DNA of 64,000 nt, from positions 128,001-192,000 of the forward strand of contig CAWAMW010000002.1 of assembly GCA_963783305.1 (NCBI GenBank). Reading direction: 5' to 3'. The position numbers and the translations under genes are program-made. Shown in pieces: positions 1 through 64,000 of the stretch; position 1 is the stretch's first letter; each line of letters begins with the position of its first letter. This DNA is from an uncultured Gemmatimonadales bacterium (GTDB lineage: Bacteria > Gemmatimonadota > Gemmatimonadetes > Longimicrobiales > RSA9). The notes under the pieces were generated by a model that saw only the letters and a program-made list of their open reading frames with translations, had not been told where the DNA came from and did not search any database.

Positions 1-1
1 T

Positions 2-484
2 CGGCGCGGGGTCCGGATGTCTCTTTTGTTCACGGACGTCAACGACTTCAAGCAGATCAACGACTGCTGGGGCCACAGCGAGGGAGACCGTGCCCTTCGG
101 GAAGTGGCGGACCTGCTCCGGGCCTCTTTCCGGGAGTCCGACCTTCTGGCCCGGCTTGGCGGCGACGAGTTCGTCATGGTCCCCATCGACGCGCCGCCAC
201 CCAACAAGGTCATCCCCGAGCGGCGCCTCATGCAGAAGCTCGCCGAGCGCAATGCCGCGACCGATCGGCCGTACAAGCTGTCGCTGTCGATCGGCACCGC
301 GGTGTTCGACCCCATGAATCCCAAGACCCTGTGGGAGCTGGTCCGAGACGCCGACATGGACATGTACGGCCAAAAACCCTCCGGGAATGGACGGAGCCAG
401 AGCCTCCCCACCCCGGCTGGCGCCCCCTCGACGAAGGCGACGGGCGCTGCCCTGGCGCGAGTCCGCAGCCGGGCCTTCGACTAG
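2..484 (+). CDS. Diguanylate cyclase (GGDEF domain), 5'-truncated by the window edge
   Basis: DVNDFKQIND-x-WGHSEGD and RLGGDEF motifs, then SIG and ADMDMY. The frame is open back to the window start. Confidence 0.9.
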   Translation, partial: RRGVRMSLLFTDVNDFKQINDCWGHSEGDRALREVADLLRASFRESDLLARLGGDEFVMVPIDAPPPNKVIPERRLMQKLAERNAATDRPYKLSLSIGTAVFDPMNPKTLWELVRDADMDMYGQKPSGNGRSQSLPTPAGAPSTKATGAALARVRSRAFD

Positions 485-590
485 CCAGGCGCCGGAGCCG
501 ACGCTCCGCGTCCGCACCCACCGAATCTCCAGGGCAACGTCGCCCTGCTCCCACCGCCCTCGACCTGCGGTGCGACCGCCCGTTAGCCCT

Positions 591-643
591 GGGGCGCCAG
601 CTCCACCTTCACCCACCCCTGTTCCCGGCGATCGAACGACTCG
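591..643. repeat. 53-bp direct repeat, copy 1 (displaced 3' end of the alcohol dehydrogenase gene; putative att site)
   Basis: ggggcgccagctccaccttcacccacccctgttcccggcgatcgaacgactcg is identical to 7708-7760. On the minus strand it reads ESFDRREQGWVKVELAP, then QG and a stop at 583-585. Confidence 0.93.
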
Positions 644-993
644 GCGACCGATCCCAACGGGCAGTCTGTTCCGCACTGGATGTTCCGGTCCGGATCGACT
701 GGTCTTCCTCGGGCGGCGGGGCCGTGGCGGAGCCGGCGGACACCGCCGACGGTGAGCAGATCGTAGTGGCTCCACTTCCGGGAGTGCGGAAACCGCCTCA
801 CCCTCCCCACATCTCGCCGGGGTCCGCATGCTGGTCCTGCATCTGTCTCCCCCTCCACGTCAGCGTCATGAGCGCGTCTCTTCATCCCAAGGTACCGCTG
901 GGCGTCGCGCGTGCTCCCCGAAGAACACGGCGCCCCCGCGAGCAACTCGCGGAGGCGCCGTCGGTCAGCAGAAGTCCGGGGTCTCAGGCTCCG

Positions 994-3900
994 TCAGATC
1001 CCGTCGGTGCAGAAGGTCTCGCCCGCGTAGCCGGACGGCGGCGTGTACCACCAGAGACAGTTGTTCGGCGGCCGGGCGGGGATGGCCGTGATGAGCCAGA
1101 CGAGCCCGTTCAGCCTCTCCTGCGTCGGGAAGGGGTAATACGGTCCGAACTCCGGGTCTTCCAAGATCTCCTGGAGGCGGAAGGTGCCACCCAGGTTCCG
1201 GTCGTGGATGCCCCACCCGTAGAAGCCGGGGATCAGTCCCAGCGGGCCCGTGAAGGGGAGGAACCCCTCCGGCCGCTCGTGGAACGTGTTCACATGGCTG
1301 TAGAAGTTGCCGACGTGGAGGGTGTAGCGGCTCCGCGGATCGCGGCGCGCCGGGTCCTGATTGCCGCTGTGCCACGAGCGGACCTTCGCATACTCCAGGA
1401 AGGCCGCGCCGGGGGTCCATCCCGCGACGTACTTCCGCATGGTGCAGATGATCCCGCATCCCGGCGTCCCGGTGAACACCTCGTTGCCGTTCTTGAAGCC
1501 GGTGAGGACGGCCTCGTTCATCTGGCGGGCCGCATCCTCGTATGCCACCCCGTGGTCGCGGACCAGCGTCATGGCCAGGAAGTCGAAGAACCCCGCCGCT
1601 GCACCGTATCCGGTCGTCCAATCGTTGCCGAGGAAGCCCATCACGTCCAGGTCCTCCCCGTTGTTACGGGACGGCTCGTTATCGATCCACGCGTTGAACG
1701 CCGCCCAGATGTCGCCCCCGTCGCTTCCCAGGTTCCGGTATGCCGCCCGGCGCCGGAGCACCTCGAAGGCCATGTATGCGGCGCCGCCCTCCACGTTCCA
1801 CTGCTTGTAGGTCCCGGGCATGAACCCGGCGTCTATCCGGCGCTCGCGCTCCCACAGCCAGTGGCTGTGGGCGAACTCGTGGGCCAGGAGACTGATGATC
1901 TGGTTCGGCCGCAGTCCGATGCTGCCGTCGATCATATCCTTCCGGGCCGTTCCCATGCCCCGGGTTTCCACGAACCTCGTGACGTTCACGACGAGCTGCT
2001 CGTGGTGCGCCATCGTCCGCGGCCGGTGCGTGCTCGACAGCACCTGTCGGTACCAGGGCTCGGCCTCCGACATCAGGTAGTCGGCGGCCTCGCGGATCGC
2101 CGTCTCCCTGTTCTGGAACTCGGCCTTCATGGCCACGGCCTTCTCGTACCCCGCCGTCCCCACCGAATCCGGGTCCGCCCAGGGGGTCGTGAAGACGAAG
2201 TATCCGCCGTGAGATGCCCTGGACCTCCACCTTCTTCGGCCGAGCCGAGATCGTGTAGGTGGTCAGCGTCGTGAAGGTGTCGCCCACCGCTAGTGGGGCC
2301 CGCCGGTACATGTATTCGGTGCCCTCGTAGCCGAACCACGGCGTCTCCTGCCAGTCGGGGATCGTGTCCGCGCTCACACAGTCAATCTCCGGGTGCGCGT
2401 CGCAGATCGCCTGGTGGTCCGGGTTCCCCGGCTCGTAGGCGGCCGCCAGGCCGGTCGGAACGGACCGCGACCCGCCCAACTGGGGCCCGCGCGCGGTTCG
2501 TCCTTCGTGCAGCCGGGCCTGCTCCTCGTGGAACCGCGCCTCCTCCTGGGCGTGCTGTTCCTGGATGCTCAAGGGGTCCCGCTCCGCACTCCACATCGCC
2601 GGCGGGTCACCCGAGAGCATTTTGAAGCTCGATAGGCCGGTCGACGGAGCCGTGCCCGCCGCACCCGCCGCGAGCAGATCCTGATACCACTGGTCCACGT
2701 TGTAGACGAGGTCGGGCATGGGCGTCTGCGACTGGAACCCCATGCCGACGTCGCTCCAGCCCGGTCCCCCGTACGGGAACACCGGGTCATTCGAGCGCGG
2801 GTTGTCCGCGTACTGGAAGTGCGTGGTGTCGACGTAGACCAGGTTGTAGAGGCTCGAATCCTTCCAGGTCACGTCGCTGTAGTATTCGTTGCGCAAGTCC
2901 CACGGCTGACCCGGTTCGGTGACCGCGATCCGGACGCAGTGCGTCAACTCGGCGGCCGTCATCTCCCGGACCTCGTAGTGATCCAGGGAGATGACCTCGC
3001 CCTGATGCGGGACGAGGAGCTGCGGGTAACCCCCACCGACACGCACGTCCGCGCCGGGAACGACCAGGCGCCGGCGAACCGTCCCGCCGCATTCCGCCGA
3101 CGGAGTAGACCTCCGTGCTGAACACCAGCGTGGTGTCCGTATGCGTAAGGAGCGCCACGGTGTCCGCTCCGGCCGTAATCGTTGCGGGATCGATCTGAAG
3201 GAGGTTGATGCCCCGAAGGGTAATCGGAGTGCCGTCCTGCGTGATCTCCGCGGGCGCGTCCATGGCGAAGACGATGGGGTCGGAGACCTCGCCGGTCACG
3301 ACCAGGTCCGCGGGAAGGATCCATGGCATTCCCGCGGGGCCACGAACGCGGAGGCGCGTGTGTCCGGGCCCGGCCAGCTTCAAGGTATCCCCCGACAGGG
3401 CGGCGCCGTCCAGAATCGAGGCATAGTACTGAGGATATGTCGGCGCCACCGTCACCGTCTCGAAGGCGGCGTCGTGATAGGCCGCACCCCGGAATGTCGC
3501 CGTCACCACCGCGACGGCGCCAACGCCGTCCAGGTGGACCGAATCGGCGGACAGCACCAGCGGCGCGGGCTCGCGGACGAAGACCGACAAGGTGTCGGCG
3601 AACCGCTTGCCGCGCGCCTCGATGGCCGCCTCCAGCCGGACCGTCCCGCTCTGCTGCGCGCGGAGCCGGACCTGCCCGCGGTCCGTTGGCTCCACGGCCG
3701 CCGCCCCGTCCAGGACCGTATACGTCACCGAGTCGCGCCAGTGGGCCCCGTCCACGCCTGCGAACTCGTGCCCGACGTGGAGGTTCGCGGTCGTGCTCTC
3801 GGTCACCTCGAGGGTGTCGATCCCGAGCGAATCGGGCCGGTCGGGGTTGAACGCGATGTCCAGACGGAATGGGTACGCGGCCACGGCGGCCTGCGCGACT

Positions 3901-4277
3901 TCCTCACCCTCGGAGTACCCGAGGGTCGCCGTCACCGTGGCCCACCCCGGTCCACCCGTGGCGGACAGGACGCCGTCCGCCACCGTGACCAGCGCCGAAT
4001 CGCTCGTCGACCAGGCAACGGCGTCCATATACTGCCGCGTCACGTCGACCCCTCCGGCGTCCCGCACCGTGGCCACGAGCGTGTCGAGAGTTCCCTCCTC
4101 GAGCGCCAGCGTATCGGGCGCGAGCGTGAGCGTGAGGGTGAGCCGGATCTCCGGCTCGGTCGGCGGCAACTCCGCCTTCTCGTCGCCACAGCCACTTGCG
4201 ACGAAGAGGAAAAGGAGTATCAGCGCCAGCGCCGGCCGGAGCGACGAAAAATAGTTTTCCGGGAAATGGCTGGTCAT
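994..4277 (-). pseudogene. Large (~1090 aa) lipoprotein with Ig-like domains and a C-terminal zincin metallopeptidase-like domain, split by two frameshifts (~3100 and ~2211)
   Basis: Lipobox VASGC; Big_2-like VAWSTSDSALVTVADG segment; HEFAH followed by WNVEGGA. ORFs 2787-4385, 1679-3046 and 994-2163 join into one coherent protein; atctcacggc at ~2211 reads IYGGYFVF after removing one base. Confidence 0.75.
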
Positions 4278-4326
4278 AACGCGCTCGTGATTCGTTGGCA
4301 GGTTGTGGATCGTCGCCCGGACTCTC

Positions 4327-5173
4327 TTACGCGGCGAGGCGCTCGATTTCACCGGCCGACTCCAAAGCAGAGATCGTCTGAGCACTCGGCTCGAGCGGCT
4401 TACGCGCGATCATCCCGAGTGAGAGTCCCAGCCATGGGGCGAGCCGGGTACGCTCGATTGTGCGGAATACCCTGGCGATCGGACCCCGCTTTGCGTCCAG
4501 GCGCATTGGGAGCCGTACACCAAGGATTCCAGCCATCTCGCGATAGGATCCGGTAGAGCAGGGATGGGTGCATGAAGTATCCATATACTCGCTGGACGGT
4601 GCAGCTATCCGCCTCGAGGAGGGTGCGCAGCTCGGTCGGAGAGAACTCGGTTTCCCACCCGGCGAACCAACGGTTCGCAGCGATGAGACCCTTCTTCAGG
4701 AGAGTGTACGGGTGCCAGCGCTGCGGAACGTCGACCAGAAGGAGACCGCCCGGCTTCAGGAGCGCCAGGTTCGCTTCGATCAAACCCGCGGGATCCTTGA
4801 AGTGCTCCAGGAGCCCTTGGTGGAAGACGATGTCGAAGCTGCCGGGCTCCAGCGGCGGAGCCATGGCGTCGCCGAGCACCGGCGTTGCTCCCGGCGCGGC
4901 TTGTCGGCACAGACGGAGCGCTTCTCGAGAGATGTCGAGCATCACGACCTCGGCGCCCAGGCGGAGCAGGGCGCCGCTCTCACGGCCGGTTCCGGGCCCG
5001 ACCTCGAGGATCCTCTTGCCCGCAACCACGCCGCCCGCAGCCGTGACGATCTCACCCACGATGTCGGATACGGCCGGGTATATTTCCTCCACCTCGCGGG
5101 CATGCCAGAAGGCATCCCACGGGTCTGCGGTGGTTGGGTCTGCACTGCGGGCCCTCGGAAGAATCGAACTCAT
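4327..5173 (-). pseudogene. Class I SAM-dependent methyltransferase with a frameshift near 4543
   Basis: ILEVGPGTG motif I, MLDIS, GDA, FDIVFHQGLLEH and LKPGG. After LYRIL a plausible C-terminus (REMAGILGVRLPM...GMIARKP) continues in a different frame (ORF 4327-4584). Confidence 0.75.
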
Positions 5174-5900
5174 CGTGGGATTCCTTTTGAATGGCTTCGC
5201 GATCCGGTATGCTTACGTTCGGACTGTACGGGGTCGCGTCATGAAACAAGCATCGGCGGCGCCTATTCCGTACTTAAGACGGGAATCTCCCGGAATCAGC
5301 AGTGGGAGATTTCCCCACCCGAGGGACGAGGGCGTGAATGGCAGGGCGCCAGCATGCGCTCTTCTCAGCGCCAAAGAGAACCCCGTGGGTGCATCACCCC
5401 GGGTTTACAAGAGACCCCAACGCTCGAGCGACTGGGGTCCTGAGCGAGCCACAACGGCTTTCGGCTGAGGTTCGGAAGCGGGCCGTCCCACTAATGCGAG
5501 ACCATGAGGACGAGCACCGATCAGAGTCGGCAGCCAGCAGCTCGGTCGCAGAGAAAACCGGCTGTTAGGCGGAGGCGGTTCGGAAGTGGGTGCGCCATGG
5601 CGTGTGGAATAGCGGCCGCCGTTCGGGCCTCAAGACGTCCGCCTAAGGCCCAGGAGGCGGGCCCGGAGCGCAGATCGGCCCGAGCGAAGGGGGGGAGGCA
5701 ATGAAGGGTCGAGATCGGTCGGGTCTGGCGGGAGAACTTCGCCGCCGACGCCGCGCCGTTCGCACAGGCAGCCACTCCACCTCGCGGGTGCTGGAGATGG
5801 CCCAGTAGCCGCCGACCTCATCGGTGGTGCGGAAATGTCAACCGGCCCGGTGAGAGAGGCGAGACGCCGTCGCTACACGAGGACTGTGCCAAAAACGGCG

Positions 5901-6621
5901 TCAGAACTCACTGACGCTGGCACCCGGCTCGAGAATGGAGGCCGCTGCGATGGCCCCTTCCGTCCCGATCTTGTCGTACCCGGCCTGCGTCTAGTGAAAT
6001 GTGTCGTAATAGTAGTTGCTGTCCCAGAAACTGCGTCTCGTAGTCATCGGCCGTCCCGAGTCCACCCATTGACGGGTCCAGGAATATGGCGTCCTGCCCA
6101 CCCTGATCCCAGATGAGCCCGCGAAGGTTGACCGTGTAGCCCAGCGCCTGCAGGCTCGTGATGCCGCTATTCCAGGCATCGACAGCTTGCGTGTATTCAT
6201 TCGGGAAGACATCCGACCAGTTATTGCCGGGGGATACAACCTCCTGCTGAGCGCTGGAATTGGAGTATTTGTTATGGTAGGCTGAGACGCGCCCTGTCTG
6301 ATTCCAGTATTCGACGCCAAATGCGGGACCGAACCCGCCAGCAACGTCCCCGAGCGAAGAGAGGACTGAGCCGTTGTAGTCATACGCCGTCCCGGGGATC
6401 GGGGTGGGCACCGGGCCTCCCACGTTCCGCTATCCGGCATTACTCTGGCCGCCGATGAAGAAAAGGTCTATCTCTCCACGCGGCCCTACCTCTTCGATCG
6501 GGGGCCCTGCGGGGTCGCTGTCGCAAGCGGAGAGGAGCAGGGAGAGCGTGGTAGCCAGAAGAAGGGAGAGGGTGAGTAAAGTGCGGTAGCGTGGGTGAAG
6601 CTCGGGAGCGGCGTCAGGCAC
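5901..6621 (-). pseudogene. Lipoprotein sialate O-acetylesterase-like / CE6 (SGNH) esterase remnant
   Basis: Lipobox LSAC; GGQSNAG block I followed by an in-frame TAG (6430-6432); WDQGGQDA block III; C-terminal DTFH*TQAGYDKIG (DxxH) in a shifted frame with a second TAG at 5991-5993. Confidence 0.75.
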
Positions 6622-6778
6622 CGTCCACCTCCATGGCTGAATTGGGGCGCGGGCCCCTATACAGGCGCTGCGGTCGGGAGTTCTCGGCAGGTCCCCCACG
6701 CTCGACGGCAGCTCGAGCTCTGACATTCACTCTTCGCTGGAGCCCTGCTCAGCCAACCTACTCAGTGAAACAGAACGA

Positions 6779-6810
6779 AGCCCCCCGGCGCGACCTCGCG
6801 CCGGGGGGCT
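6779..6810 (-). terminator. GC-rich hairpin terminator downstream of the PEP-CTERM gene
   Basis: agccccccggcgcga / tcgcgccggggggct inverted repeat. Confidence 0.7.
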
Positions 6811-6867
6811 CGTCTTCTTTCGTGAGCAGCAACGCGCTATGCGCGGGCTACGCCAACCGGCTACCAG

Positions 6868-7416
6868 CTACCCGTGCGACTCCACGTCGCCGTTTCGCCG
6901 ACCGCGCGCCACCACGCCCACACCGAACATGCCCATTCCCAGGAGCAGGAGGGACGCCGGCTCCGGAACCGAAGTGGCCGCAAACTGCCCTTCGAGGGTG
7001 ATGCCGCCGATCCGGACGTTGGTCGCCGATGTCTGGACCACGGTCAGATCGGCCACACCGTCATCGAAGATCGACAGCTCCGCTCCGGAGAACGTGTAGG
7101 ACCATGGCCGGTAATCCGCACCGGTCCCCCAGCAGTCGGGATCCAGGTACACGCACTGCGAGACGAGGATTCCGTCCAGGAACAGGTCGTACCCCGCTGT
7201 GCTGCTGGGCACAATGGCCGTTCCGTACGTGCCGGAGATCATCGCCGTGAACAGGCTCGCACCCGGCGTGAATGTGCCGATCAGCACCGACGCGAGTGGG
7301 AATCCGGAAGTGACTGCAGGGCCATCATAGTCGCCGAGGCTCTCGGAATACTGAGCCTGGACAGGGGCGACGGCAATGCCGAAGAGGAGCGTTCCAGCGA
7401 TCAAGAAATGCTTCAT
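6868..7416 (-). CDS. PEP-CTERM sorting domain-containing secreted protein
   Basis: Signal peptide ending VQA-Q; C-terminal VPEPASLLLLGMGMFGVGVVARGRR. Confidence 0.92.
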   Translation of the reverse strand: MKHFLIAGTLLFGIAVAPVQAQYSESLGDYDGPAVTSGFPLASVLIGTFTPGASLFTAMISGTYGTAIVPSSTAGYDLFLDGILVSQCVYLDPDCWGTGADYRPWSYTFSGAELSIFDDGVADLTVVQTSATNVRIGGITLEGQFAATSVPEPASLLLLGMGMFGVGVVARGRRNGDVESHG

Positions 7417-7696
7417 GGGGCCTCCAAAGAGGGGGACGGGGGGTTTTACGTGGTGAGCGGGGTTCCACGGGGTCGCGACCCGTTAACGGGCACATTTCGA
7501 GCCGGGCTGGTGGCGTCACGTTGTACCCTCCTTGTAACTCCATTCGAGACAACAACGTGCAGGCTCGCCCGCGGCCGGAGCAGATTCTGGCGGCGGAGCA
7601 GAAGTGCCGCGGGCGCACCGCACCCTGTCGCACGCCTCCCCCAGGCGGGGCGGCCAGCCCTGCCCCAGGCTGGGGGTGCCAACCCTGCGTCCCGGG

Positions 7697-8914
7697 CTAC
7701 ACCGTTCGGGGCGCCAGCTCCACCTTCACCCACCCCTGTTCCCGGCGATCGAACGACTCGAACGCCGAGATGGCATCCGTGAGGGGCTCGAGCTGCGTCA
7801 GGAGCTTCGACGGCTCGAACACACCGGACGCCGCGAGCTCCACCAGGTGGGGGATGTACTTCCGGTGGTGGCAGTTGCCCATGTTGAGGGTCAGGTTCTT
7901 GTTCATGGCCTGGCCGATGGGGAAGGTCATGGAGTCCTCGGCGTACACGCCGATGATGGAGAGGGTGCCGGCCTTGGCCAGTGCGGCGGTGCCCCAGCGG
8001 AGCACCTGGGAGGGCGCATCGCCGGGCTTCCAGAGGTCGCCCTCGGGGTTCCGGTCCGGCGCGATCTCATCGACCTCCTCCTGGAACTCCTCGGCGTTCT
8101 CCCGGGCCTCGTCCGCGGCGGGGCCCGCGTGGGGATGCTCCGCATCCACGCCCACGGCGTCGATGGCCCGGTCGGCTCCGATCCCGCCCGTGAGCTCGAG
8201 GATCGCCTCGATGGGGTCCTCCGCATCGAAGTTGATCACCTCCGCGCCCTGGCCGCGGGCCATCTCGAGACGGGACTCCACGGCGTCCACGGCCAGGACC
8301 CTGCCGGCGTCCATGAGGAGGGCGCTGGCGATGGCGAACTGGCCCACGGGTCCGCAGCCGAACACCACGACGGTGTCCCCCGGCTCGATCTCGGCCATCT
8401 CGGCGCCGAACCAGCCGGTGGGGAAGATGTCGGAGATGAGGATGGCGTCGTCGTCATCCACGCGCTCGGGGAGCCGAACCAGTCCCACGTTGGCGAAGGG
8501 GATGCGGGCGTACTCGGCCTGGAGCCCATGGAACGGACCGCTGGACTCGGGTCCGCCGAAGAACGCGGTGCCGGCGAGTGGGCCGTTGGGATTGGCGTTG
8601 TCGCACTGGGCGTAATACCCAGCCCGGCAGTAGGAGCAGTAGCCGCAGGCGATGGTGGAGGGGATCACCACGCGATCGCCGGGCCGGAGGTTCCGGATGC
8701 CCGTCCCGACTTCCTCCACGATCCCGACGCCCTCGTGCCCGAGGATGGTGCCGGGCTTCATTCCGCTGAGGGTGCCCCGGATCATGTGCAGGTCCGTGCC
8801 GCAGATGGCGCTGGCGGTCAGCCGGACGATGGCGTCCGTCGGTTCCTGGATCTCGGGCTCCGGGACGTCGTCCAGCCGGATGTCCCCCACGTCGTGCCAC
8901 ACCACTGCCTTCAT
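7697..8914 (-). CDS. Zinc-dependent alcohol dehydrogenase (MDR family, formaldehyde dehydrogenase-like)
   Basis: MKAVVWH start after GGAGG; ICGTDLH, GHEGVG, structural-Zn CGYCSYC...C, GCGPVG. Confidence 0.93.
   Translation of the reverse strand: MKAVVWHDVGDIRLDDVPEPEIQEPTDAIVRLTASAICGTDLHMIRGTLSGMKPGTILGHEGVGIVEEVGTGIRNLRPGDRVVIPSTIACGYCSYCRAGYYAQCDNANPNGPLAGTAFFGGPESSGPFHGLQAEYARIPFANVGLVRLPERVDDDDAILISDIFPTGWFGAEMAEIEPGDTVVVFGCGPVGQFAIASALLMDAGRVLAVDAVESRLEMARGQGAEVINFDAEDPIEAILELTGGIGADRAIDAVGVDAEHPHAGPAADEARENAEEFQEEVDEIAPDRNPEGDLWKPGDAPSQVLRWGTAALAKAGTLSIIGVYAEDSMTFPIGQAMNKNLTLNMGNCHHRKYIPHLVELAASGVFEPSKLLTQLEPLTDAISAFESFDRREQGWVKVELAPRTV
7708..7760. repeat. 53-bp direct repeat, copy 2 (within the 3' end of the ADH gene)
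   Basis: Identical to 591-643. Confidence 0.93.
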
Positions 8915-9009
8915 TGCGCCGCCTCCTGTGCCATATGAAAACGGCCGACCCGGGACGAGTCCGGGCCGGCGTCGGTCATGAGGCTCGTCGGCGCACTGAT
9001 CGTGCCGGC

Positions 9010-10605
9010 TCATCCATCCGCGGCAGCGGCTCCCGTGTCGAGCGTCCGTCGGGCCAGCGCGGCGCGATCGGGCTTTCCGGATCCCAGCCGCGGGATGGCG
9101 TCGAGGGCGACGAACGACCTGGGGACCTTGAAGCGCGCGAGTCGGGCCGCCGCGAAGTCCCGGACCGGCCCCAGCGGATCCGCCACCCCGGCGCTCGGGG
9201 CGTCGTCGGGCGCCCGTCCACCGCCCAGCACCACGTAGGCACGGCCGACCTCGCCCCAGACGTCGTCCGGGACACCCACGACCACCACCTCGGCCACGCC
9301 GGGCGCGTCGGCCAGGACCGCCTCCACCTCGGCGGGGAACACGTTCTCGCCACCGCTGATGAACATCTCCTTGCGACGGCCGCAGATGGTGTAGCGGCCC
9401 GCCTCGTCCATTCGGGCGATATCGCCCGTGCGGAGCCAGCCGCCGGCGGTGAACGCCTCCCGGGTACGCTCCGGGTCGTGGAGGTAGCCGGCGAACAGCT
9501 GCGGCCCCCGCAGCAGGAGCTCGCCCTCCTCGCCCGGCCCCACGTCCTCGCCACTGGCGTCGACCCGACGCGCGCGCAGCGACGGCACCGGCCGGCCCAC
9601 CGCGCCGGGGTTCGCCTCCGCCTCCTCGAGTGAGAGGGTGAAGCAGTTCGGCCCGCACTCGGTCAGGCCGTACCCTTCCTTGAACCGGTAGCCCGCGGCT
9701 CGCACGGCGGCCGCGACCGCGGGGGGGCACGGCGCGCCGCCGGAAATGAAGAAGCGGAGCGCCGGGAGCTCCATCCCCCAGGCGTCGCCCCGCTGGAGGA
9801 GCAGGAGCTGGGTGGGGACGGTGAGCGCCACCGTGCACGCTTCGTCGGCCAGGGCGCGCAGGAACTCGTCCGCGTCGAAATCCTCGAACAGCACGACGCG
9901 CCCGCCCCGCTGCCAGAGCGGCGTCGCGAAGACGTTCCAGCCACCGGTATGGAAGAGGGGTGTGGTGATGGGCGCCACATCGTTCGCTCCGAGCTCCCAG
10001 CCGGTGGTCGTGGCCACGGCGTTGTGGAAGAGCTGCCGGTGGGGCAGCAGCGCGCCCTTGGGCCGACCGGTCGTCCCGGACGTGTAGAGCACCAGCACTG
10101 GCGACTCGGGGTCCGCCGGCTGCTCGATGCCCCAGGGCTCGGCGGCCTCGAGGAGCGCCGGAACGTCCTCCTCCAGGTCGAGCCACTCCGCCGCGACGTC
10201 CGCCCCGGCCTCCGCCGCCAGCGCCGCGCTCTCCGGATCATGGAAGAGCACGGCCGGCTGAGAGTCCGCCACGATTACCGCCAGCTCCGGCGCGGCGAGT
10301 CGCCAGTTGTACGGGACGAGTGCGGCCCCGCGCCGGCCGCAGGCGAGGAAGAGGGCCACGAGCTCGAGCCGGTTCCGCGACAGCACCCCCACGCGGTCTC
10401 CGGGTCCCACGTCCAGGGACCGGAGCAGACCCGTCCACCGGGCGGCGACGTCGTCCAGCTCGGCGTAGGAGAGGCGGGCGCCGGTCCGGCGGTCCACAAG
10501 AGCGACGCGCTTGGGGTCATGGCGCGCCCAGAACCCCATGGGGTCCGGCTGCTCGGCCAGCAAGGGGCGGGCATCCGGCGCTGCCGGTCCGCTCCGCTCC
10601 CTCAT
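9010..10605 (-). CDS. Acyl-CoA synthetase (AMP-binding, FadD/MenE-like)
   Basis: YTSGTTGRPKG, EGYGLTE, WLRTGD, GGENVFPAEVE, terminal GK. Confidence 0.92.
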   Translation of the reverse strand: MRERSGPAAPDARPLLAEQPDPMGFWARHDPKRVALVDRRTGARLSYAELDDVAARWTGLLRSLDVGPGDRVGVLSRNRLELVALFLACGRRGAALVPYNWRLAAPELAVIVADSQPAVLFHDPESAALAAEAGADVAAEWLDLEEDVPALLEAAEPWGIEQPADPESPVLVLYTSGTTGRPKGALLPHRQLFHNAVATTTGWELGANDVAPITTPLFHTGGWNVFATPLWQRGGRVVLFEDFDADEFLRALADEACTVALTVPTQLLLLQRGDAWGMELPALRFFISGGAPCPPAVAAAVRAAGYRFKEGYGLTECGPNCFTLSLEEAEANPGAVGRPVPSLRARRVDASGEDVGPGEEGELLLRGPQLFAGYLHDPERTREAFTAGGWLRTGDIARMDEAGRYTICGRRKEMFISGGENVFPAEVEAVLADAPGVAEVVVVGVPDDVWGEVGRAYVVLGGGRAPDDAPSAGVADPLGPVRDFAAARLARFKVPRSFVALDAIPRLGSGKPDRAALARRTLDTGAAAADG

Positions 10606-11669
10606 GAGTCGCGGCCCGGCTGCTCGAGAAAGAACCGGAAGACCTGTTCCGTGGCGTCGGGACCGGCGGGATCGGTGTAGCTCCCTTCACCGGCGCCGCC
10701 GCTCCAGGCGTGACCCATTCCTTCCACCAGCCAGTACTCCAGCGCCACCGGCGCACCGCGATAGACGCAGCGGCGGGCGGGGGCGGTCGCCTCCACGCGG
10801 GACGACTCCGCCGTAAGCCCGGCCACGCTCGGGCAGGCGGGGGGGCCAGCCTCCGCACCGCCGGTTCCCTCTCCCGGCTCGACCTCCCGGGATTCCATCC
10901 TCATCGCGCCCATGGCCACACCGGCCCACTGCCGCAGCGCCTGCTCCCCGTTGACGGCGCGGACCACGGGATCCGCTTCGCCGTGGAGCACGATCGTGGG
11001 AATGGGCCGGGCCCGCTCCCCCATCGCGTCCAGCACCCGCGCCGGCAGCGTTTCAGGATCCGTCGTGCCCTGCTGGAGCACCGCCAGCGCCGCAGGGACA
11101 TCGCGCGCGCCGCCAAACGCCGGCGCGGAGTGGACCGCGAGACCCGCGAACAGCTCCGGATACACCGCGACCAGGATCTGCGCCATCGATCCGCCGGCGG
11201 AGATCCCGGCGACGAAGACACGCTCGGGGTCCGCTGCGGTCTCCTCCACCGCGTACCGGATCAGTCCCGCCAGCAGCGCCGGCTCACCCGCCCCCCTGCC
11301 CTGGTGCGCGGGGTCGAACCAGCTCCAGCACTTCTGCGGATTCGCCGTCGCCGGCTGCTCCGGATACAACACGATGAACCCCTCCGCCTCGGCGCGCTCG
11401 TTGGCCCGCGTCCCCGCCGCAAAGTCTTCCGGGTCCTGCGTGCAGCCGTGCAGCATGACGACCAGCCGCCGCCCCGGTTCCGGTGAGCCCGACGGCACGT
11501 ACAGCCGGTACCGCCGCGTCCCGTGCTCGTCGCTGTATTGACCTTCTCTGAACTCGCCCGACGTCGATGACATGGAGGGACCTGGTTCGAGGGCGCCGGA
11601 TGGGCCGGCGGCCGGACCGCTCCCGAGGAGCAGCCCGGCCACCGTCCACAGTGCGTGGATCGCACGCAT
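10602..11669 (-). CDS. Secreted PHB-depolymerase family esterase (LpqC-like alpha/beta hydrolase)
   Basis: Signal peptide; MLHGCTQ oxyanion motif, NPQKCWSWF, GISAGG nucleophile elbow, HGEAD, GHAWSGG. Confidence 0.88.
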   Translation of the reverse strand: MRAIHALWTVAGLLLGSGPAAGPSGALEPGPSMSSTSGEFREGQYSDEHGTRRYRLYVPSGSPEPGRRLVVMLHGCTQDPEDFAAGTRANERAEAEGFIVLYPEQPATANPQKCWSWFDPAHQGRGAGEPALLAGLIRYAVEETAADPERVFVAGISAGGSMAQILVAVYPELFAGLAVHSAPAFGGARDVPAALAVLQQGTTDPETLPARVLDAMGERARPIPTIVLHGEADPVVRAVNGEQALRQWAGVAMGAMRMESREVEPGEGTGGAEAGPPACPSVAGLTAESSRVEATAPARRCVYRGAPVALEYWLVEGMGHAWSGGAGEGSYTDPAGPDATEQVFRFFLEQPGRDS

Positions 11670-11673
11670 CCCG

Positions 11674-14139
11674 CTACCGGTGATACTTCACGCCCAGGAA
11701 CACCATCGTCCCGAGGGCGGGCATGTTCACCATCTCCTGGTGCCGCACACCAAAGCCGCACTCCGCCTCGACGGCGTTCGGGCCGGTCCCATCGCTCCGA
11801 CACCCGAACAAATTCGTCACGTTCATCATGACCTGCGTCCCGAACTGCTCCAGGTCGTACGCGACCGTGAGATCGAGCGTGTTGAACGTGGGGATCTTGC
11901 CCTTGTTGATCCCGGAGTTGAACTGATAGCCGGTGACGTGACGGAAGGTGGCGCCACCACTGAAGCCGGACACGTCGCGCACATCGGCGCCCAGCGTCCA
12001 CTTGGTTGTGGGCGAGTTCAGGGCGGTGGCTTCCAGGAGGGCGGCTGGCGTGGCCGGATCCTGCTCGTCCTGCCGCTCGATGAGGGACACGGTGGCCTTG
12101 GTCGTGACGTGGTCGGAGAACAGATAGCGTGCGCCCATGTCCGCGCCGAGGATCTCCGCCTCACCCGTGTTGAAGTAGGTCAGCACGATCTGCGGAGTGC
12201 CCGTGTCGCCCAGGATGGGATCCGTGCCATCGCCGAAGGAGACGGTCTGCCCCGCGTAGGGGTTGCCGATCGTGCCCAGCGGGCTGAAGAAATCGGTGTA
12301 CTGGGCGCGGTATCCCGTTACGTCCAGGTACAGCTTCTCGCCGAGGACGCCGCGATAGCCCAGCTCGATGGTGGTGTTCTCTTCCGGGACGAGCGGGTCG
12401 TAGGTGACGACGCTGCCATCGGCGTTTCGGACGGTGAAGCCCTGGGTGTTGCCGAACACGCCCACGGCCGGGACGAAGTCGGGGATCCAGAAGTTGGTCT
12501 GGAGGATGGTGGGCGACTTGAACGCGCGGTTGTAGGTCAGTCGGATCGCGTGGTCCTCGGCCGGCTTGAAGATGACCGCGGCCTTCGGACTCACCTGCGA
12601 ATCGTAGTTGTCGTGGGCGTCGAAGCGCGCGGCCAGCACCACGTCGAGCATCTCGTGGAGCGGGGTGCGGGTCTGGGCGTACAGCCCCCAGGTGTTGATC
12701 TCGACGTCCTGGTCATCGAAGCGATCGGTGAGCCACTCGCGATCGCTGCTCACCATGTCCCGCCGGACCTGCCCACCCCAGACGATCTGGGTCTCGGTGA
12801 GCGGGTTCGTTGCGCCGGCGAGGAAGTCGCCGATGGCGAAGTTGTTCTGGATCTCGGCCGCATACAGCCGACCGTTGCTCGGCCAGTCGCTCGCCTTTTT
12901 GATTTCGGCGTCGCTCATCCCCGCGAACGCCGGGGAGGCCCGGTTCTCGGTGAAGCGGTTGAGCGCGTAGGAGTCACCGGACTGCGACTGGTTCCGGTAG
13001 ACGTTCAGGTACCAGTGGTTGGTGCTGCCCTGGAGCTGGAGGAAGTTGTAGGTCCAGTCGATGAACTGGTTGCGGCCGACGTTGGTCTGTCCCACGCCGT
13101 CGCTCTGGCTGTACCCCGCGCTCAGCTCCAGCTTGTTCAGGCCGCCATAGTAGACCAGCCCGCCCTCTCCACGGATCACCTGGCTGGTGAAGTCGGCGCC
13201 GACCTCCGGCAGCTCGGCGGCGCCATAGGTTACGGTGTTCGAGAAATCGTCGGCGCGCTGGAACTCACCCGCCACCTTGTAGCCCCACGTGCCGTTGGCC
13301 ACTCCCGCGTGGCGGAACTGGATATCGCTGTAGCCGCCCACCTTGTCGCCGTCCTTGTCCAGGGCGCCGCCCGAAACCTCCACGGTGGTGCCGGGGAACT
13401 GGAGCGGGTCCTTGGTCTGGAGTGAGAGGACGCCATTGCTGGCGTCGGCGCCGTAGAGTGCTGCGCCCGGGCCCACGATGACCTCCGCGGAGGCCAGGTC
13501 GACCTTCGGGATCGCCGTGAAGATCCCCACCGGCAGCCCCGACTCCGGGAGCACCGACACGCGATTGTCCTCGAGCATCAGCATGCGGTTGTTGAACGAG
13601 GAGTTGAACCCCCGCGCGTTGATGGCCGCCGACGTGGCGCCCACCTGGATGTAGTCGAGGCCCTGCACTTCCTTGAGCGCGCCACTGAACGAGTTGCCGA
13701 CGGACATGTCGATCTCGGCGGCATCGATCCGCGTCACGGTCGCGGGCGCATCGGTGATGCGCTCCGCCCGTCGCGACGCAGAAACCACCACGCCGCCCAG
13801 CTCCAGCGCGGCGGTCTCCAGCACGATCTCCACGTCCGCCGTACCGCCCGCCGCCACCACCACGTTCTCGAACGCTCGCTCGCCGTAGCCGAGGTGCGTG
13901 ACCCGCACGGTATGGGTGCCGGCGGGAACCCCGCGGATCATGAAGTCGCCGCGCGCGGAGCTCAGAGCTCCGAGCGAGGTCCCATCGACGGTCACGCGAG
14001 CGCCCGGGATGGCCACGCCATCCGCGCTGAACACGGTGCCGGAGATGGCGCCCGTGCCCTGGGCGATCGCCGGGACGGGCAGGGCCAGCAGCACGGCCGC
14101 GAGGGCCACGCGCAGCCGGGTCGTCATTCGAGCACGCAT
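11674..14139 (-). CDS. TonB-dependent receptor
   Basis: Signal peptide, carboxypeptidase-regulatory-like N-domain, VVVSASRR, INARGFNS plug, GPGAALYGADA, beta-barrel C-terminus. Confidence 0.92.
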   Translation of the reverse strand: MRARMTTRLRVALAAVLLALPVPAIAQGTGAISGTVFSADGVAIPGARVTVDGTSLGALSSARGDFMIRGVPAGTHTVRVTHLGYGERAFENVVVAAGGTADVEIVLETAALELGGVVVSASRRAERITDAPATVTRIDAAEIDMSVGNSFSGALKEVQGLDYIQVGATSAAINARGFNSSFNNRMLMLEDNRVSVLPESGLPVGIFTAIPKVDLASAEVIVGPGAALYGADASNGVLSLQTKDPLQFPGTTVEVSGGALDKDGDKVGGYSDIQFRHAGVANGTWGYKVAGEFQRADDFSNTVTYGAAELPEVGADFTSQVIRGEGGLVYYGGLNKLELSAGYSQSDGVGQTNVGRNQFIDWTYNFLQLQGSTNHWYLNVYRNQSQSGDSYALNRFTENRASPAFAGMSDAEIKKASDWPSNGRLYAAEIQNNFAIGDFLAGATNPLTETQIVWGGQVRRDMVSSDREWLTDRFDDQDVEINTWGLYAQTRTPLHEMLDVVLAARFDAHDNYDSQVSPKAAVIFKPAEDHAIRLTYNRAFKSPTILQTNFWIPDFVPAVGVFGNTQGFTVRNADGSVVTYDPLVPEENTTIELGYRGVLGEKLYLDVTGYRAQYTDFFSPLGTIGNPYAGQTVSFGDGTDPILGDTGTPQIVLTYFNTGEAEILGADMGARYLFSDHVTTKATVSLIERQDEQDPATPAALLEATALNSPTTKWTLGADVRDVSGFSGGATFRHVTGYQFNSGINKGKIPTFNTLDLTVAYDLEQFGTQVMMNVTNLFGCRSDGTGPNAVEAECGFGVRHQEMVNMPALGTMVFLGVKYHR

Positions 14140-14180
14140 CTGTACTCCTCCTTGATGGGGGATCGGGTCTGTGCCTGTTT

Positions 14181-14588
14181 CTATTCAGGCACCAGGAGCA
14201 GCGCCTCGCCGTCCAGCACGGTGCGGCCCTCCTGGTCCATGCAGGTGGTGGCGAGCCGCGCCCGCCGCCGTTCGGAATCCAGCTCTATGACTTCGACCCG
14301 GGCCGTGATCGTGCTTCCGATCGGGACCGGCCGGGTGAAACGGAGTGTCTGTCCGGTGTAGATGGCGCCCGCGCCCGGCAGCCGTGTGCCGAGGACCGCC
14401 GAGATCAGCCCGGCCGTCAGCATCCCGTGGGCGATCCGCTCACCGAACCGCGACCGGCGCGCCTCTTCCTCATCCACGTGCACCGGGTTCGTGTCGCCGG
14501 TGAGGCGCGCGAAATCGTCGATGTCCGCACCGCTGATGGTGCGCTCCATCTCCGCGGCCATGCCGACTTTCAGCTCTTCGAAACGCAT
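14181..14588 (-). CDS. MaoC family (R)-specific enoyl-CoA hydratase (PhaJ-like)
   Basis: FARLTGDTNPVH...IAHGM hydratase motif; ATG overlaps the upstream stop. Confidence 0.92.
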   Translation of the reverse strand: MRFEELKVGMAAEMERTISGADIDDFARLTGDTNPVHVDEEEARRSRFGERIAHGMLTAGLISAVLGTRLPGAGAIYTGQTLRFTRPVPIGSTITARVEVIELDSERRRARLATTCMDQEGRTVLDGEALLLVPE

Positions 14589-16114
14589 CACACCTCCATG
14601 ACCAGGCGGACATCCTCGTCGATGGCGGTCTCGGGCGACTCCCGCGTCAGGGCGGACACGCCGAAGAAGACCAGGATCGACAGAACCAGGGACCCGCCGG
14701 CGACGGTGAGTCCGGTGGGCAGCGTGTAGGCGCCCAGGTACGCGAGCGTCTCGAAAAGGAGCGTCAGGACGAGCCCGGTTCCTATGGACGCGATGGCGCC
14801 CGCCCGCGTCGCGCCCTGCCAGTTCAGGCCGATCGCCAGCGCCGGTACCAGTGTGGAGGCGAAGAGACCCCAGCCGAAGATCCCCAGGAAAGCCACCAGC
14901 GTCCCGGAGACGTGCGCCGTGAAGGCCGCGGCGATGGAGATCGCGATCGTGGAGATACGTCCCCAGAGCAGCTCGTTCCCGACCTTCTTCCCCAGCGCCA
15001 CCGGGAGGTCGTGGGTGATGGCGGCGGCACCGATGTTCATGAACGAGTTCACCGTGCTCATGATCGCCGCGGCCACGCTCGAGAAGACAATGGCGGCCAG
15101 GAATATGGGTGTGTACCCGAGCAGGAAGATTGGCGTGGCCTCGTCGGCGTTGGCGAGCGGCGGCATCGCGCCCTCCACCACCAGCGCCTTCACCGCCACG
15201 CCCACGCCGAAGAAGAGGAGCGTGGCCATGATGAAGGCACCCGTGACCAGCAGCGGGTACCACTTGAGCTTCCGCGGGTCCCTCAGCATGTAGAACTTGT
15301 GGACCACATGGGGCTGCCCCAGCGAGCCGAGGCCGAACACGAAGAAGAAGGAGAGGGCCGCCAGGGGGGTCATGTGGCCCCAGGGCGCCAGGAACTCCGG
15401 GTCCGCCGCCAGGATCGACCGGGAGACGCCCGCCATCCCGCCGCCCGCCTCCAGCACGAAGAGGAAGACCAGCACGGAGGCGATGGCCATCAGCGTCCCC
15501 TGGAAGACATCGGCGTAGATCCCGGCGAGGATCCCGCCCGCCGCCGAGTAGGCCATGACGATCCCCATCCCCAACCAGATCCCCCAGCCGAGGCCGATCC
15601 CGAAGATGGCGTTGATGACCACGCCCAGCGCCAGGATATTCGTGGCCATGTAGCCGATCACCGCGATGAGGATCGAGATCCCGGCGAGGCCCTGGGCGGT
15701 CCGGGAGCGGTACCGTGCGCCGATGGCGTCCGGGACGGTGATCATGCGCCGGACCTCGGCCAGCAGACGCAGACGCTTGGCCAGCACCCACGCGCCCATG
15801 GAGTTGGTCAACGACGCCGGCAGGATGATGAACATGGCGCCCAGGCCAACCGTGTAGAGCAGACCCGGGCCGCCAATGAACGCAAAGCCCGAGAGCGTGG
15901 CCGACATGGCGGCGAGCGTCAGCGCCGCCAGCCCGATCCCCTGTCCCGCCACGAAGAAATCCTCCGCCGACCGCGTCTTCCGCGTCGCCCAGACGCCGAT
16001 CCCCGCCACCACGGAGAAATAGACCACCGCCACCGCCACGATGGTGGGCTGGGTCAGGGGCGGAAGCGCCTCCTGGACCACCGCGAGTGCCGGGGCGGCC
16101 GCGGACAGCCCCAT
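14588..16114 (-). CDS. Sodium:solute symporter (SSS family)
   Basis: DFFVAG, SGFAFIGGPG, D-x-FQG and AAIMSTVNS motifs; about 13 hydrophobic helices. Confidence 0.9.
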   Translation of the reverse strand: MGLSAAAPALAVVQEALPPLTQPTIVAVAVVYFSVVAGIGVWATRKTRSAEDFFVAGQGIGLAALTLAAMSATLSGFAFIGGPGLLYTVGLGAMFIILPASLTNSMGAWVLAKRLRLLAEVRRMITVPDAIGARYRSRTAQGLAGISILIAVIGYMATNILALGVVINAIFGIGLGWGIWLGMGIVMAYSAAGGILAGIYADVFQGTLMAIASVLVFLFVLEAGGGMAGVSRSILAADPEFLAPWGHMTPLAALSFFFVFGLGSLGQPHVVHKFYMLRDPRKLKWYPLLVTGAFIMATLLFFGVGVAVKALVVEGAMPPLANADEATPIFLLGYTPIFLAAIVFSSVAAAIMSTVNSFMNIGAAAITHDLPVALGKKVGNELLWGRISTIAISIAAAFTAHVSGTLVAFLGIFGWGLFASTLVPALAIGLNWQGATRAGAIASIGTGLVLTLLFETLAYLGAYTLPTGLTVAGGSLVLSILVFFGVSALTRESPETAIDEDVRLVMEV

Positions 16115-16647
16115 CACCGTCCACCCTCCCCTGCCGCCCGCACGCCGGCGCCACCTACGGGCAGCGGCTCCGCACGCGCCATCGACTCGCGGGCCGCCGC
16201 ATCCGCCTTCCACCCCTTCGCGGCGCTCCGCACCCTCTCGAGGTCCGCCTCGCTCAGTGTGAACGCGTCGAACGTCCACGCGTAGGCCACCGGCACGATG
16301 AAGAAGGGGAGCACGCCCACCCCGTACAAGAGGACCGCTGCGCGAGGCGGCAGCCCCAGCCAGAGCGTCGGGTCGCCGGGCTCCGCGGGGGGCAGCACCA
16401 GGAGGGCCGCGAACCCGCCGCCCACGACCAGCAGCACCAGGCCGAACGCCGCGGCCAGACGTCCGTCGATCCGGCCGTTCCGGGCGGCGCCCACGGCCAT
16501 CATCGAGACCAGCGAGAGGCACGTCCCCGCCGCCAGCAGCCATGCGGCCCAGGCGGGCGGCGGTCCCGGGAGGAACGCAGAGCCGTAGGCCACGGCGATG
16601 AGTCCGATGGCCAGGGCGAACAGCATCAGGGCGAGTCGTTTTGTCAT
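16114..16647 (-). CDS. Hypothetical 4-TM membrane protein coupled to the symporter
   Basis: Four hydrophobic segments; TGATG overlap with the SSS gene. Confidence 0.75.
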   Translation of the reverse strand: MTKRLALMLFALAIGLIAVAYGSAFLPGPPPAWAAWLLAAGTCLSLVSMMAVGAARNGRIDGRLAAAFGLVLLVVGGGFAALLVLPPAEPGDPTLWLGLPPRAAVLLYGVGVLPFFIVPVAYAWTFDAFTLSEADLERVRSAAKGWKADAAARESMARAEPLPVGGAGVRAAGEGGR

Positions 16648-16651
16648 CGGC

Positions 16652-18505
16652 TCACGTGTAGAGGTCGTCGATCCGGTCGCGGAAGCGCTCGAGCACCACG
16701 CTCCTCCGGATCTTCATGGTGGGGGTCAGCTCGTTTTCCTCGAGCGAGAGCTCGCGGTCCAGCAGCACGAACCGGCGGACCTGCTCAGTACGCGAGAGCC
16801 CTGCGTTCACGCGATCCACCGCCTCCTGCACCCGGGCGATCACCTCGGGGCGGTCCGTCAGCACGTCCACGGCTTCATCCAGACCCGACGACCGCGCCCA
16901 GCCCTCCACCATCGGGCGACGGAGCGTCAGCAGCGCGGAGATGAACTTCCGACCCTCACCCACGAGCACCGCCTGCGCGATCCAGGGGTCCTCCATCAGC
17001 CGCGCCTCCACCGGCACGGGCGCCACCTTCTTCCCGGTGGACAGCGCGATCAGCTCCTTCTTGCGACCGGTGACCCGCAGGAACCCGCGCGCGTCGAGCT
17101 CGCCGAGGTCCCCGGTCAGGAGCCAGGCGCCATCCCCCGTGAACGCCCGCCGGGATTCGGCCGGACGGCCGTGGTAGCCGGCGAACGTGAGGTCCGAACG
17201 GAGGATCAGGATCTCCCCGTCATCGGCGATCCTCAGGGTGGTGCCGGGCATGGGGGGGCCCGCGGTGTCGAAGCCATACGCGTCCGGCCGATTGAAGACG
17301 GCGCACAGGTGCTCGGTCAGGCCGTATGCGCCAAGGACGGTCAGTCCCAGCGCGTCCAGAAACACCGCCACCTCCTCCGGCAGCGCCGCGCCCCCGGACG
17401 TGGCCAGCCTGATGCGGCCACCGAAGTGATCTTTCAGCCGGGCAGCGAAGGGGACCACGCCATCGGCCCACGCGCGCTCGAGCTCCACATCCCAGTCGGA
17501 GCCCGCACGGCGCCGGTGCGCCGACCGCCGCCGGCCCAGCTCCAGCACCCGGTCCCAGCGGGCGCGCTCCTCCGCGGGCGCCGTGGCGCGTTCGGCCTCC
17601 ATCGCCTCGTAGGCCTTCTCGTAGAAGCGCGGCAGCCCGCCGAACAGCGTGGGCCCGTACGACCGCGCGGACGCACCCACACGGGTATGGTCCGGCACCA
17701 GCGCGCACTCCATCCCGCACAGGATCCGCGTGTAGAGGCCGAACACCCGTTCGGCGGCGTGGCAGTAGGGGAGGAAGGAGAGAGCGGTGTCCTCGGCCGT
17801 GAGACCCAGCGTGTCCCGGACCGATACCGCCGACGCCAGCAGGTACCGGTGCGGGATGCGCGCGCCCTTCGGCTCGCCCGTGGAGCCCGACGTGTAGATC
17901 AGCGCCGCCACATCGTCCGGACGCGCCGCGGACACCCGCCGCTCCAGCTCCTCGACGGCGCCTCCCTCGAGAGCGCGGCGGCCGCGTTCCAGCCACTCGC
18001 TCCACGACACCACCCCCGGACGATTCAATGCCACGTCGTCCGGCGCGATGAGCACCGGGCCGCCCCGCCGTTCGGCGCCGAGCGCCAGTGCGGCTTCCAG
18101 CACGGCCAGTCGCTCGGGCGAGTCCACCACCACTATCGCGGCGCCCGCGTCGGCGAGAATGTGCCTCACCTGCGCCGCGGCCGACGTGGGGTAGAGCCCG
18201 ACCCCGACGCACCCGGCCAGCACACACCCCAGGTCGGCGATGGGCCACTCGACTCGCGACCCGGCGAAGATCGCCACCACCGCGCCCGGGGAGTGCCCCG
18301 CCGCCACCAGCGCCGCCGCGAAGGCACGGGAGCGCTCCGCCCACTCAGCCCACGTGAGCACACTGTCGGCCTCCGCCCCACCCACCTTCAGCGTACGCAT
18401 GGCTGGACGGTCCCCGTGTTCGCGGGCGCGCTCCAGAAACACGGAAGCGATCGTGGCGGAATTCCCCTGGGAGAGCGCGGCCTGGTGCGTCGTGGCGGTC
18501 GTCAT
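16652..18505 (-). CDS. Long-chain fatty acid--CoA ligase (AMP-dependent synthetase)
   Basis: YTSGSTGEPKG, AYGLTE, WLLTGDLG, GRKKELI. Confidence 0.92.
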   Translation of the reverse strand: MTTATTHQAALSQGNSATIASVFLERAREHGDRPAMRTLKVGGAEADSVLTWAEWAERSRAFAAALVAAGHSPGAVVAIFAGSRVEWPIADLGCVLAGCVGVGLYPTSAAAQVRHILADAGAAIVVVDSPERLAVLEAALALGAERRGGPVLIAPDDVALNRPGVVSWSEWLERGRRALEGGAVEELERRVSAARPDDVAALIYTSGSTGEPKGARIPHRYLLASAVSVRDTLGLTAEDTALSFLPYCHAAERVFGLYTRILCGMECALVPDHTRVGASARSYGPTLFGGLPRFYEKAYEAMEAERATAPAEERARWDRVLELGRRRSAHRRRAGSDWDVELERAWADGVVPFAARLKDHFGGRIRLATSGGAALPEEVAVFLDALGLTVLGAYGLTEHLCAVFNRPDAYGFDTAGPPMPGTTLRIADDGEILILRSDLTFAGYHGRPAESRRAFTGDGAWLLTGDLGELDARGFLRVTGRKKELIALSTGKKVAPVPVEARLMEDPWIAQAVLVGEGRKFISALLTLRRPMVEGWARSSGLDEAVDVLTDRPEVIARVQEAVDRVNAGLSRTEQVRRFVLLDRELSLEENELTPTMKIRRSVVLERFRDRIDDLYT

Positions 18506-19512
18506 GCCCGCTCCGCCTCCGGATCCCAGCGCACGGCCGCCGATCCCATGGCGAGCCCCGCACCGGAGCCGGTCATGACGACGAGATCTCCCACCGACAG
18601 CCGGCCGGCGCGGACCGCGTCGTCGAGAGCCATGGGGATGCAGGCGGATCCGGTGTAGCCCCACTTGTGCATGATGGTGTGGGCTCGGGACATCGGCTGC
18701 CCCAGGCGCTCCATGACCACCTCGATCGTGGACCGGTTCACCTGCGTCCAGAGCCACAGGTCCACGTCACCCGGCAATGCGGCGGCCCGCGCCAGCACCG
18801 CCTTCACCAGACGCGGCCACCCCTCCTCGTTCACCGACGCCGGGTACTTGTCCACGAACTGCAGCCGGTTCCGACGATTCTCACCCCGCAGGTGCGCCTC
18901 CCCGATGGGCTCGGCCGTGCCGCCGGCGAAGACGCCGAGTCCCATCGCGTACGCGCCGTCCGCGTGGAGCTCCGAGGCCAGCACCCCCGGCCGCGCCGCC
19001 GCCTCCACCACCACCGCCCCGGCTCCATCCGCGAAGATCGTCGACGTCTTCTTGTCCTCATTATCCACGAACTTCGTCATCGCGTACGCGGCCACCACCA
19101 GGATGCGGCGATACCGCTCGTCCGCCCGCAGATACTTCCACGCGATGTCCAGCGCGGTGACGAATCCGGCACAGGCCGCGTTCACGTCGAAGGTCCCGGC
19201 GCGCTTCATCCCGAGCCGACCGTGCACCACCGAGGATGTGGCCGGAGAGATGTGCTCCGGCGTGTCCGTGGAGACGATCAGAAGGTCCACATCGTCGGGC
19301 TCCAGGCCCGCGCTCTCCAGCGCTCGCCGCGCCGCCCGCTCCGCCAGGTCCGCGGTCGATTCGTCCGGCCCGCAGACCCGCCGCTCCCGGATCCCCAGCA
19401 CGTTCGAGACGAAGTCGTCGATGTCCTCGCCCAGCCGCTCCGACAGCTCCGCGTTCGTCACCACCCGCTCGGGCACGTACATGCCCGTTCCCGTGATCAC
19501 CGCCTCCCTCAC
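18502..19512 (-). CDS. 3-oxoacyl-ACP synthase III (FabH-fold) family protein with a non-canonical active site
   Basis: GTGMYVPERVVTN, GIRERR, DVNAACAGF, FADGAGA, GSGAG. HQAN is replaced by TQVN and GNT by GYT. Confidence 0.88.
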   Translation of the reverse strand: MREAVITGTGMYVPERVVTNAELSERLGEDIDDFVSNVLGIRERRVCGPDESTADLAERAARRALESAGLEPDDVDLLIVSTDTPEHISPATSSVVHGRLGMKRAGTFDVNAACAGFVTALDIAWKYLRADERYRRILVVAAYAMTKFVDNEDKKTSTIFADGAGAVVVEAAARPGVLASELHADGAYAMGLGVFAGGTAEPIGEAHLRGENRRNRLQFVDKYPASVNEEGWPRLVKAVLARAAALPGDVDLWLWTQVNRSTIEVVMERLGQPMSRAHTIMHKWGYTGSACIPMALDDAVRAGRLSVGDLVVMTGSGAGLAMGSAAVRWDPEAERA

Positions 19513-20132
19513 GGCGCCACCTCGGACCGCTCCCCGCCGCTCCCGAGCGCCGCACGCATGATCTGGAGCAGCGCCGCCGTCGCCTCCTCCGGTGGCTCCC
19601 GGTCTTCCCACACCACCCAGCGCACCCCCATGAAGTGCGCCATCCCCATGAGCGAATACGCCAGCGTCTCCGCGTCCACTCGGTCGATCTCTCCCGCCTC
19701 CATGGCCGCCCGAAGACCCGCCGCATACCCCGTCGCCAGCCGCTCGTAGTACCAACGGTGCATCTCCGGCGCGACCACCTCCGCCTCCAGCACGATCCGG
19801 TACAGGTCCCGATGCTCCCGCACGAACCGCAGGAACGCCCGGACACCCGTCTCCTCCGCCTCCACCCGGCTCGTCAGCCCCTCCACCGACTCCCGGAGCG
19901 TCCCCCGGAGCTCGTGGCTCAGATAGCGCACCAGCTCCCGGAAAATGTCTTCCTTGCTGCCAAAATAGAGATAGAACGTGCCGTGTCCGACTCCCGCCGC
20001 CCGGGTGATGTCTCCCACCGCGGTCCCGTGGAACCCGCTCCCACCGAAGAGCGACTCCGCCGCTCGCAGCAGCTTGCGGCGCGTGGCTTCTCCGCGCGCA
20101 GTGCGCGGGGTGCGCTCGCTGGTCTTCGGCAT
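19509..20132 (-). CDS. TetR/AcrR family transcriptional regulator
   Basis: HTH GFHGTAVGDITRAAGVGHGTFYLYFGSKE. Confidence 0.93.
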   Translation of the reverse strand: MPKTSERTPRTARGEATRRKLLRAAESLFGGSGFHGTAVGDITRAAGVGHGTFYLYFGSKEDIFRELVRYLSHELRGTLRESVEGLTSRVEAEETGVRAFLRFVREHRDLYRIVLEAEVVAPEMHRWYYERLATGYAAGLRAAMEAGEIDRVDAETLAYSLMGMAHFMGVRWVVWEDREPPEEATAALLQIMRAALGSGGERSEVAP

Positions 20133-20196
20133 GACCGCTCCTCGGAGTGGGTCCTGGGGGTTCCCGGCGCGTCGCGGGGACGAGTGTGCCGGCCAA

Positions 20197-20223
20197 ACCT
20201 GAAACCTGATTCAGGTGTCAGGT
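20197..20223. promoter_or_regulatory. Palindromic operator candidate for the TetR regulator
   Basis: ACCTGA-a-ACCTGA-t-TCAGGT-g-TCAGGT. A minus-strand TTGACA lies at 20255-20260. Confidence 0.7.
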
Positions 20224-20427
20224 ACTGGGATAGGTACAATGCCGGATCCATGACTGTCAAGGGAGAAGGGTTCTGGCGCTGCTGGCGACGCCCGTGCATG
20301 AGCACCCGGTCAGGCCATCGCCTGGGGGCGGTTCAACGGCGTCCCGGCGTCCTGGAGGCACCGCGCGCCTGGTCCTTCTCTTGCCGCGCTTTCGGCTACC
20401 CTGAAGTCAAGCGCAGAGGAGGAGATA

Positions 20428-21282
20428 ATGTCCGATCGAGCTATCGCGGCCGCTGCCGGAACCGTTCACCTGGGCGACATGGAGGTGAGCCGCATGGGCT
20501 TCGGCGCCATGCGACTCACCGGGGAGGGGGTCTGGGGCCCGCCCGAAGACCGGGAGGCGGCGCACCGCGTCCTCCGCACGGCCGTCCACGAGCTGGGGAT
20601 CACGTTCGTGGACACCGCCGACGCGTACGGGCCCGACGTCGATGAGGAGCTGATCGCGGAAGCGCTCCATCCCTACCCGGCCGAGCTGGTGATCGGAACG
20701 AAGGGCGGCAGCATCCGCCCCGGCGGGGAGTGGAAGCGGAACGGCCGCCCGGAGCACCTCCGGCGAGCGCTCCACGGTAGCCTCCGCCGCCTCCGGCTGG
20801 AGCGTATCGAATTGTACCAGCTCCACTCGCCGGACCCTGATGTTCCCATCGAGGAGTCGCTGGGGGAGCTGGTGCGGCTCAGGGACGAAGGCAAGATCCG
20901 GCACATCGGCGTTTCCAACTTCGACGTGGAGCAGCTCGAGCGGGCGCTCGCGGTCACCCCAGTGGTCTCCGTCCAGAACCATTACAACGTGGGCGTACGA
21001 TCGGAGTCGGACCCCGTGGTGGACTGGTGCGAGGAGCGCGACATCGTGTTCATGGCGTACCGACCCGTCGCGGGCGGCTCCATGGACAGCGACGCTGTAC
21101 GCCGGGTCGCGGAACGTCGGGACGCCACGCCGTCCCAGGTGGCTCTGGCGTGGCTGCTCCACCGCTCCCCGGTAATCCTCCCGATCCCGGGCACCTCCAG
21201 TCTCGAGCACCTGCGGGAGAACACCGCCGCCACCGAGCTGGAGCTTACGCCCGACGAGCTGGAGGCGATGGCGGAGGGCTGA
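20428..21282 (+). CDS. Aldo/keto reductase
   Basis: GFGAMRL, DTADAYG, TKGG, LYQLH, IGVSN, PIPGT. Confidence 0.93.
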   Translation: MSDRAIAAAAGTVHLGDMEVSRMGFGAMRLTGEGVWGPPEDREAAHRVLRTAVHELGITFVDTADAYGPDVDEELIAEALHPYPAELVIGTKGGSIRPGGEWKRNGRPEHLRRALHGSLRRLRLERIELYQLHSPDPDVPIEESLGELVRLRDEGKIRHIGVSNFDVEQLERALAVTPVVSVQNHYNVGVRSESDPVVDWCEERDIVFMAYRPVAGGSMDSDAVRRVAERRDATPSQVALAWLLHRSPVILPIPGTSSLEHLRENTAATELELTPDELEAMAEG

Positions 21283-21357
21283 CGTGTCGCTGCCGGGCCA
21301 ACCTCGGGACGGGGGGACCGGGGTTCGGCGCTCTTCCGCGGTTCAGCCCCGGTACGT

Positions 21358-21852
21358 TCAGCCTGTGGTCTTCTTCACCAGCCAGCCGCGGACGTACTGA
21401 AGCGTGTCCGACACCGCGTCCACGGCCAGGATCCGGGTGAGGGCGCGGGTCGGGCCCGGTGCCGCATCGTGGGCGAGGACCAGGGTGCTTGCCACCCAGT
21501 GGGCGGTGCAGAACGGACAGGTGACCAGGTCGCCCACGGCCTCCTGAAGCCCATCTCCGCGGGCGGTCTCCTTCACCTCATCCCCGGAATCCTGCTCGAC
21601 GTAGCGAGTGAACGGCGCCCGGATGGCGGTGCCGATCCAGCTCTTCGTGATGACCCGCGAGAGCTTGTACGTCGCCACGCCCGTGAGCACCAGCTCACCG
21701 GTCTCCATCTTTCCGAGCTCCACGCCCCGACGACGGAGGACGCCCATGGCGGTGCCGAGCAGGGCCAGGTGACCCACCACCAGCATGGCGTAGCCACCCA
21801 GTGGTGGGTCGTGATCCGGAGCGTATGCGTGCTTCAGTGATTCGACGTTCAC
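21358..21852 (-). CDS. DUF1360-like membrane protein
   Basis: ATYKLSRVITK...IRAPFT...GDLVTCPFC pattern. Confidence 0.75.
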   Translation of the reverse strand: MNVESLKHAYAPDHDPPLGGYAMLVVGHLALLGTAMGVLRRRGVELGKMETGELVLTGVATYKLSRVITKSWIGTAIRAPFTRYVEQDSGDEVKETARGDGLQEAVGDLVTCPFCTAHWVASTLVLAHDAAPGPTRALTRILAVDAVSDTLQYVRGWLVKKTTG

Positions 21853-21996
21853 GTTCGATCCTCGCGCTGGTACGGGTCTTCGAGAACCCGCCCATAGTGC
21901 AAGGGTCGATCCGCTCCGCCGTCTCCCTCTCCGTCGCCGGGGCCAGCCGGACCCGGACAGGCCGGACGGACCTGCACGCGGCGTACTGACCGGCCC

Positions 21997-23652
21997 CTAC
22001 CGCCTGCCGTACAGCGCCTTCCACTCCTCCTCGAACTCGTTCCCGGGCGCCCAGCGCGGCTGCTCGTCCGCGTTCGCCACCCGGCGAGCGACCTCGAAGA
22101 GGATCCGCATGTCCCGCTCGACGCCCCGGAGGTCCCAGGCATCGGTCACCTCGTCGCTGACCTGGTGATAGTGCTCGAGCTCGTACGCGCCGGGATCGAA
22201 CCCCAGGTCACTCACGTAATCGGTGCCCGCCTGGAGGTAGAGCGCCGGAATGCCCGCCTTGGCGAAGCTGACCTGGTCGGAGCGGTAGAAGCTGCCCGCG
22301 TTCGGGTTCGGGTCACCGGCCGGAGTAAGCCCCCGCTCGCGCACCACGGCGGCGAACGTATCCCCGATGGTGCTCATGTCGAGACCGATGGCGGCCACGT
22401 CACGGGTCTCGCCGAATGGCTGGGGCGAGTCCACGTTGATGTTGGCCACGATCCGGTCCAGCGGGACGGGCGGGTCGTTGATGAAGGCGCTGCTGCCGAG
22501 CAGGCCGCCCTCTTCCGCGGTGATGGAGACGAACATCACGGACCGGTGTGGCTCCGCGGCGGCGAACGCCTCGGCAGCCGCCATGATCGACGCGACGCCC
22601 AGCGCGTTGTCCAGTGCGCCGTTGAAGATCTTGTCGTCCCCGTCCAGCGCCGTGTCCACGCCCAGGTGGTCGTGGTGCGACGTGAAGACCACGTACTCGC
22701 TGGCCAGCCCGGGATCGGTGCCCCGCACCACGCCCGCGACGTTATGGGCACGGACTCGCTCGATCTCCGTCTCGATCCGGCCGCTGACACGGTAGCCGGT
22801 GTCCACGGGGCGGAAATCGCGCCGGGCCGCCATCTCGAAGAGTCCGGCCAGATCGGTTCCCATGGAGGCGGCGACCTGCTCGGAGCGGGTGGAGTCCATC
22901 CACGCGAGCACCGGGACCTTGTACGTCCGCTGCCAGACCTGACCCGAACCGGAGCTTCCGACGACGCTGAAGCCGTAGCTGGCCGACTCGTCGGTATGGA
23001 TCACGATCGCGCCCGCGGCGCCCACCCGATCCGCCTGTTCGAACTTGTACGTCCAGCGGCCGTAGTACGTCCGGGCCTCCCCGCCGAACAGCGCCTCCCC
23101 GCCCTCCTCCACCGGCGGATCGTTGTTCAGGAACAGCAGCACCTTGCCCGCCATGTCCTCACCCTTGAAATCGTCCCAGTCGTGCTCAGGCGCGTCCACT
23201 CCGTAGCCCACGAACACCAGCGGGGCGCCGCGCAGCTCCACCACGGGCTCCTCGGCCGTCGACCAGTACGTGAAATTTTCATCATCGACCAGCGGGAGGG
23301 GGCCTTCGGGACCACTGATGGTCAACGAAGACGACGGCCGCTTCGTCATCCCCACCAGCTCGACCGGGAGCCGGTAGTCGCCACCGGCCACGGGCTCGAG
23401 TCCGATCTGCCGGTACCGCTCCACGATGTAACGCACCGCGCGCTCCTCGCCCGGTGTGCCGGGCGCCCGACCCTCCATGCTGTCGGCGGAGAGCACGAGA
23501 ACATCCTGCATGATCCCCTCGGCGGTGATGAGGCTGGCCGGGCCGGACTCGGCCGGGCTGAGCTCGCCCTCAGGGTCGTCTGTGGACGGGGCGCACGCGC
23601 TGGCTGCGGTGATGAGCGCGGCGAAGAGCACGGAAAGGGGTCGTGCGGTCAT
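21997..23652 (-). CDS. M28 family metallopeptidase lipoprotein with PA domain
   Basis: Lipobox ASAC; SHHDHLG, NGALDNALG, TAEEGGLLGS, RSDQ, HYHQVSD. Confidence 0.92.
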   Translation of the reverse strand: MTARPLSVLFAALITAASACAPSTDDPEGELSPAESGPASLITAEGIMQDVLVLSADSMEGRAPGTPGEERAVRYIVERYRQIGLEPVAGGDYRLPVELVGMTKRPSSSLTISGPEGPLPLVDDENFTYWSTAEEPVVELRGAPLVFVGYGVDAPEHDWDDFKGEDMAGKVLLFLNNDPPVEEGGEALFGGEARTYYGRWTYKFEQADRVGAAGAIVIHTDESASYGFSVVGSSGSGQVWQRTYKVPVLAWMDSTRSEQVAASMGTDLAGLFEMAARRDFRPVDTGYRVSGRIETEIERVRAHNVAGVVRGTDPGLASEYVVFTSHHDHLGVDTALDGDDKIFNGALDNALGVASIMAAAEAFAAAEPHRSVMFVSITAEEGGLLGSSAFINDPPVPLDRIVANINVDSPQPFGETRDVAAIGLDMSTIGDTFAAVVRERGLTPAGDPNPNAGSFYRSDQVSFAKAGIPALYLQAGTDYVSDLGFDPGAYELEHYHQVSDEVTDAWDLRGVERDMRILFEVARRVANADEQPRWAPGNEFEEEWKALYGRR

Positions 23653-23776
23653 GGCGATTGGCTGGCACGGGTTCGCGTGGGCGGGCGCCCGCACCGCGTG
23701 CCGGCGCTCGCCGCCTGGTGTCGCAAGATGATGCCGCTGTGGATCAGGGGCCAGGGCCGCGGCCGCGCAGAGCGGA

Positions 23777-24223
23777 CTACTCGGGGCAGGCGGCGTGCTG
23801 GAGACGGACGGCGTGCCGGGTCCGGTCCCCCATTCCGGCGTCGCCCACCGGGATGGCGGTCCCGGTCAGGTAGTCGTCCTCCCGCACCAGGTTGACCACG
23901 AAGCCGCCCATGGACGGATAGCCGATCCGCACGGAATCCGGGCCCCGGTTCTGCCAGTAGCCGAACGGGAAGTCCTGGATCTCGTCCGGGCCCACCAGGG
24001 TCACGGCCCGGTACGTCTCGGGCTCCTGGTCCAGAGGCGGCCATCCGGTGAGGGAGTCGGCGGTGAGGTGGACGCCCCACGGCAGGTTGAGCTGCCGGGC
24101 CGTAGCGTCCTGCTCGAAGTAGTAGCAGCCCGCCACCTCCTGTGCGGCGCCGTTGGGCGTGCTGGCGCACGCTGCGGCGGCGAGGACGAGGATCGTGGCG
24201 GCGCTGAGACGGGTCGGGGTCAT
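23777..24223 (-). CDS. Hypothetical lipoprotein
   Basis: Lipobox AAAC; ATGA overlap with the upstream gene. Confidence 0.7.
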   Translation of the reverse strand: MTPTRLSAATILVLAAAACASTPNGAAQEVAGCYYFEQDATARQLNLPWGVHLTADSLTGWPPLDQEPETYRAVTLVGPDEIQDFPFGYWQNRGPDSVRIGYPSMGGFVVNLVREDDYLTGTAIPVGDAGMGDRTRHAVRLQHAACPE

Positions 24224-25746
24224 GGTATACGGCTTTCCGGCCGGAGGACTGTGCGTCTGCCATCGGGGTGTAGCACGATGATGGGCTCTTCCCCGGCAAT
24301 GTCGTAGCCGAGGGTTGCCCCGGCTTCGTCGAACCACGCACCGTCCAGGAGCCCGAGGAGTGGCGCGGCGTCGGCTGCAGACCGATCTACCTGATAGCCC
24401 AGGTCCTCGAACGAGGCAATGGTCATTTTGCTCAGGAACATGTTCTGGTTGGCGTACCCGGTCATCAGCTCATTGCCGAACACGCTCTCGCGCCAGTGCG
24501 AGTTCTCCGTACCCTGGCCGCCCGTGTTCTCCACCGGGATGGAGGTGGCCGAGCCCACTACCCCCCGGTACTCGGCCACCGCGGCCTCGCCCGTGTAGCG
24601 AGGGTCGTTCGCGATGGTGTCGTTGGTGCCTTCCACCAGGTCGAACAGGTCCGCTCTCCAGAGCGTGCCGAACCCCAGGATATGCCCCATCTCGTGCTGG
24701 ATCAGGCCCGTCACCAGCTCCTGGTTGGTGATCCCCAGCAGGTCGTACTCGTCCAAGGTGAGGAATCCCACGAACGGGGTGAGGTCGCCACGGATTCCGC
24801 ATGGCGAGGCCTGCCCCAGCACGTTCCCCTCCTCACCGCCCCGGCCGTCGATGGAGTCGATGTTCACCAGGATGATGACGTCGTCCAGCGACGCCCCGTT
24901 CACCAGCTTGCCGAACCCGCCGCAGCTATCGTCGCTGTCGAAGAAGGCGGTGTCACCCGGGATCGTGCCCGACTCCAGGTCGCCGACTATCGCCGCCTCC
25001 CACCTCCGGATCGCCTCGTCCACATTCGCCTGCAGCGCGGGCGGCACGTCCACCACCGGGAACGCCGTGATCGTATAGCGGTCCGGCCGATCGGGGATCA
25101 CCGGCAGGGTGAAGGTGCGGCGCGCGGTGAATCCGGCGCTGCGCACTTCGACGGTGAAGGTGGCGGTGTCCGGGCTCGCGGGCGCGCCCTGGAAGGCTCC
25201 GCTGCCGGTCAGCTCCAGACCCGGGGGAAGTGAGCCCTCCACGACACTCCATTCGTAGCTATCCCCATCCCCCCCGAGCGCCTCGAGGTGCACCTCGAAC
25301 GGGAACCCGGCTAGCGTGGGTGGGAGCCGCAACGTCGCCACCGTGAGGGGCTGCGGCTCCGGCCGGACCGTGAGGGTCAGCCGCGCCGTGTCCGCCCGCC
25401 CGAGTCCGTCCCGCACACTCAGCCGGAACGTGTAGGTGCCGTCATCCTCCGGAATGCCTGTGATGAGGACATCCGTAGCCGTCAGGTCGTCCGCGCTCAG
25501 CTCGAGCCCGGGCGGGAGCGACCCCGACACGAGATCCCAGAAGTACTCACCATTGCCCCCGGTCACGGTGATGCCCTCGGAGTACGGCTCCGCCACGGTG
25601 GCGGTGGGCAGCGTAGCGGTGGTAATGTCGGGAGCGGCCGTCTGGGGCCCGGTGGGCCCGTCGTCGCAGCCGGTGAAGGCCAGCACACCCGCGAGCACGC
25701 CGGCCGCTACGGCGCGGCGCGTCGGGGTAGAGAGATGGAATGACAT
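24220..25746 (-). CDS. Leishmanolysin-like (M8) zinc metallopeptidase lipoprotein with two putative Ig (He_PIG) domains
   Basis: Lipobox FTGC; GSLPPGLEL repeats; HEMGHILGFG, SHWRE, NELMTG. Confidence 0.88.
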   Translation of the reverse strand: MSFHLSTPTRRAVAAGVLAGVLAFTGCDDGPTGPQTAAPDITTATLPTATVAEPYSEGITVTGGNGEYFWDLVSGSLPPGLELSADDLTATDVLITGIPEDDGTYTFRLSVRDGLGRADTARLTLTVRPEPQPLTVATLRLPPTLAGFPFEVHLEALGGDGDSYEWSVVEGSLPPGLELTGSGAFQGAPASPDTATFTVEVRSAGFTARRTFTLPVIPDRPDRYTITAFPVVDVPPALQANVDEAIRRWEAAIVGDLESGTIPGDTAFFDSDDSCGGFGKLVNGASLDDVIILVNIDSIDGRGGEEGNVLGQASPCGIRGDLTPFVGFLTLDEYDLLGITNQELVTGLIQHEMGHILGFGTLWRADLFDLVEGTNDTIANDPRYTGEAAVAEYRGVVGSATSIPVENTGGQGTENSHWRESVFGNELMTGYANQNMFLSKMTIASFEDLGYQVDRSAADAAPLLGLLDGAWFDEAGATLGYDIAGEEPIIVLHPDGRRTVLRPESRIP

Positions 25747-26144
25747 GGCAGCCTCGGTTCAACGATGCGACGCTCGCGCTGTGCAAGGTCGGTACCACGG
25801 TGCGCGCCTGGCGCGCCCGCACGGACGCGCCCTGGCGGGGGCTGAAGAAGTCGAGGGGAGGAGGGTCGAGGGTCGATCCCTTAGGGACCCGCTGGCGCGG
25901 GGGGTCGATCGCCCGCGCTTCGCGCGAGGCGACCGCGCTGCGCGCGGCGTCGACTGTGACGGGGCACGCGCGTGTGCTCTTCCTTCCGGTTGTGGCGGCG
26001 AGATGGTGGGAGGAAAGACGGAGCGCAGCGGAGATCGACCAGCGAGGCCGGAGGCCGAAGCGGTCGACCAGCGAGCGAAGCGACGCGATCGACAGGGAGC
26101 CCAGCGACCGTTCGCTCCCGCCCTCCGTCTCTTTCACCGACGTG

Positions 26145-27098
26145 CTAGTGAACCGGCGGGTGCGGCCGGCGCCCGGGCGAACCCCCGGAGGAGTCGGTGA
26201 GGGTCGGTGCGACGCCATTACCGCTGGCGCGGCGCGTACGTCGACCGGCGGACCCCCGCAGTCCCGGCTCGCCACCCCCACCGCCCGATCCGCCGCTGAT
26301 CGCCCTCTTCCCGTTCGCCGGATTCCGCTCGGACGCCGCGAGGCGGTGCCCCTGCCAGCACCTGTGCCGGCGACGGACGACCTCGGCGGAGACCTCGGCG
26401 GGAGTGCCCGGGGCGATGGGCGTGTGAAGATCCCTGCGCTGCGTCAGGTCCCGGACCACCGAGTCGACGAACGGGAGTGGCGACTGCAGATGCTCCTCGA
26501 TGTACGACGGGATGTCGATGCTCTCGAGCCGCAGGTGCAGCGACTTGAACAGCTTGGGCCGGGAAGCGCCCGGCCGGAACACATGGTGCAATCCGCCGCT
26601 GTAGGCCAGAATCATCCGGCCGGTGCGAATGGACCGCAGGACCTCGGCGACGCCCGGCTTCACTGTCATGACCGCACCCTTCTTGTCGCGGCCATCAGGG
26701 CGCATCATCCGTCCTTCCGGGAACAGCGCCACCATGGACTCCGGGTCGTCGATCTCGCTCAGGACCCGGCTCCAGCTCTGGTCGCGCCGACGTGTGATCG
26801 GCACCGCGTTCGGGATCAGGAGCCTGAAGATGCGACCTTCGAGGGGCCGGTCCATGGTCTCCTGCGCCACCGGTAGCACCGCGTGCTCCGCCATCTTCTT
26901 GAGGATGCCGTTCGGCACCACGGCGAGGTAGACGCCCTCGGCCAGACTGGTGTGATGGAGCACCGCAATGAGTCGCACGCCCGCCCACGGATCGGACGGG
27001 ACGTCCCCGACCCACTCCTGCCGGATGTCGTACAGCCCCCTGCTGGCGTACTTGACGGCGAGCAGCGCCGAGTAACTCGGTAGGGTGGTCACGTCCAT
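26145..27098 (-). CDS. Lysophospholipid/glycerol acyltransferase family (PlsC-like); 3' end uncertain
   Basis: HHTSLAE (HX4D variant), PITRR, LFPEGRM; low-complexity tail. Confidence 0.75.
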   Translation of the reverse strand: MDVTTLPSYSALLAVKYASRGLYDIRQEWVGDVPSDPWAGVRLIAVLHHTSLAEGVYLAVVPNGILKKMAEHAVLPVAQETMDRPLEGRIFRLLIPNAVPITRRRDQSWSRVLSEIDDPESMVALFPEGRMMRPDGRDKKGAVMTVKPGVAEVLRSIRTGRMILAYSGGLHHVFRPGASRPKLFKSLHLRLESIDIPSYIEEHLQSPLPFVDSVVRDLTQRRDLHTPIAPGTPAEVSAEVVRRRHRCWQGHRLAASERNPANGKRAISGGSGGGGGEPGLRGSAGRRTRRASGNGVAPTLTDSSGGSPGRRPHPPVH

Positions 27099-27322
27099 GA
27101 ACGGCGACTCCGGCTTATGCGGTGCTATGCCCGTGATCTCTGCAAGACACCGACCAGAGCCAACCGTGTCAAGAGCTGGGCGCAGGCGACGCGCCGTCCT
27201 CCGGACCCGCCCGCGGCCTCCCATCCTGCGCACGGCGGGCCGGAAGGGAGAAGGCGAAAACCGTCTCGCCGTCGGGGAACTCGGCCCACACCTCTCCGCC
27301 CACGCCGCGGAGCGAGGCGATG

Positions 27323-27357
27323 AAAAAGCGGGGGCGACCAACCGCGTCGCCCCCGCT
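27323..27357 (-). terminator. Rho-independent terminator of the susCD operon
   Basis: agcgggggcgac/gtcgcccccgct stem followed by a T5 run on the minus strand. Confidence 0.85.
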
Positions 27358-27397
27358 CATCCTGCCTGGCCCTACTGCGACCAGCTATTTCATGCGA

Positions 27398-28249
27398 TTA
27401 CTGGGCCGTGTACACCGTGGTCCAGACGGCCCCGGCCGCACCGCAGCACGTCAGGGTCACGTTCATGGTCAGCACGTCGGCCGCCAGGTCATAGCTGCCG
27501 GTGATATCCGACGTCACACCGCCACCCACCGCAGTGGGCGAAAACTCGACGCTGCCGTCGGAGTAAACGTTGAACGCCCACGGGATCGGGTCACCGAAGA
27601 GCTCGTAGGCGTAATCGGAGATCTGGTACCGGTAGTCGGTACCCCCGATGGTCACAGGACTCTCGGTGATCTCTACCGGCGGGATCGCGCCCGCACCGAA
27701 GTCACCGCTCACGCTCCCGGTGTACACTCCCTCGGTGATGTCCGCGGGACCCGGGATGACCGTCAGCTCGAACTCGGTGAAGTCGCCTAGGTATCCCACC
27801 GTGATGGGATTCCCGTCCACCGTCTGCGCCGAGGTCATCTGGATGACGACCGTGCGGCCGACCGTTGCGCTCGTGGGCACGTAGATCCAAAACATGCCCT
27901 GCGGTTCCTCGAGATTCGGATCGGAGTCGATCATCAGCGTCCCGCCCGCCGCCGTAATATCGGAGCGGGGGGAGCCGTTGGCGTCCATGACCACGAAATC
28001 CTCGCCGTACACCGCGTCGCCACCGAAGGTGATGTCGATCTCGACATCCTCTTCAGGACGAGTCGTCAGCGCCCCGTAGACGACCCCGGTCGTGCTTCCG
28101 TGCGAGCCGTTGACGGCCCGCGGGGCTTCGAAGCCGACCCAGGCCGGCGCAAACTCGCCGAACTCCTGAACCGGATTCGTGATGTCTTCGCACCCGACCA
28201 TGACCACCGCGGTCATCGCCAGGGCACCTATGATCTTGAATGTTCTCAT
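27398..28249 (-). CDS. Surface lipoprotein associated with SusC/SusD
   Basis: Lipobox MVGC; beta-rich sequence; third gene of the operon. Confidence 0.8.
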   Translation of the reverse strand: MRTFKIIGALAMTAVVMVGCEDITNPVQEFGEFAPAWVGFEAPRAVNGSHGSTTGVVYGALTTRPEEDVEIDITFGGDAVYGEDFVVMDANGSPRSDITAAGGTLMIDSDPNLEEPQGMFWIYVPTSATVGRTVVIQMTSAQTVDGNPITVGYLGDFTEFELTVIPGPADITEGVYTGSVSGDFGAGAIPPVEITESPVTIGGTDYRYQISDYAYELFGDPIPWAFNVYSDGSVEFSPTAVGGGVTSDITGSYDLAADVLTMNVTLTCCGAAGAVWTTVYTAQ

Positions 28250-28278
28250 GGTTACCTTTTTTCCTGGCTATGGTCTGA

Positions 28279-29790
28279 TCAGGGCATTATCGGAGTGTTT
28301 GGCTCGAACCACATGGGCGTGCCCGTGTAGCCCACGCCCATTGCCGGCGTGTTCGGGTTCGACGAAACCTCGCCCGGCGGGTACGGATAGCGCCGGATGA
28401 TCGTACCCAGCGCCGCCTGCACGGGGAGCGGAATCTTCGGATAGTGCGTGCGCTTGATGTGCACCCAGTTCTCCGGCGACCGCTCGAACACCTCCACGTA
28501 CTCCTGGCCCCAGACCAGCTCCTGCCAGTTCGTGGCGCTCAGATCCGGGAACGACCCCAGGAAGGTCTGCTGCTCCGCCTCCGGGATCGAACCGGGCTTG
28601 CCGTTGAACCAGTCCATGGACAGCCCGATGCCGGTCTCGAACGACGTCTGAGCGCCCTCGAAATCGCCCGTCGAGGCCAGGAACTCCGCCTCGTACAGCC
28701 AGACCTCGGCCGCCGTGGCGATACGGCTCGGGAAGTCCGGCCGCATGATGTTCTGGCTCACCGTCGACCAGTCGCTCCCCGCGGTGGCACCCGGCAGCTG
28801 GCCGAAGTGCTCCGTGGTCAGGTACTGGCAGTCCGGGCACGTGTCGTAGTCCACCGGCGGAGCGAAATACGTGTCCAGCCGCGGATCGTCCTGCGACTTC
28901 ATCAGATCCACGAGTGTAGCGCCCGCCTTCAGGTACCACTGACCGCCGATCTCATCCGTGAACCCGCCGTACTGGTTGTTGAGCTTCCACCAGTGATTGG
29001 CGTTGTTGGGCTCGGTGAAGAACGGGATCGAAGCGTTGTCGGCGTTCGTCCGGATCAGCGGCCGATCGAGCAGCGCGCGGATCTCCGAGTCCACCGACGG
29101 GTCCTGGTTCCGGATCATCATCAGCGTCCGGAGCTTGATCGTGTTGGCGAACATTTCCCACTGCTCCATGTCGCCGCCGTAGATCAGATCGCCGAACTCC
29201 ACGCCCGCGAGGGCGCTCGGGCTCGTGTCGATCATGTCGATCGCGCCGTCCAGCATGTCGACCAGACCGCGCAGCACCGTCTCCTGGTCATCGAAAACCG
29301 GCTGCGGGTACTCCTCCGGCTGCAGCGCCTGCGTGAACGGGATCTCGCCCCACACGCCGGTCAGCATCCAGTAGACGTACGCCGACAGGATCTCCGCCTG
29401 CGCCGCCACATTCGGCCGCGCCGGGCTCGCCTCGAGGGCGTCATCCCGCATGAGCGCCAGGTTCTTCAGCGCCCCGTTGTAGAAGGAGAACCAGGTGTTG
29501 CCGGCCGTAAACGAGCTGATGTTGTAGCGCTCGTTGCTCATGAACGTGCCACCGGCCGAGTTGTCACTCGCCCAAATGTTCGAGATCAGGGCCGTGGTCG
29601 TGCCCATCTCGATCGTGCGATTAGACCCGATGTCCACCAGCGCGGTCGGGATGAGCAGGTCGCCGGAGATCTCCGTCGCCGCGTCCGGATCCGTGTTGAT
29701 GTCCAGGTCGAGCAGGTCGCCACAACCCGCCAATGCCGGGATCAACCCCAGCATCAGCATCAGTAGATATGGCCTTCTGAGTTTTAGCAT
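28279..29790 (-). CDS. susD: SusD/RagB family lipoprotein
   Basis: Lipobox LAGC, INTDP, LTGVWGEIPF, DLIYGGD..QW..FAN, DPRL, RRYPYP. Confidence 0.9.
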   Translation of the reverse strand: MLKLRRPYLLMLMLGLIPALAGCGDLLDLDINTDPDAATEISGDLLIPTALVDIGSNRTIEMGTTTALISNIWASDNSAGGTFMSNERYNISSFTAGNTWFSFYNGALKNLALMRDDALEASPARPNVAAQAEILSAYVYWMLTGVWGEIPFTQALQPEEYPQPVFDDQETVLRGLVDMLDGAIDMIDTSPSALAGVEFGDLIYGGDMEQWEMFANTIKLRTLMMIRNQDPSVDSEIRALLDRPLIRTNADNASIPFFTEPNNANHWWKLNNQYGGFTDEIGGQWYLKAGATLVDLMKSQDDPRLDTYFAPPVDYDTCPDCQYLTTEHFGQLPGATAGSDWSTVSQNIMRPDFPSRIATAAEVWLYEAEFLASTGDFEGAQTSFETGIGLSMDWFNGKPGSIPEAEQQTFLGSFPDLSATNWQELVWGQEYVEVFERSPENWVHIKRTHYPKIPLPVQAALGTIIRRYPYPPGEVSSNPNTPAMGVGYTGTPMWFEPNTPIMP

Positions 29791-29811
29791 CTGTTTCCTC
29801 AATATCTGAAT

Positions 29812-32800
29812 TTAGAACCGCGCCTCGACGTTGAACCCGAACGACCGCGTGGACGGCAGAACGTTCCACTCGATCCCCTGCCCGTTCGACGCGGAGCCGA
29901 ACTGGCCGGTGTCGGGGTCGATGTGCGGGACCTTCTTGTAGAAGAGCCACAGGTTGCGACCCTCGACGCCCACTGAGAGGCTGCCGAACGGCGTGCCGGT
30001 GAGCCACCTGCGCGGCAGCGTCCAGTCGAGCCGCACCTCACGAACGCGCGCGCTCGAAGCGTCGAACACGTTCCCCTCGTGAATGCCGCTGTCCGAGTAC
30101 CGGTTCCAGAAGGCCTGCATGCTCTGGACGGGCACGTCGTTGGGCACGTACGTCGTGTCACCGCTCTCGACCACCTGGATCACACCCTCATCGATGAAGG
30201 TGCCATCGCGGTTCACGGCGGTCTCCTCCGCCAGACCGTTGCGGCGCAGCATACCCACGGTGTTCGAGAAGATGCTGCCGCCCTCGCGCCAGTCGATCAG
30301 GAAGCTGCCCGTCACCGGCCCGAAGCTCAGCGTGTTGCTCACACCGATCTTGAAGTCGGGGTCGATGCTGCCCAGACGGATGATCTCGCCCTCCTGCCGC
30401 AGACCCGTGTTGGGATCGATGAGGATCTGGCCCGCATCGTTGCGCAGGAACCCGGGGCCGTAGAGCCCGAGCGACTGGCCCGGCACGGCCTTCACCTGGA
30501 GCGAGTTGAACCCGCTCGCGATGTTGAGCTCCTCCACGCCCGGAGCCAGCGACACGACCCTGTTCTTGTTGGTCGTGTAGTTCGCATCCACGCGCCAGCT
30601 GAAGTCGCGCATCCGCAGCGGCGTCAGGTTGACCGCGAGCTCGATCCCCTCATTGGAGACCTCACCGATGTTGGTGCGGTTCTGCGAGAAGCCCGTGGTC
30701 TGTGGGATCGGGATCGAGATGATCTGATCCTCGGTCCGCACGTCGTAGTACGTCAGGTCGAAGCCCGCGCGGCCGTTGAAGAGCTGCACCTCCGTGCCGA
30801 CCTCGTACGACGTCTGGTTCTGCGGCTTCAGATTGCTCGGCGGAATCGTGTTCGTCGCCTCGAAGCCGGTCCGCCCACCGAACGGGAAGGCGTTGTGCGT
30901 GGCGTACTGCCCCCAGATCTGCGAGGACGGGAAGTACCGGAAGTCCAGCTGGTACGGATCCTCGTCGCTGCCGACCTGCGCCCAGTTGGCGCGCACCTTC
31001 ATGTACGAGAGCACGTCACCGGCGATGTTGAACGCATCGGTCGGGATGAAGCTCACGTTCACCGACGGGTAGAAGAACGAGTTGTTCGCCTCCGGCAGCG
31101 TGGACGACCAGTCGTTACGCCCGGTCACGTTCAGGAACAGGTAGTCCCTGTAGCCCAGCGTCGCGTCGGCGAAGATCCCGTAGAGCTTCCGCTCCCAGTA
31201 GCTGTTCGTCGGCGTGCTGGAGTTCGCGTTGGCGAAGTTGTAGAGACCGGCGACCATGAGGCCACTGGCGACGTTCCGCTGGATCTCGCGCTCGCGCCAG
31301 TTCCAGTTCACGCCCAGGACCGTGCGGAGGTTGAAGTCCTCGTTCAGGTCCGTGCCCATCTCCGTCATGAGGTCGTAGTTCAGCTGCCGCTCCTGGATCA
31401 CGTCCAGGGAGAAGGCACCGTCATCACGACCGACCGTGCCGATGGCCGAGATGGCCCGGCGGTCCTCGGTGTAGCTGTCGAGACCGAACCGGCCGGTCAC
31501 CGTCATCCAGTCGAGGGGTGAGTAGTCCACCGACGCGCTTCCGAAGACACGGTCGACCTCGTTCTCGAACGGGTTCTCGTTCACCACCCAGTACGGGTTG
31601 TTGGAGAACGTGCCCACCGTCTTCTGGTTGCCCAGCTCGTCCTTGTAGTCCTTGAGCGCATCGATGTTGAACGTGCGGGGCAGCCCGTAGACCAGCGGCA
31701 GCAGCACGTTGGGATCGTTGCTCCCCGAGACCGCGCGGCCGATGCTCCCGGTGTTGATGTAGAAGCCCGACAGACGCGCGTTCAGCTCCGGCAGCAGCTT
31801 GTAGCCGGTGTTTACGTTGATCGACGTCCGGTTCAGCTTGCTCTGTGGCACCAGGCCCGCCTGGTCCTGATACGTCACGCCGAGGCGGAAGTCCGCTTCG
31901 TCGCTCGCCGCCGAAACCGAGACGCTGTGGATCGCCAGCAGCGCGTTGTCGAAGAAGTTCTCGACGTTGTTGGGCTGCGCGTTCAGGTTCACCATCTCGC
32001 CGTTGATGTCCTCGACCTCCTGCCCGGCGATCCGCGGACCCCAGCCGTTCAGCGACGTCGACGAGTACACGCCGCTCGTACCCTGCGCGTACTGGTTCTG
32101 GAACTCCGGCCAGACCAGCGCGTCCGACGTGCGGAGCGTGGTGCTGGCGGTGATCGTGTGACCCCCCACCGAACGACCCTTCTTGGTCGTGACCAGGATC
32201 ACGCCATCCTTCGCGCGCTGGCCGTACAGCGCCGCCGCGGCCGCGCCGCGCAGCACCGTCACCGACTCGATGTCATCCGCGCTCAGGTCGGCGCCGCGGT
32301 TGCCCACGTCCACCGCGCCCGTGAGCCGGTCCTGGCTCGTTCCGGCGACAATGTTCGAGTTCGAGATCGGCACACCGTCCACCACGAACAGCGGCTGGTT
32401 GTCGCCCGAAAGCGACGACACGCCACGGATCACGATCCGCGTCGAAGCGCCAATGTCACCGGACTGCGAGATGATGTCCACGCCCGGCGTACGAGCCGCC
32501 AGCGCGTCCACGAAGTTCGCCTCGCGAACTTCCGTCAGCTCATCACCCTGGATCGTCGCCACCGAGTACGCCACCTCGCGCACCTGGCGCTCGATCTGCT
32601 GACCCGTCACCACCAGCGCGTCCAGCTGCAGCGCCTCCGCCGACAGCTCGAAGTCCGCACGCGTGGTCGCCGTCGTCACGTCCACGGCCTGCTCGATCGT
32701 GGCGTACCCCAGGATCTCCACACGCACCGTCTGCGTCCCCACGGGGACGTCCCGGAGCAGGTAGCGGCCATCCACGTTCGTGAACGCATGACGGTTCGCC

Positions 32801-32967
32801 GCCGGGACCTGGACCGCGGCGCCCACTACCGGCTGCCCGCTCTCCACGTCCGTCACGACACCGGTCAGCGTGCCCGCGTCCTGTGCGCTCACCGGCGCCG
32901 CGAACAGCAGCAGCGCCAGCAATGCGCTCAGGGCGAGCATTCGATTGATCTTACCTAGGAACGGCAT
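29812..32967 (-). CDS. susC: SusC/RagA family TonB-linked outer membrane protein
   Basis: NQPLFVVDGVP, DIESVTVLRGAAAAALYG.RA..GVILVTTKKG, RNDWSSTL, terminal F. Confidence 0.95.
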   Translation of the reverse strand: MPFLGKINRMLALSALLALLLFAAPVSAQDAGTLTGVVTDVESGQPVVGAAVQVPAANRHAFTNVDGRYLLRDVPVGTQTVRVEILGYATIEQAVDVTTATTRADFELSAEALQLDALVVTGQQIERQVREVAYSVATIQGDELTEVREANFVDALAARTPGVDIISQSGDIGASTRIVIRGVSSLSGDNQPLFVVDGVPISNSNIVAGTSQDRLTGAVDVGNRGADLSADDIESVTVLRGAAAAALYGQRAKDGVILVTTKKGRSVGGHTITASTTLRTSDALVWPEFQNQYAQGTSGVYSSTSLNGWGPRIAGQEVEDINGEMVNLNAQPNNVENFFDNALLAIHSVSVSAASDEADFRLGVTYQDQAGLVPQSKLNRTSINVNTGYKLLPELNARLSGFYINTGSIGRAVSGSNDPNVLLPLVYGLPRTFNIDALKDYKDELGNQKTVGTFSNNPYWVVNENPFENEVDRVFGSASVDYSPLDWMTVTGRFGLDSYTEDRRAISAIGTVGRDDGAFSLDVIQERQLNYDLMTEMGTDLNEDFNLRTVLGVNWNWREREIQRNVASGLMVAGLYNFANANSSTPTNSYWERKLYGIFADATLGYRDYLFLNVTGRNDWSSTLPEANNSFFYPSVNVSFIPTDAFNIAGDVLSYMKVRANWAQVGSDEDPYQLDFRYFPSSQIWGQYATHNAFPFGGRTGFEATNTIPPSNLKPQNQTSYEVGTEVQLFNGRAGFDLTYYDVRTEDQIISIPIPQTTGFSQNRTNIGEVSNEGIELAVNLTPLRMRDFSWRVDANYTTNKNRVVSLAPGVEELNIASGFNSLQVKAVPGQSLGLYGPGFLRNDAGQILIDPNTGLRQEGEIIRLGSIDPDFKIGVSNTLSFGPVTGSFLIDWREGGSIFSNTVGMLRRNGLAEETAVNRDGTFIDEGVIQVVESGDTTYVPNDVPVQSMQAFWNRYSDSGIHEGNVFDASSARVREVRLDWTLPRRWLTGTPFGSLSVGVEGRNLWLFYKKVPHIDPDTGQFGSASNGQGIEWNVLPSTRSFGFNVEARF

Positions 32968-33168
32968 ACGTCCCCTCCCTCTCAAGTTTGCCTGTTTGAC
33001 TCATGACTTCTCTTCCCCCGTGGGAGACACACGCTCCCGTACGGGTGTCCTGGTGCACTTGGTCCTGCTGGGATTGGTCGGACCTGCCCCCGTTCCAGGT
33101 GGAACTCGGGGTTCCGGTACTGCGGCGAACATGGCTAGCTGTCGATGGCACCTCCTGTGAAGAAGTGC

Positions 33169-33229
33169 TTGACCGGTGTCAAACACCTCGTTATCAAGGT
33201 GTAACAGCAGAGGGTCGCTGGTGTCAAAC
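33169..33229. promoter_or_regulatory. Palindrome and direct-repeat cluster upstream of susC
   Basis: TTGAC-N4-GTCAA (33169-33182); ACACCT-N8-AGGTGT (33183-33202); GGTGTCAAAC at 33175 and 33220. Confidence 0.55.
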
Positions 33230-33292
33230 CCACTGCCCCGTATATAGTTTCAGTCCGGCGCGTACTCGCCCGGGCGATGGGAATTTGCCGGA

Positions 33293-33550
33293 TCAGGCCC
33301 CCGCATCCCACTCGCCGGAGAGCGGGTCGACGCCGAGGGCGAGGGCGCGGTCCCTGCGCTCGCGCTCGAGGCGGTCGTGGTCGATGGCGTCGGCCAGTGC
33401 GTGGAGGAACCCCTCGACCTCCGCGGTGTGGCGGCACTGCTCCGCCACTCCCTTCTCTATGCACTCCGCGCAGCCGGCCCTGAGGGCGCGAGAGATGTTG
33501 GCGAGCTCGTCGACGCCGAGCCGTTCCGTTTCCATGCGTACTTTCAGCAT
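33293..33550 (-). CDS. Small hypothetical protein (85 aa) with CxxC
   Basis: Strong AGGAGG RBS; GCAEC...QCRH; co-oriented downstream of citF. Confidence 0.6.
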   Translation of the reverse strand: MLKVRMETERLGVDELANISRALRAGCAECIEKGVAEQCRHTAEVEGFLHALADAIDHDRLERERRDRALALGVDPLSGEWDAGA

Positions 33551-33605
33551 GCGTACCTCCTGGCCTGCTGCGAGGGCGGCACCCGGCTCTGTTGGCGGTG
33601 CCCTA

Positions 33606-35216
33606 TCACGGGAGCACCTGCCAGACGGTGTCGAGCACCGTTCCATCCACCCATTTAACGATTGAAACAGGGCGTTGTGACACACGTGCGGGAGCTGGAG
33701 GCCCGCCGACGAGGGCCTCCACTTCCGCTTTCAGGACCGCCATGGGTTTGACGGGTAGAGTGCTGTTGATGGTTGCGCGGAGTAGATCTTCTCGCCGTGG
33801 GTTGATGGCGATCCCGCGCTCCGTAACGACGACATCGATGAGCTCGCCGGGCCCGGTGAGGGTGGTGACCCGATCGACGAGAACGGGAATGCGGTCGCGG
33901 AACGACGGCACGGCGAGGATGGTGCAGCCACTGGAGAGGCAGTTCTGCCAGCCGCCGATCCCGTGGAGCAGCATGCCGTCGGAGTGGGTGACGACGTTGG
34001 CGTTGAAGTCCACGTCCACCTCGGTGGCGCCGAGCACCACGGCGTCGACCATGGAAGCGAAGTTCCCCTTGCCGTGGTAGTTGTAGGAGGTGAAGGGGGA
34101 GGTGGCGATGTGGCGCGGGTCCCCAGCAATGGAGGCTACGCCGGCCAGGTCGAAGGTCTGGCCGTCGAGGATGTAGTCGGTAAGCCCCTCCTGGAGCAGC
34201 TCGACGAGGTATTGCGTGGAGCCGCCGCGGACGAATCGTGCCTTCACGCCCGCTTCCTTCATCATGGCGCGGAGGTAATCGACGAACGCCAGGGCGATGC
34301 CACCGGCGCCGGCCTGGAAGCTGAAGCCGTCGCGCATGATCCCGGCATCCCTGAGGAAGCGGGCGACGTACTCGGCGATGAGGAGCCGGTCGGGGCTCTT
34401 CGTGATCTCGGTGGTCCCGGAAACGATCTTCGACGGGTCGCCAACGGAGTCGACGACGACCACGGCGTCCACGTTGTTTCCCTGGATCTGCCATGGCACG
34501 CACGGGAACGGGACCAGGTTGTCGGTGACCACGATGACGTGGTTGGCGTAGATGGAATCGGCGAGCGCGAAGCCGAGAGAACCGCAGGCGGAGGGGCCGT
34601 GGGAGCCATCGGCGTTGCCGAACGCATCGGCCGTGGGGGCGGCGATGACCGCGATGTCGATCTTCACCTCGCCGTCCTGGATCGCCTGCCACCGGCCGCC
34701 GTGGGACCGGAGCACTCCGAGGCCGGGCATCCCACCGCGGGATGTGAGGTCGCCGAGGGGCCCGTTCATGCTCCCCTCGATGTGGTGGACCACGCCGCTC
34801 TCGATCAGGTCGATGACCGGCGCGTGCACCGCGAACGACGCGCTCGGGAACCACCGCAGCCCTTTCACTCCCATCTCGGCGGCCGCCTGCAGCGCCATGA
34901 GCGCCACGCGGTCTCCGTTCCGAAAATGGTGGTGGGTGGAGATGGTCATGCCGTCGCGGAGCCCCGCTCGCTCGAGCGCGGTGCGCAGGTCCGCGACGCG
35001 CTTGTCGCCGCTGGCCGGGTAGTCCCGCGCGGACCGGATGGGTGGGCCGTGCTTCGATCCCTCGGGTGCGTATTCACCCACGCCCCTGAACGGCACCTGC
35101 TCTTCCCCGTTGACGACCGTCGGGACGTCGCGACCGGCCGCGTTCCGGACGACCTCGCCGGCCGCTGGGCCGTCGAGCCACGGCGCGTTCCGCTCCGCCG
35201 CCACCAGAGCGCTCAT
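33606..35216 (-). CDS. citF: Citrate lyase alpha subunit (CoA/ACP transferase)
   Basis: GLRDGMTISTHHHFRNGD, RSHGGR, ACGSLG, FQAGAGG, TPG-like TGPGELIDVVVTERGIAINP. Confidence 0.92.
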   Translation of the reverse strand: MSALVAAERNAPWLDGPAAGEVVRNAAGRDVPTVVNGEEQVPFRGVGEYAPEGSKHGPPIRSARDYPASGDKRVADLRTALERAGLRDGMTISTHHHFRNGDRVALMALQAAAEMGVKGLRWFPSASFAVHAPVIDLIESGVVHHIEGSMNGPLGDLTSRGGMPGLGVLRSHGGRWQAIQDGEVKIDIAVIAAPTADAFGNADGSHGPSACGSLGFALADSIYANHVIVVTDNLVPFPCVPWQIQGNNVDAVVVVDSVGDPSKIVSGTTEITKSPDRLLIAEYVARFLRDAGIMRDGFSFQAGAGGIALAFVDYLRAMMKEAGVKARFVRGGSTQYLVELLQEGLTDYILDGQTFDLAGVASIAGDPRHIATSPFTSYNYHGKGNFASMVDAVVLGATEVDVDFNANVVTHSDGMLLHGIGGWQNCLSSGCTILAVPSFRDRIPVLVDRVTTLTGPGELIDVVVTERGIAINPRREDLLRATINSTLPVKPMAVLKAEVEALVGGPPAPARVSQRPVSIVKWVDGTVLDTVWQVLP

Positions 35217-36430
35217 TGCGGGCCTCCGTTCCCGAGTCCCATGGCCGCGGCCCGATCCACGAGACGGCGGGCGCGGAGCACGACGGGCGCATCGATCATC
35301 TTGCTGCCGAGGCTCACGACCCCGAGGCCGCGCGCCTCGGCCTCGCGGAAGGCCTCGACGATCCGGGTGGCCTTCTCGAGTTCTTCCGACGTGGGCGCGA
35401 ACGCTTCGTGGATGACCCGGATCTGGCGCGGGTGTACGCACCCCATGCCGGTGAAGCCCAGGGCACGGGCGGCCCGTCCCCAGCGAAGCAGCCCTTCCGC
35501 GTCCTGCACGTCGCCATACACCGAGTCGATCGCCTGGATTCCCGCCGCCCGCGCCGCGTTTACCAGCCGCTGCCGCGCCCACAGCGACTCGCTCCCCTCG
35601 GCGGTCTTCGCGACGCCCAGATCGGCGGTATAGTCCTCGAGCCCGATCGTGAGCGCCACGACACTCGGATCGGCACACGCGATGCCGAACGCGTTCTCCA
35701 CACCCAGCGCGGACTCCAGGATCGGCATGATCCAGATCGGCCGGTCTGGCTGCGCGGCGCCATGGCCCCTGAGCTCACGGATCCGCGCGACCACCGACCG
35801 CACCTGCGCCGCGTCCTCCACCTTGGGCACCAGCACCAGGTCCGGCGCCTCCGGAACGATGGCATCCAGATCCTCGAGGCCGAGCGGCAGCTGGTTGATG
35901 CGAACCATGCGCTCCGAACCGCCGAAATCCACGCAGCGGAGGGCGTTCCGGACCAGCAGTCGCGCCGCGCTCTTGGCGGCCGGGTGGACCGAGTCCTCGA
36001 GGTCGAGGATCACGGCATCGGGGCGATGGAGGCCGGCGTTGAGCATGAACTTCGGCTCGTTGCCCGGCAGGTAGAGGCGGGAGCGGCGCAAACGGTCGCG
36101 CGCGGTGGCGGGCGCGGGCGGACGGACCCCACACGGGATCGCGGCCTCTCGCTCCGGCGGCACCACCCCGGCCGCGCGCGCCGCCGCCTCCACCCGGGCC
36201 GCGATCACCCAGGGCACCGCGCCCTGGTCGTCGGCCACGATCCGGGCCCCGGTGACCGCGAGCGCGTCCAGCGTCTCCCGGATCGTGCGACGGATCGAGT
36301 CGCCGTAAAGCGCCTCGACCCTGGAGGTCAGCACGATCTCCGCTTCCGCGTCGGGATCCACGGAGACGTGGAGGTCCGACCGCGCGCTCGCGCCCACCAT
36401 GGCCACCGCGCCCGCCGCCGCGTCGGTCAT
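35213..36430 (-). CDS. citE: Citrate lyase acyl carrier protein (CitD) fused to the beta subunit (CitE, HpcH/HpaI aldolase-citrate lyase family)
   Basis: N-terminal ~90 aa ARSD...S.V..LYG..I...DQGA...I.ARVEAA (CitD-like), then RRSRLYLPGN, DLEDSV, VRIN, PKVE, GLEDY, HPRQI, MIDAPV. Confidence 0.88.
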   Translation of the reverse strand: MTDAAAGAVAMVGASARSDLHVSVDPDAEAEIVLTSRVEALYGDSIRRTIRETLDALAVTGARIVADDQGAVPWVIAARVEAAARAAGVVPPEREAAIPCGVRPPAPATARDRLRRSRLYLPGNEPKFMLNAGLHRPDAVILDLEDSVHPAAKSAARLLVRNALRCVDFGGSERMVRINQLPLGLEDLDAIVPEAPDLVLVPKVEDAAQVRSVVARIRELRGHGAAQPDRPIWIMPILESALGVENAFGIACADPSVVALTIGLEDYTADLGVAKTAEGSESLWARQRLVNAARAAGIQAIDSVYGDVQDAEGLLRWGRAARALGFTGMGCVHPRQIRVIHEAFAPTSEELEKATRIVEAFREAEARGLGVVSLGSKMIDAPVVLRARRLVDRAAAMGLGNGGPQ

Positions 36431-37641
36431 CCCGCCGCCGTGCCCGTTGCCGGCACGCGCGCATCCAGCGCGGCGATGATGGCGTCGGTGACCTCGGTGG
36501 TGGTGGCGGCGCCGTTCTCGATGGCGCGGGGTCCACCCGGGATCCGCATCATGTCGTAGGTCCGCACGCGGCCTTCACGCACCACCGTGGCCACGGCCTC
36601 GCGGACGCGGTCGGCGCGCTCGCACTCACCCACGTGGTCCAGGAGCATGGCGGCGCTCAGGATCATGGCGATGGGGTTGACGATCGGCGGATCCAGCGCC
36701 TCGTACTTGGGGGCGGAGCCGTGGGTCGGCTCGAAGACCGCCACGCGGTCGCCGATGTTCCCGGAGCAGGCGAAGCCGAGACCCCCAACGAGGCCCGCGA
36801 AGGCGTCGCTCACGATGTCGCCGAACATGTTGCCGGCCACCAGAACGCCGTAGTCCTCCGGGTTCTTGGTCAGCCACATCATCTGCGCGTCAATGTTCGT
36901 GGACCAGAGCTGGATGTCCGGGAAATCGGCGTGCACCTTCCGGGCTTCCGCCTCCATCATCCCCGACGTCTCCCGCAGTACGTTGGGCTTCTCGCACACG
37001 GTCACGCTGCCATAGCCGTGGTCCACCGCGTACTGGAAGGCGGCGCGCATGATCCGGTGACACGCGGTGCGCGTGAACACGCGCGTGGAGATGGCCAGGT
37101 CGGCGGGCGGCGTGGGAGCGAACCGGGTGAACTTCGGGTGGGTCCGAAACGCCTCCATCACCAGCTCGGGAGGATTGGTCCATTCCACACCGGCATAGAG
37201 CCCCTCGGTGTTCTGCCGGAAGATCACCACGTCCACTTCGGGCTCGTCCAGCGCGCGATCCATGGTCTGCCGCACGAAGTTGAGCGGATTGCCGGGAAAC
37301 GAACGGCAGGGCCGGATGCACACGTCGAGATCGAACCGCTGCCGGAGCCCGACGATGGGGCTGTAGTACACCAGCCCGCGGTCGCGGAGCGTGGGCTTCA
37401 GCTCCGCCGTGGCTTCATCCTTCGGCTTGGAGGTGATGGCGCCGAAGAGTCCGAGCTCGTGCTCGTCCAGCAGCGCGACCGTCCGCTCCGGCAGGGCGTT
37501 CCCCTCTTCGCACCAGAACTCCCAGCCGATGTCCCCGTGCACGTACTCCGCTTCGAAGCCCACGGCGTCCAGCACCCGCACCGCTTCCGGGAGCACCACC
37601 TTGCCGATGCCATCGCCCGGCATTGCCACGACCTTCCTCAT
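36427..37641 (-). CDS. Isocitrate/isopropylmalate dehydrogenase family enzyme, homoisocitrate-dehydrogenase-like
   Basis: PGDGIG, YSPIVGLRQ, RQNTEGLY, NMFGDIVSD, FEPTHGSAP, NPIAMILS. Confidence 0.88.
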   Translation of the reverse strand: MRKVVAMPGDGIGKVVLPEAVRVLDAVGFEAEYVHGDIGWEFWCEEGNALPERTVALLDEHELGLFGAITSKPKDEATAELKPTLRDRGLVYYSPIVGLRQRFDLDVCIRPCRSFPGNPLNFVRQTMDRALDEPEVDVVIFRQNTEGLYAGVEWTNPPELVMEAFRTHPKFTRFAPTPPADLAISTRVFTRTACHRIMRAAFQYAVDHGYGSVTVCEKPNVLRETSGMMEAEARKVHADFPDIQLWSTNIDAQMMWLTKNPEDYGVLVAGNMFGDIVSDAFAGLVGGLGFACSGNIGDRVAVFEPTHGSAPKYEALDPPIVNPIAMILSAAMLLDHVGECERADRVREAVATVVREGRVRTYDMMRIPGGPRAIENGAATTTEVTDAIIAALDARVPATGTAAG

Positions 37642-37674
37642 ACGAACTCGCCTCCTGGTTGGATCCGTTCCCCG

Positions 37675-39603
37675 TCAGCCCGCGACCCGCGCGCCCTGTG
37701 CTCTCTGGCTTCCCGCGACCACCAGCCGCTGCGGCACCGCCCCCAGCGATGGGAACCGCCACACCCGCTCTCGCCACCGGATCTCGCTCCGGCGGAAGTC
37801 CACTACGACCTCATCGCCGGGGATGATCGTCGGCTCCCCCGCTTCCACCGCCTCCGCCAGACCCGTCAGCACGGCCTCCACGAACGACGGCGCCTCAATG
37901 CAGATGAGGCCGTTGTTGAACGCGTTCCGGAGGTAGGTCTGGGAGAAGCTCCCCGCGATGACGAGCGGGATGCCGCGCGCCTGCAGCGCCGTCGCCGCCT
38001 GCTCCCGGCTCGACCCCGTCCCGAAGTTCCAGCTGCCCACCAACACGTCGCCCGCGAACACACGCTCCGCGAAGGACGGGTCGTAGTTCGCCATGACCAC
38101 CGCGGCCATCTCCTCGGGCGACCGGCTCTCGTAGGTGTGCTCCTTCCCGTAGATCCCGTCGGTGTTCAGGTTCTCGCGCGGCAGGAACACGAGCCGACCG
38201 GTGACGCTCTCGGGGAACCCGTCGATGATCTCTACCTGCTCCACGGGCGGGGCCGGGGCCTCGAACCGCTCGATGTCGCGCTCCGGCGCGCCCGGTCCGA
38301 GCGCCCCATCCGTGATGAAGCCGGCCACCGCCGATTCCGCAACGACGGCGGGCGAGGCCAGGTAGACCTCGGCGGTACGATCGCCCATGCGGCCCTGGAA
38401 GTTCCGGTTCGTCGCCGAAACACCCACCTCACCGGGGCCCAGCAGCCCCGCGCCCAGGCCGATGCACGGGCCGCAGCCCGGGGGGAGCGGGATCGCCCCC
38501 GCAGCCAGCAGGTCGCGCCAGACGCCGCTGGCCTCCGCGCGGTCCTGGATCTCACGGCTTGCGGCCGCGACATAGAGCTCCACGCCATCGGCTACTCGCC
38601 GTTCGCGAAGCAGGCTCGCCGCCACCTCGAGGTCCTCCAGCCGGCCGTTCACGCACGACAGCAGATACGCCTTCTGGATCGAGATCCGTCCCGCCTCGGC
38701 CACGCTCCGCCCCACCTGCACCGACTGCGGACCGGCCAGATAGGGGCGCACGCGCGAGAGGTCCACCGTGATGCGCGCGGCGTAGTCGGCGTCGGGGTCC
38801 GGTCGCGGCGGGGCGGTGCGCCAGGAGACGAGCGCCTCGTCGGTGATGCGCTCCGGGTGGACCGACTCCAGCCGCTCCTGGCGCGCCTCCATGTATTCCA
38901 GCGTACGCGCGTCCACCGGGAACCAGCCGGTGAGGGCGCCCCACTCGGTGGTCATGTTGGCGATGCTCATCCGATCGGCCATGTCCAGCGAGGCGACACC
39001 GGGTCCGGTAAACTCCACCGCCGCGTTCAGCACCTCGCCCTGGTCATACAGGTGGCAGAGGGTGAGGATGAGGTCCTTGCCAGTCACGCCCGCGGGAAGC
39101 TCCCCGTCCAGCCAGACCTGCACCGTCCGCGGGATCTGCCACCAGAACTCGCCCGTGGCCCAGATCGCGGCAGCGTCCGTCCGGACGACCGGGGTCCCCA
39201 GCGCCCCCACAGCCCCGTAGGTGTTGGCGTGCGAGTCGCTCGCCACCGCCAGGCTCCCGGGCAGCGCGAAGCCACGCTCCATCATGATCTGATGGCCGAT
39301 GCCGGTCCCGGCAGGGTGGAACGCCAGGTCGTGCTCACGGCAGAAATCCCGGATCCGGTGGTACTTCTCCAGGTTGTCGGGCTCGTGGTTCTGGATGTCG
39401 TGATCCAGCACCACCACGGGCTGCCGCGGGTCGGCCATGCCCTCCGCCCCCATGGCCTCGAACTTCGCCATGACGGCCGCGGTATTGTCGTGCGTGAGGA
39501 TATGCCGGGGTCGGAGCGTGACCATATCGCCCGGCCGAAGCGGCCGGTCCGGTCCCGCGACCATGTGGCTGCGGGCGATCTTCTCCACTATCGTGGCACC
39601 CAT
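37675..39603 (-). CDS. lysF: Homoaconitase-like aconitase, single-chain fungal Lys4/LysF type
   Basis: HDNT, DHD, GIGHQ, ASDSH, TPVVRTDAAAIWATG..WWQIP, [4Fe-4S] SCVN and CGPC, fused swivel domain NTDGIY and NFGTGSSREQA. Confidence 0.82.
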   Translation of the reverse strand: MGATIVEKIARSHMVAGPDRPLRPGDMVTLRPRHILTHDNTAAVMAKFEAMGAEGMADPRQPVVVLDHDIQNHEPDNLEKYHRIRDFCREHDLAFHPAGTGIGHQIMMERGFALPGSLAVASDSHANTYGAVGALGTPVVRTDAAAIWATGEFWWQIPRTVQVWLDGELPAGVTGKDLILTLCHLYDQGEVLNAAVEFTGPGVASLDMADRMSIANMTTEWGALTGWFPVDARTLEYMEARQERLESVHPERITDEALVSWRTAPPRPDPDADYAARITVDLSRVRPYLAGPQSVQVGRSVAEAGRISIQKAYLLSCVNGRLEDLEVAASLLRERRVADGVELYVAAASREIQDRAEASGVWRDLLAAGAIPLPPGCGPCIGLGAGLLGPGEVGVSATNRNFQGRMGDRTAEVYLASPAVVAESAVAGFITDGALGPGAPERDIERFEAPAPPVEQVEIIDGFPESVTGRLVFLPRENLNTDGIYGKEHTYESRSPEEMAAVVMANYDPSFAERVFAGDVLVGSWNFGTGSSREQAATALQARGIPLVIAGSFSQTYLRNAFNNGLICIEAPSFVEAVLTGLAEAVEAGEPTIIPGDEVVVDFRRSEIRWRERVWRFPSLGAVPQRLVVAGSQRAQGARVAG

Positions 39604-39657
39604 CAATCCTCCCAGGCGGCCTCCGGCCGCGCGCTGCGAAGTTCGGGATCCATCAGG

Positions 39658-41091
39658 TCAACGGTCCGCGCGGGTCGTTTTCATGAGGTCGCGGACCGAG
39701 TCGAGGCTGTCGAGAGCCCAGACGGCGTCGACCAGGCGCCGCCGGGCGGGCGCGCTCAGAACGGGCTCGGCGAGAGCCGTGAACTTCTCCTCGACCTCGT
39801 CGTCGGACAGTGGGTTCCGAGGGTCGCCCTTGGGGTAGTCGAGCTGCTTCTCCAGCGTCAGGCCATCCGCCGTCTCTATCGTGACGTGCACCCGCTGAAG
39901 CGCCGGGAACAGCGCCTCGATCTCCGGGTCCGCCACCACCTCCACCTTCGGAAGCTGCGCCCGGATCTCCTCGTCCAGGATCCGGTCCGGCTCCAGCTGC
40001 CGTGGCGTCACCTGTCGGTCCACGATGGCCGCCGCAATGACGTAGGGCAGGCTGTGGTCCGCCGTCTCCTTGCTGCGGGGGTCGTACTTGCTGGGGTCCG
40101 CCAGGATGTCGGCGGCCCGGGCGAGGGACCGGATCCGGACCTTGGTGATGCGGGCGGGCGACAGGTCGTGCTCGCGCACCAGCTCGAGAACCGCCGAGAT
40201 CGGTGCGTGCGTCAACGCTTCCGTGGGGAACGCCTTCATCCCGCAGCGCTCGATCCGCCAGCTCTCGCCCAGGCCGTCGGTCAAAACCTCCAGCTTCCAT
40301 TCCGGGCCCATCACATGGACGAGCCCTTCCTTGCCGTCCAGGACATGCTCCGGGCCGGTGTAGCCCTCCCCCGCGAGCAGCGCCGCCAGGACCCCGGACT
40401 GCGTGGCCATGGGATCCGCGGTGTTCTTCATCATGGTGAGCTTGCCCGCCGTGATCGCACCCAGCGTCGCGTGGCGGGAGGCGCTGATCCCGATGGCGTG
40501 CTGGATCCGCGCCGCATCCAGGCCGAGCATCCGACCGGCCACCACGGGCGAGGCGAATGCCGTCAGCGTGGCGTGATGCCAGCCGCGCTCACGGATCCCC
40601 GGGAACGCAGCCTCGCAGAGGCGCATCTCCACCTCGTGTCCAAGCACGATCCCCAGGACGAGCGCGCGGCCGTCCATCCGCCCTCGCTCCGCCATGGCGA
40701 TTGCGGCCGGGATGAGGTCCGACGGATGCGACGGGTCCTGCTGCCAGTAGATGTCGTTGTAGTCCATCACGCGGACCATCAGCGCGTTCGCGAGCGTGGC
40801 CGAGACCACGTCCAGGCCGAGGCCGCTCCCGATCACCGTGCCCGGGCCGGAGCCCGCTACCTCGCTCAGCACCCGCAGCGCGATCCGCACGTCCTCCTGC
40901 CGGTACCCACCCAGCGCACAGCCCAGCGAGTCGAGCAGGTACCGCTTCGCCTCGTGGACCGCGCGCTCGCTCAGCGCCTCGTACTGAAGCCCCGCCGCCC
41001 AGCGCGACAGCGCGCCCGTAACCGTTTCCGTCGCCTCGACCACGGTATTTCCAACCGCACCCGCCATCACCGCCTCCAGGACCGGGTTCAC
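39658..41091 (-). CDS. prpD: MmgE/PrpD family dehydratase (2-methylcitrate dehydratase-like)
   Basis: LLDSLGCA, RVMDYND...SHPSD, GWHH, ETADHSLPY, PKGDPRNP. Confidence 0.88.
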   Translation of the reverse strand: MNPVLEAVMAGAVGNTVVEATETVTGALSRWAAGLQYEALSERAVHEAKRYLLDSLGCALGGYRQEDVRIALRVLSEVAGSGPGTVIGSGLGLDVVSATLANALMVRVMDYNDIYWQQDPSHPSDLIPAAIAMAERGRMDGRALVLGIVLGHEVEMRLCEAAFPGIRERGWHHATLTAFASPVVAGRMLGLDAARIQHAIGISASRHATLGAITAGKLTMMKNTADPMATQSGVLAALLAGEGYTGPEHVLDGKEGLVHVMGPEWKLEVLTDGLGESWRIERCGMKAFPTEALTHAPISAVLELVREHDLSPARITKVRIRSLARAADILADPSKYDPRSKETADHSLPYVIAAAIVDRQVTPRQLEPDRILDEEIRAQLPKVEVVADPEIEALFPALQRVHVTIETADGLTLEKQLDYPKGDPRNPLSDDEVEEKFTALAEPVLSAPARRRLVDAVWALDSLDSVRDLMKTTRADR

Positions 41092-41200
41092 CTGCTACAA
41101 CCTACGAACCCCGCCGCGCGATTTCTGTGGGGCAAGGGCTGAATTACGGATCAGCGCGGCCGCCCGGATAAACCTTACAAGGGCGTGGGGCGGTGGCCGT

Positions 41201-41737
41201 TCAGCCCCCCTTGAACGGGAGATATGCCATGAAATCGGCGTGGTGGACGATGATGGCCTCCGTCGAGCGGCTCACCAGCTCGCCCTCGCCGGCGTGCGCG
41301 GCAATGATGTGACAGACCGCATCCGGTACGCCGCACTCCAGCGCCAGGGCGACGCCGGTGAACGGGTGCCGCAGGGCCCGGCCCCGCCGGCTCTGCCGCA
41401 CCTCACCGGCCACTTCCTCGTACTCGAGCAGCTTGCCCACGTCGGCCAGGATGGCCCCCGCTATGACCGTGTCCAGGTCGATGGTCAGCGACCCGCCCAT
41501 GAACTCCAGCATGGCCTCGGCGCCCCGGCGGGCGATGTGCACCACGCACCGCTTGTGCTCCATGAACGTGGCCGGGCAGTCCGGGACGAGGAGGGTGAAC
41601 GGGATCCGCTCCAGGTCCTCGGCCCCGAGGGGGCTGCGCTCCAGCGCCCGCTCCCACGTCCGGGCCACGCATTCCCGAAGCTCCTCACCCTCGATCCACT
41701 CCAGCTCCGGCCACAACCGCTCCACCGCCTGCCGCAT
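41201..41737 (-). CDS. HD-fold (HDIG-like) protein with the HD dyad read as AD
   Basis: FMEH..., GAILADVGKLLEY, RHPFTG, HIIAAH, EAIIVHHAD. Confidence 0.8.
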   Translation of the reverse strand: MRQAVERLWPELEWIEGEELRECVARTWERALERSPLGAEDLERIPFTLLVPDCPATFMEHKRCVVHIARRGAEAMLEFMGGSLTIDLDTVIAGAILADVGKLLEYEEVAGEVRQSRRGRALRHPFTGVALALECGVPDAVCHIIAAHAGEGELVSRSTEAIIVHHADFMAYLPFKGG

Positions 41738-42050
41738 CGCTCCACTCCGTTCCCAGTGAGCCGGGGGGTCCCCCGGAATTGGACGTACCCGTGCCGCGGG
41801 TGCGCTGGGCTTCGCACGGAATCCGTAGCATCCGCGGCCTCCGGCGGCAACAGGCACATCCACCGGGTGGGACGACTCCCCTTGATAAAACAGTGGTGAG
41901 GGGCGAACTTTTTAGCCGGTCGACCTGCGGGTACGAAGCCCCAACCCGTTGCTGCCCAACATCTTGGCCAGAGGCTCGATACTTGTACAAGCGCAGGGGC
42001 GCCGCGCGGTGCGTACGCGCAGGCGGAACTGCACCTTCTCCCAGAGCGTC

Positions 42051-42671
42051 ATGCGGAGCAACCCTACGAAGGCGACTCGCCCGGGCGATCCAGCCGGGGG
42101 CCGGCCCGAGGCACGCCCGGGCTTCTCGCTGGCCGAGATGCTGGTGGTCCTCGTAGTGGTGAGCGTCATGGCGTACCTGGGCGTCCCGCGTATCGAGGTC
42201 GTGCGGTTCAGAATGGACGGCGCGGCCTGGGGCGCGATGGCCGCCCTGATGTCAGCGCAGCGGCTGGCGGTGAAGGAGCAGCACAACGTCGTGATCCTGT
42301 TCGACCCGGATCATCGACGGCTCGTGATCCACCAGGATCGCGACAACAGCGGGACCATGGACGCGGCGGAGCCGGTGCGGACCGTCGCCTTTGACGACGG
42401 GGTGGCCTTCGGCCGGGGGGGCGCGCCGTCGCTCGGGGACCAGAGCGGAGTGATCACGTTCACCGGGCTGCATGACGGGCTCCGGACCGTCCGCTTCGTC
42501 CGCAACGGCAGCACCAGCGAGGATGGGATCTTCTATCTGACTTCCACCCGAGCCAGCCGCGGCCCCGGATACGTCGAGGACAGTCGCGCCATCCGGATCG
42601 ACCGACCCACCGGCCGGGTCACCTGGTTCGCCTACCGTGGCGCGGATACCGGCTGGGTCGAGGGGACCTGA
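42051..42671 (+). CDS. GspH/FimT-like minor prepilin
   Basis: GFSLAEMLVVL type IV prepilin site; AQRLAVKE...F..NG. Confidence 0.85.
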   Translation: MRSNPTKATRPGDPAGGRPEARPGFSLAEMLVVLVVVSVMAYLGVPRIEVVRFRMDGAAWGAMAALMSAQRLAVKEQHNVVILFDPDHRRLVIHQDRDNSGTMDAAEPVRTVAFDDGVAFGRGGAPSLGDQSGVITFTGLHDGLRTVRFVRNGSTSEDGIFYLTSTRASRGPGYVEDSRAIRIDRPTGRVTWFAYRGADTGWVEGT

Positions 42672-43072
42672 TGAGCGAGCGCCCGCCCTCGAACCGCGAC
42701 GGCTTCACCATCGCCGAGGTCCTCCTCGCACTGGTCCTCCTGAGCTTCATGGTGATGGGGTTCCAGGCCGCGACGGGCGAGATCATCCACTATGCGGCGC
42801 AGAGCGATCGGAAGGCGGTGGCCGTCCAGCTGGTCCAGAGCCGCGTGAGCATGATCCGGCTCGACCCCCGCTACACCACGCTGCAGGCGACGTACGAGGA
42901 GACCGGCACCACGTTCACCGACTACCCCGCGCTCACCCGCAAGACCGTGGCGGAGCGGACCCTTAAGACCCAGGAGACGGGCGTCCTCGACTACACGACC
43001 CTTACCGTGACGGTCGACGGCGCGGGGCTCCGGGCCCCGGTCTCCCGCACCATCGTGGTGGCGGCGCCATGA
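42671..43072 (+). CDS. PilV/GspI-like minor prepilin
   Basis: GFTIAEVLLAL; TGATG overlap. Confidence 0.85.
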   Translation: MSERPPSNRDGFTIAEVLLALVLLSFMVMGFQAATGEIIHYAAQSDRKAVAVQLVQSRVSMIRLDPRYTTLQATYEETGTTFTDYPALTRKTVAERTLKTQETGVLDYTTLTVTVDGAGLRAPVSRTIVVAAP

Positions 43073-44238
43073 GGGCGATGCGGTCCGCGCGGGAGGGTGT
43101 CTCGCTGGTCGAGCTCATGGTGGCGCTGACGCTCTTCTCCATCCTCCTCGCCTCCACGCTCGGCTTCTACCGGCGGCAGGGGAGCGCGTTCACGGAGGGC
43201 AATGACCGGATGGCGGTGATGCAGAACCTCCGGTACGGCGTCAACTCACTCGTCCAGAACATCCGCACGGCGGGCGTCGGGGTGCCGAGCAAGCAGCCAG
43301 TGCTGGTGTACGCCGATGTGGACGTGATCGCGTTCAACGCCGACTACGCCACCAATATCCCGAACGATTTTTTCGCCGTCTACTACGACCAGCGCCTCGC
43401 GAACGCCGCCGTCTCGGCCCTAACGCCGGACCGGAAGTTCACAATTCCGCATTCCACGTTCGCCTACCCTGATGTCGCGTATTACCTGGGGAGCGGGAAC
43501 AGTCCGGCGGAAACGATCATCTTCTATTTCGAGCTCGACGCGGCCACGCCACGGCGGGACGACTACACGCTCTACCGGCAGGTGAACGACCAGGCGCCGG
43601 AGGTGGTGGCGCGACGGCTGCTCAAGACGGACGCGGAATTCTTCACCTATTACGTGCTCGACTCCGGCCAGCCGGAGAGCCCCGTGGCCGAGGTGCCAAC
43701 CTCGTACCTGCCGGTGGCGCATACCATCACCAACCATGGCGCGCCGACAGACGTGGGGGTGGTGGCGGGGGTGGACAGCGTACGCGCCGTGCGAGTGACG
43801 TACGCGGCGACCAACGGGCTGTCGGGGTCCAGCGAGTCGGTGCGGGAGATCACGCGGCTGATCCGTATCCCGAACGCCGGTCTGGCGAACCGCCCGAGCT
43901 GCGGCAACCGGCCGCTCCTCGGCACCACGCTCACCGCGGCGGGGTTCGCGCCCACGCAGAGTGCGAACGGGCACATCGAGTTGAGATGGGCCCCGGCGGT
44001 GGACGAGATTACGGGTGAGCAGGATGTGCTCCGGTACGTGGTCTGGCGGAGGGTCGGCGACGCCGGGCCATGGGGGGATCCGCTCACCAGCATCGCACCC
44101 GGCGACGCGGCCTACGTGTATCGCGATTTCGGCGCACAGCCCGATGTGCTGTACAGCTATGCCGTGGCGGCCCAGGACTGTACCCCGCAGTATTCGGCGA
44201 TGAGCGAGAGCGGGACGGCGCAATGGAACACACCGTGA
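43069..44238 (+). CDS. PilW/GspJ-like minor prepilin with a C-terminal FN3-like domain
   Basis: GVSLVELMVAL; IRTAG; C-terminal LRW...YVVWRR...YRD...YSYAVAA. Confidence 0.82.
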   Translation: MRAMRSAREGVSLVELMVALTLFSILLASTLGFYRRQGSAFTEGNDRMAVMQNLRYGVNSLVQNIRTAGVGVPSKQPVLVYADVDVIAFNADYATNIPNDFFAVYYDQRLANAAVSALTPDRKFTIPHSTFAYPDVAYYLGSGNSPAETIIFYFELDAATPRRDDYTLYRQVNDQAPEVVARRLLKTDAEFFTYYVLDSGQPESPVAEVPTSYLPVAHTITNHGAPTDVGVVAGVDSVRAVRVTYAATNGLSGSSESVREITRLIRIPNAGLANRPSCGNRPLLGTTLTAAGFAPTQSANGHIELRWAPAVDEITGEQDVLRYVVWRRVGDAGPWGDPLTSIAPGDAAYVYRDFGAQPDVLYSYAVAAQDCTPQYSAMSESGTAQWNTP

Positions 44239-46022
44239 CCGGCGCGCGGATGCCGCGCCTCCGGACGGACCAGCCGGGGATTGCGCTGCTGATCGTCATG
44301 CTCGTCACCATGGCGGTGGCGGCCATCGCGGCCGGCGCTGCGCTCATCGGAGCCAACGCCTTCCTCATCAACGAGTACGACAGCCAGTCGAGCCTGCTGG
44401 AGTCGGTCGCGGATGCCGGCCTCGAGCTCGGCCGTGCGCGCCTCAATGCCAACCCGGGCCTCTACAGCCCCACGTCGGTCTCGACTCTGGAGCTGCGGGC
44501 AGCCGTCTACGATGCGGACGGAGCCGTGCTACCAGGCGTGCAGCGCACGCTCTACTCCATGCCCATGGGAGGCGGGATTGGCGAGTTCGGCAACTTCGCC
44601 GCGCTCGTGGCCGTGGCCGAGGACGGCGAGGGGGGCCGGGCCGTACGGCGCCTGGACCTCGTCCAGGAGAGCTTCGCCGTCTACGCCTACTTCACCAACA
44701 GCGAGCCCAGCTCCATCTACTTCGGCAACCACGACGTGCTGACGGGCCCCGTCCACAGCAACTCGGACATCAAGATCAGCTCCACTGGCGCCACCTTCCG
44801 CGGCCCGGTCACCACCGCCGGCGCCTTCGTGGGAAGCGAGTACGCGACATTCCACGACGACACGACCTCCGGGGCCGCTCCGGTCCTCATGCCGAGCAGC
44901 GCTCAGCTGACCCGGCTCAGGGATCGGGCCTCCCCCGCGTCCCTCGCGTTCATCGCTGCCGCAGGCGGCACAGAGGGGCAGTCCACGCTCCGGCTCCATT
45001 TCGTGACCCGGGACGTCGATGGCGACGGGGTTGAGGAGGGATTCGTCCGGGCCTACCGGTCCCCCGACGCCGCGTGGGTGAGCGGGAACATCCCGTCGGG
45101 CGGCTCGCTCGCGACCACGGCCAACTGCGGGCATTACGAAGCGGCGAACGGTCCGTTCAGCGCGGTGATCAACGATCAGAGCGGCCATTCCACGTCCGCG
45201 ATCCTGACAGACCCCGGCTACAGGCGGTGTTTCCTGGGGGGTGCCGACGAGCTGAACACCAGCGCGGCCAGTCGGCCCAGCGGCGTGTTCTTCCCTTCCA
45301 CTCCCGCGCCCTTCCCCGCCGGCTCGTGGCTCCCGTTCCCGGGCACCGTGAGCGCGCCGATCACGGGGTCGTACGGCGACGAGGCCTACCTCTTCCCCAT
45401 CGACCGCCGCTTCAACGCCGCCTTTCGGGGCGTCATCTTCGTGGACGGGAAGGTGGTGGTGAGCGGGACCGTCCGCGGCCGTCTGACCCTGGCCGCGACC
45501 GGTAACATCATCATCGGCGACGACCTGCGCTACGCCACCGACCCCGGCGCGGGGACGTGTGAGGACATTCTGGGGCTCTTCTCCGGCCAGAATGTCATCG
45601 TGGCCGACAACACGCTGAACGCGCCCCGGATCCCCACCGGGACCGGCGTGTCCACCAGCACCTATTACACGTACAATGACACTCCAGACGAGAACATCCA
45701 CGCGTCGATCCTCGCCCTCAACCAGTTCACCGTGCAGAACCCGAGCTCCGGGGCCAACAGCGGCAACAGCCCGGAAGAGTGCAACGGTGTCAAATGGGGT
45801 CGCGGCTGCCTGAACGTGACCGGAGGGCTGATTCAGAACACGCGCGGCATTGTGGCGTACGGGAGCGGCACCGGCAACGTGAAGAGCTACAGCCATGACA
45901 CCTGCACCTTCACCGCACCGCCCCCGTATTTCCCCAGCACCGGCCACTTCTTCCGCGGCCGCTATTACGAGGTGGACCCGACCGGTTTCACCATCGGCGC
46001 CTACTTCGACGCGCTGAACTGA
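44235..46022 (+). CDS. Large PilX/GspK-like minor pilin
   Basis: GIALLIVML (no Glu5), ADAGLE, GPVHSN, several Cys, DVDGDG loop. Confidence 0.8.
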   Translation: MTGARMPRLRTDQPGIALLIVMLVTMAVAAIAAGAALIGANAFLINEYDSQSSLLESVADAGLELGRARLNANPGLYSPTSVSTLELRAAVYDADGAVLPGVQRTLYSMPMGGGIGEFGNFAALVAVAEDGEGGRAVRRLDLVQESFAVYAYFTNSEPSSIYFGNHDVLTGPVHSNSDIKISSTGATFRGPVTTAGAFVGSEYATFHDDTTSGAAPVLMPSSAQLTRLRDRASPASLAFIAAAGGTEGQSTLRLHFVTRDVDGDGVEEGFVRAYRSPDAAWVSGNIPSGGSLATTANCGHYEAANGPFSAVINDQSGHSTSAILTDPGYRRCFLGGADELNTSAASRPSGVFFPSTPAPFPAGSWLPFPGTVSAPITGSYGDEAYLFPIDRRFNAAFRGVIFVDGKVVVSGTVRGRLTLAATGNIIIGDDLRYATDPGAGTCEDILGLFSGQNVIVADNTLNAPRIPTGTGVSTSTYYTYNDTPDENIHASILALNQFTVQNPSSGANSGNSPEECNGVKWGRGCLNVTGGLIQNTRGIVAYGSGTGNVKSYSHDTCTFTAPPPYFPSTGHFFRGRYYEVDPTGFTIGAYFDALN

Positions 46023-46585
46023 TGGGCGTGGGCGGGTCCTGGGCTCGAAACGGATTTACCGTGGTGGAGGTACTGGTCGCGCTCGCCATCACCGCGCTGC
46101 TGGGGGCGCTCGTGGTCCCCGCCATCCTCGCCAGCGTCGATCGCGCGCGAGTGGATGCCGCCGAAGAGTCGCTGAAAGCCATAGGGGAGGCGGTTGACCT
46201 TTTTGCCGATCGTGTGCAGGAGCACCCGGGCGCCATGAGACAGTTGCTCATCCCGATCACGACGGCCGACGCGGATATCTGCGGCAACCCGTACAACGCC
46301 GGGCGGGCAAACCAGTGGGGTGGGCCGTACCTCGACCGGGCGGTCCCGACCGCGGGGGTGCCCATCGGGATCGGCACCGTCCAGAACGCGTTCACGAGCC
46401 GCGCGGATCCGAGCGGGATCGACTACCTGCAGCCGGTGATCACCGGTGTACTCCTGGAGGATGCCGCCGCGTTGGATGTGCGCATGGATGGCGGCGATGG
46501 CGCCGCGAGCGGGGCCATCCAATGGACGGCAGCGGGCGGCGGGTTCGTCATAGTGAACTACCTGATTCCTTACCGGGACTGCTGA
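46022..46585 (+). CDS. GspG-like prepilin, paralogue 1
   Basis: GFTVVEVL; DICG; WGGPYL; DGGDG; C-terminal Cys. Confidence 0.85.
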   Translation: MGVGGSWARNGFTVVEVLVALAITALLGALVVPAILASVDRARVDAAEESLKAIGEAVDLFADRVQEHPGAMRQLLIPITTADADICGNPYNAGRANQWGGPYLDRAVPTAGVPIGIGTVQNAFTSRADPSGIDYLQPVITGVLLEDAAALDVRMDGGDGAASGAIQWTAAGGGFVIVNYLIPYRDC

Positions 46586-46586
46586 C

Positions 46587-47120
46587 ATGGAGCGGCGCGG
46601 ATTCACCCTGATGGAGATGCTGGCCGTGATCGCCATCGTCCTGCTGTTGGCGGCGGTGATCGTGCCTCAGGTCGTGCAGGAGGTCAGGCACTCCACCGGG
46701 CCGGCACTGCTGTCCTCCACCGCCACCCTCGCCGATGCGGTGGCGCAGTTCAAGGCGGACACCCGACGCTATCCGGGCACACTCGGGGCGCTCGTCAGCC
46801 CCGCCGGCTCACCCACGGATATCTGCGGCTCCACCATTCCGCCCGGCCTGATCGGACGGTGGAGCGGACCCTACCTCCAGCGTCAGGTCCCGGCATCCGG
46901 GCTGACGGCGGGAGACGCGCGGATCCAGAACACACTCACCCGCGCCGATCCGCAGTCCACCGCCATCTCGAACCTGATCATCACCGCCACCGGCGTCGAC
47001 TCCATTGTGGCGATCCGCATCGACCGGGACCTGGACGGCGACGGCGATCTGGCCGGCGGGACGATCCGGTGGACATCGCCGAGCACACTGCGCTACTACG
47101 TTCCGATCCGGGGGTGCTGA
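46587..47120 (+). CDS. GspG-like prepilin, paralogue 2
   Basis: GFTLMEML; DICG; WSGPYL; DGDGD; C-terminal Cys. Confidence 0.85.
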   Translation: MERRGFTLMEMLAVIAIVLLLAAVIVPQVVQEVRHSTGPALLSSTATLADAVAQFKADTRRYPGTLGALVSPAGSPTDICGSTIPPGLIGRWSGPYLQRQVPASGLTAGDARIQNTLTRADPQSTAISNLIITATGVDSIVAIRIDRDLDGDGDLAGGTIRWTSPSTLRYYVPIRGC

Positions 47121-47121
47121 C

Positions 47122-47703
47122 GTGCTGATTCCACACGCGTCCCGCCGCGGCGGCTTCGGCCTGCTGGAGGCCATCATGATCCTCATGGTGCTGGCGATCA
47201 TGGCGACGGTCCTCGCCACGAACGGTGTGGCCGTGGCATCGGTCAAGCGCCTGGAAAACGCCGAGCGGGACCTCCAGCGGCTGCGCGACGCCCTCGACGC
47301 GTTCGAGGAGGACATCCACCACTGCCCCGACGACCTCACGCAGCTGTACACAGCGCTCGATCCCAACAGCGACGCGGACATCCTCGAGACACCGTATAAG
47401 AAGGGCGAAACGCAGCGTTGGAAGGGGCCCTACTACCACCTCCTGATCTCGACGATCGGGCCCCAGGTGGGGATCGGCACGGTGGTCGGGCTCCGGGCTA
47501 TCTTCCTCGACCCCATCATTCCCGCCATGCTCATCGACGCCGACATCATGGACGCCACCGCTCTCGACGTCGCCATCGACGGGGGCGACGGCCCCGCGGC
47601 GGGAGGGATATGGTGGTACGACCCGAGTCCCCGAAACCCGGAGCTGGTGGAGCTCGAATACCGGCTGCTGGACATCGCCTGCGCGCCGGGCTCGAGCGCC
47701 TGA
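47122..47703 (+). CDS. GspG-like prepilin, paralogue 3
   Basis: GFGLLEAI; WKGPYY; DGGDG; two Cys. Confidence 0.82.
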   Translation: MLIPHASRRGGFGLLEAIMILMVLAIMATVLATNGVAVASVKRLENAERDLQRLRDALDAFEEDIHHCPDDLTQLYTALDPNSDADILETPYKKGETQRWKGPYYHLLISTIGPQVGIGTVVGLRAIFLDPIIPAMLIDADIMDATALDVAIDGGDGPAAGGIWWYDPSPRNPELVELEYRLLDIACAPGSSA

Positions 47704-47714
47704 CCGGGCGGAAG

Positions 47715-48263
47715 ATGACCGGTCGCCGCGGCTACACCCTCATCGAGACTCTCGTCACCGTGGCGCTGCTCGCGGTCATCGCCACCATCATGCTCCCGGT
47801 CCTCTCGGCCGGCGGCGCCGCCGAGCGGCTGAACACCGCCGACGACCAGCTCAAGACGCTGACCAATGCCGTGGCCGCCTTCTACACGGACGTGACGGAG
47901 TGGCCCTCCGCACTGGACGCCCTGGTGAGCCCCATTGGGGGCGGGAGCTCCGACCTCTGCGGCCAGGTCTACAACGGTAGCGAGCGGAACAGCTGGAACG
48001 GCCCGTACCTGACTCAGGCGATCCCGGCGGGCGGGCTGGATGTGGGAATCGGCACCGTGCGGCCAGCGTTCGCCCACGCCGATGCCGGCGAGTTCGACCT
48101 CCTGGGGATCGTCGTCGACAACGTGGAGGTGGGGGACGCCTCGGCGCTTGACGACATGGTGGACGGCGATGGGGACGCGAACGCCGGCACGGTCCGATGG
48201 ACGACCCCGCCCGTGGGCGGCCAGGTCACCCTGACGTGGTTCATCCCCATCACACCGTGCTGA
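47715..48263 (+). CDS. GspG-like prepilin, paralogue 4
   Basis: GYTLIETL; DLCG; WNGPYL; DGDGD; C-terminal Cys. Confidence 0.85.
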   Translation: MTGRRGYTLIETLVTVALLAVIATIMLPVLSAGGAAERLNTADDQLKTLTNAVAAFYTDVTEWPSALDALVSPIGGGSSDLCGQVYNGSERNSWNGPYLTQAIPAGGLDVGIGTVRPAFAHADAGEFDLLGIVVDNVEVGDASALDDMVDGDGDANAGTVRWTTPPVGGQVTLTWFIPITPC

Positions 48264-48281
48264 GCGAGTGACCAGGACCGG

Positions 48282-49199
48282 TCAGACGACGAAGCGGTCC
48301 AGCAGCATGAGGGCGAGGAGGATGGGCAGGTACGCGATGGAGCCGAAGAAGAGGTGCCACGCCCGCTGGTCGTCCCGGTGCGCCCAGAGCCGCGCGCTCA
48401 GCACCACCATGGCCAGCCCGAGCGCTGCCGCGCCGACGCCATAGACCCACCCGATCAGCCCGGTCACCACCGGCACGAGGCTCACCGCCAGGAGCAGGAC
48501 CGAGTACCCGAAACTCTCCAGACCCAGTCGCCTACCCTCCGGGTCCACCACCGTGAGCATCCGCATCCCGCCCCGCGCATAATCCTCCCGGTAAATCCAG
48601 GCGAGAGCATAAAAGTGCGGCATCTGCCAGAAGAAAACCACGGCCGTTATGGCCACCGCCGGCGCCCCGATCGGCTGATTCGCGGCCGTCCACCCGGCCA
48701 AAGCGGGTAGCGCGCCGGGGAGCGCGCCGATGAGCGTGGCGTGGTGCGTCCGACGCTTGAGGGGCGTGTACACCAGGATATAGGAGAGGAGGCTGGCGGC
48801 GACGAGCGCCAGCGTCGGGAGATTGACGAACAGGGCCAGGTGGAGCAGCCCCCAGGCCGAGAGCAGCACCGCGAATACGAGCGCCAGCCGCGGTGGCAGG
48901 CGGCCTGCCGGAAGTGGGCGCATGTGGGTCCGTCGCATGTAGGCGTCGGTGTCCCGCTCCCACCACATGTTGAGCGCGTTCGCCCCCGCCGACGCCAACG
49001 CAGCCCCGAACACCGCATTGAAGAGGCGGAGCAGGTTCGCTTCGGTACCCAGCGCCATGAGGTAGCCGGCTGCCGTGGTGAATACCACGAGGCGGGTGAT
49101 CCCCGGCTTCGTTAGCGCCGCCAGATCGCCGAAGACGGTACGGAACCGCGGCGCTGCGGCCTTCTCGGGGTGGTCGGTGGAAGCGTTGGTGACGGGCAC
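48282..49199 (-). CDS. cyoE: Protoheme IX farnesyltransferase (heme o synthase)
   Basis: LTKPGI, NM..ERDTD.YM.RT..RPLP.G, YTPLKR, WQMPHFYAL..YREDY. Confidence 0.93.
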   Translation of the reverse strand: MPVTNASTDHPEKAAAPRFRTVFGDLAALTKPGITRLVVFTTAAGYLMALGTEANLLRLFNAVFGAALASAGANALNMWWERDTDAYMRRTHMRPLPAGRLPPRLALVFAVLLSAWGLLHLALFVNLPTLALVAASLLSYILVYTPLKRRTHHATLIGALPGALPALAGWTAANQPIGAPAVAITAVVFFWQMPHFYALAWIYREDYARGGMRMLTVVDPEGRRLGLESFGYSVLLLAVSLVPVVTGLIGWVYGVGAAALGLAMVVLSARLWAHRDDQRAWHLFFGSIAYLPILLALMLLDRFVV

Positions 49200-49348
49200 G
49201 GGGGAAAAGTAACGATGGGAGCGGCCGCGGGGAACCTGGAACGGCGAGCGCTCGCTCCGCTACAAGTCGATACCGCCGTGAGCGCCAGCTGAGTCGAGTG
49301 CTGGGCCCCGGCCGGTCTGCCCACGCGATGCGCGCGGCAGACCGCGCT

Positions 49349-49885
49349 TCAGATGGCCGGACTCCCTCTGCGCGACCGTCCTTCTGCTCCCGAAGTCGCC
49401 ACCAGGAGAGATGACGGGTGCGTTTCAACGCTGCGCCCGACTGTTCCAGCTCGCAGCTCTGCCGCCGCCGCCCACGTGAACATACTCGCGACGACCGCGC
49501 CGGCGGCCAGCTTGCTCAGGGCCACCAGTGCCGACATATCGAATGACGGCCGGATAGCCGGGTTGACAATGGCCCGCATCTGGAGCGCGTCCAGAACGAA
49601 GATTCCCGCCGCGCCCAGAAGTGCCACCGCCAGTACCGCGCTGAAGATGGCCACGCCTCGCAGCACCCGACCATGCCCCAGGGCCGCCGCAAGGAATGCG
49701 GTCAGCAGGACGCCCAGGAAGACCGCCTCCATGGACAGGCTCAGGAACCCCACCACGCCGTACCGCCACGACGCTTCGCCCAGCTGGACCGGGCGCGCAC
49801 GGAGGTACAGGTCCGTGAAGGGTGCCACTACCAGGAAGAACGCAATCAGATATCCCGGCCGGAGCACCTGCGCGCGGGGCAGCAC
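49349..49885 (-). CDS. Hypothetical 4-TM membrane protein (paralogue of the next gene)
   Basis: GY..A..LV..P..DL...WRY...LS.S motif shared with 49890-50393. Confidence 0.72.
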   Translation of the reverse strand: MLPRAQVLRPGYLIAFFLVVAPFTDLYLRARPVQLGEASWRYGVVGFLSLSMEAVFLGVLLTAFLAAALGHGRVLRGVAIFSAVLAVALLGAAGIFVLDALQMRAIVNPAIRPSFDMSALVALSKLAAGAVVASMFTWAAAAELRAGTVGRSVETHPSSLLVATSGAEGRSRRGSPAI

Positions 49886-49889
49886 CGCC

Positions 49890-50393
49890 TCAGCTCCGCC
49901 CCGGCAGAGGACGCTCCGTACCGGTCGGGATTCGCGCCCCGTCGACTTCAGCCGACTCCGAAGCTGTCCCCGCGACACGGGCCAGGAGCGCGAGCGTCGT
50001 CAATGCCAGCGTCACCTTCCCCACCGCGGCAAGCCAGGCGCCCCCGAACAGCGGCGCGAGCCCCCGGCGGAGCTCTCCGCCTCGCAGGCCGATGGAATCC
50101 ACCATGAACACGAGCAGAAGCGACAGGAGCGCGACGGCCCCTGCGGCCGCGATCACCCTGAGCGCACTCGCCGCCCGTCTGTGCCGGAACGTCGTCGCGA
50201 GCACCATAGCCACGAACACGCCCAGCACCGGCGTCATCAACGATCGACTCAGCAGCTCCGTCAGTGAGTACCGCCACTCCACGATCGTCGGTGAGAGAGG
50301 CAGCGCGAGAGTGATCAGGTCCACCAGTGGGAAAACGATGAGCCAGAGGGCCACGGCATAACCGGGCAGAGCCAGTGCAGAGTACCGACGCAC
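49890..50393 (-). CDS. Hypothetical 4-TM membrane protein
   Basis: AGGAG RBS; same motif pattern as 49349-49885. Confidence 0.72.
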   Translation of the reverse strand: MRRYSALALPGYAVALWLIVFPLVDLITLALPLSPTIVEWRYSLTELLSRSLMTPVLGVFVAMVLATTFRHRRAASALRVIAAAGAVALLSLLLVFMVDSIGLRGGELRRGLAPLFGGAWLAAVGKVTLALTTLALLARVAGTASESAEVDGARIPTGTERPLPGRS

Positions 50394-50429
50394 GGATCGA
50401 GCTCCTGATGAGGGGACGAACAGCAGAAA

Positions 50430-50465
50430 CGGGGGCCGTGAACGCCCGAGCGCCCACGGCCCCCG
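50430..50465 (-). terminator. Hairpin terminator after the PEP-CTERM gene
   Basis: cgggggccgtg/cacggcccccg stem, followed by TTT on the minus strand. Confidence 0.7.
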
Positions 50466-50480
50466 TGCTCTTGCAGGTAA

Positions 50481-50996
50481 CTACGCCTCGGTGACTCCCC
50501 TCCTGCGCCGGGATATGAAGCCCACTCCCGCCAGACCGCCCAGGAGCAGCATCATCGACGTCGGCTCGGGCACCGGCGTCGTCTGCGACATGATGAACGC
50601 GCCTCCAGTGTTCGAAGTCGTGGTCCGCTGGATCACGTCGATCGTGATCAGGTCCCCCGCGGCCACCGTGAACATGCCCTTGCTCAGGAGTGCATTCGCC
50701 CAGGCCGCATCGCCAGTAGAGGCGCCGGTGCTCGTACCGTCATCCGCGGCCACGACCGATGTGCTGCCCACGGAGGACCCGCCGGCGAACACTTCGAACA
50801 TGTCGCCCACGATGCAGCAGTCGACCACCAGAAGTGTAGAAGTGGTCGCCGTGAACTGCTCGCCGATCGTGCCGATGTCCAGCCAGCTGAACGTGAACCA
50901 CGTGTCGGCCGTGAGCGTCGTCTGCGCGTCGAGGTGCAACGGGGCCGCCAGGGCTCCGACCAGGGCGAAGGATACAATCCAGCGTGGTGCTCGCAT
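50481..50996 (-). CDS. PEP-CTERM sorting domain-containing protein
   Basis: Signal peptide; VVDCCIVGDMFEVF; VPEPTSMMLLLGGLAGVGFISRRRR. Confidence 0.92.
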   Translation of the reverse strand: MRAPRWIVSFALVGALAAPLHLDAQTTLTADTWFTFSWLDIGTIGEQFTATTSTLLVVDCCIVGDMFEVFAGGSSVGSTSVVAADDGTSTGASTGDAAWANALLSKGMFTVAAGDLITIDVIQRTTTSNTGGAFIMSQTTPVPEPTSMMLLLGGLAGVGFISRRRRGVTEA

Positions 50997-51360
50997 GCGG
51001 GTCTCCTAGAACTGAAAGGGGGGCCGACCGGCGGATCGTGTCCACCGCGTCGGAATGCCGGTGTTGGTGCAATTGGGTGGCCGCGCGGCCGCGTTGCGGC
51101 GAGGAACGGGCCGGGATAGAGCAATAAACCGCACGTGCACTCCTCAGCCATGCACACGCCTTCCGCGAGGACGGCCGGGGAGACCGGGGTGTTCCTGTCG
51201 CGGGGAAGCCACAGGTGTGGTGGACAGGTCCGACATCTGGCGCCCCGGCTCCCCGGAGGCCGCCTCGCGTACCTGGACGGAGAGCCGGCGGACGCGAGAA
51301 GGCCCGACACTCCGAGGAGCGCCGGGCCTCCAGCCCACCGGGTGGGGCCGACCGCGGCCC

Positions 51361-52764
51361 CTACATCTTCTTCAGCGCCGCCACCAGCTTCGTCAGCGAG
51401 TCCTTCGCGTCACCGAAGAGCATCTTGTTGTTGTCCTTGTAGAACAGCGGGTTGTCGGTACCCGCGAACCCGGGGTTCAGCGACCGCTTCATCACGATCG
51501 TGTTCGCGGCGTAGTCCGCGTTGATGATGGGCATCCCGTACAGCGGGCTGTCCGTCTTGGTCCGCGCGTCCGGATTCACCACGTCGTTGGCGCCGATGAT
51601 GAGCGCCACGTCCGTCCGCTCCATCTCGGAGTTGACGGCATCGGCCTCGTACAGCTGGTCGTAAGGCACGTTGGCCTCGGCCAGCAGCACGTTCATGTGA
51701 CCGGGCATGCGTCCGGCGACGGGGTGGATCGCGAACTTCACGGTCACGCCCTTCTCGCCGAGCAGGTCGGCCAGCTCGCGGGCCTGGTGCTGCGCCTGGG
51801 CGACGGCCAGGCCGTAGCCGGGGATGATCACGACGCTCTCGCTGTAGGCCATGAGGACGGCGGCGTCCTCCGCGGTAATCTCCCGCGCGATCTTGGTCAC
51901 GCCATCCTCACCAGCCACCGCTGCGGTCTGTGAGCCGAACGCGCTGAAGAGCACGTTGGACAGCGACCGGTTCATCGCCCTGCACATGATGTTCGTGAGG
52001 ATCAGGCCGGACGCACCCACCAGGGCACCGGCAATGATCAGCACGTTGTTGCCGAGCACGAAGCCCGCTGCCGACGCCGCCAGTCCCGAATAGGAGTTGA
52101 GGAGCGCCACCACCACCGGCATGTCCGCGCCCCCGATCGGCATCACGAACAGGATCCCGAACAGGAGCGAAAGGCCGGTCAGGACCAGGAAGATCCAGAG
52201 GTCGGCCGTGGGATCCACCGCGAGCCAGGCGCCCACGGCCAGCAGCGCGATGAACAGCAGCGCGTTGATGAACTGCTGGCCCGGGTAGGTGAACGGCTTC
52301 TCGAAGTGCCCCTCCAGCTTGGCCCAGGCGATGAAGCTCCCGCTGAACGTCACCGACCCGATCAGGATAGACAGCACGATCGTGAGGGAAACGTCGAAGG
52401 TGACGACCTCGGCGGCCGCCGCGACGCCCACCGGCGGGTACGCGATCTTGAGGTACTCGGCCACGGCCACGAGCGCCGAAGCGCCGCCGCCGAACGCGTT
52501 GAATACCGCCACCATCTGGGGCATCTGGGTCATCTGGACCCAGCGCGCCAGGAAGGCGCCGATGCCGCCGCCGATGACCACACCCACCACGATCCAGGTC
52601 CAGTCCATGCCGCCGTAGAGCAGGGTGGCCAGCATGGCCAGCGCCATGCCCACGGCGCCCAGGATGTTGCCGCTCCGTGCGGTTTCCGGGTCGCTCAGAC
52701 GCTTGAGCCCGACGATGAAGAGGACGGAAGCAAGCAGATAGGCAATCTCGATCCAGAGATCCAT
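51361..52764 (-). CDS. pntB: NAD(P) transhydrogenase subunit beta
   Basis: IGGADMPVVV..LNSYSG, PGYGLAVAQAQH, IHPVAGRMPGHMNVLLAEA, GANDVVNP, KRSL. Confidence 0.97.
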   Translation of the reverse strand: MDLWIEIAYLLASVLFIVGLKRLSDPETARSGNILGAVGMALAMLATLLYGGMDWTWIVVGVVIGGGIGAFLARWVQMTQMPQMVAVFNAFGGGASALVAVAEYLKIAYPPVGVAAAAEVVTFDVSLTIVLSILIGSVTFSGSFIAWAKLEGHFEKPFTYPGQQFINALLFIALLAVGAWLAVDPTADLWIFLVLTGLSLLFGILFVMPIGGADMPVVVALLNSYSGLAASAAGFVLGNNVLIIAGALVGASGLILTNIMCRAMNRSLSNVLFSAFGSQTAAVAGEDGVTKIAREITAEDAAVLMAYSESVVIIPGYGLAVAQAQHQARELADLLGEKGVTVKFAIHPVAGRMPGHMNVLLAEANVPYDQLYEADAVNSEMERTDVALIIGANDVVNPDARTKTDSPLYGMPIINADYAANTIVMKRSLNPGFAGTDNPLFYKDNNKMLFGDAKDSLTKLVAALKKM

Positions 52765-52768
52765 TACT

Positions 52769-53065
52769 CTAGGCCTTCCTCTCTTGCTTCTTCTTGAACA
52801 TCTGGAGCATGCGGTCGGTGACCATGAAGCCGCCCACCACGTTGATGGTGGCCATGATCACGGCGATCACTCCGATGACCGTCTGGGTGGTTCCCTCCGT
52901 CCAATGCGACAGGACGAGCAGCGCGCCGACGATGCTGATCCCCGAGATCGCGTTGGAGCCCGACATCAAAGGTGTGTGCAGGATCGACGGTACCTTGGTG
53001 ATGACCTCGAAGCCCACGAAGCACGCGAGCACGAAGACATATACCGATACGAGTAGTGCTGGCAT
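52769..53065 (-). CDS. pntA: NAD(P) transhydrogenase alpha subunit, part 2 (membrane)
   Basis: VPSILHTPLMSGSNAISG, INVVGGFMVTDRML. Confidence 0.95.
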   Translation of the reverse strand: MPALLVSVYVFVLACFVGFEVITKVPSILHTPLMSGSNAISGISIVGALLVLSHWTEGTTQTVIGVIAVIMATINVVGGFMVTDRMLQMFKKKQERKA

Positions 53066-53086
53066 AATCTCTCTTCCCTATCCCGG

Positions 53087-54229
53087 CTAGGCGCCGATGG
53101 CGTCACGGGTGCGCTCATGCACGATCTTCCCGTCGTGCGTCACGCAGCACTCCCGCGTGATCTCATCATCGAAATCCACCTTCAGCGCCTTCGACTCGGC
53201 GTCATACAGGTGCTTGAGCAGCTCGTAAATGTTCTTCGAGTACATCATGCTGGAGTTGCGCGGAAGGTCGCTCGCGGGGTTGATCTTGCCCACCACCTTC
53301 ACCCCGTTGTGAACCACCGTCTCCCCAGCTTTCGTCAGCTCGCAGTTCCCCCCGGACTCCGCCGCCAGGTCCACGATCACCGCTCCGGGGCGCATCGCCT
53401 CCACCATGTCCGTCGTGATGAGCACCGGCGCCTTCCGGCCCGGCACCTGAGCGGTGGTGATCACCACATCGCTCTCCGAGCAGATCTTGTGGAGCAGCTC
53501 GTGCTCCTTCTTCTGCTGGTCCTCCGTCACTTCCTTGGCGTAGCCGCCCTTCGTCTCCGCCTCATCCAACGTGATGCCGACGAACTTCGCGCCCAGCGAC
53601 TCCACCTGCTCGGCCGCGGCCGGTCGGATGTCGAAGCCCTTCACGCGCGCGCCCAGCCGCTTGGCCGTGGCGATCGCCTGGAGCCCGGCCACGCCCGCGC
53701 CGATCACCAGCACGTTCGCCGGCGGGATCGTGCCCGCGGCGGTGGTGAGCATCGGGAAGAAGGCGTCCACGGCCATGGCGCCCTCGAGCGCCGCAATGTA
53801 GCCGGCGGCGGTGGCCTGCGACGACAGCGCGTCCATTCGCTGTGCCACGGTGATCCGGGGCACGAGCTCCATGCTGAAGCTCGAGACGCCGGCCTCGGCC
53901 ATCCCCTTCACCAGCTCCGGCGAGGTCAGCGGAAGCATGAAGCCGATGAAGCCCGACCCCTTCTTCAGCCGCGCGACCTCGCCCTCCGCCCCGCCCACCT
54001 GCGGCGGAGCCACTTTCACCACCACATCCGTTTCGTAGACCGAAGCGGCGTCACCCGCCACCTTGGCTCCCGCCTCGGTGTAGGCGGCATCCGTGAAGCC
54101 GGCGCTCTCGCCGGCTCCGGACTCCACGATGACTTCGAGCCCCTCAGACACCAGCTTCTGCACGGTGTCCGGGACCAGAGCCACGCGACGCTCACCCGGG
54201 ACGCTTTCCCGCGGCACTCCAACCTTCAT
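53087..54229 (-). CDS. pntA: NAD(P) transhydrogenase alpha subunit, part 1 (NAD-binding)
   Basis: ERRVAL, RITVAQRMDALSSQ, GAGVAGLQA, GGYAKE, DLAAESGGNC. Confidence 0.95.
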   Translation of the reverse strand: MKVGVPRESVPGERRVALVPDTVQKLVSEGLEVIVESGAGESAGFTDAAYTEAGAKVAGDAASVYETDVVVKVAPPQVGGAEGEVARLKKGSGFIGFMLPLTSPELVKGMAEAGVSSFSMELVPRITVAQRMDALSSQATAAGYIAALEGAMAVDAFFPMLTTAAGTIPPANVLVIGAGVAGLQAIATAKRLGARVKGFDIRPAAAEQVESLGAKFVGITLDEAETKGGYAKEVTEDQQKKEHELLHKICSESDVVITTAQVPGRKAPVLITTDMVEAMRPGAVIVDLAAESGGNCELTKAGETVVHNGVKVVGKINPASDLPRNSSMMYSKNIYELLKHLYDAESKALKVDFDDEITRECCVTHDGKIVHERTRDAIGA

Positions 54230-54374
54230 TGCCGTTCCTCCTTCGGATTGCCCGTTTGGGAGCCGCGACTGGCGCTACGTCGCGGCCGCCGACAATTTAA
54301 CAGGGGCAGGTCGGGAAGCCAGTCCGCCACCCGTGGGAAATTCCCCCATTCTCTTGTAGGAGAACATACAGGTC

Positions 54375-55007
54375 ATGCGCAGGGGGTTCACATTGATCGA
54401 GATCATGGTAGCCCTCATGATCTTGTCCGGCCTGATCGCCATCATGATTCCGGTGGTCATGGACCAGGCCCAGCGCGGTGAGCCCACGCGGCTGGCCGGC
54501 GACCTCTCGGCCGTCGGGTCCGCTCTGTCCATGTTCCGCGCCCATGTGCTCACTCTGCCTGACGACATGGAGGACCTGGCGAACCCAATCACGGTCACGG
54601 ACCGGCAGCTGAACTCCCTCGAGTATTCCTCCTCCATGGTCCGGCGGTGGAACGGTCCCTACCTCGACACGCCCATGGAGGAGCGCGGTCCGGCCGACCG
54701 GTTCAGCCCCGACTCCCTCCAGACCGGCTTCAAGGCCTTCATCGCCCCCGTCTTCGCCCTCTACGACGGGCTTTCGAACGACTCCCTGCCCGTGTTGGCC
54801 GCGGAGGACGCGAACTTCGTCGCAATCATGGTGAGAGGACTCGACGCGGAGGAGTTCGAGACTCTGAACGACCTCATCGATGGGGAGGCGGAGGTGATGG
54901 GCGTACCGGGATGCACCCTGTGCAGCTTCGACCGGGGCAACCTGCGCTACGACCCCGCGGCGGAGATCACGTACTACCTGGCGGTCCCCTACCGGTTCGG
55001 CTCCTGA
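54375..55007 (+). CDS. Stand-alone GspG-like prepilin
   Basis: MRRGFTLIEIMV; WNGPYL; LNDLIDGE; GCTLC. Confidence 0.85.
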   Translation: MRRGFTLIEIMVALMILSGLIAIMIPVVMDQAQRGEPTRLAGDLSAVGSALSMFRAHVLTLPDDMEDLANPITVTDRQLNSLEYSSSMVRRWNGPYLDTPMEERGPADRFSPDSLQTGFKAFIAPVFALYDGLSNDSLPVLAAEDANFVAIMVRGLDAEEFETLNDLIDGEAEVMGVPGCTLCSFDRGNLRYDPAAEITYYLAVPYRFGS

Positions 55008-55462
55008 CGGCCGCCGCCGCCCAGCAGGTTCGGTAGCACGCGGGCCCGGTAGTCGAAGATCCCTTCGAGCTGACGCCGCACCAGTACCGCGTGAGCCAGC
55101 CGACCGAGCGGCCCCAAAGGCAGCTCGTACGTTACCGTGTCCCGGACCTCGGTTCCGCCCTCCACCTCCCTGAACTCGTGCTCGTGGTGCCACCGGGCAT
55201 AGGGACCCTTCACCTGCTCGTCCACGAACCGGTGGGGCGGGTCGTAGGCGGTGATCTCGGAAACCCACTTCTGCGGCAGACCCAGCGGGCGGATCCGGTA
55301 CTCGATCCGGAGCCCTTCCCGCATCCGCCCATCGTCGCTCACCATCCGGAACGCGAGCCACGGTGGGGTGATACGGCCCAGGTTCTCCGGCCGGGAGAAG
55401 AATTCGAACGTCTCCGGCAGGGGTGACGCGGTCCGCTGGACTCGGTGCAGGGTGTATTCCAT
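54989..55462 (-). CDS. SRPBCC family protein
   Basis: FFSRPENLGRITPPWL, FVDEQVKGPY..W.H.H.F, IFDYR. Confidence 0.88.
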   Translation of the reverse strand: MEYTLHRVQRTASPLPETFEFFSRPENLGRITPPWLAFRMVSDDGRMREGLRIEYRIRPLGLPQKWVSEITAYDPPHRFVDEQVKGPYARWHHEHEFREVEGGTEVRDTVTYELPLGPLGRLAHAVLVRRQLEGIFDYRARVLPNLLGGGGRQEPNR

Positions 55463-55472
55463 TCGGCTCCCG

Positions 55473-55859
55473 TCAGACGACGGCCACCGCCTCGATCTCG
55501 ACCAGGATCGCGGGATCGATGAACCCGGACACCTCCACCAGCGTGGTCGCGGGCTTCGCGTGCCCCAGGACCTCCACGTGGGCGCGACCCACCTCCTCCC
55601 ACGTGGACGCGTCCCGCACGTACAGCCGCGTCCGCACCACGTGCTCCGGCCGCGCGCCCGCCTCGCCCAGAGCCGCCACGATCAGCTCCAGCACCCGCTT
55701 CGCCTGGAGATAGACATCCCCGGGATGCGCGATGGTGCCGTCTTCCGCCACGGGCGCCGTGCCCGATACATAGATCGTATCGCCCACACGGATCGCCCGG
55801 GAATAGCCCACCTTCCCCGCCCACGGCGCACTCGTCGGTACCCTGCGTCGCTCTGCCAT
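55473..55859 (-). CDS. RidA/YjgF family protein
   Basis: GYSRAIRVG, VSGT, VVRTR.YV, PATT, VEIEA. Confidence 0.9.
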   Translation of the reverse strand: MAERRRVPTSAPWAGKVGYSRAIRVGDTIYVSGTAPVAEDGTIAHPGDVYLQAKRVLELIVAALGEAGARPEHVVRTRLYVRDASTWEEVGRAHVEVLGHAKPATTLVEVSGFIDPAILVEIEAVAVV

Positions 55860-55973
55860 CCAGGAAAGATGGGAGCGAAGCGGCGTCGGGAACAGCCCCG
55901 GTTACAGGTCACAGTTTTACAGGTCACGGGTCGCGCCTCCCCGCTGCGGCGGCCCGCGCGCAGCCTGGTCGCC

Positions 55974-56210
55974 TCAGCCGCGGCCGGTTCGCTCCTGCAG
56001 CTCGTCGATCCGCTGCGACGCCTCCGCCTTGCTCAGATCCGGGTGGAACTCCACCCCCGCTTCCTGGGACAGCGTCTTCAGGTAGCTGGCCTGCGCCCCC
56101 GTCATCCGCTCGTCCCCCGTAACCCACTCCTCCGGGTCCTTGGCCGCGTTCCCCGGGGGCGCGTCCGATCGCTTCGGATGCTCCATCCGGTCCTCACCTC
56201 TATCGCTCAT
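55974..56210 (-). CDS. DUF3072 domain protein
   Basis: KDPEEWVTGDERMTGAQASYLKTLS...LSKAEAS.RIDEL; AGGAGG RBS. Confidence 0.85.
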   Translation of the reverse strand: MSDRGEDRMEHPKRSDAPPGNAAKDPEEWVTGDERMTGAQASYLKTLSQEAGVEFHPDLSKAEASQRIDELQERTGRG

Positions 56211-56321
56211 GATCCCTCCTTCGGGCTGAGATTCAGGAACACAGCGATGCAGGAGCCATACCGAACAAAGTCCGAACCGGGACGCCACTCCGCCCCTCGC
56301 GCCGCCACACCAGAAGCCGGG

Positions 56322-56350
56322 TTGTACCCGGCCCCGTCCGGCGCTATGTT
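56322..56350 (+). promoter_or_regulatory. Sigma70-type promoter of tRNA-Pro
   Basis: TTGTAC-N17-TATGTT about 20 nt upstream of the tRNA. Confidence 0.6.
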
Positions 56351-56369
56351 TCGGGCTGTCGAAGAACGA

Positions 56370-56443
56370 CGGGACGTAGCGCAGTCCGGTAGCGCACTGC
56401 AATGGGGTTGCAGGGGTCGTCGGTTCGAATCCGACCGTCCCGA
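56370..56443 (+). tRNA. tRNA-Pro(GGG), CCA not encoded
   Basis: Acceptor CGGGACG/CGTCCCG, D-arm GCGC/GCGC, anticodon arm CTGCA-ATGGGGT-TGCAG, T-loop GGTTCGAATCC. Confidence 0.96.
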
Positions 56444-56456
56444 CTGAGGTAAGTGG

Positions 56457-56495
56457 AACGCCCGCAAGGCTTTCGGTCTTGCGGGCGTTTGCTTT
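56457..56495 (+). terminator. Terminator hairpin after tRNA-Pro
   Basis: aacgcccgcaag/cttgcgggcgtt stem followed by a T-rich tail. Confidence 0.8.
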
Positions 56496-56665
56496 GTGAG
56501 GTGGGGGACTGACACTTCTCTTCGAGACTAACACTCTGGGCGGCGTTCGGCCGCTTCTGGCCCCAGAAGAATGTTGGGGCGTGTGCTATCAGCACGTATC
56601 TACGGACACGGAGCGGGCCTGTTCGAGTTCGGCTCCGAGCCCCTGTCCGAAAGCAGGCCACGCAC

Positions 56666-56960
56666 ATGGCGAAAATCTCGTACCTGATGGAGCTCACCAT
56701 CAACGACGGCCAGTTGGAGGCGTTCAAGGGCAAAGCCCGAGGCTTCGCCAACGCAGTCGAAGAGGATGAGCCCGGCACGACGGGTACCAGTGGTGGCTCG
56801 GCGAGGACGGCAAGCACTGTCTCATTCATGAGACCTTCGAAGATTCGGATGCGTTCCTGATCACCTCTAAAACGTCGGCCCTGGCCTCCCCGATCTGCTC
56901 GCCCTCGCACCCATTACGCGGTGCTAGGTGTTCGGTACCGTGAGCGACAATGTTAGATCC
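56666..56960 (+). pseudogene. Antibiotic-biosynthesis-monooxygenase (ABM)-like remnant
   Basis: MAKISYLMELTINDGQLEAFK...EEDEPGT, then frameshifted GYQWWLGEDGKHCLIHETFEDSDAFL, with a further shift and in-frame TAA/TAG. Confidence 0.7.
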
Positions 56961-57088
56961 GGCCCCGCTCGCGGCCGCGCGGGCTCTCGAGACCCGCAGT
57001 GTCTCATGACCTCCTTGATTTCTCGCCCCTCACCATCCCACACTACGGGTGGCTTTCCGGCCATTCCCCCTATCCCATGGAGGTATCC

Positions 57089-57928
57089 ATGTCGTTCGGT
57101 ACGCGCAGGGTCATCCTGCCCGCCCTCCTCGCGACCCCGCTGTTCCTGGTGACCGCCGCGGCGGCGCCCACCGCCGGCGCGCCCACCGCCGGCGCGCCAC
57201 CCGAGATCACGGTTACGGCGCGGGACTTTTCCTTCGACGCCCCCGACCGGATGCCCGCGGGCGCCGTGACCATCCGGTTCGAGAACCGGGGGCAGGCGTT
57301 CCACCACGCGCAGCTGGTCCGCCTGGAGGACGGCAGGACGCTGGAAGACCTGAGGGCGGCCGAGGCCGCGGGGCAGCCGGCCGATTTCGCGGTCTGGGTC
57401 GGTGGGCCGGGCGTGGTCGCGCCGGGTGGCGAGACGGTCGTGACGCTGGACCTGGAGCCCGGGCCCCACTACTGGCTCTGCTTCGTGGAGACCAGCGGTC
57501 AGCCCCATCTGGCGATGGGCATGGTCCACGCTGTGACGGTGGAAGGCGGCGATGGCGAGCCCCTCCCGCTGGCGGACCGGACCGTGGTCATGGACGACTA
57601 CTCGTTCGAGTTCGACCAGCCTCTCACCGCCGGCCGCCAGGTGGTCCGGGTGGAGAACCGGGCGGCCCAGCCGCACGAGCTGGTCCTGGTGAAGCTGGCC
57701 CCCGGCAAGACCATGGACGACGTGGTGGCCTTCATGGCGAGCGGCGAGGAGGGCGACCCGCCGGGGCGTCCCATGGGCGGAATGCAGGGGCTGACGAAGG
57801 GGCAGGTGGCCAACTTCGAGGTGTACCTCGATCCCGGCACCTACGGCCTCATCTGCTTCATCCCGGACGCTGGCGACGGAAAGCCCCATTTCGTCCACGG
57901 CATGGTGGACCACATCACGGTGGAGTAG
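57089..57928 (+). CDS. Secreted protein with two cupredoxin-like domains
   Basis: GGAGG RBS, signal peptide; two repeats of N...H...L...PG.Y...C...PH...GM. Confidence 0.8.
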   Translation: MSFGTRRVILPALLATPLFLVTAAAAPTAGAPTAGAPPEITVTARDFSFDAPDRMPAGAVTIRFENRGQAFHHAQLVRLEDGRTLEDLRAAEAAGQPADFAVWVGGPGVVAPGGETVVTLDLEPGPHYWLCFVETSGQPHLAMGMVHAVTVEGGDGEPLPLADRTVVMDDYSFEFDQPLTAGRQVVRVENRAAQPHELVLVKLAPGKTMDDVVAFMASGEEGDPPGRPMGGMQGLTKGQVANFEVYLDPGTYGLICFIPDAGDGKPHFVHGMVDHITVE

Positions 57929-58018
57929 AGCTTCAGCACGACGCCCGCCGGGTGGCTCCTGTGAGCGGCGCGCACCTCCTCCGGGAGGGCGGCCGTCGTG
58001 AGGGCGATGAAGGGAATC

Positions 58019-58302
58019 TCAGCTCCAGCCGCTCGACATCCAGCTCCGGTTCTCCTGACCCGGTGTGGGCGGCGCGACGTCCAGCCCCACATCTGAGCGA
58101 TCACCGGCACGTACGCCCCGAGCCGCAGCGGCCCCGCCGTCAGCGTCAGCGCACTGGTGAAGCTCCAGGTATCCGTCGGCTCGGTGAAGATGTACTTCCC
58201 CGTGCTGTACTGGAGGGTGCCGCCGTACGTCAGCTCCTGCGCCGCGGCGGTCGAAGTCTGTACGGCCGCCGCGACGAGGAGCAGGAGCGCGCGCCTGGGC
58301 AT
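58019..58302 (-). pseudogene. Truncated secreted or outer-membrane beta-barrel protein
   Basis: GGAGG RBS, signal peptide AAA-Q, GTLQYSTGKYIFTE...VPVIAQ, then loss of coherent sequence. Confidence 0.5.
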
Positions 58303-58314
58303 TGCGCACCCTCC

Positions 58315-58479
58315 TCAGCTCTGCCCGATCCGATTCCGGATCCGCTCCATCGACTGCAACGCCTCCTCCAGCTCGTCCGCCACCGCTCCCCAGCGCGCCT
58401 GCAGCCGCTCCATCTCCCGCTGGAGAGCACCATCGCCTGCCGCCGCACCCTCCCCGGCCATCTCCTGCACGCGCGCCAT
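58315..58479 (-). pseudogene. C-terminal helical fragment of a gene, fused by deletion to the DUF5602 remnant
   Basis: MARVQEMA...LQREMERLQARW...LEEALQSMERIRNRIGQS; the stop runs into the RBS of the next gene. Confidence 0.45.
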
Positions 58480-58494
58480 GTTCCGATGCGCCTC

Positions 58495-59296
58495 CCCCGG
58501 GGTTGTAGTCTTTCTGGGCGGTGGGCAAAGTCCGGCTGTAACTCGGCCTGGTTTCGAGAAATGCCTTCGTGATCATCGGCTCGGCGAAGATCATCTCCCC
58601 GTCCCAGGATCCGTAAACGAAAGTCTCGGTGAAGGTCGCGCCGCCCAGCTCGGGGCTGGTCAGGCCATCCAGTGCACGCCCAACCGCGGGACCGCGATCT
58701 CGGCAGGCGCTACTCCGGGGGGGCCGGCCGGGATGTAGTTCGTCGGGATGTACTCGGCCGCGGGGACGTTGTTCGCCTTCTGCGCCCACAGGGGATCCGA
58801 GGGATCGATCGTGTTCCGCTTCTCCAGCGAGATGGTGTAGAAGTGGAAGTCGAAGTGCGGCAGATCGTAGATCCCGGGGGGCTCGTGACCCTGCGGGTTC
58901 CAGTTCAGCTCTACGAACTGGTAGGGGGTGGGGTTCTGCGGGTGCATCTTCAGCAGGTACTCGTTGTAGCGGGCGTGCGTGCCATCCGAATGGCCGCTAC
59001 CGGCAGGTAGCCCGCGGAGAGCCGATTCGGAGAGCGCCACGCCCACCTCCACCGTAGCGCCGTTCTCCAGCGTGAAGTAGCTGCGCGCGATTCCATCGCC
59101 CAGCTTGACGGCGGCTCCGTAGAAGGTGCCCTGCCGTGGTCCAGTGGATCGGGAGGCGCTGCCCTCGGGCTCGAGCACCGCCCGCTCCGACTCGCAGGCT
59201 GCGAGCACCGACAGCGCAGCCGCGCCGTCCGTGCCAGCCGCCGTGAAAGACCGCGGGCGGCAGAGCCGAACCTGCCAGGGGCTTGCTTCTCGACAT
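58495..59296 (-). pseudogene. DUF5602/TTHB210-like lipoprotein, frameshifted and 3'-truncated
   Basis: LAAC lipobox; WNPQGHEPPGIYDLPHFDFHFY; VPRLGVHW, then shifted frame FTETFVYGSWDGEMIFAEPMIT. Confidence 0.72.
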
Positions 59297-59527
59297 GCAT
59301 GGGTTTCCTCCGGGTGAAAATGAGATCGTCGTGATGCAGTAGCTGCGTATGCACGGTCCGCAGCGCTGCAGCTCGGGAGAACGGTGCGTGGCAGGGGTCA
59401 ACGACGGATTAATCGAGCCTGGCCGGTTGCGGCCCTTCCGATCGGCGCGGATCTTTCGATCTCGTTGACGAGGTTCGACGATCGATGCCGAAGCTCGATG
59501 CTCGCTGCTCGCTGAGAGGGAGGCGCT

Positions 59528-61282
59528 GTGGTTCTCGGAAAGCTCCGCGGTCGGGGTGGGATCCTGTCGCGGCGGGAGCAGGAGCTGCGCGACCGTGAGT
59601 CGGAGCTGCTGGAGCGGCTCGAGGCGGCTCTCGCCGCGTTCGACGATGCGGCGGGGGACGACCTGGCCCACTTACACCGTGCCCGTGCGCAGCTCGACCA
59701 GCTCTTCCTGCTGGTGGTGGCGGGCGAGTTCAACAGCGGCAAGTCGAGCTTCATCAACGCGCTGATCGGGGAGCGGGTGCTGCCGGAGGGGGTGACGCCC
59801 ACCACCGATCGGATCACGCTGCTCCGCTGGGCGGAGGAGGCGGAAGAGAAGGCGGTGGAGTCATTCGTGATCCACCGGACGCACCCGGCCGAGGTGCTGC
59901 GAGAGCTGAACATCGTGGACACGCCCGGGACCAACGCGGTGATCCGTCGTCACGAGGAGCTGACCCGCGAGTTCGTGCCGCGCTCGGACCTGGTGCTCTT
60001 CGTCACCTCCGCCGACCGCCCGTTCACCGAGACGGAGCGGGTGTTCCTGGAGCACATCCGGGAGTGGGGCAAGAAGGTGGTGGTGGTCATCAACAAGATC
60101 GACATCCTCGAGTCGGACGCGGACCGCGATGAGGTGATGGCGTTCGTCCGCCGGAACGCGGCGGAGCTGCTGGGGCGGGAGCCCGAGGTGTTCGCGCTCT
60201 CGGCGCGGCGGGCGCTCCGGGCGCTGGAGGAGGAGGACGCGTCGCTCTGGACGGAAAGCGGGTTTGACGGCGTCCAGACGTACCTTCTGGAGACGCTGGA
60301 CGAGGAGGAGCGGGTCCGGCTCAAGCTGCTCAACCCGCTGAACGTGGGGCTCCGCCTCGCCGGCCAGTACAAAACGGTTGCCTTCGACCGGCTCAAGGTG
60401 CTGTCGGCGGACATCGAGGCGATCCAGGACATCGACCGTCAGCTCACGGCCTACCACCAGGACATGCTGGAAGACCTCGAGGGGCGGCTGGCGAAGATCG
60501 ACGCGCTGCTGCTGGAGATGGAGCGACGCGGAGCCGCGTTCTTCGAGGAGACGATCCGGATCGGCCGGATCAAGTCGCTCATGGACAGTGACGCGCTGCG
60601 CCGGGATTTCGAGGCCCGGGTCATCGGGGAGACGCCGGAGCGGATCGAGGAGGAGGCGACCCGGGTCGTGGACTGGATCGTGGAGCGGAACCTGGAGGTC
60701 TGGCGGGACGTGGAGCGGTACATCGATCGGCGGCAGGCGGAGGCGCCGGACGACGCGCGCCGGGGCTCGGGCGGGTTCCAGTACAACCGCCAGGCGCTGC
60801 TGGACTCCATCGGCCGTGTTGCCGAGGGAGTGCTCGGCACGTACAACCGGGAGGAGGAGGCCCGGAAAATCGCCAACGAGGTGCAGGGGACGTTCACGGC
60901 CACCGCGCTGGCGGAGGTCGGCGCGGTGGGCCTCGGGGCCCTGGTCGCCACGCTCATTTCGGGCGCGGCCGCCGACGTAACCGGGACGCTGCTGGCCGTG
61001 ACGCTGGCCGTGGGCGGCTTCTACCTGATCCCCCGCAAGCGGCGGCAGGCGAAGGAGCGATTCGCCGAGCGGATCCAGGCGCTCCGGGAGCAGCTGTCGG
61101 GCGCGCTGGAACGGCAGGCCCACCAGGAGATCACTCGCGCCGCCGAGACCATCGAGGAAACGATGGCGCCCTACCGACGGTTCGTGGAGACCCAGCGGGA
61201 GTCGCTGGAGCAGGCGCGGGCGGAGCTGGCGGCGGTGGAGTCGTCGCTCGACCGGCTGCGGGTGGAGGTCGAGCGGACCTGA
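59528..61282 (+). CDS. Bacterial dynamin-like GTPase (FZL-like)
   Basis: G1 GEFNSGKSS, G2 GVTPTT, G3 DTPG, G4 NKID; helical stalk and hydrophobic hairpin near the C-terminus. Confidence 0.9.
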   Translation: MVLGKLRGRGGILSRREQELRDRESELLERLEAALAAFDDAAGDDLAHLHRARAQLDQLFLLVVAGEFNSGKSSFINALIGERVLPEGVTPTTDRITLLRWAEEAEEKAVESFVIHRTHPAEVLRELNIVDTPGTNAVIRRHEELTREFVPRSDLVLFVTSADRPFTETERVFLEHIREWGKKVVVVINKIDILESDADRDEVMAFVRRNAAELLGREPEVFALSARRALRALEEEDASLWTESGFDGVQTYLLETLDEEERVRLKLLNPLNVGLRLAGQYKTVAFDRLKVLSADIEAIQDIDRQLTAYHQDMLEDLEGRLAKIDALLLEMERRGAAFFEETIRIGRIKSLMDSDALRRDFEARVIGETPERIEEEATRVVDWIVERNLEVWRDVERYIDRRQAEAPDDARRGSGGFQYNRQALLDSIGRVAEGVLGTYNREEEARKIANEVQGTFTATALAEVGAVGLGALVATLISGAAADVTGTLLAVTLAVGGFYLIPRKRRQAKERFAERIQALREQLSGALERQAHQEITRAAETIEETMAPYRRFVETQRESLEQARAELAAVESSLDRLRVEVERT

Positions 61283-61356
61283 ATCCAAGCACCCCACCGC
61301 GAGAGCAGGGGTGTCCACCATCTCGATGGCTCCTCCCGACAGGCCCGCCCACGGGC

Positions 61357-62748
61357 TCAGTCGAAGCCGAACAGCGGCGGAAACAGGAACGCCACCACCG
61401 CCGCCCAGCCGGCGATGACGTATAGATAATTCATCTCCCATCTCCACAGCCGCGTGAATGCCCCGCCGCGGCGGAGGAAGCGGAGGTAGAGGACGGCCGC
61501 GCCGGCCAGGTTGACCAGGAGGACCACGTTCATGCCGAGGGCCGCGATCCGGTTGGGTGTGAAGCCGAAGTCCGAGATCCGACTCCCGATGGCCCAGAGC
61601 GCGAGGAAATCGACGCCCAGGGCAGCTCCGACGAGCGTCAGCTGGAGCCAGTCGAAGAGCGCGGGCGGCGCCAGGGGCTCGCGGGCCGAGATCGAATACA
61701 GGAGCAGTCCGAAGACCACCACGAGCAGCAAGTCGACGGCGATGAGGATCTCGCGCTCCACATCGATCCCTCGCCCGGTCAACGCCATGGTCAGCACGAA
61801 GGCGAGGAGCACGAGGGCGAAGAGGGGGATGAAGATGCGGGCGAGGACGGGCGCCATGTTCTCGATGACGCTCTGCTTGGCTTCGACGAGCCACGTCGCG
61901 ACGACGGTGGCGCCAGCGAAGCCGCACGGCAGGATCCAGTTCTGAACGAAGAGCTCGACCTCGAGCCCGATGGCCTCGAAGAGGACGAAGGTCAGACCGA
62001 TCAGCACCGCGCCACCCAGGCCCATCAGCACGAAGTAGATGAACAGCTCACCCGTAAACCGGATGAAGTCCATCCGTCTCTCGCTCCCCCGCCAGCGCCC
62101 CCCTACGTAGGCCACCCCCACGGCCAGCCAGAGCGCGATGGGCAGGTGGAGGATGGTCAGGATCGCCGTATCGGGCTCGTCGCCCGCGGACGCCAACGGG
62201 TAGACGTTCAAGACGACCGCGGCCAGCACGAACGCTGCAGCCAGCCCCAGCCCGATCGCTCTCGGAAGCGGCCGTTCCCACGCGAAGTACGCGACGATGA
62301 ACGGGAGGGTGAAGAAGGCGATGTTGAGAGGGAAGAAGAGCGTCTGGTCGGGGTCGAACGGGATCCCGAAGAGGCTGGGGACCTTGATCGCCACCGCCGC
62401 CGCCCCGGCCAGAGCCAACGCCACCCACATCCTGCGCGAGCCGTAGGCCGACGACGCATCAACGCCGTATCCCCCGTCGCCCGAGAGGACGAGCTGCTTC
62501 CACAGCCGTTCGGAGTGCTCCCGTGCGAACTCCCTCGACAGCGCGTCCAGGTCGCCCATCCGCTTCACCGCTACCAGGAAAGCCTCGTCCGTGGCGAGTC
62601 CGGAATCCACCAGAGCCGCCACCTGCTCGCGCAGATGGTCCTCCAACTCCGCCGCGTCGCCCGGCTCGATGGCCTGACGACGACGCAGGTAGTTCCGCCA
62701 CTGCTCGATCTGCTCCTCGAGCGCCCCATCGTGCTGGACGTCCGACAT
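61357..62748 (-). CDS. Permease-prefix-domain-1 multi-TM membrane protein
   Basis: ELEDHLR...GL..DEAF.VAVKRMG prefix domain; GFTPNRIAALG.N. Confidence 0.82.
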   Translation of the reverse strand: MSDVQHDGALEEQIEQWRNYLRRRQAIEPGDAAELEDHLREQVAALVDSGLATDEAFLVAVKRMGDLDALSREFAREHSERLWKQLVLSGDGGYGVDASSAYGSRRMWVALALAGAAAVAIKVPSLFGIPFDPDQTLFFPLNIAFFTLPFIVAYFAWERPLPRAIGLGLAAAFVLAAVVLNVYPLASAGDEPDTAILTILHLPIALWLAVGVAYVGGRWRGSERRMDFIRFTGELFIYFVLMGLGGAVLIGLTFVLFEAIGLEVELFVQNWILPCGFAGATVVATWLVEAKQSVIENMAPVLARIFIPLFALVLLAFVLTMALTGRGIDVEREILIAVDLLLVVVFGLLLYSISAREPLAPPALFDWLQLTLVGAALGVDFLALWAIGSRISDFGFTPNRIAALGMNVVLLVNLAGAAVLYLRFLRRGGAFTRLWRWEMNYLYVIAGWAAVVAFLFPPLFGFD

Positions 62749-62751
62749 CTC

Positions 62752-63141
62752 TCAGGCTCCCTCTGGAAGTGGCGAGGCCGAAGCCGGATGACAGGCCGGA
62801 ACCGGAAGGCAGAGCGCGTTCCAGATACCACGCAGCGTGGCGTCCACCGCCCGCCACTGCTCGCGCTCCTCAGCGAGCTGGGCCTCCCCTTCCGCGGTGA
62901 TGCCGTAGTATTTCCGACGACGTCCGTTCTCCGCCACAACCCAGCGCGCCTTCACGTATCCCAGCCGCTCAAGCCAATGCAGCACCGGGTACAGCATCCC
63001 GTCCGTCCACTCCATCCGCCCGTCAGAAAGCTCCCGGACCCGCTGGAGGATGGCGTACCCATAGCTGTCGTCCTCGGCCAGGATCGCCAGTACGATCGGG
63101 GTCGATGAAGCGGCAATCAGGTCCTTGTTGATCTCCATCAT
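62752..63141 (-). CDS. PadR family transcriptional regulator
   Basis: SYGYAI, GMLYPVL..LE..GYV, RRRKYY.IT.EG. Confidence 0.92.
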   Translation of the reverse strand: MMEINKDLIAASSTPIVLAILAEDDSYGYAILQRVRELSDGRMEWTDGMLYPVLHWLERLGYVKARWVVAENGRRRKYYGITAEGEAQLAEEREQWRAVDATLRGIWNALCLPVPACHPASASPLPEGA

Positions 63142-63197
63142 TTCCGCACCCCTCCCCCCTGGAATCGGGCCATGGAATCACATACCTAGCGGCACTA

Positions 63198-63216
63198 TAC
63201 ATTACAGATCTATGTA
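63198..63216. promoter_or_regulatory. Inverted repeat upstream of padR (candidate autoregulatory site)
   Basis: TACAT-N9-ATGTA in an AT-rich patch. Confidence 0.55.
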
Positions 63217-63387
63217 CGACAAGGTGGGGGTGGGATCGCGAGCCGCCAACTCGAGGTCGCAGCGCGCCCGGCCCGCCGTCCTTCCCGCCAGCCGAGAGCG
63301 CCGGCTAACCGCCGTCCACTGGCTGGCGGTGTGAACCGGGTAGCGTTGGAAGGGCGGTGCCGAGGCCGGTTGGCCACGGCCCGTCCA

Positions 63388-63786
63388 CTAGCGGGTCTTG
63401 ATCACGATGGCTCCCGCCACACCGCGCGAGCCGAGACCGGGCAGCTGTGCGACCGCTTCGGATGTGTCCAGATACCGCAGCGAGGTGGCGACGTCGGGGC
63501 TCAGGTTGCGGAGTTCCTCGGGTCCGCCGAGGAAGCTCTGCTCCATGTACACGACGATGCCGTAGCTGCCACCCGCGAGGCTGCCGGGGGAGCGGTTGGA
63601 GAGCCAGCGAGGGCGGAGTCGGCTGACGACATCGTACAGATTCGTGACGTCGCGACTGACTTCCGCCAGCTCTTCAGCGGTGATCCGGTTCGCCGACGTC
63701 CTGGGACCGCGTGACTCCGCGGACGCGCAGGCCGCGGCGGACCCCAGGACGAGAAGCGCGAGTGCGGCGAAGCGAATGGTTTTCAT
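63388..63786 (-). CDS. Small lipoprotein resembling an isolated TonB-receptor plug domain
   Basis: AAAC lipobox; ITAEEL...NLYDVVSRLRPRWL...GAIVIKTR. Confidence 0.75.
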   Translation of the reverse strand: MKTIRFAALALLVLGSAAACASAESRGPRTSANRITAEELAEVSRDVTNLYDVVSRLRPRWLSNRSPGSLAGGSYGIVVYMEQSFLGGPEELRNLSPDVATSLRYLDTSEAVAQLPGLGSRGVAGAIVIKTR

Positions 63787-63933
63787 GCGGATCTCCAAGT
63801 GTTTTGCAGTTCGACCGGTACATTCATGTGACTTCCTACTCCCTGGGAAGGTTGCCGGGTCCAAGCGGGAGCGCCATGTGCGGTCGTCGTGACTCGGAGC
63901 GCCAGCACGGGGGACGGTGTGCGGCGATGACGG

Positions 63934-64000
63934 CTAGCTGCCCACCAGGAAGAGCGCGCCGGCGAGGCCCAGGCCGATGATGAGCTTGGTCCAGCTGAAA
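63934..64000 (-). CDS. C-terminal end of a membrane protein continuing beyond the window
   Basis: FSWTKLIIGLGLAGALFLVGS followed by a stop. Confidence 0.5.
   Translation of the reverse strand, partial: FSWTKLIIGLGLAGALFLVGS

Follow-up and report, generated by a model that had tools for sequence, protein, structure and literature searches.

A conserved six-gene operon of uncultured soil and sediment bacteria that may encode a CO2-fixing degradation of lysine through (S)-homocitrate

The window, a stretch of 64,000 nucleotides from an uncultured Gemmatimonadales bacterium (contig CAWAMW010000002.1), contains six co-oriented genes, which encode the following proteins.

41201..41737, minus strand, HD-like protein (178 aa; TIGR00277 match)
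39658..41091, minus strand, MmgE/PrpD-family protein (477 aa; PF03972 and PF19305)
37675..39603, minus strand, aconitase-family protein of the Lys4/LysF type (642 aa; TIGR00139, PF00330 and PF00694)
36427..37641, minus strand, Iso_dh β-decarboxylating dehydrogenase (404 aa; PF00180)
35213..36430, minus strand, CitD-CitE fusion (405 aa; CitD and CitE scores below cut-off)
33606..35216, minus strand, CitF-type CoA-transferase (536 aa; PF04223, 434.6 bits)

The HD-like and PrpD-family genes are separated by 109 bp, the PrpD-family and aconitase genes by 54 bp, and the aconitase and dehydrogenase genes by 33 bp; the dehydrogenase/CitD-CitE and CitD-CitE/CitF junctions are ATGA overlaps. The packing, overlaps and motifs described in the initial annotation are all present in the sequence, and its expectation that the set would be conserved is borne out by the neighbourhood survey. 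The complete set occurs in 55 of the 80 best genome loci, with identical order in all 55, and at loci with room on both flanks the six genes are present in 52 of 56, the exceptions being three loci without the PrpD-family gene and one without the last three genes. This recurrence is not due to chance, and the set is a conserved operon carried by many soil and sediment bacteria. No riboswitch was found within the window or in four loci checked, and a search for promoters and terminators returned nothing informative. Some dehydrogenases are fusions of 715-740 aa; homocitrate synthase was rejected as the fusion partner, which is a CinA/MoCF-type domain.

The aconitase-family protein is a single chain, with PF00330 and PF00694 in one ORF, and carries TPVVRTDAAAIWATG at residue 137, WWQIP at 154 and NTDGIY at 480. 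Its Fe-S cysteines, C317, C377 and C380, are invariant in 67 sequences. The protein passes the homoaconitase model TIGR00139 (645.1 against a cut-off of 529.9) but lies far below the cut-offs for AcnA (151.4/686) and LeuC (178.3/560); aconitases from the variant loci described below also pass TIGR00139 (669.8, 753.1 and 625.1 against 529.9). These scores uphold the earlier claim of a Lys4-type enzyme, and the gene likely encodes a Lys4/LysF-type homoaconitase, predicted to interconvert cis-homoaconitate and homoisocitrate. In the accessible text of PMC3556520 fungal homoaconitases catalyse the homoaconitate/homoisocitrate step only, which backs the argument, made at the outset, that a separate dehydratase is needed.

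The dehydrogenase loop YSPIVGLR (residue 93) aligns to YSSPIVALR of PDB 3ty3, as expected from the homoisocitrate dehydrogenase-like loop already recognized, and the SPI..xR loop is found in all 68 homologues. It lacks the Asn seen in the SLNVTLR loop of the source genome's NADP-IDH, and the best PDB matches of the protein are homoisocitrate dehydrogenases. With a model list that showed no fungal Lys12 model, the protein scored below every NCBIfam cut-off (AksF2 264.5/540, AksF 258.7/500, iso_homocit_dh 131.8/680), including those for isocitrate dehydrogenase (175.4/567.3) and LeuB (166.7/353.2). A quick tree, built without fungal Lys4 and Lys12, places it outside both the SxNVxLR (IDH) clade (99) and the LeuB clade (98), and hence apart from the ordinary Icd and Leu groups against which a phylogeny had been proposed. 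The motifs HGSAPKY, present in 67 of 68 homologues, and TYDMMR are of the NADP type, while the NAD-type HGSAPD motif is absent; the homoisocitrate dehydrogenase of PDB 1x0l has HGSAPDI. The protein is predicted to be an NADPH-dependent 2-oxoadipate carboxylase. NADP-type dehydrogenases usually run oxidatively, an observation that counts against the reverse direction considered below.

The PrpD-family protein fails the PrpD models (81.9/575, 60.4/458 and 95.4/950), and its nearest solved structures are IDS epimerase (134.5 bits) and IRG1/cis-aconitate decarboxylase (120.8), with 2-methylcitrate dehydratase at 59.9. By these scores the protein is a member of the MmgE/PrpD superfamily and not a PrpD orthologue; of the original PrpD label, the superfamily stands and the orthology does not. 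Its closer kinship to the epimerase and the decarboxylase counts against the explanation that we favour. CitE and citryl-CoA lyase are Si-face specific. Enzymes of this kind would therefore yield (S)-homocitrate, whose acetyl arm is, we infer, not dehydrated by aconitases, and this would explain the presence of a PrpD-family enzyme in the operon, predicted to interconvert (S)-homocitrate and cis-homoaconitate. In the part of PMC5690661 available, PrpD dehydrates the acyl-derived arm. A methylcitrate branch, allowed for initially, is not supported, because tertiary 2-methylisocitrate is not oxidisable by a dehydrogenase.

The CitD-CitE fusion scores below the cut-offs of both models (CitE 264.9/443.4, CitD 49.5/63.5), as does CitF with TIGR01584 (472.6 against 501.45). 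In alignments to Klebsiella, E. coli and Peptoclostridium CitD/CitE, the column of Ser14, which we take to be the attachment site of the citrate-lyase acyl carrier, is occupied by Arg17; Arg is found there in 63 of 68 homologues, the other five being unmatched by the pattern. Neither citC, citG nor citX was found in the 96%-complete source genome, and citG was found in none of 58 carriers. To judge from the Arg at the Ser14 position and the lack of citG among these carriers, CitD-CitE and CitF are not a classical citrate lyase, and the description of CitDEF as an ordinary citrate-lyase complex is not supported. CitF is 43.1% identical to Peptoclostridium CitF and 39% to the enterobacterial protein, and CitE is likewise closer to the Peptoclostridium copy (45.5%) than to enterobacterial citrate lyase; that copy, which adjoins methylaspartate mutase, is probably a citramalate lyase. 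CitD-CitE is predicted to be a CitE-type acyl-CoA C-C lyase that cleaves homocitryl-CoA on free CoA, with CitF, by prediction, the CoA-transferase that attaches homocitrate to CoA.

In 17 of 80 metagenome loci CitDEF is swapped for an ATP-grasp ligase and/or a citryl-CoA lyase. This module never lies beside CitDEF, and Cit genes are present in 15 of the same 80 loci. Its parts, an ATP-grasp subunit, a CoA-binding subunit and a citryl-CoA-lyase domain, are either split or fused. The variant ligase has the loop GSGSGVASQEQ, compared with FGGITRCDD in the source genome's succinyl-CoA ligase, and its score against the ACL citrate-binding family does not exceed about 24-28 bits. Glutaryl-CoA dehydrogenase (GcdH)-like genes, 52-54% identical to that of the source genome, flank the variant in loci L151, L160 and L170, an arrangement that also fits forward running. 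ATP-citrate lyase can run in reverse, and this reversibility counts against the reverse direction.

The HD-like protein, which is kept with both lyase variants, matches TIGR00277 (HDIG) at 30.1 against a cut-off of 27.6. An Ala-Asp pair replaces the His-Asp doublet (ILADVGK in 67 of 68 homologues, ILCDVGK in one), which is retained in locus L101; the other metal ligands are kept, with H61, D99, H124, H148, H165 and D168 invariant. The search for PDB relatives gave none below E 0.06, and an Atlas search returned HD clusters only. The protein is predicted to be an HD-fold metalloprotein.

A link to lysine degradation is apparent in the gene neighbourhoods. The variant module occurs next to lysine-degradation genes. 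The set adjoins piperideine-6-carboxylate dehydrogenase (Pcd; 763.5/730), a class III aminotransferase and Lrp in genome G020; in L151 and L153 it lies beside lysine 6-transaminase (LAT) and Pcd, both over cut-off; and in L160 its neighbours are a Pcd that passes the cut-off and a LAT truncated where the locus ends. In the phylum sample LAT occurs in 10 of 13 carriers versus 8 of 188 non-carriers, and LAT or Pcd in 13 of 13 versus 35 of 188, but these kin are not independent, as four of the 13 carriers belong to one genus and L151, L153 and L160 look like one lineage. Within genomes that encode a benzoyl-CoA-reductase-family protein LAT is found in 8 of 9 carriers of the set versus 6 of 40. 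A sample of the acidobacterial order gave a saccharopine-dehydrogenase-family gene in 19 of 31 carriers versus 4 of 170, with a query that was taken from a carrier genome, and so favours carriers, and with the gene placed to family only; 29 of the 31 carriers are without both LAT and Pcd. The source genome has LAT (597.3/520.8), and neither a Pcd of the NF050084 type nor an assignable aminoadipate aminotransferase was found in it. No recurrent lysine gene was seen beside the CitDEF form in the 80 nearest genome loci; this and the gaps just listed weigh against the explanation that we favour. An aldehyde dehydrogenase beside L104 was dropped as a Pcd candidate; it is closest (55%) to a different dehydrogenase of the source genome.

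Separate AcnA, NADP-IDH and two citrate synthases are encoded by the source genome, all over cut-off, as are dapA, dapB, dapH and lysA of the diaminopimelate route to lysine. The search for lysW and lysX in this genome was negative, and lysX is present in 4 of 58 carriers, which represent three distinct genomes; downstream aminoadipate lysine-biosynthetic genes were mostly not found in the source genome or in carriers. A role for the operon in lysine synthesis is unlikely because the TCA branch is separate, the diaminopimelate genes are present and lysW/lysX were not found. A 'homo-reverse-TCA' cycle that fixes CO2 and is closed by 2-hydroxyglutaryl-CoA dehydratase was rejected, as PF06050 has no match in the source genome and the matches inspected in two other carriers lie in benzoyl-CoA reductase clusters. 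HglS, considered as a mutually exclusive alternative, occurs in 0 of 201 genomes of the source phylum and was uninformative.

The reading that we favour, and regard as probable though far from certain, is that the operon converts 2-oxoadipate, CO2 and NADPH through homoisocitrate, cis-homoaconitate and (S)-homocitrate into 2-oxoglutarate and an acetyl unit. The 2-oxoadipate would derive from lysine, the upper aminoadipate pathway being used in reverse. The dehydrogenase would carboxylate it with NADPH to homoisocitrate, the homoaconitase would dehydrate this to cis-homoaconitate, and the PrpD-family protein would hydrate the latter to (S)-homocitrate. CitF and CitD-CitE would then attach homocitrate to free CoA and split the thioester into 2-oxoglutarate and acetyl-CoA, the net product being acetate if acetyl-CoA is the CoA donor. 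Homocitrate as the substrate, its (S) configuration, the direction and the CoA donor are all our inferences. The direction is suggested by the HGSAPKY motif in 67 of 68 homologues, by the ATP-grasp ligase/citryl-CoA lyase that replaces CitDEF and by the general lack of downstream biosynthetic genes. Of the two directions put forward in the initial annotation, the carboxylating breakdown of 2-oxoadipate is thus the supported one; that interpretation, in part right, had overlooked that the dehydrogenase has an NADP-type motif, that an ATP-dependent variant exists, that the set is linked to lysine catabolism, and that stereochemistry gives a reason for a PrpD-family enzyme.

The same chemistry could run forward without serving lysine synthesis, taking acetyl-CoA and 2-oxoglutarate to 2-oxoadipate, CO2 and NADPH and on to glutaryl-CoA, thereby burning glutamate or 2-oxoglutarate, making NADPH and conserving thioester energy. 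The GcdH-like genes of the three variant loci, the NADP-type motif and the reversibility of both ATP-citrate lyase and CoA transferases fit this scheme. We consider it unlikely, as LAT and Pcd at the same loci are already a source of 2-oxoadipate, dedicated synthases exist for the forward direction, and a lyase acting without thioester hydrolysis would hold homocitrate at a very low level. The family labels of the proteins would suit a second citrate branch, in citrate fermentation or in an unconventional reverse TCA cycle, the role that the accessible text of PMC3362086 proposes for CitF and a CitE-CitD fusion in Ignavibacterium album. Salmonella PrpD also dehydrates citrate, as stated in the available part of PMC5690661, and PFOR/OGOR-family genes are present in the source genome. 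This explanation is distinctly unlikely, however, given the full separate AcnA/IDH/citrate synthase set, an aconitase that passes the homoaconitase and not the AcnA model, and a dehydrogenase that has no SxNV loop and falls outside the IDH clade; moreover, there would be no need for PrpD, the search of the source genome for citC, citG and citX was negative, and the variant ligase differs in its loop and its weak ACL score.

An identical architecture might act on another 2-oxoacid pair, such as (S)-citramalate/2-oxobutyrate, or on a longer homologue (2-oxopimelate). The affinity of CitE and CitF to the Peptoclostridium copy, the divergent lineage of the PrpD-family protein and a dehydrogenase that passes no cut-off are consistent with such a substrate, but the aconitase is far below the LeuC/IPMI models and above the homoaconitase cut-off, the tree does not place the dehydrogenase within the LeuB clade, and the lysine-gene neighbours point to a C6 2-oxoacid, so that we think this quite improbable. 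Forward entry to α-aminoadipate lysine biosynthesis, with CitDEF in place of homocitrate synthase, had been offered as one of the original options, and homoaconitase and homoisocitrate dehydrogenase-like genes are indeed biosynthetic in fungi and Thermus. The rarity of lysX, the diaminopimelate genes of the source genome and the catabolic nature of the LAT and Pcd neighbours make it very improbable; I. album, which shares the CitE-CitD fusion, is without any complete lysine synthesis route in the text of PMC3362086 that was available.

On balance, we lean towards an O2-independent, CO2-fixing degradation of lysine via (S)-homocitrate that is widely distributed among uncultured Gemmatimonadota, Acidobacteriota, Ignavibacteria and soil Verrucomicrobia. 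Its cleavage module would be interchangeable, either an 'ATP-homocitrate lyase' or a citrate-lyase-like complex whose acyl carrier has lost the prosthetic group. Neither route nor cluster is described in the literature searched, whose coverage excludes subscription journals and supplements, or in the accessible part of PMC11237513. Such a pathway would make lysine anaplerotic without O2 and regenerate the 2-oxoglutarate consumed by the transaminase, spending NADPH and releasing no further reducing power. It would be a third fate for 2-oxoadipate, with CO2 fixed by heterotrophs of soil, peat and sediment, and would comprise new activities: an (S)-homocitrate dehydratase, a homocitryl-CoA lyase, transferase and ligase, and an NADPH-driven 2-oxoadipate carboxylase. 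The bacterial aconitase family of the cluster would be close kin of fungal Lys4. Cluster genes annotated as citrate lyase or ATP-citrate lyase, and hence taken for signs of a reverse TCA cycle, would carry a wrong assignment, and it would be unsafe to count the ACL-like genes of these operons as autotrophy markers. The possible reverse-TCA reading of CitF and CitE-CitD, as given in the available text of PMC3362086, would be corrected if those genes belong to the cluster.

Among known systems, the upper α-aminoadipate pathway of fungi (Lys20/21, Aco2, Lys4/LysF, Lys12) and Thermus shares with the operon the Lys4-type single-chain homoaconitase, the SPIVxLR loop and a two-enzyme isomerisation. 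The operon, by contrast, has no homocitrate synthase, a PrpD-family protein in place of an aconitase, an NADP-type rather than NAD-type dehydrogenase and a lyase module, mostly occurs where lysW/lysX were not found, and likely runs the other way with the opposite homocitrate enantiomer. The CitD, CitE and CitF folds are shared, at 34-46% identity, with citrate lyase CitDEF (EC 4.1.3.6) and clostridial citramalate lyase, whereas in the operon CitD is fused to CitE, Ser14 is Arg, citC/citG/citX were not found, all three models score below cut-off, and the lyase genes lie among those of a homoaconitase and a dehydrogenase. ATP-citrate lyase and the citryl-CoA synthetase/lyase system (CcsAB plus Ccl) of the reverse TCA cycle have subunit types in common with the variant operon, and the proposed logic, reductive carboxylation followed by cleavage, is alike; the variant differs in its acid-binding loop, a predicted substrate one carbon longer and a catabolic context, with no closed CO2-fixation cycle found. 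The 2-methylcitrate cycle (PrpC, PrpD, Acn, PrpB) likewise applies a PrpD-family and aconitase-family pair to a Si-type tricarboxylate, but the operon protein fails the PrpD cut-offs and a dehydrogenase takes the place of the PrpB lyase. The 2-oxoadipate dehydrogenase/GcdH and HglS routes have the entry metabolite 2-oxoadipate in common with the proposed route. HglS, which in the accessible text of PMC7286885 converts 2-oxoadipate to D-2-hydroxyglutarate and so also leads towards 2-oxoglutarate, is an oxygenase, whereas the route proposed for the operon would fix CO2 and need no O2.

The feature is a run of six co-oriented genes that is real and conserved, and is set out here with its neighbours in the window.

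41737 to 33606, minus strand: HD-like, MmgE/PrpD-family, single-chain aconitase-family, Iso_dh, CitD-CitE fusion and CitF genes, in this order
33293 to 33550, minus strand: 85-aa ORF directly after citF, with a good ribosome site and no Pfam match
27398 to 32985, minus strand: SusC/SusD-like TonB-dependent receptor and lipoprotein pair, then a lipoprotein, 0.6 kb beyond the operon
41949 to 48263 and 54375 to 55007, plus strand: a run of some nine genes of prepilin/pseudopilin type, carrying N-methylation motifs
51361 to 54229, minus strand: pntAB, encoding NAD(P) transhydrogenase (beta subunit matched by PF02233), at a distance of ~10 kb from the six genes

Gaps of 109, 54 and 33 bp are followed by two ATGA overlaps, in agreement with the close spacing and linkage of the last three genes described in the initial annotation, and every motif it quoted (WWQIP and NTDGIY in the aconitase, YSPIV.LR in the dehydrogenase) was located in the sequence. 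The genome is 96% complete and has its nearest named relatives within Gemmatimonadota (Longimicrobiales). When genomes were scanned with the aconitase as query, 572 relatives were confirmed, and the best 80 were retained for locus counts. The complete set occurs in 55 of these 80 loci, in identical order in 55/55, and in 52 of the 56 that are roomy on both sides (of the other four, three are without the PrpD-family gene and one is without the last three genes), showing that the set is kept together in other genomes, as had been anticipated. Going by the names on their records, the carriers among the best 80 belong to Gemmatimonadota and Acidobacteriota, with a single Latescibacterota and a single member of the Polyangia. 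Scoring carriers by an aconitase match rather than a full six-gene check, just 13/201 genomes of the phylum and 31/201 of one acidobacterial order are positive, and the set is thus accessory.

No extra neighbour of the CitDEF form is conserved across lineages among the best 80 loci. Within Gemmatimonadota (loci L004, L006, L007, L012, L013, L015, L016, L024, L026, L028, L043, L065 and L071), 12-14 loci have genes for an HMG-CoA-synthase-like protein, a thiolase and a small Zn-ribbon protein next to the operon, and 7 have one for an ADP-forming acyl-CoA ligase. The 85-aa ORF is absent from the set of conserved neighbours; pntAB, a possible NADPH source, is not recurrent near the operon in related loci.

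The aconitase passed the homoaconitase equivalog model TIGR00139 (645.1, cut-off 529.9), which we take to be built on fungal Lys4/LysF, and fell far under the AcnA and LeuC models, which supports the initial reading of a Lys4-type homoaconitase. The dehydrogenase reached no profile-model cut-off. Among solved structures, homoisocitrate dehydrogenases are closest to it, and its loop, YSPIVGLR, lines up with YSSPIVALR in 3ty3, presumably from S. pombe, which supports an HICDH-like loop. The SPI..xR loop is present in 68/68 homologues and HGSAPKY in 67/68. The NADP-IDH of the same genome, an internal control, displays SLNVTLR, HGTAPKY and TYDLERQ, while HGSAPDI is found in its second IDH-like protein and LeuB-like protein. 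The HGSAPKY motif and loop conservation, set against this IDH/LeuB control, point to an HICDH-type substrate loop combined with NADP-type cofactor residues. In a quick-search tree of 85 rows, restricted to non-fungal sequences, the cluster dehydrogenases form a 30-row group (SH-aLRT 94, under the tool's star) separate from the IDH (99) and LeuB (98) clades. Relatives of the dehydrogenase with an SPVIQLR loop (P0140, P0141, P0143, P0145, P0146, P0154, P0156 and P0158) carry a fused domain of CinA/MoCF type; the fusion partner is an RraA-like aldolase in P0148 and an M20 peptidase in P0196.

The remaining proteins depart from their labels. The 'PrpD' protein is below cut-off in every PrpD model and nearer IDS epimerase and cis-aconitate decarboxylase than 2-methylcitrate dehydratase, and so retains membership of the MmgE/PrpD superfamily alone. 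The HD protein has AD in place of HD, with the remaining metal ligands retained. An ordinary citrate lyase, as first annotated, was rejected: the proteins are under cut-off in the CitD, CitE and CitF models; the column of CitD Ser14 (Klebsiella, E. coli), which we take to be the attachment site, is Arg in the window's protein and in 63/68 homologues (5 unmatched); and no citC, citG or citX turned up in the genome, nor any citG in the 58 carrier genomes searched, several of them duplicates. The Arg substitution and the genes not found suggest that the complex most likely uses free CoA esters.

A second form of the operon was found in another genome, G020, where cognate HD, dehydrogenase, PrpD-family and aconitase genes (44-53% identity) lie downstream of an ATP-grasp ligase pair and a citryl-CoA lyase that replace CitDEF; its divergent neighbours are Lrp, piperideine-6-carboxylate dehydrogenase (Pcd; 763.5, cut-off 730) and an aminotransferase of class III. 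By hand count, 17 of 80 metagenome loci contain the ligase/lyase module, whole or partial (lyase alone in 4), 15 contain Cit genes and none contains both. Lysine 6-transaminase (LAT) and Pcd, both over cut-off, adjoin the cluster in loci L151 and L153; L160 has Pcd over cut-off and a LAT incomplete at the locus end. A gene resembling glutaryl-CoA dehydrogenase, on the basis of motif and 52-54% identity alone, is present in L151, L160 and L170. The soil loci probably represent one lineage, as the 120 matches listed for the L151 ligase include two Chthoniobacterales names and one Acidobacteria. The variant ligase has an acid-binding loop, GSGSGVASQEQ, unlike that of succinyl-CoA ligase, and scores ~24-28 bits against the ATP-citrate lyase citrate-binding family (cut-off 26.8). 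Loci L137-L141 have a citryl-CoA-lyase-like gene with no ligase close by and an NAD-type dehydrogenase motif, and may run toward synthesis; L101 (2296-6772) has two aconitase-family genes and an intact HD motif in a locus without the PrpD-family gene.

In the phylum sample LAT was present in 10/13 carriers vs 8/188 other genomes, Pcd in 11/13 vs 31/188 and either gene in 13/13 vs 35/188. The benzoyl-CoA-reductase family, a lifestyle control, was found in 9/13 vs 40/188, and within its holders LAT in 8/9 vs 6/40. Among 58 further carriers (eight apparent duplicates dropped, groups split by name and by hand) LAT or Pcd occurs in 24/25 Gemmatimonadota but in just 2/31 Acidobacteriota, which counts against a lysine link. 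In the acidobacterial order a saccharopine-dehydrogenase-family gene, whose closest solved relative is PH1688, presumably a lysine 6-dehydrogenase, was present in 19/31 carriers vs 4/170 others. Because this query was drawn from a carrier genome and kin are non-independent in both samples, Fisher values overstate the association. The window's genome has LAT; Pcd of the NF050084-scored type was not found in it.

Elsewhere this genome encodes AcnA, NADP-IDH, two citrate synthases and a LeuB-like protein, all over cut-off, and a domain-swapped LeuDC-like protein. The latter (L081, 8735-10975, contig C2), a single-chain LeuD-LeuC-like aconitase reaching no NCBIfam cut-off, forms perhaps an unusual leucine set with an HMGL-like synthase (L083) and the LeuB-like gene (L084). 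The one HMGL-like synthase is under both the isopropylmalate synthase and homocitrate synthase cut-offs; since its counterpart in genome G059 adjoins a LeuB-like gene we read it as a putative leucine gene. On contig C17 (L082, 7547-10300) a GcdH-like gene adjoins the second, NAD-type IDH-like gene. Forward entry to aminoadipate lysine synthesis, raised initially, is made unlikely by dapA, dapB, dapH and lysA, all over cut-off, with lysX and lysW not found in the genome and lysX in only 4/58 carrier handles (three distinct genomes). The methylcitrate branch also raised fails chemically: the operon encodes a dehydrogenase rather than PrpB, and such an enzyme cannot oxidise 2-methylisocitrate, a tertiary alcohol.

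The operon would instead convert 2-oxoadipate, CO2 and NADPH to 2-oxoglutarate and an acetyl unit, by carboxylation then cleavage. CitE and citryl-CoA lyase are Si-type, and with 2-oxoglutarate would therefore handle (S)-homocitryl-CoA. The homoaconitases of fungi are confined to the step between homoaconitate and homoisocitrate, and dehydration of (R)-homocitrate is carried out by aconitases (PMC3556520). Aconitase acts on the arm derived from oxaloacetate, while PrpD forms 2-methyl-cis-aconitate from the acyl-derived arm, with syn elimination proposed (PMC5690661). The geometry of (S)-homocitrate would be recognised by PrpD and not by aconitase, a stereochemical account that may explain why a PrpD-family gene accompanies two unrelated lyase modules. 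It is likely that homocitrate is the substrate, whichever the direction. Operation forward to glutaryl-CoA is possible. We lean modestly toward the reverse route, in which carboxylation precedes cleavage, on four grounds: the dehydrogenase has an NADP-type motif, the variant form consumes ATP, the neighbours upstream are catabolic, and biosynthetic genes are missing. Judged from its genes, the operon most likely encodes a reverse-homocitrate route for catabolism of lysine, undescribed so far and made of known folds.

A literature search of main texts, covering a minority of subscription journals, found no description of the six-gene set and no paper on reductive carboxylation of 2-oxoadipate, and the available part of the Melioribacter paper does not mention the cluster. 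HD homologues of L140 carry the name Ignavibacteriaceae. The Ignavibacterium album genome paper describes CitF and a CitE-CitD fusion, which its authors assign either to fermentation of citrate or to a reverse TCA cycle of unconventional form; a complete lysine synthesis route is reported as absent (PMC3362086). These I. album Cit genes may lie in a cluster of the present kind.
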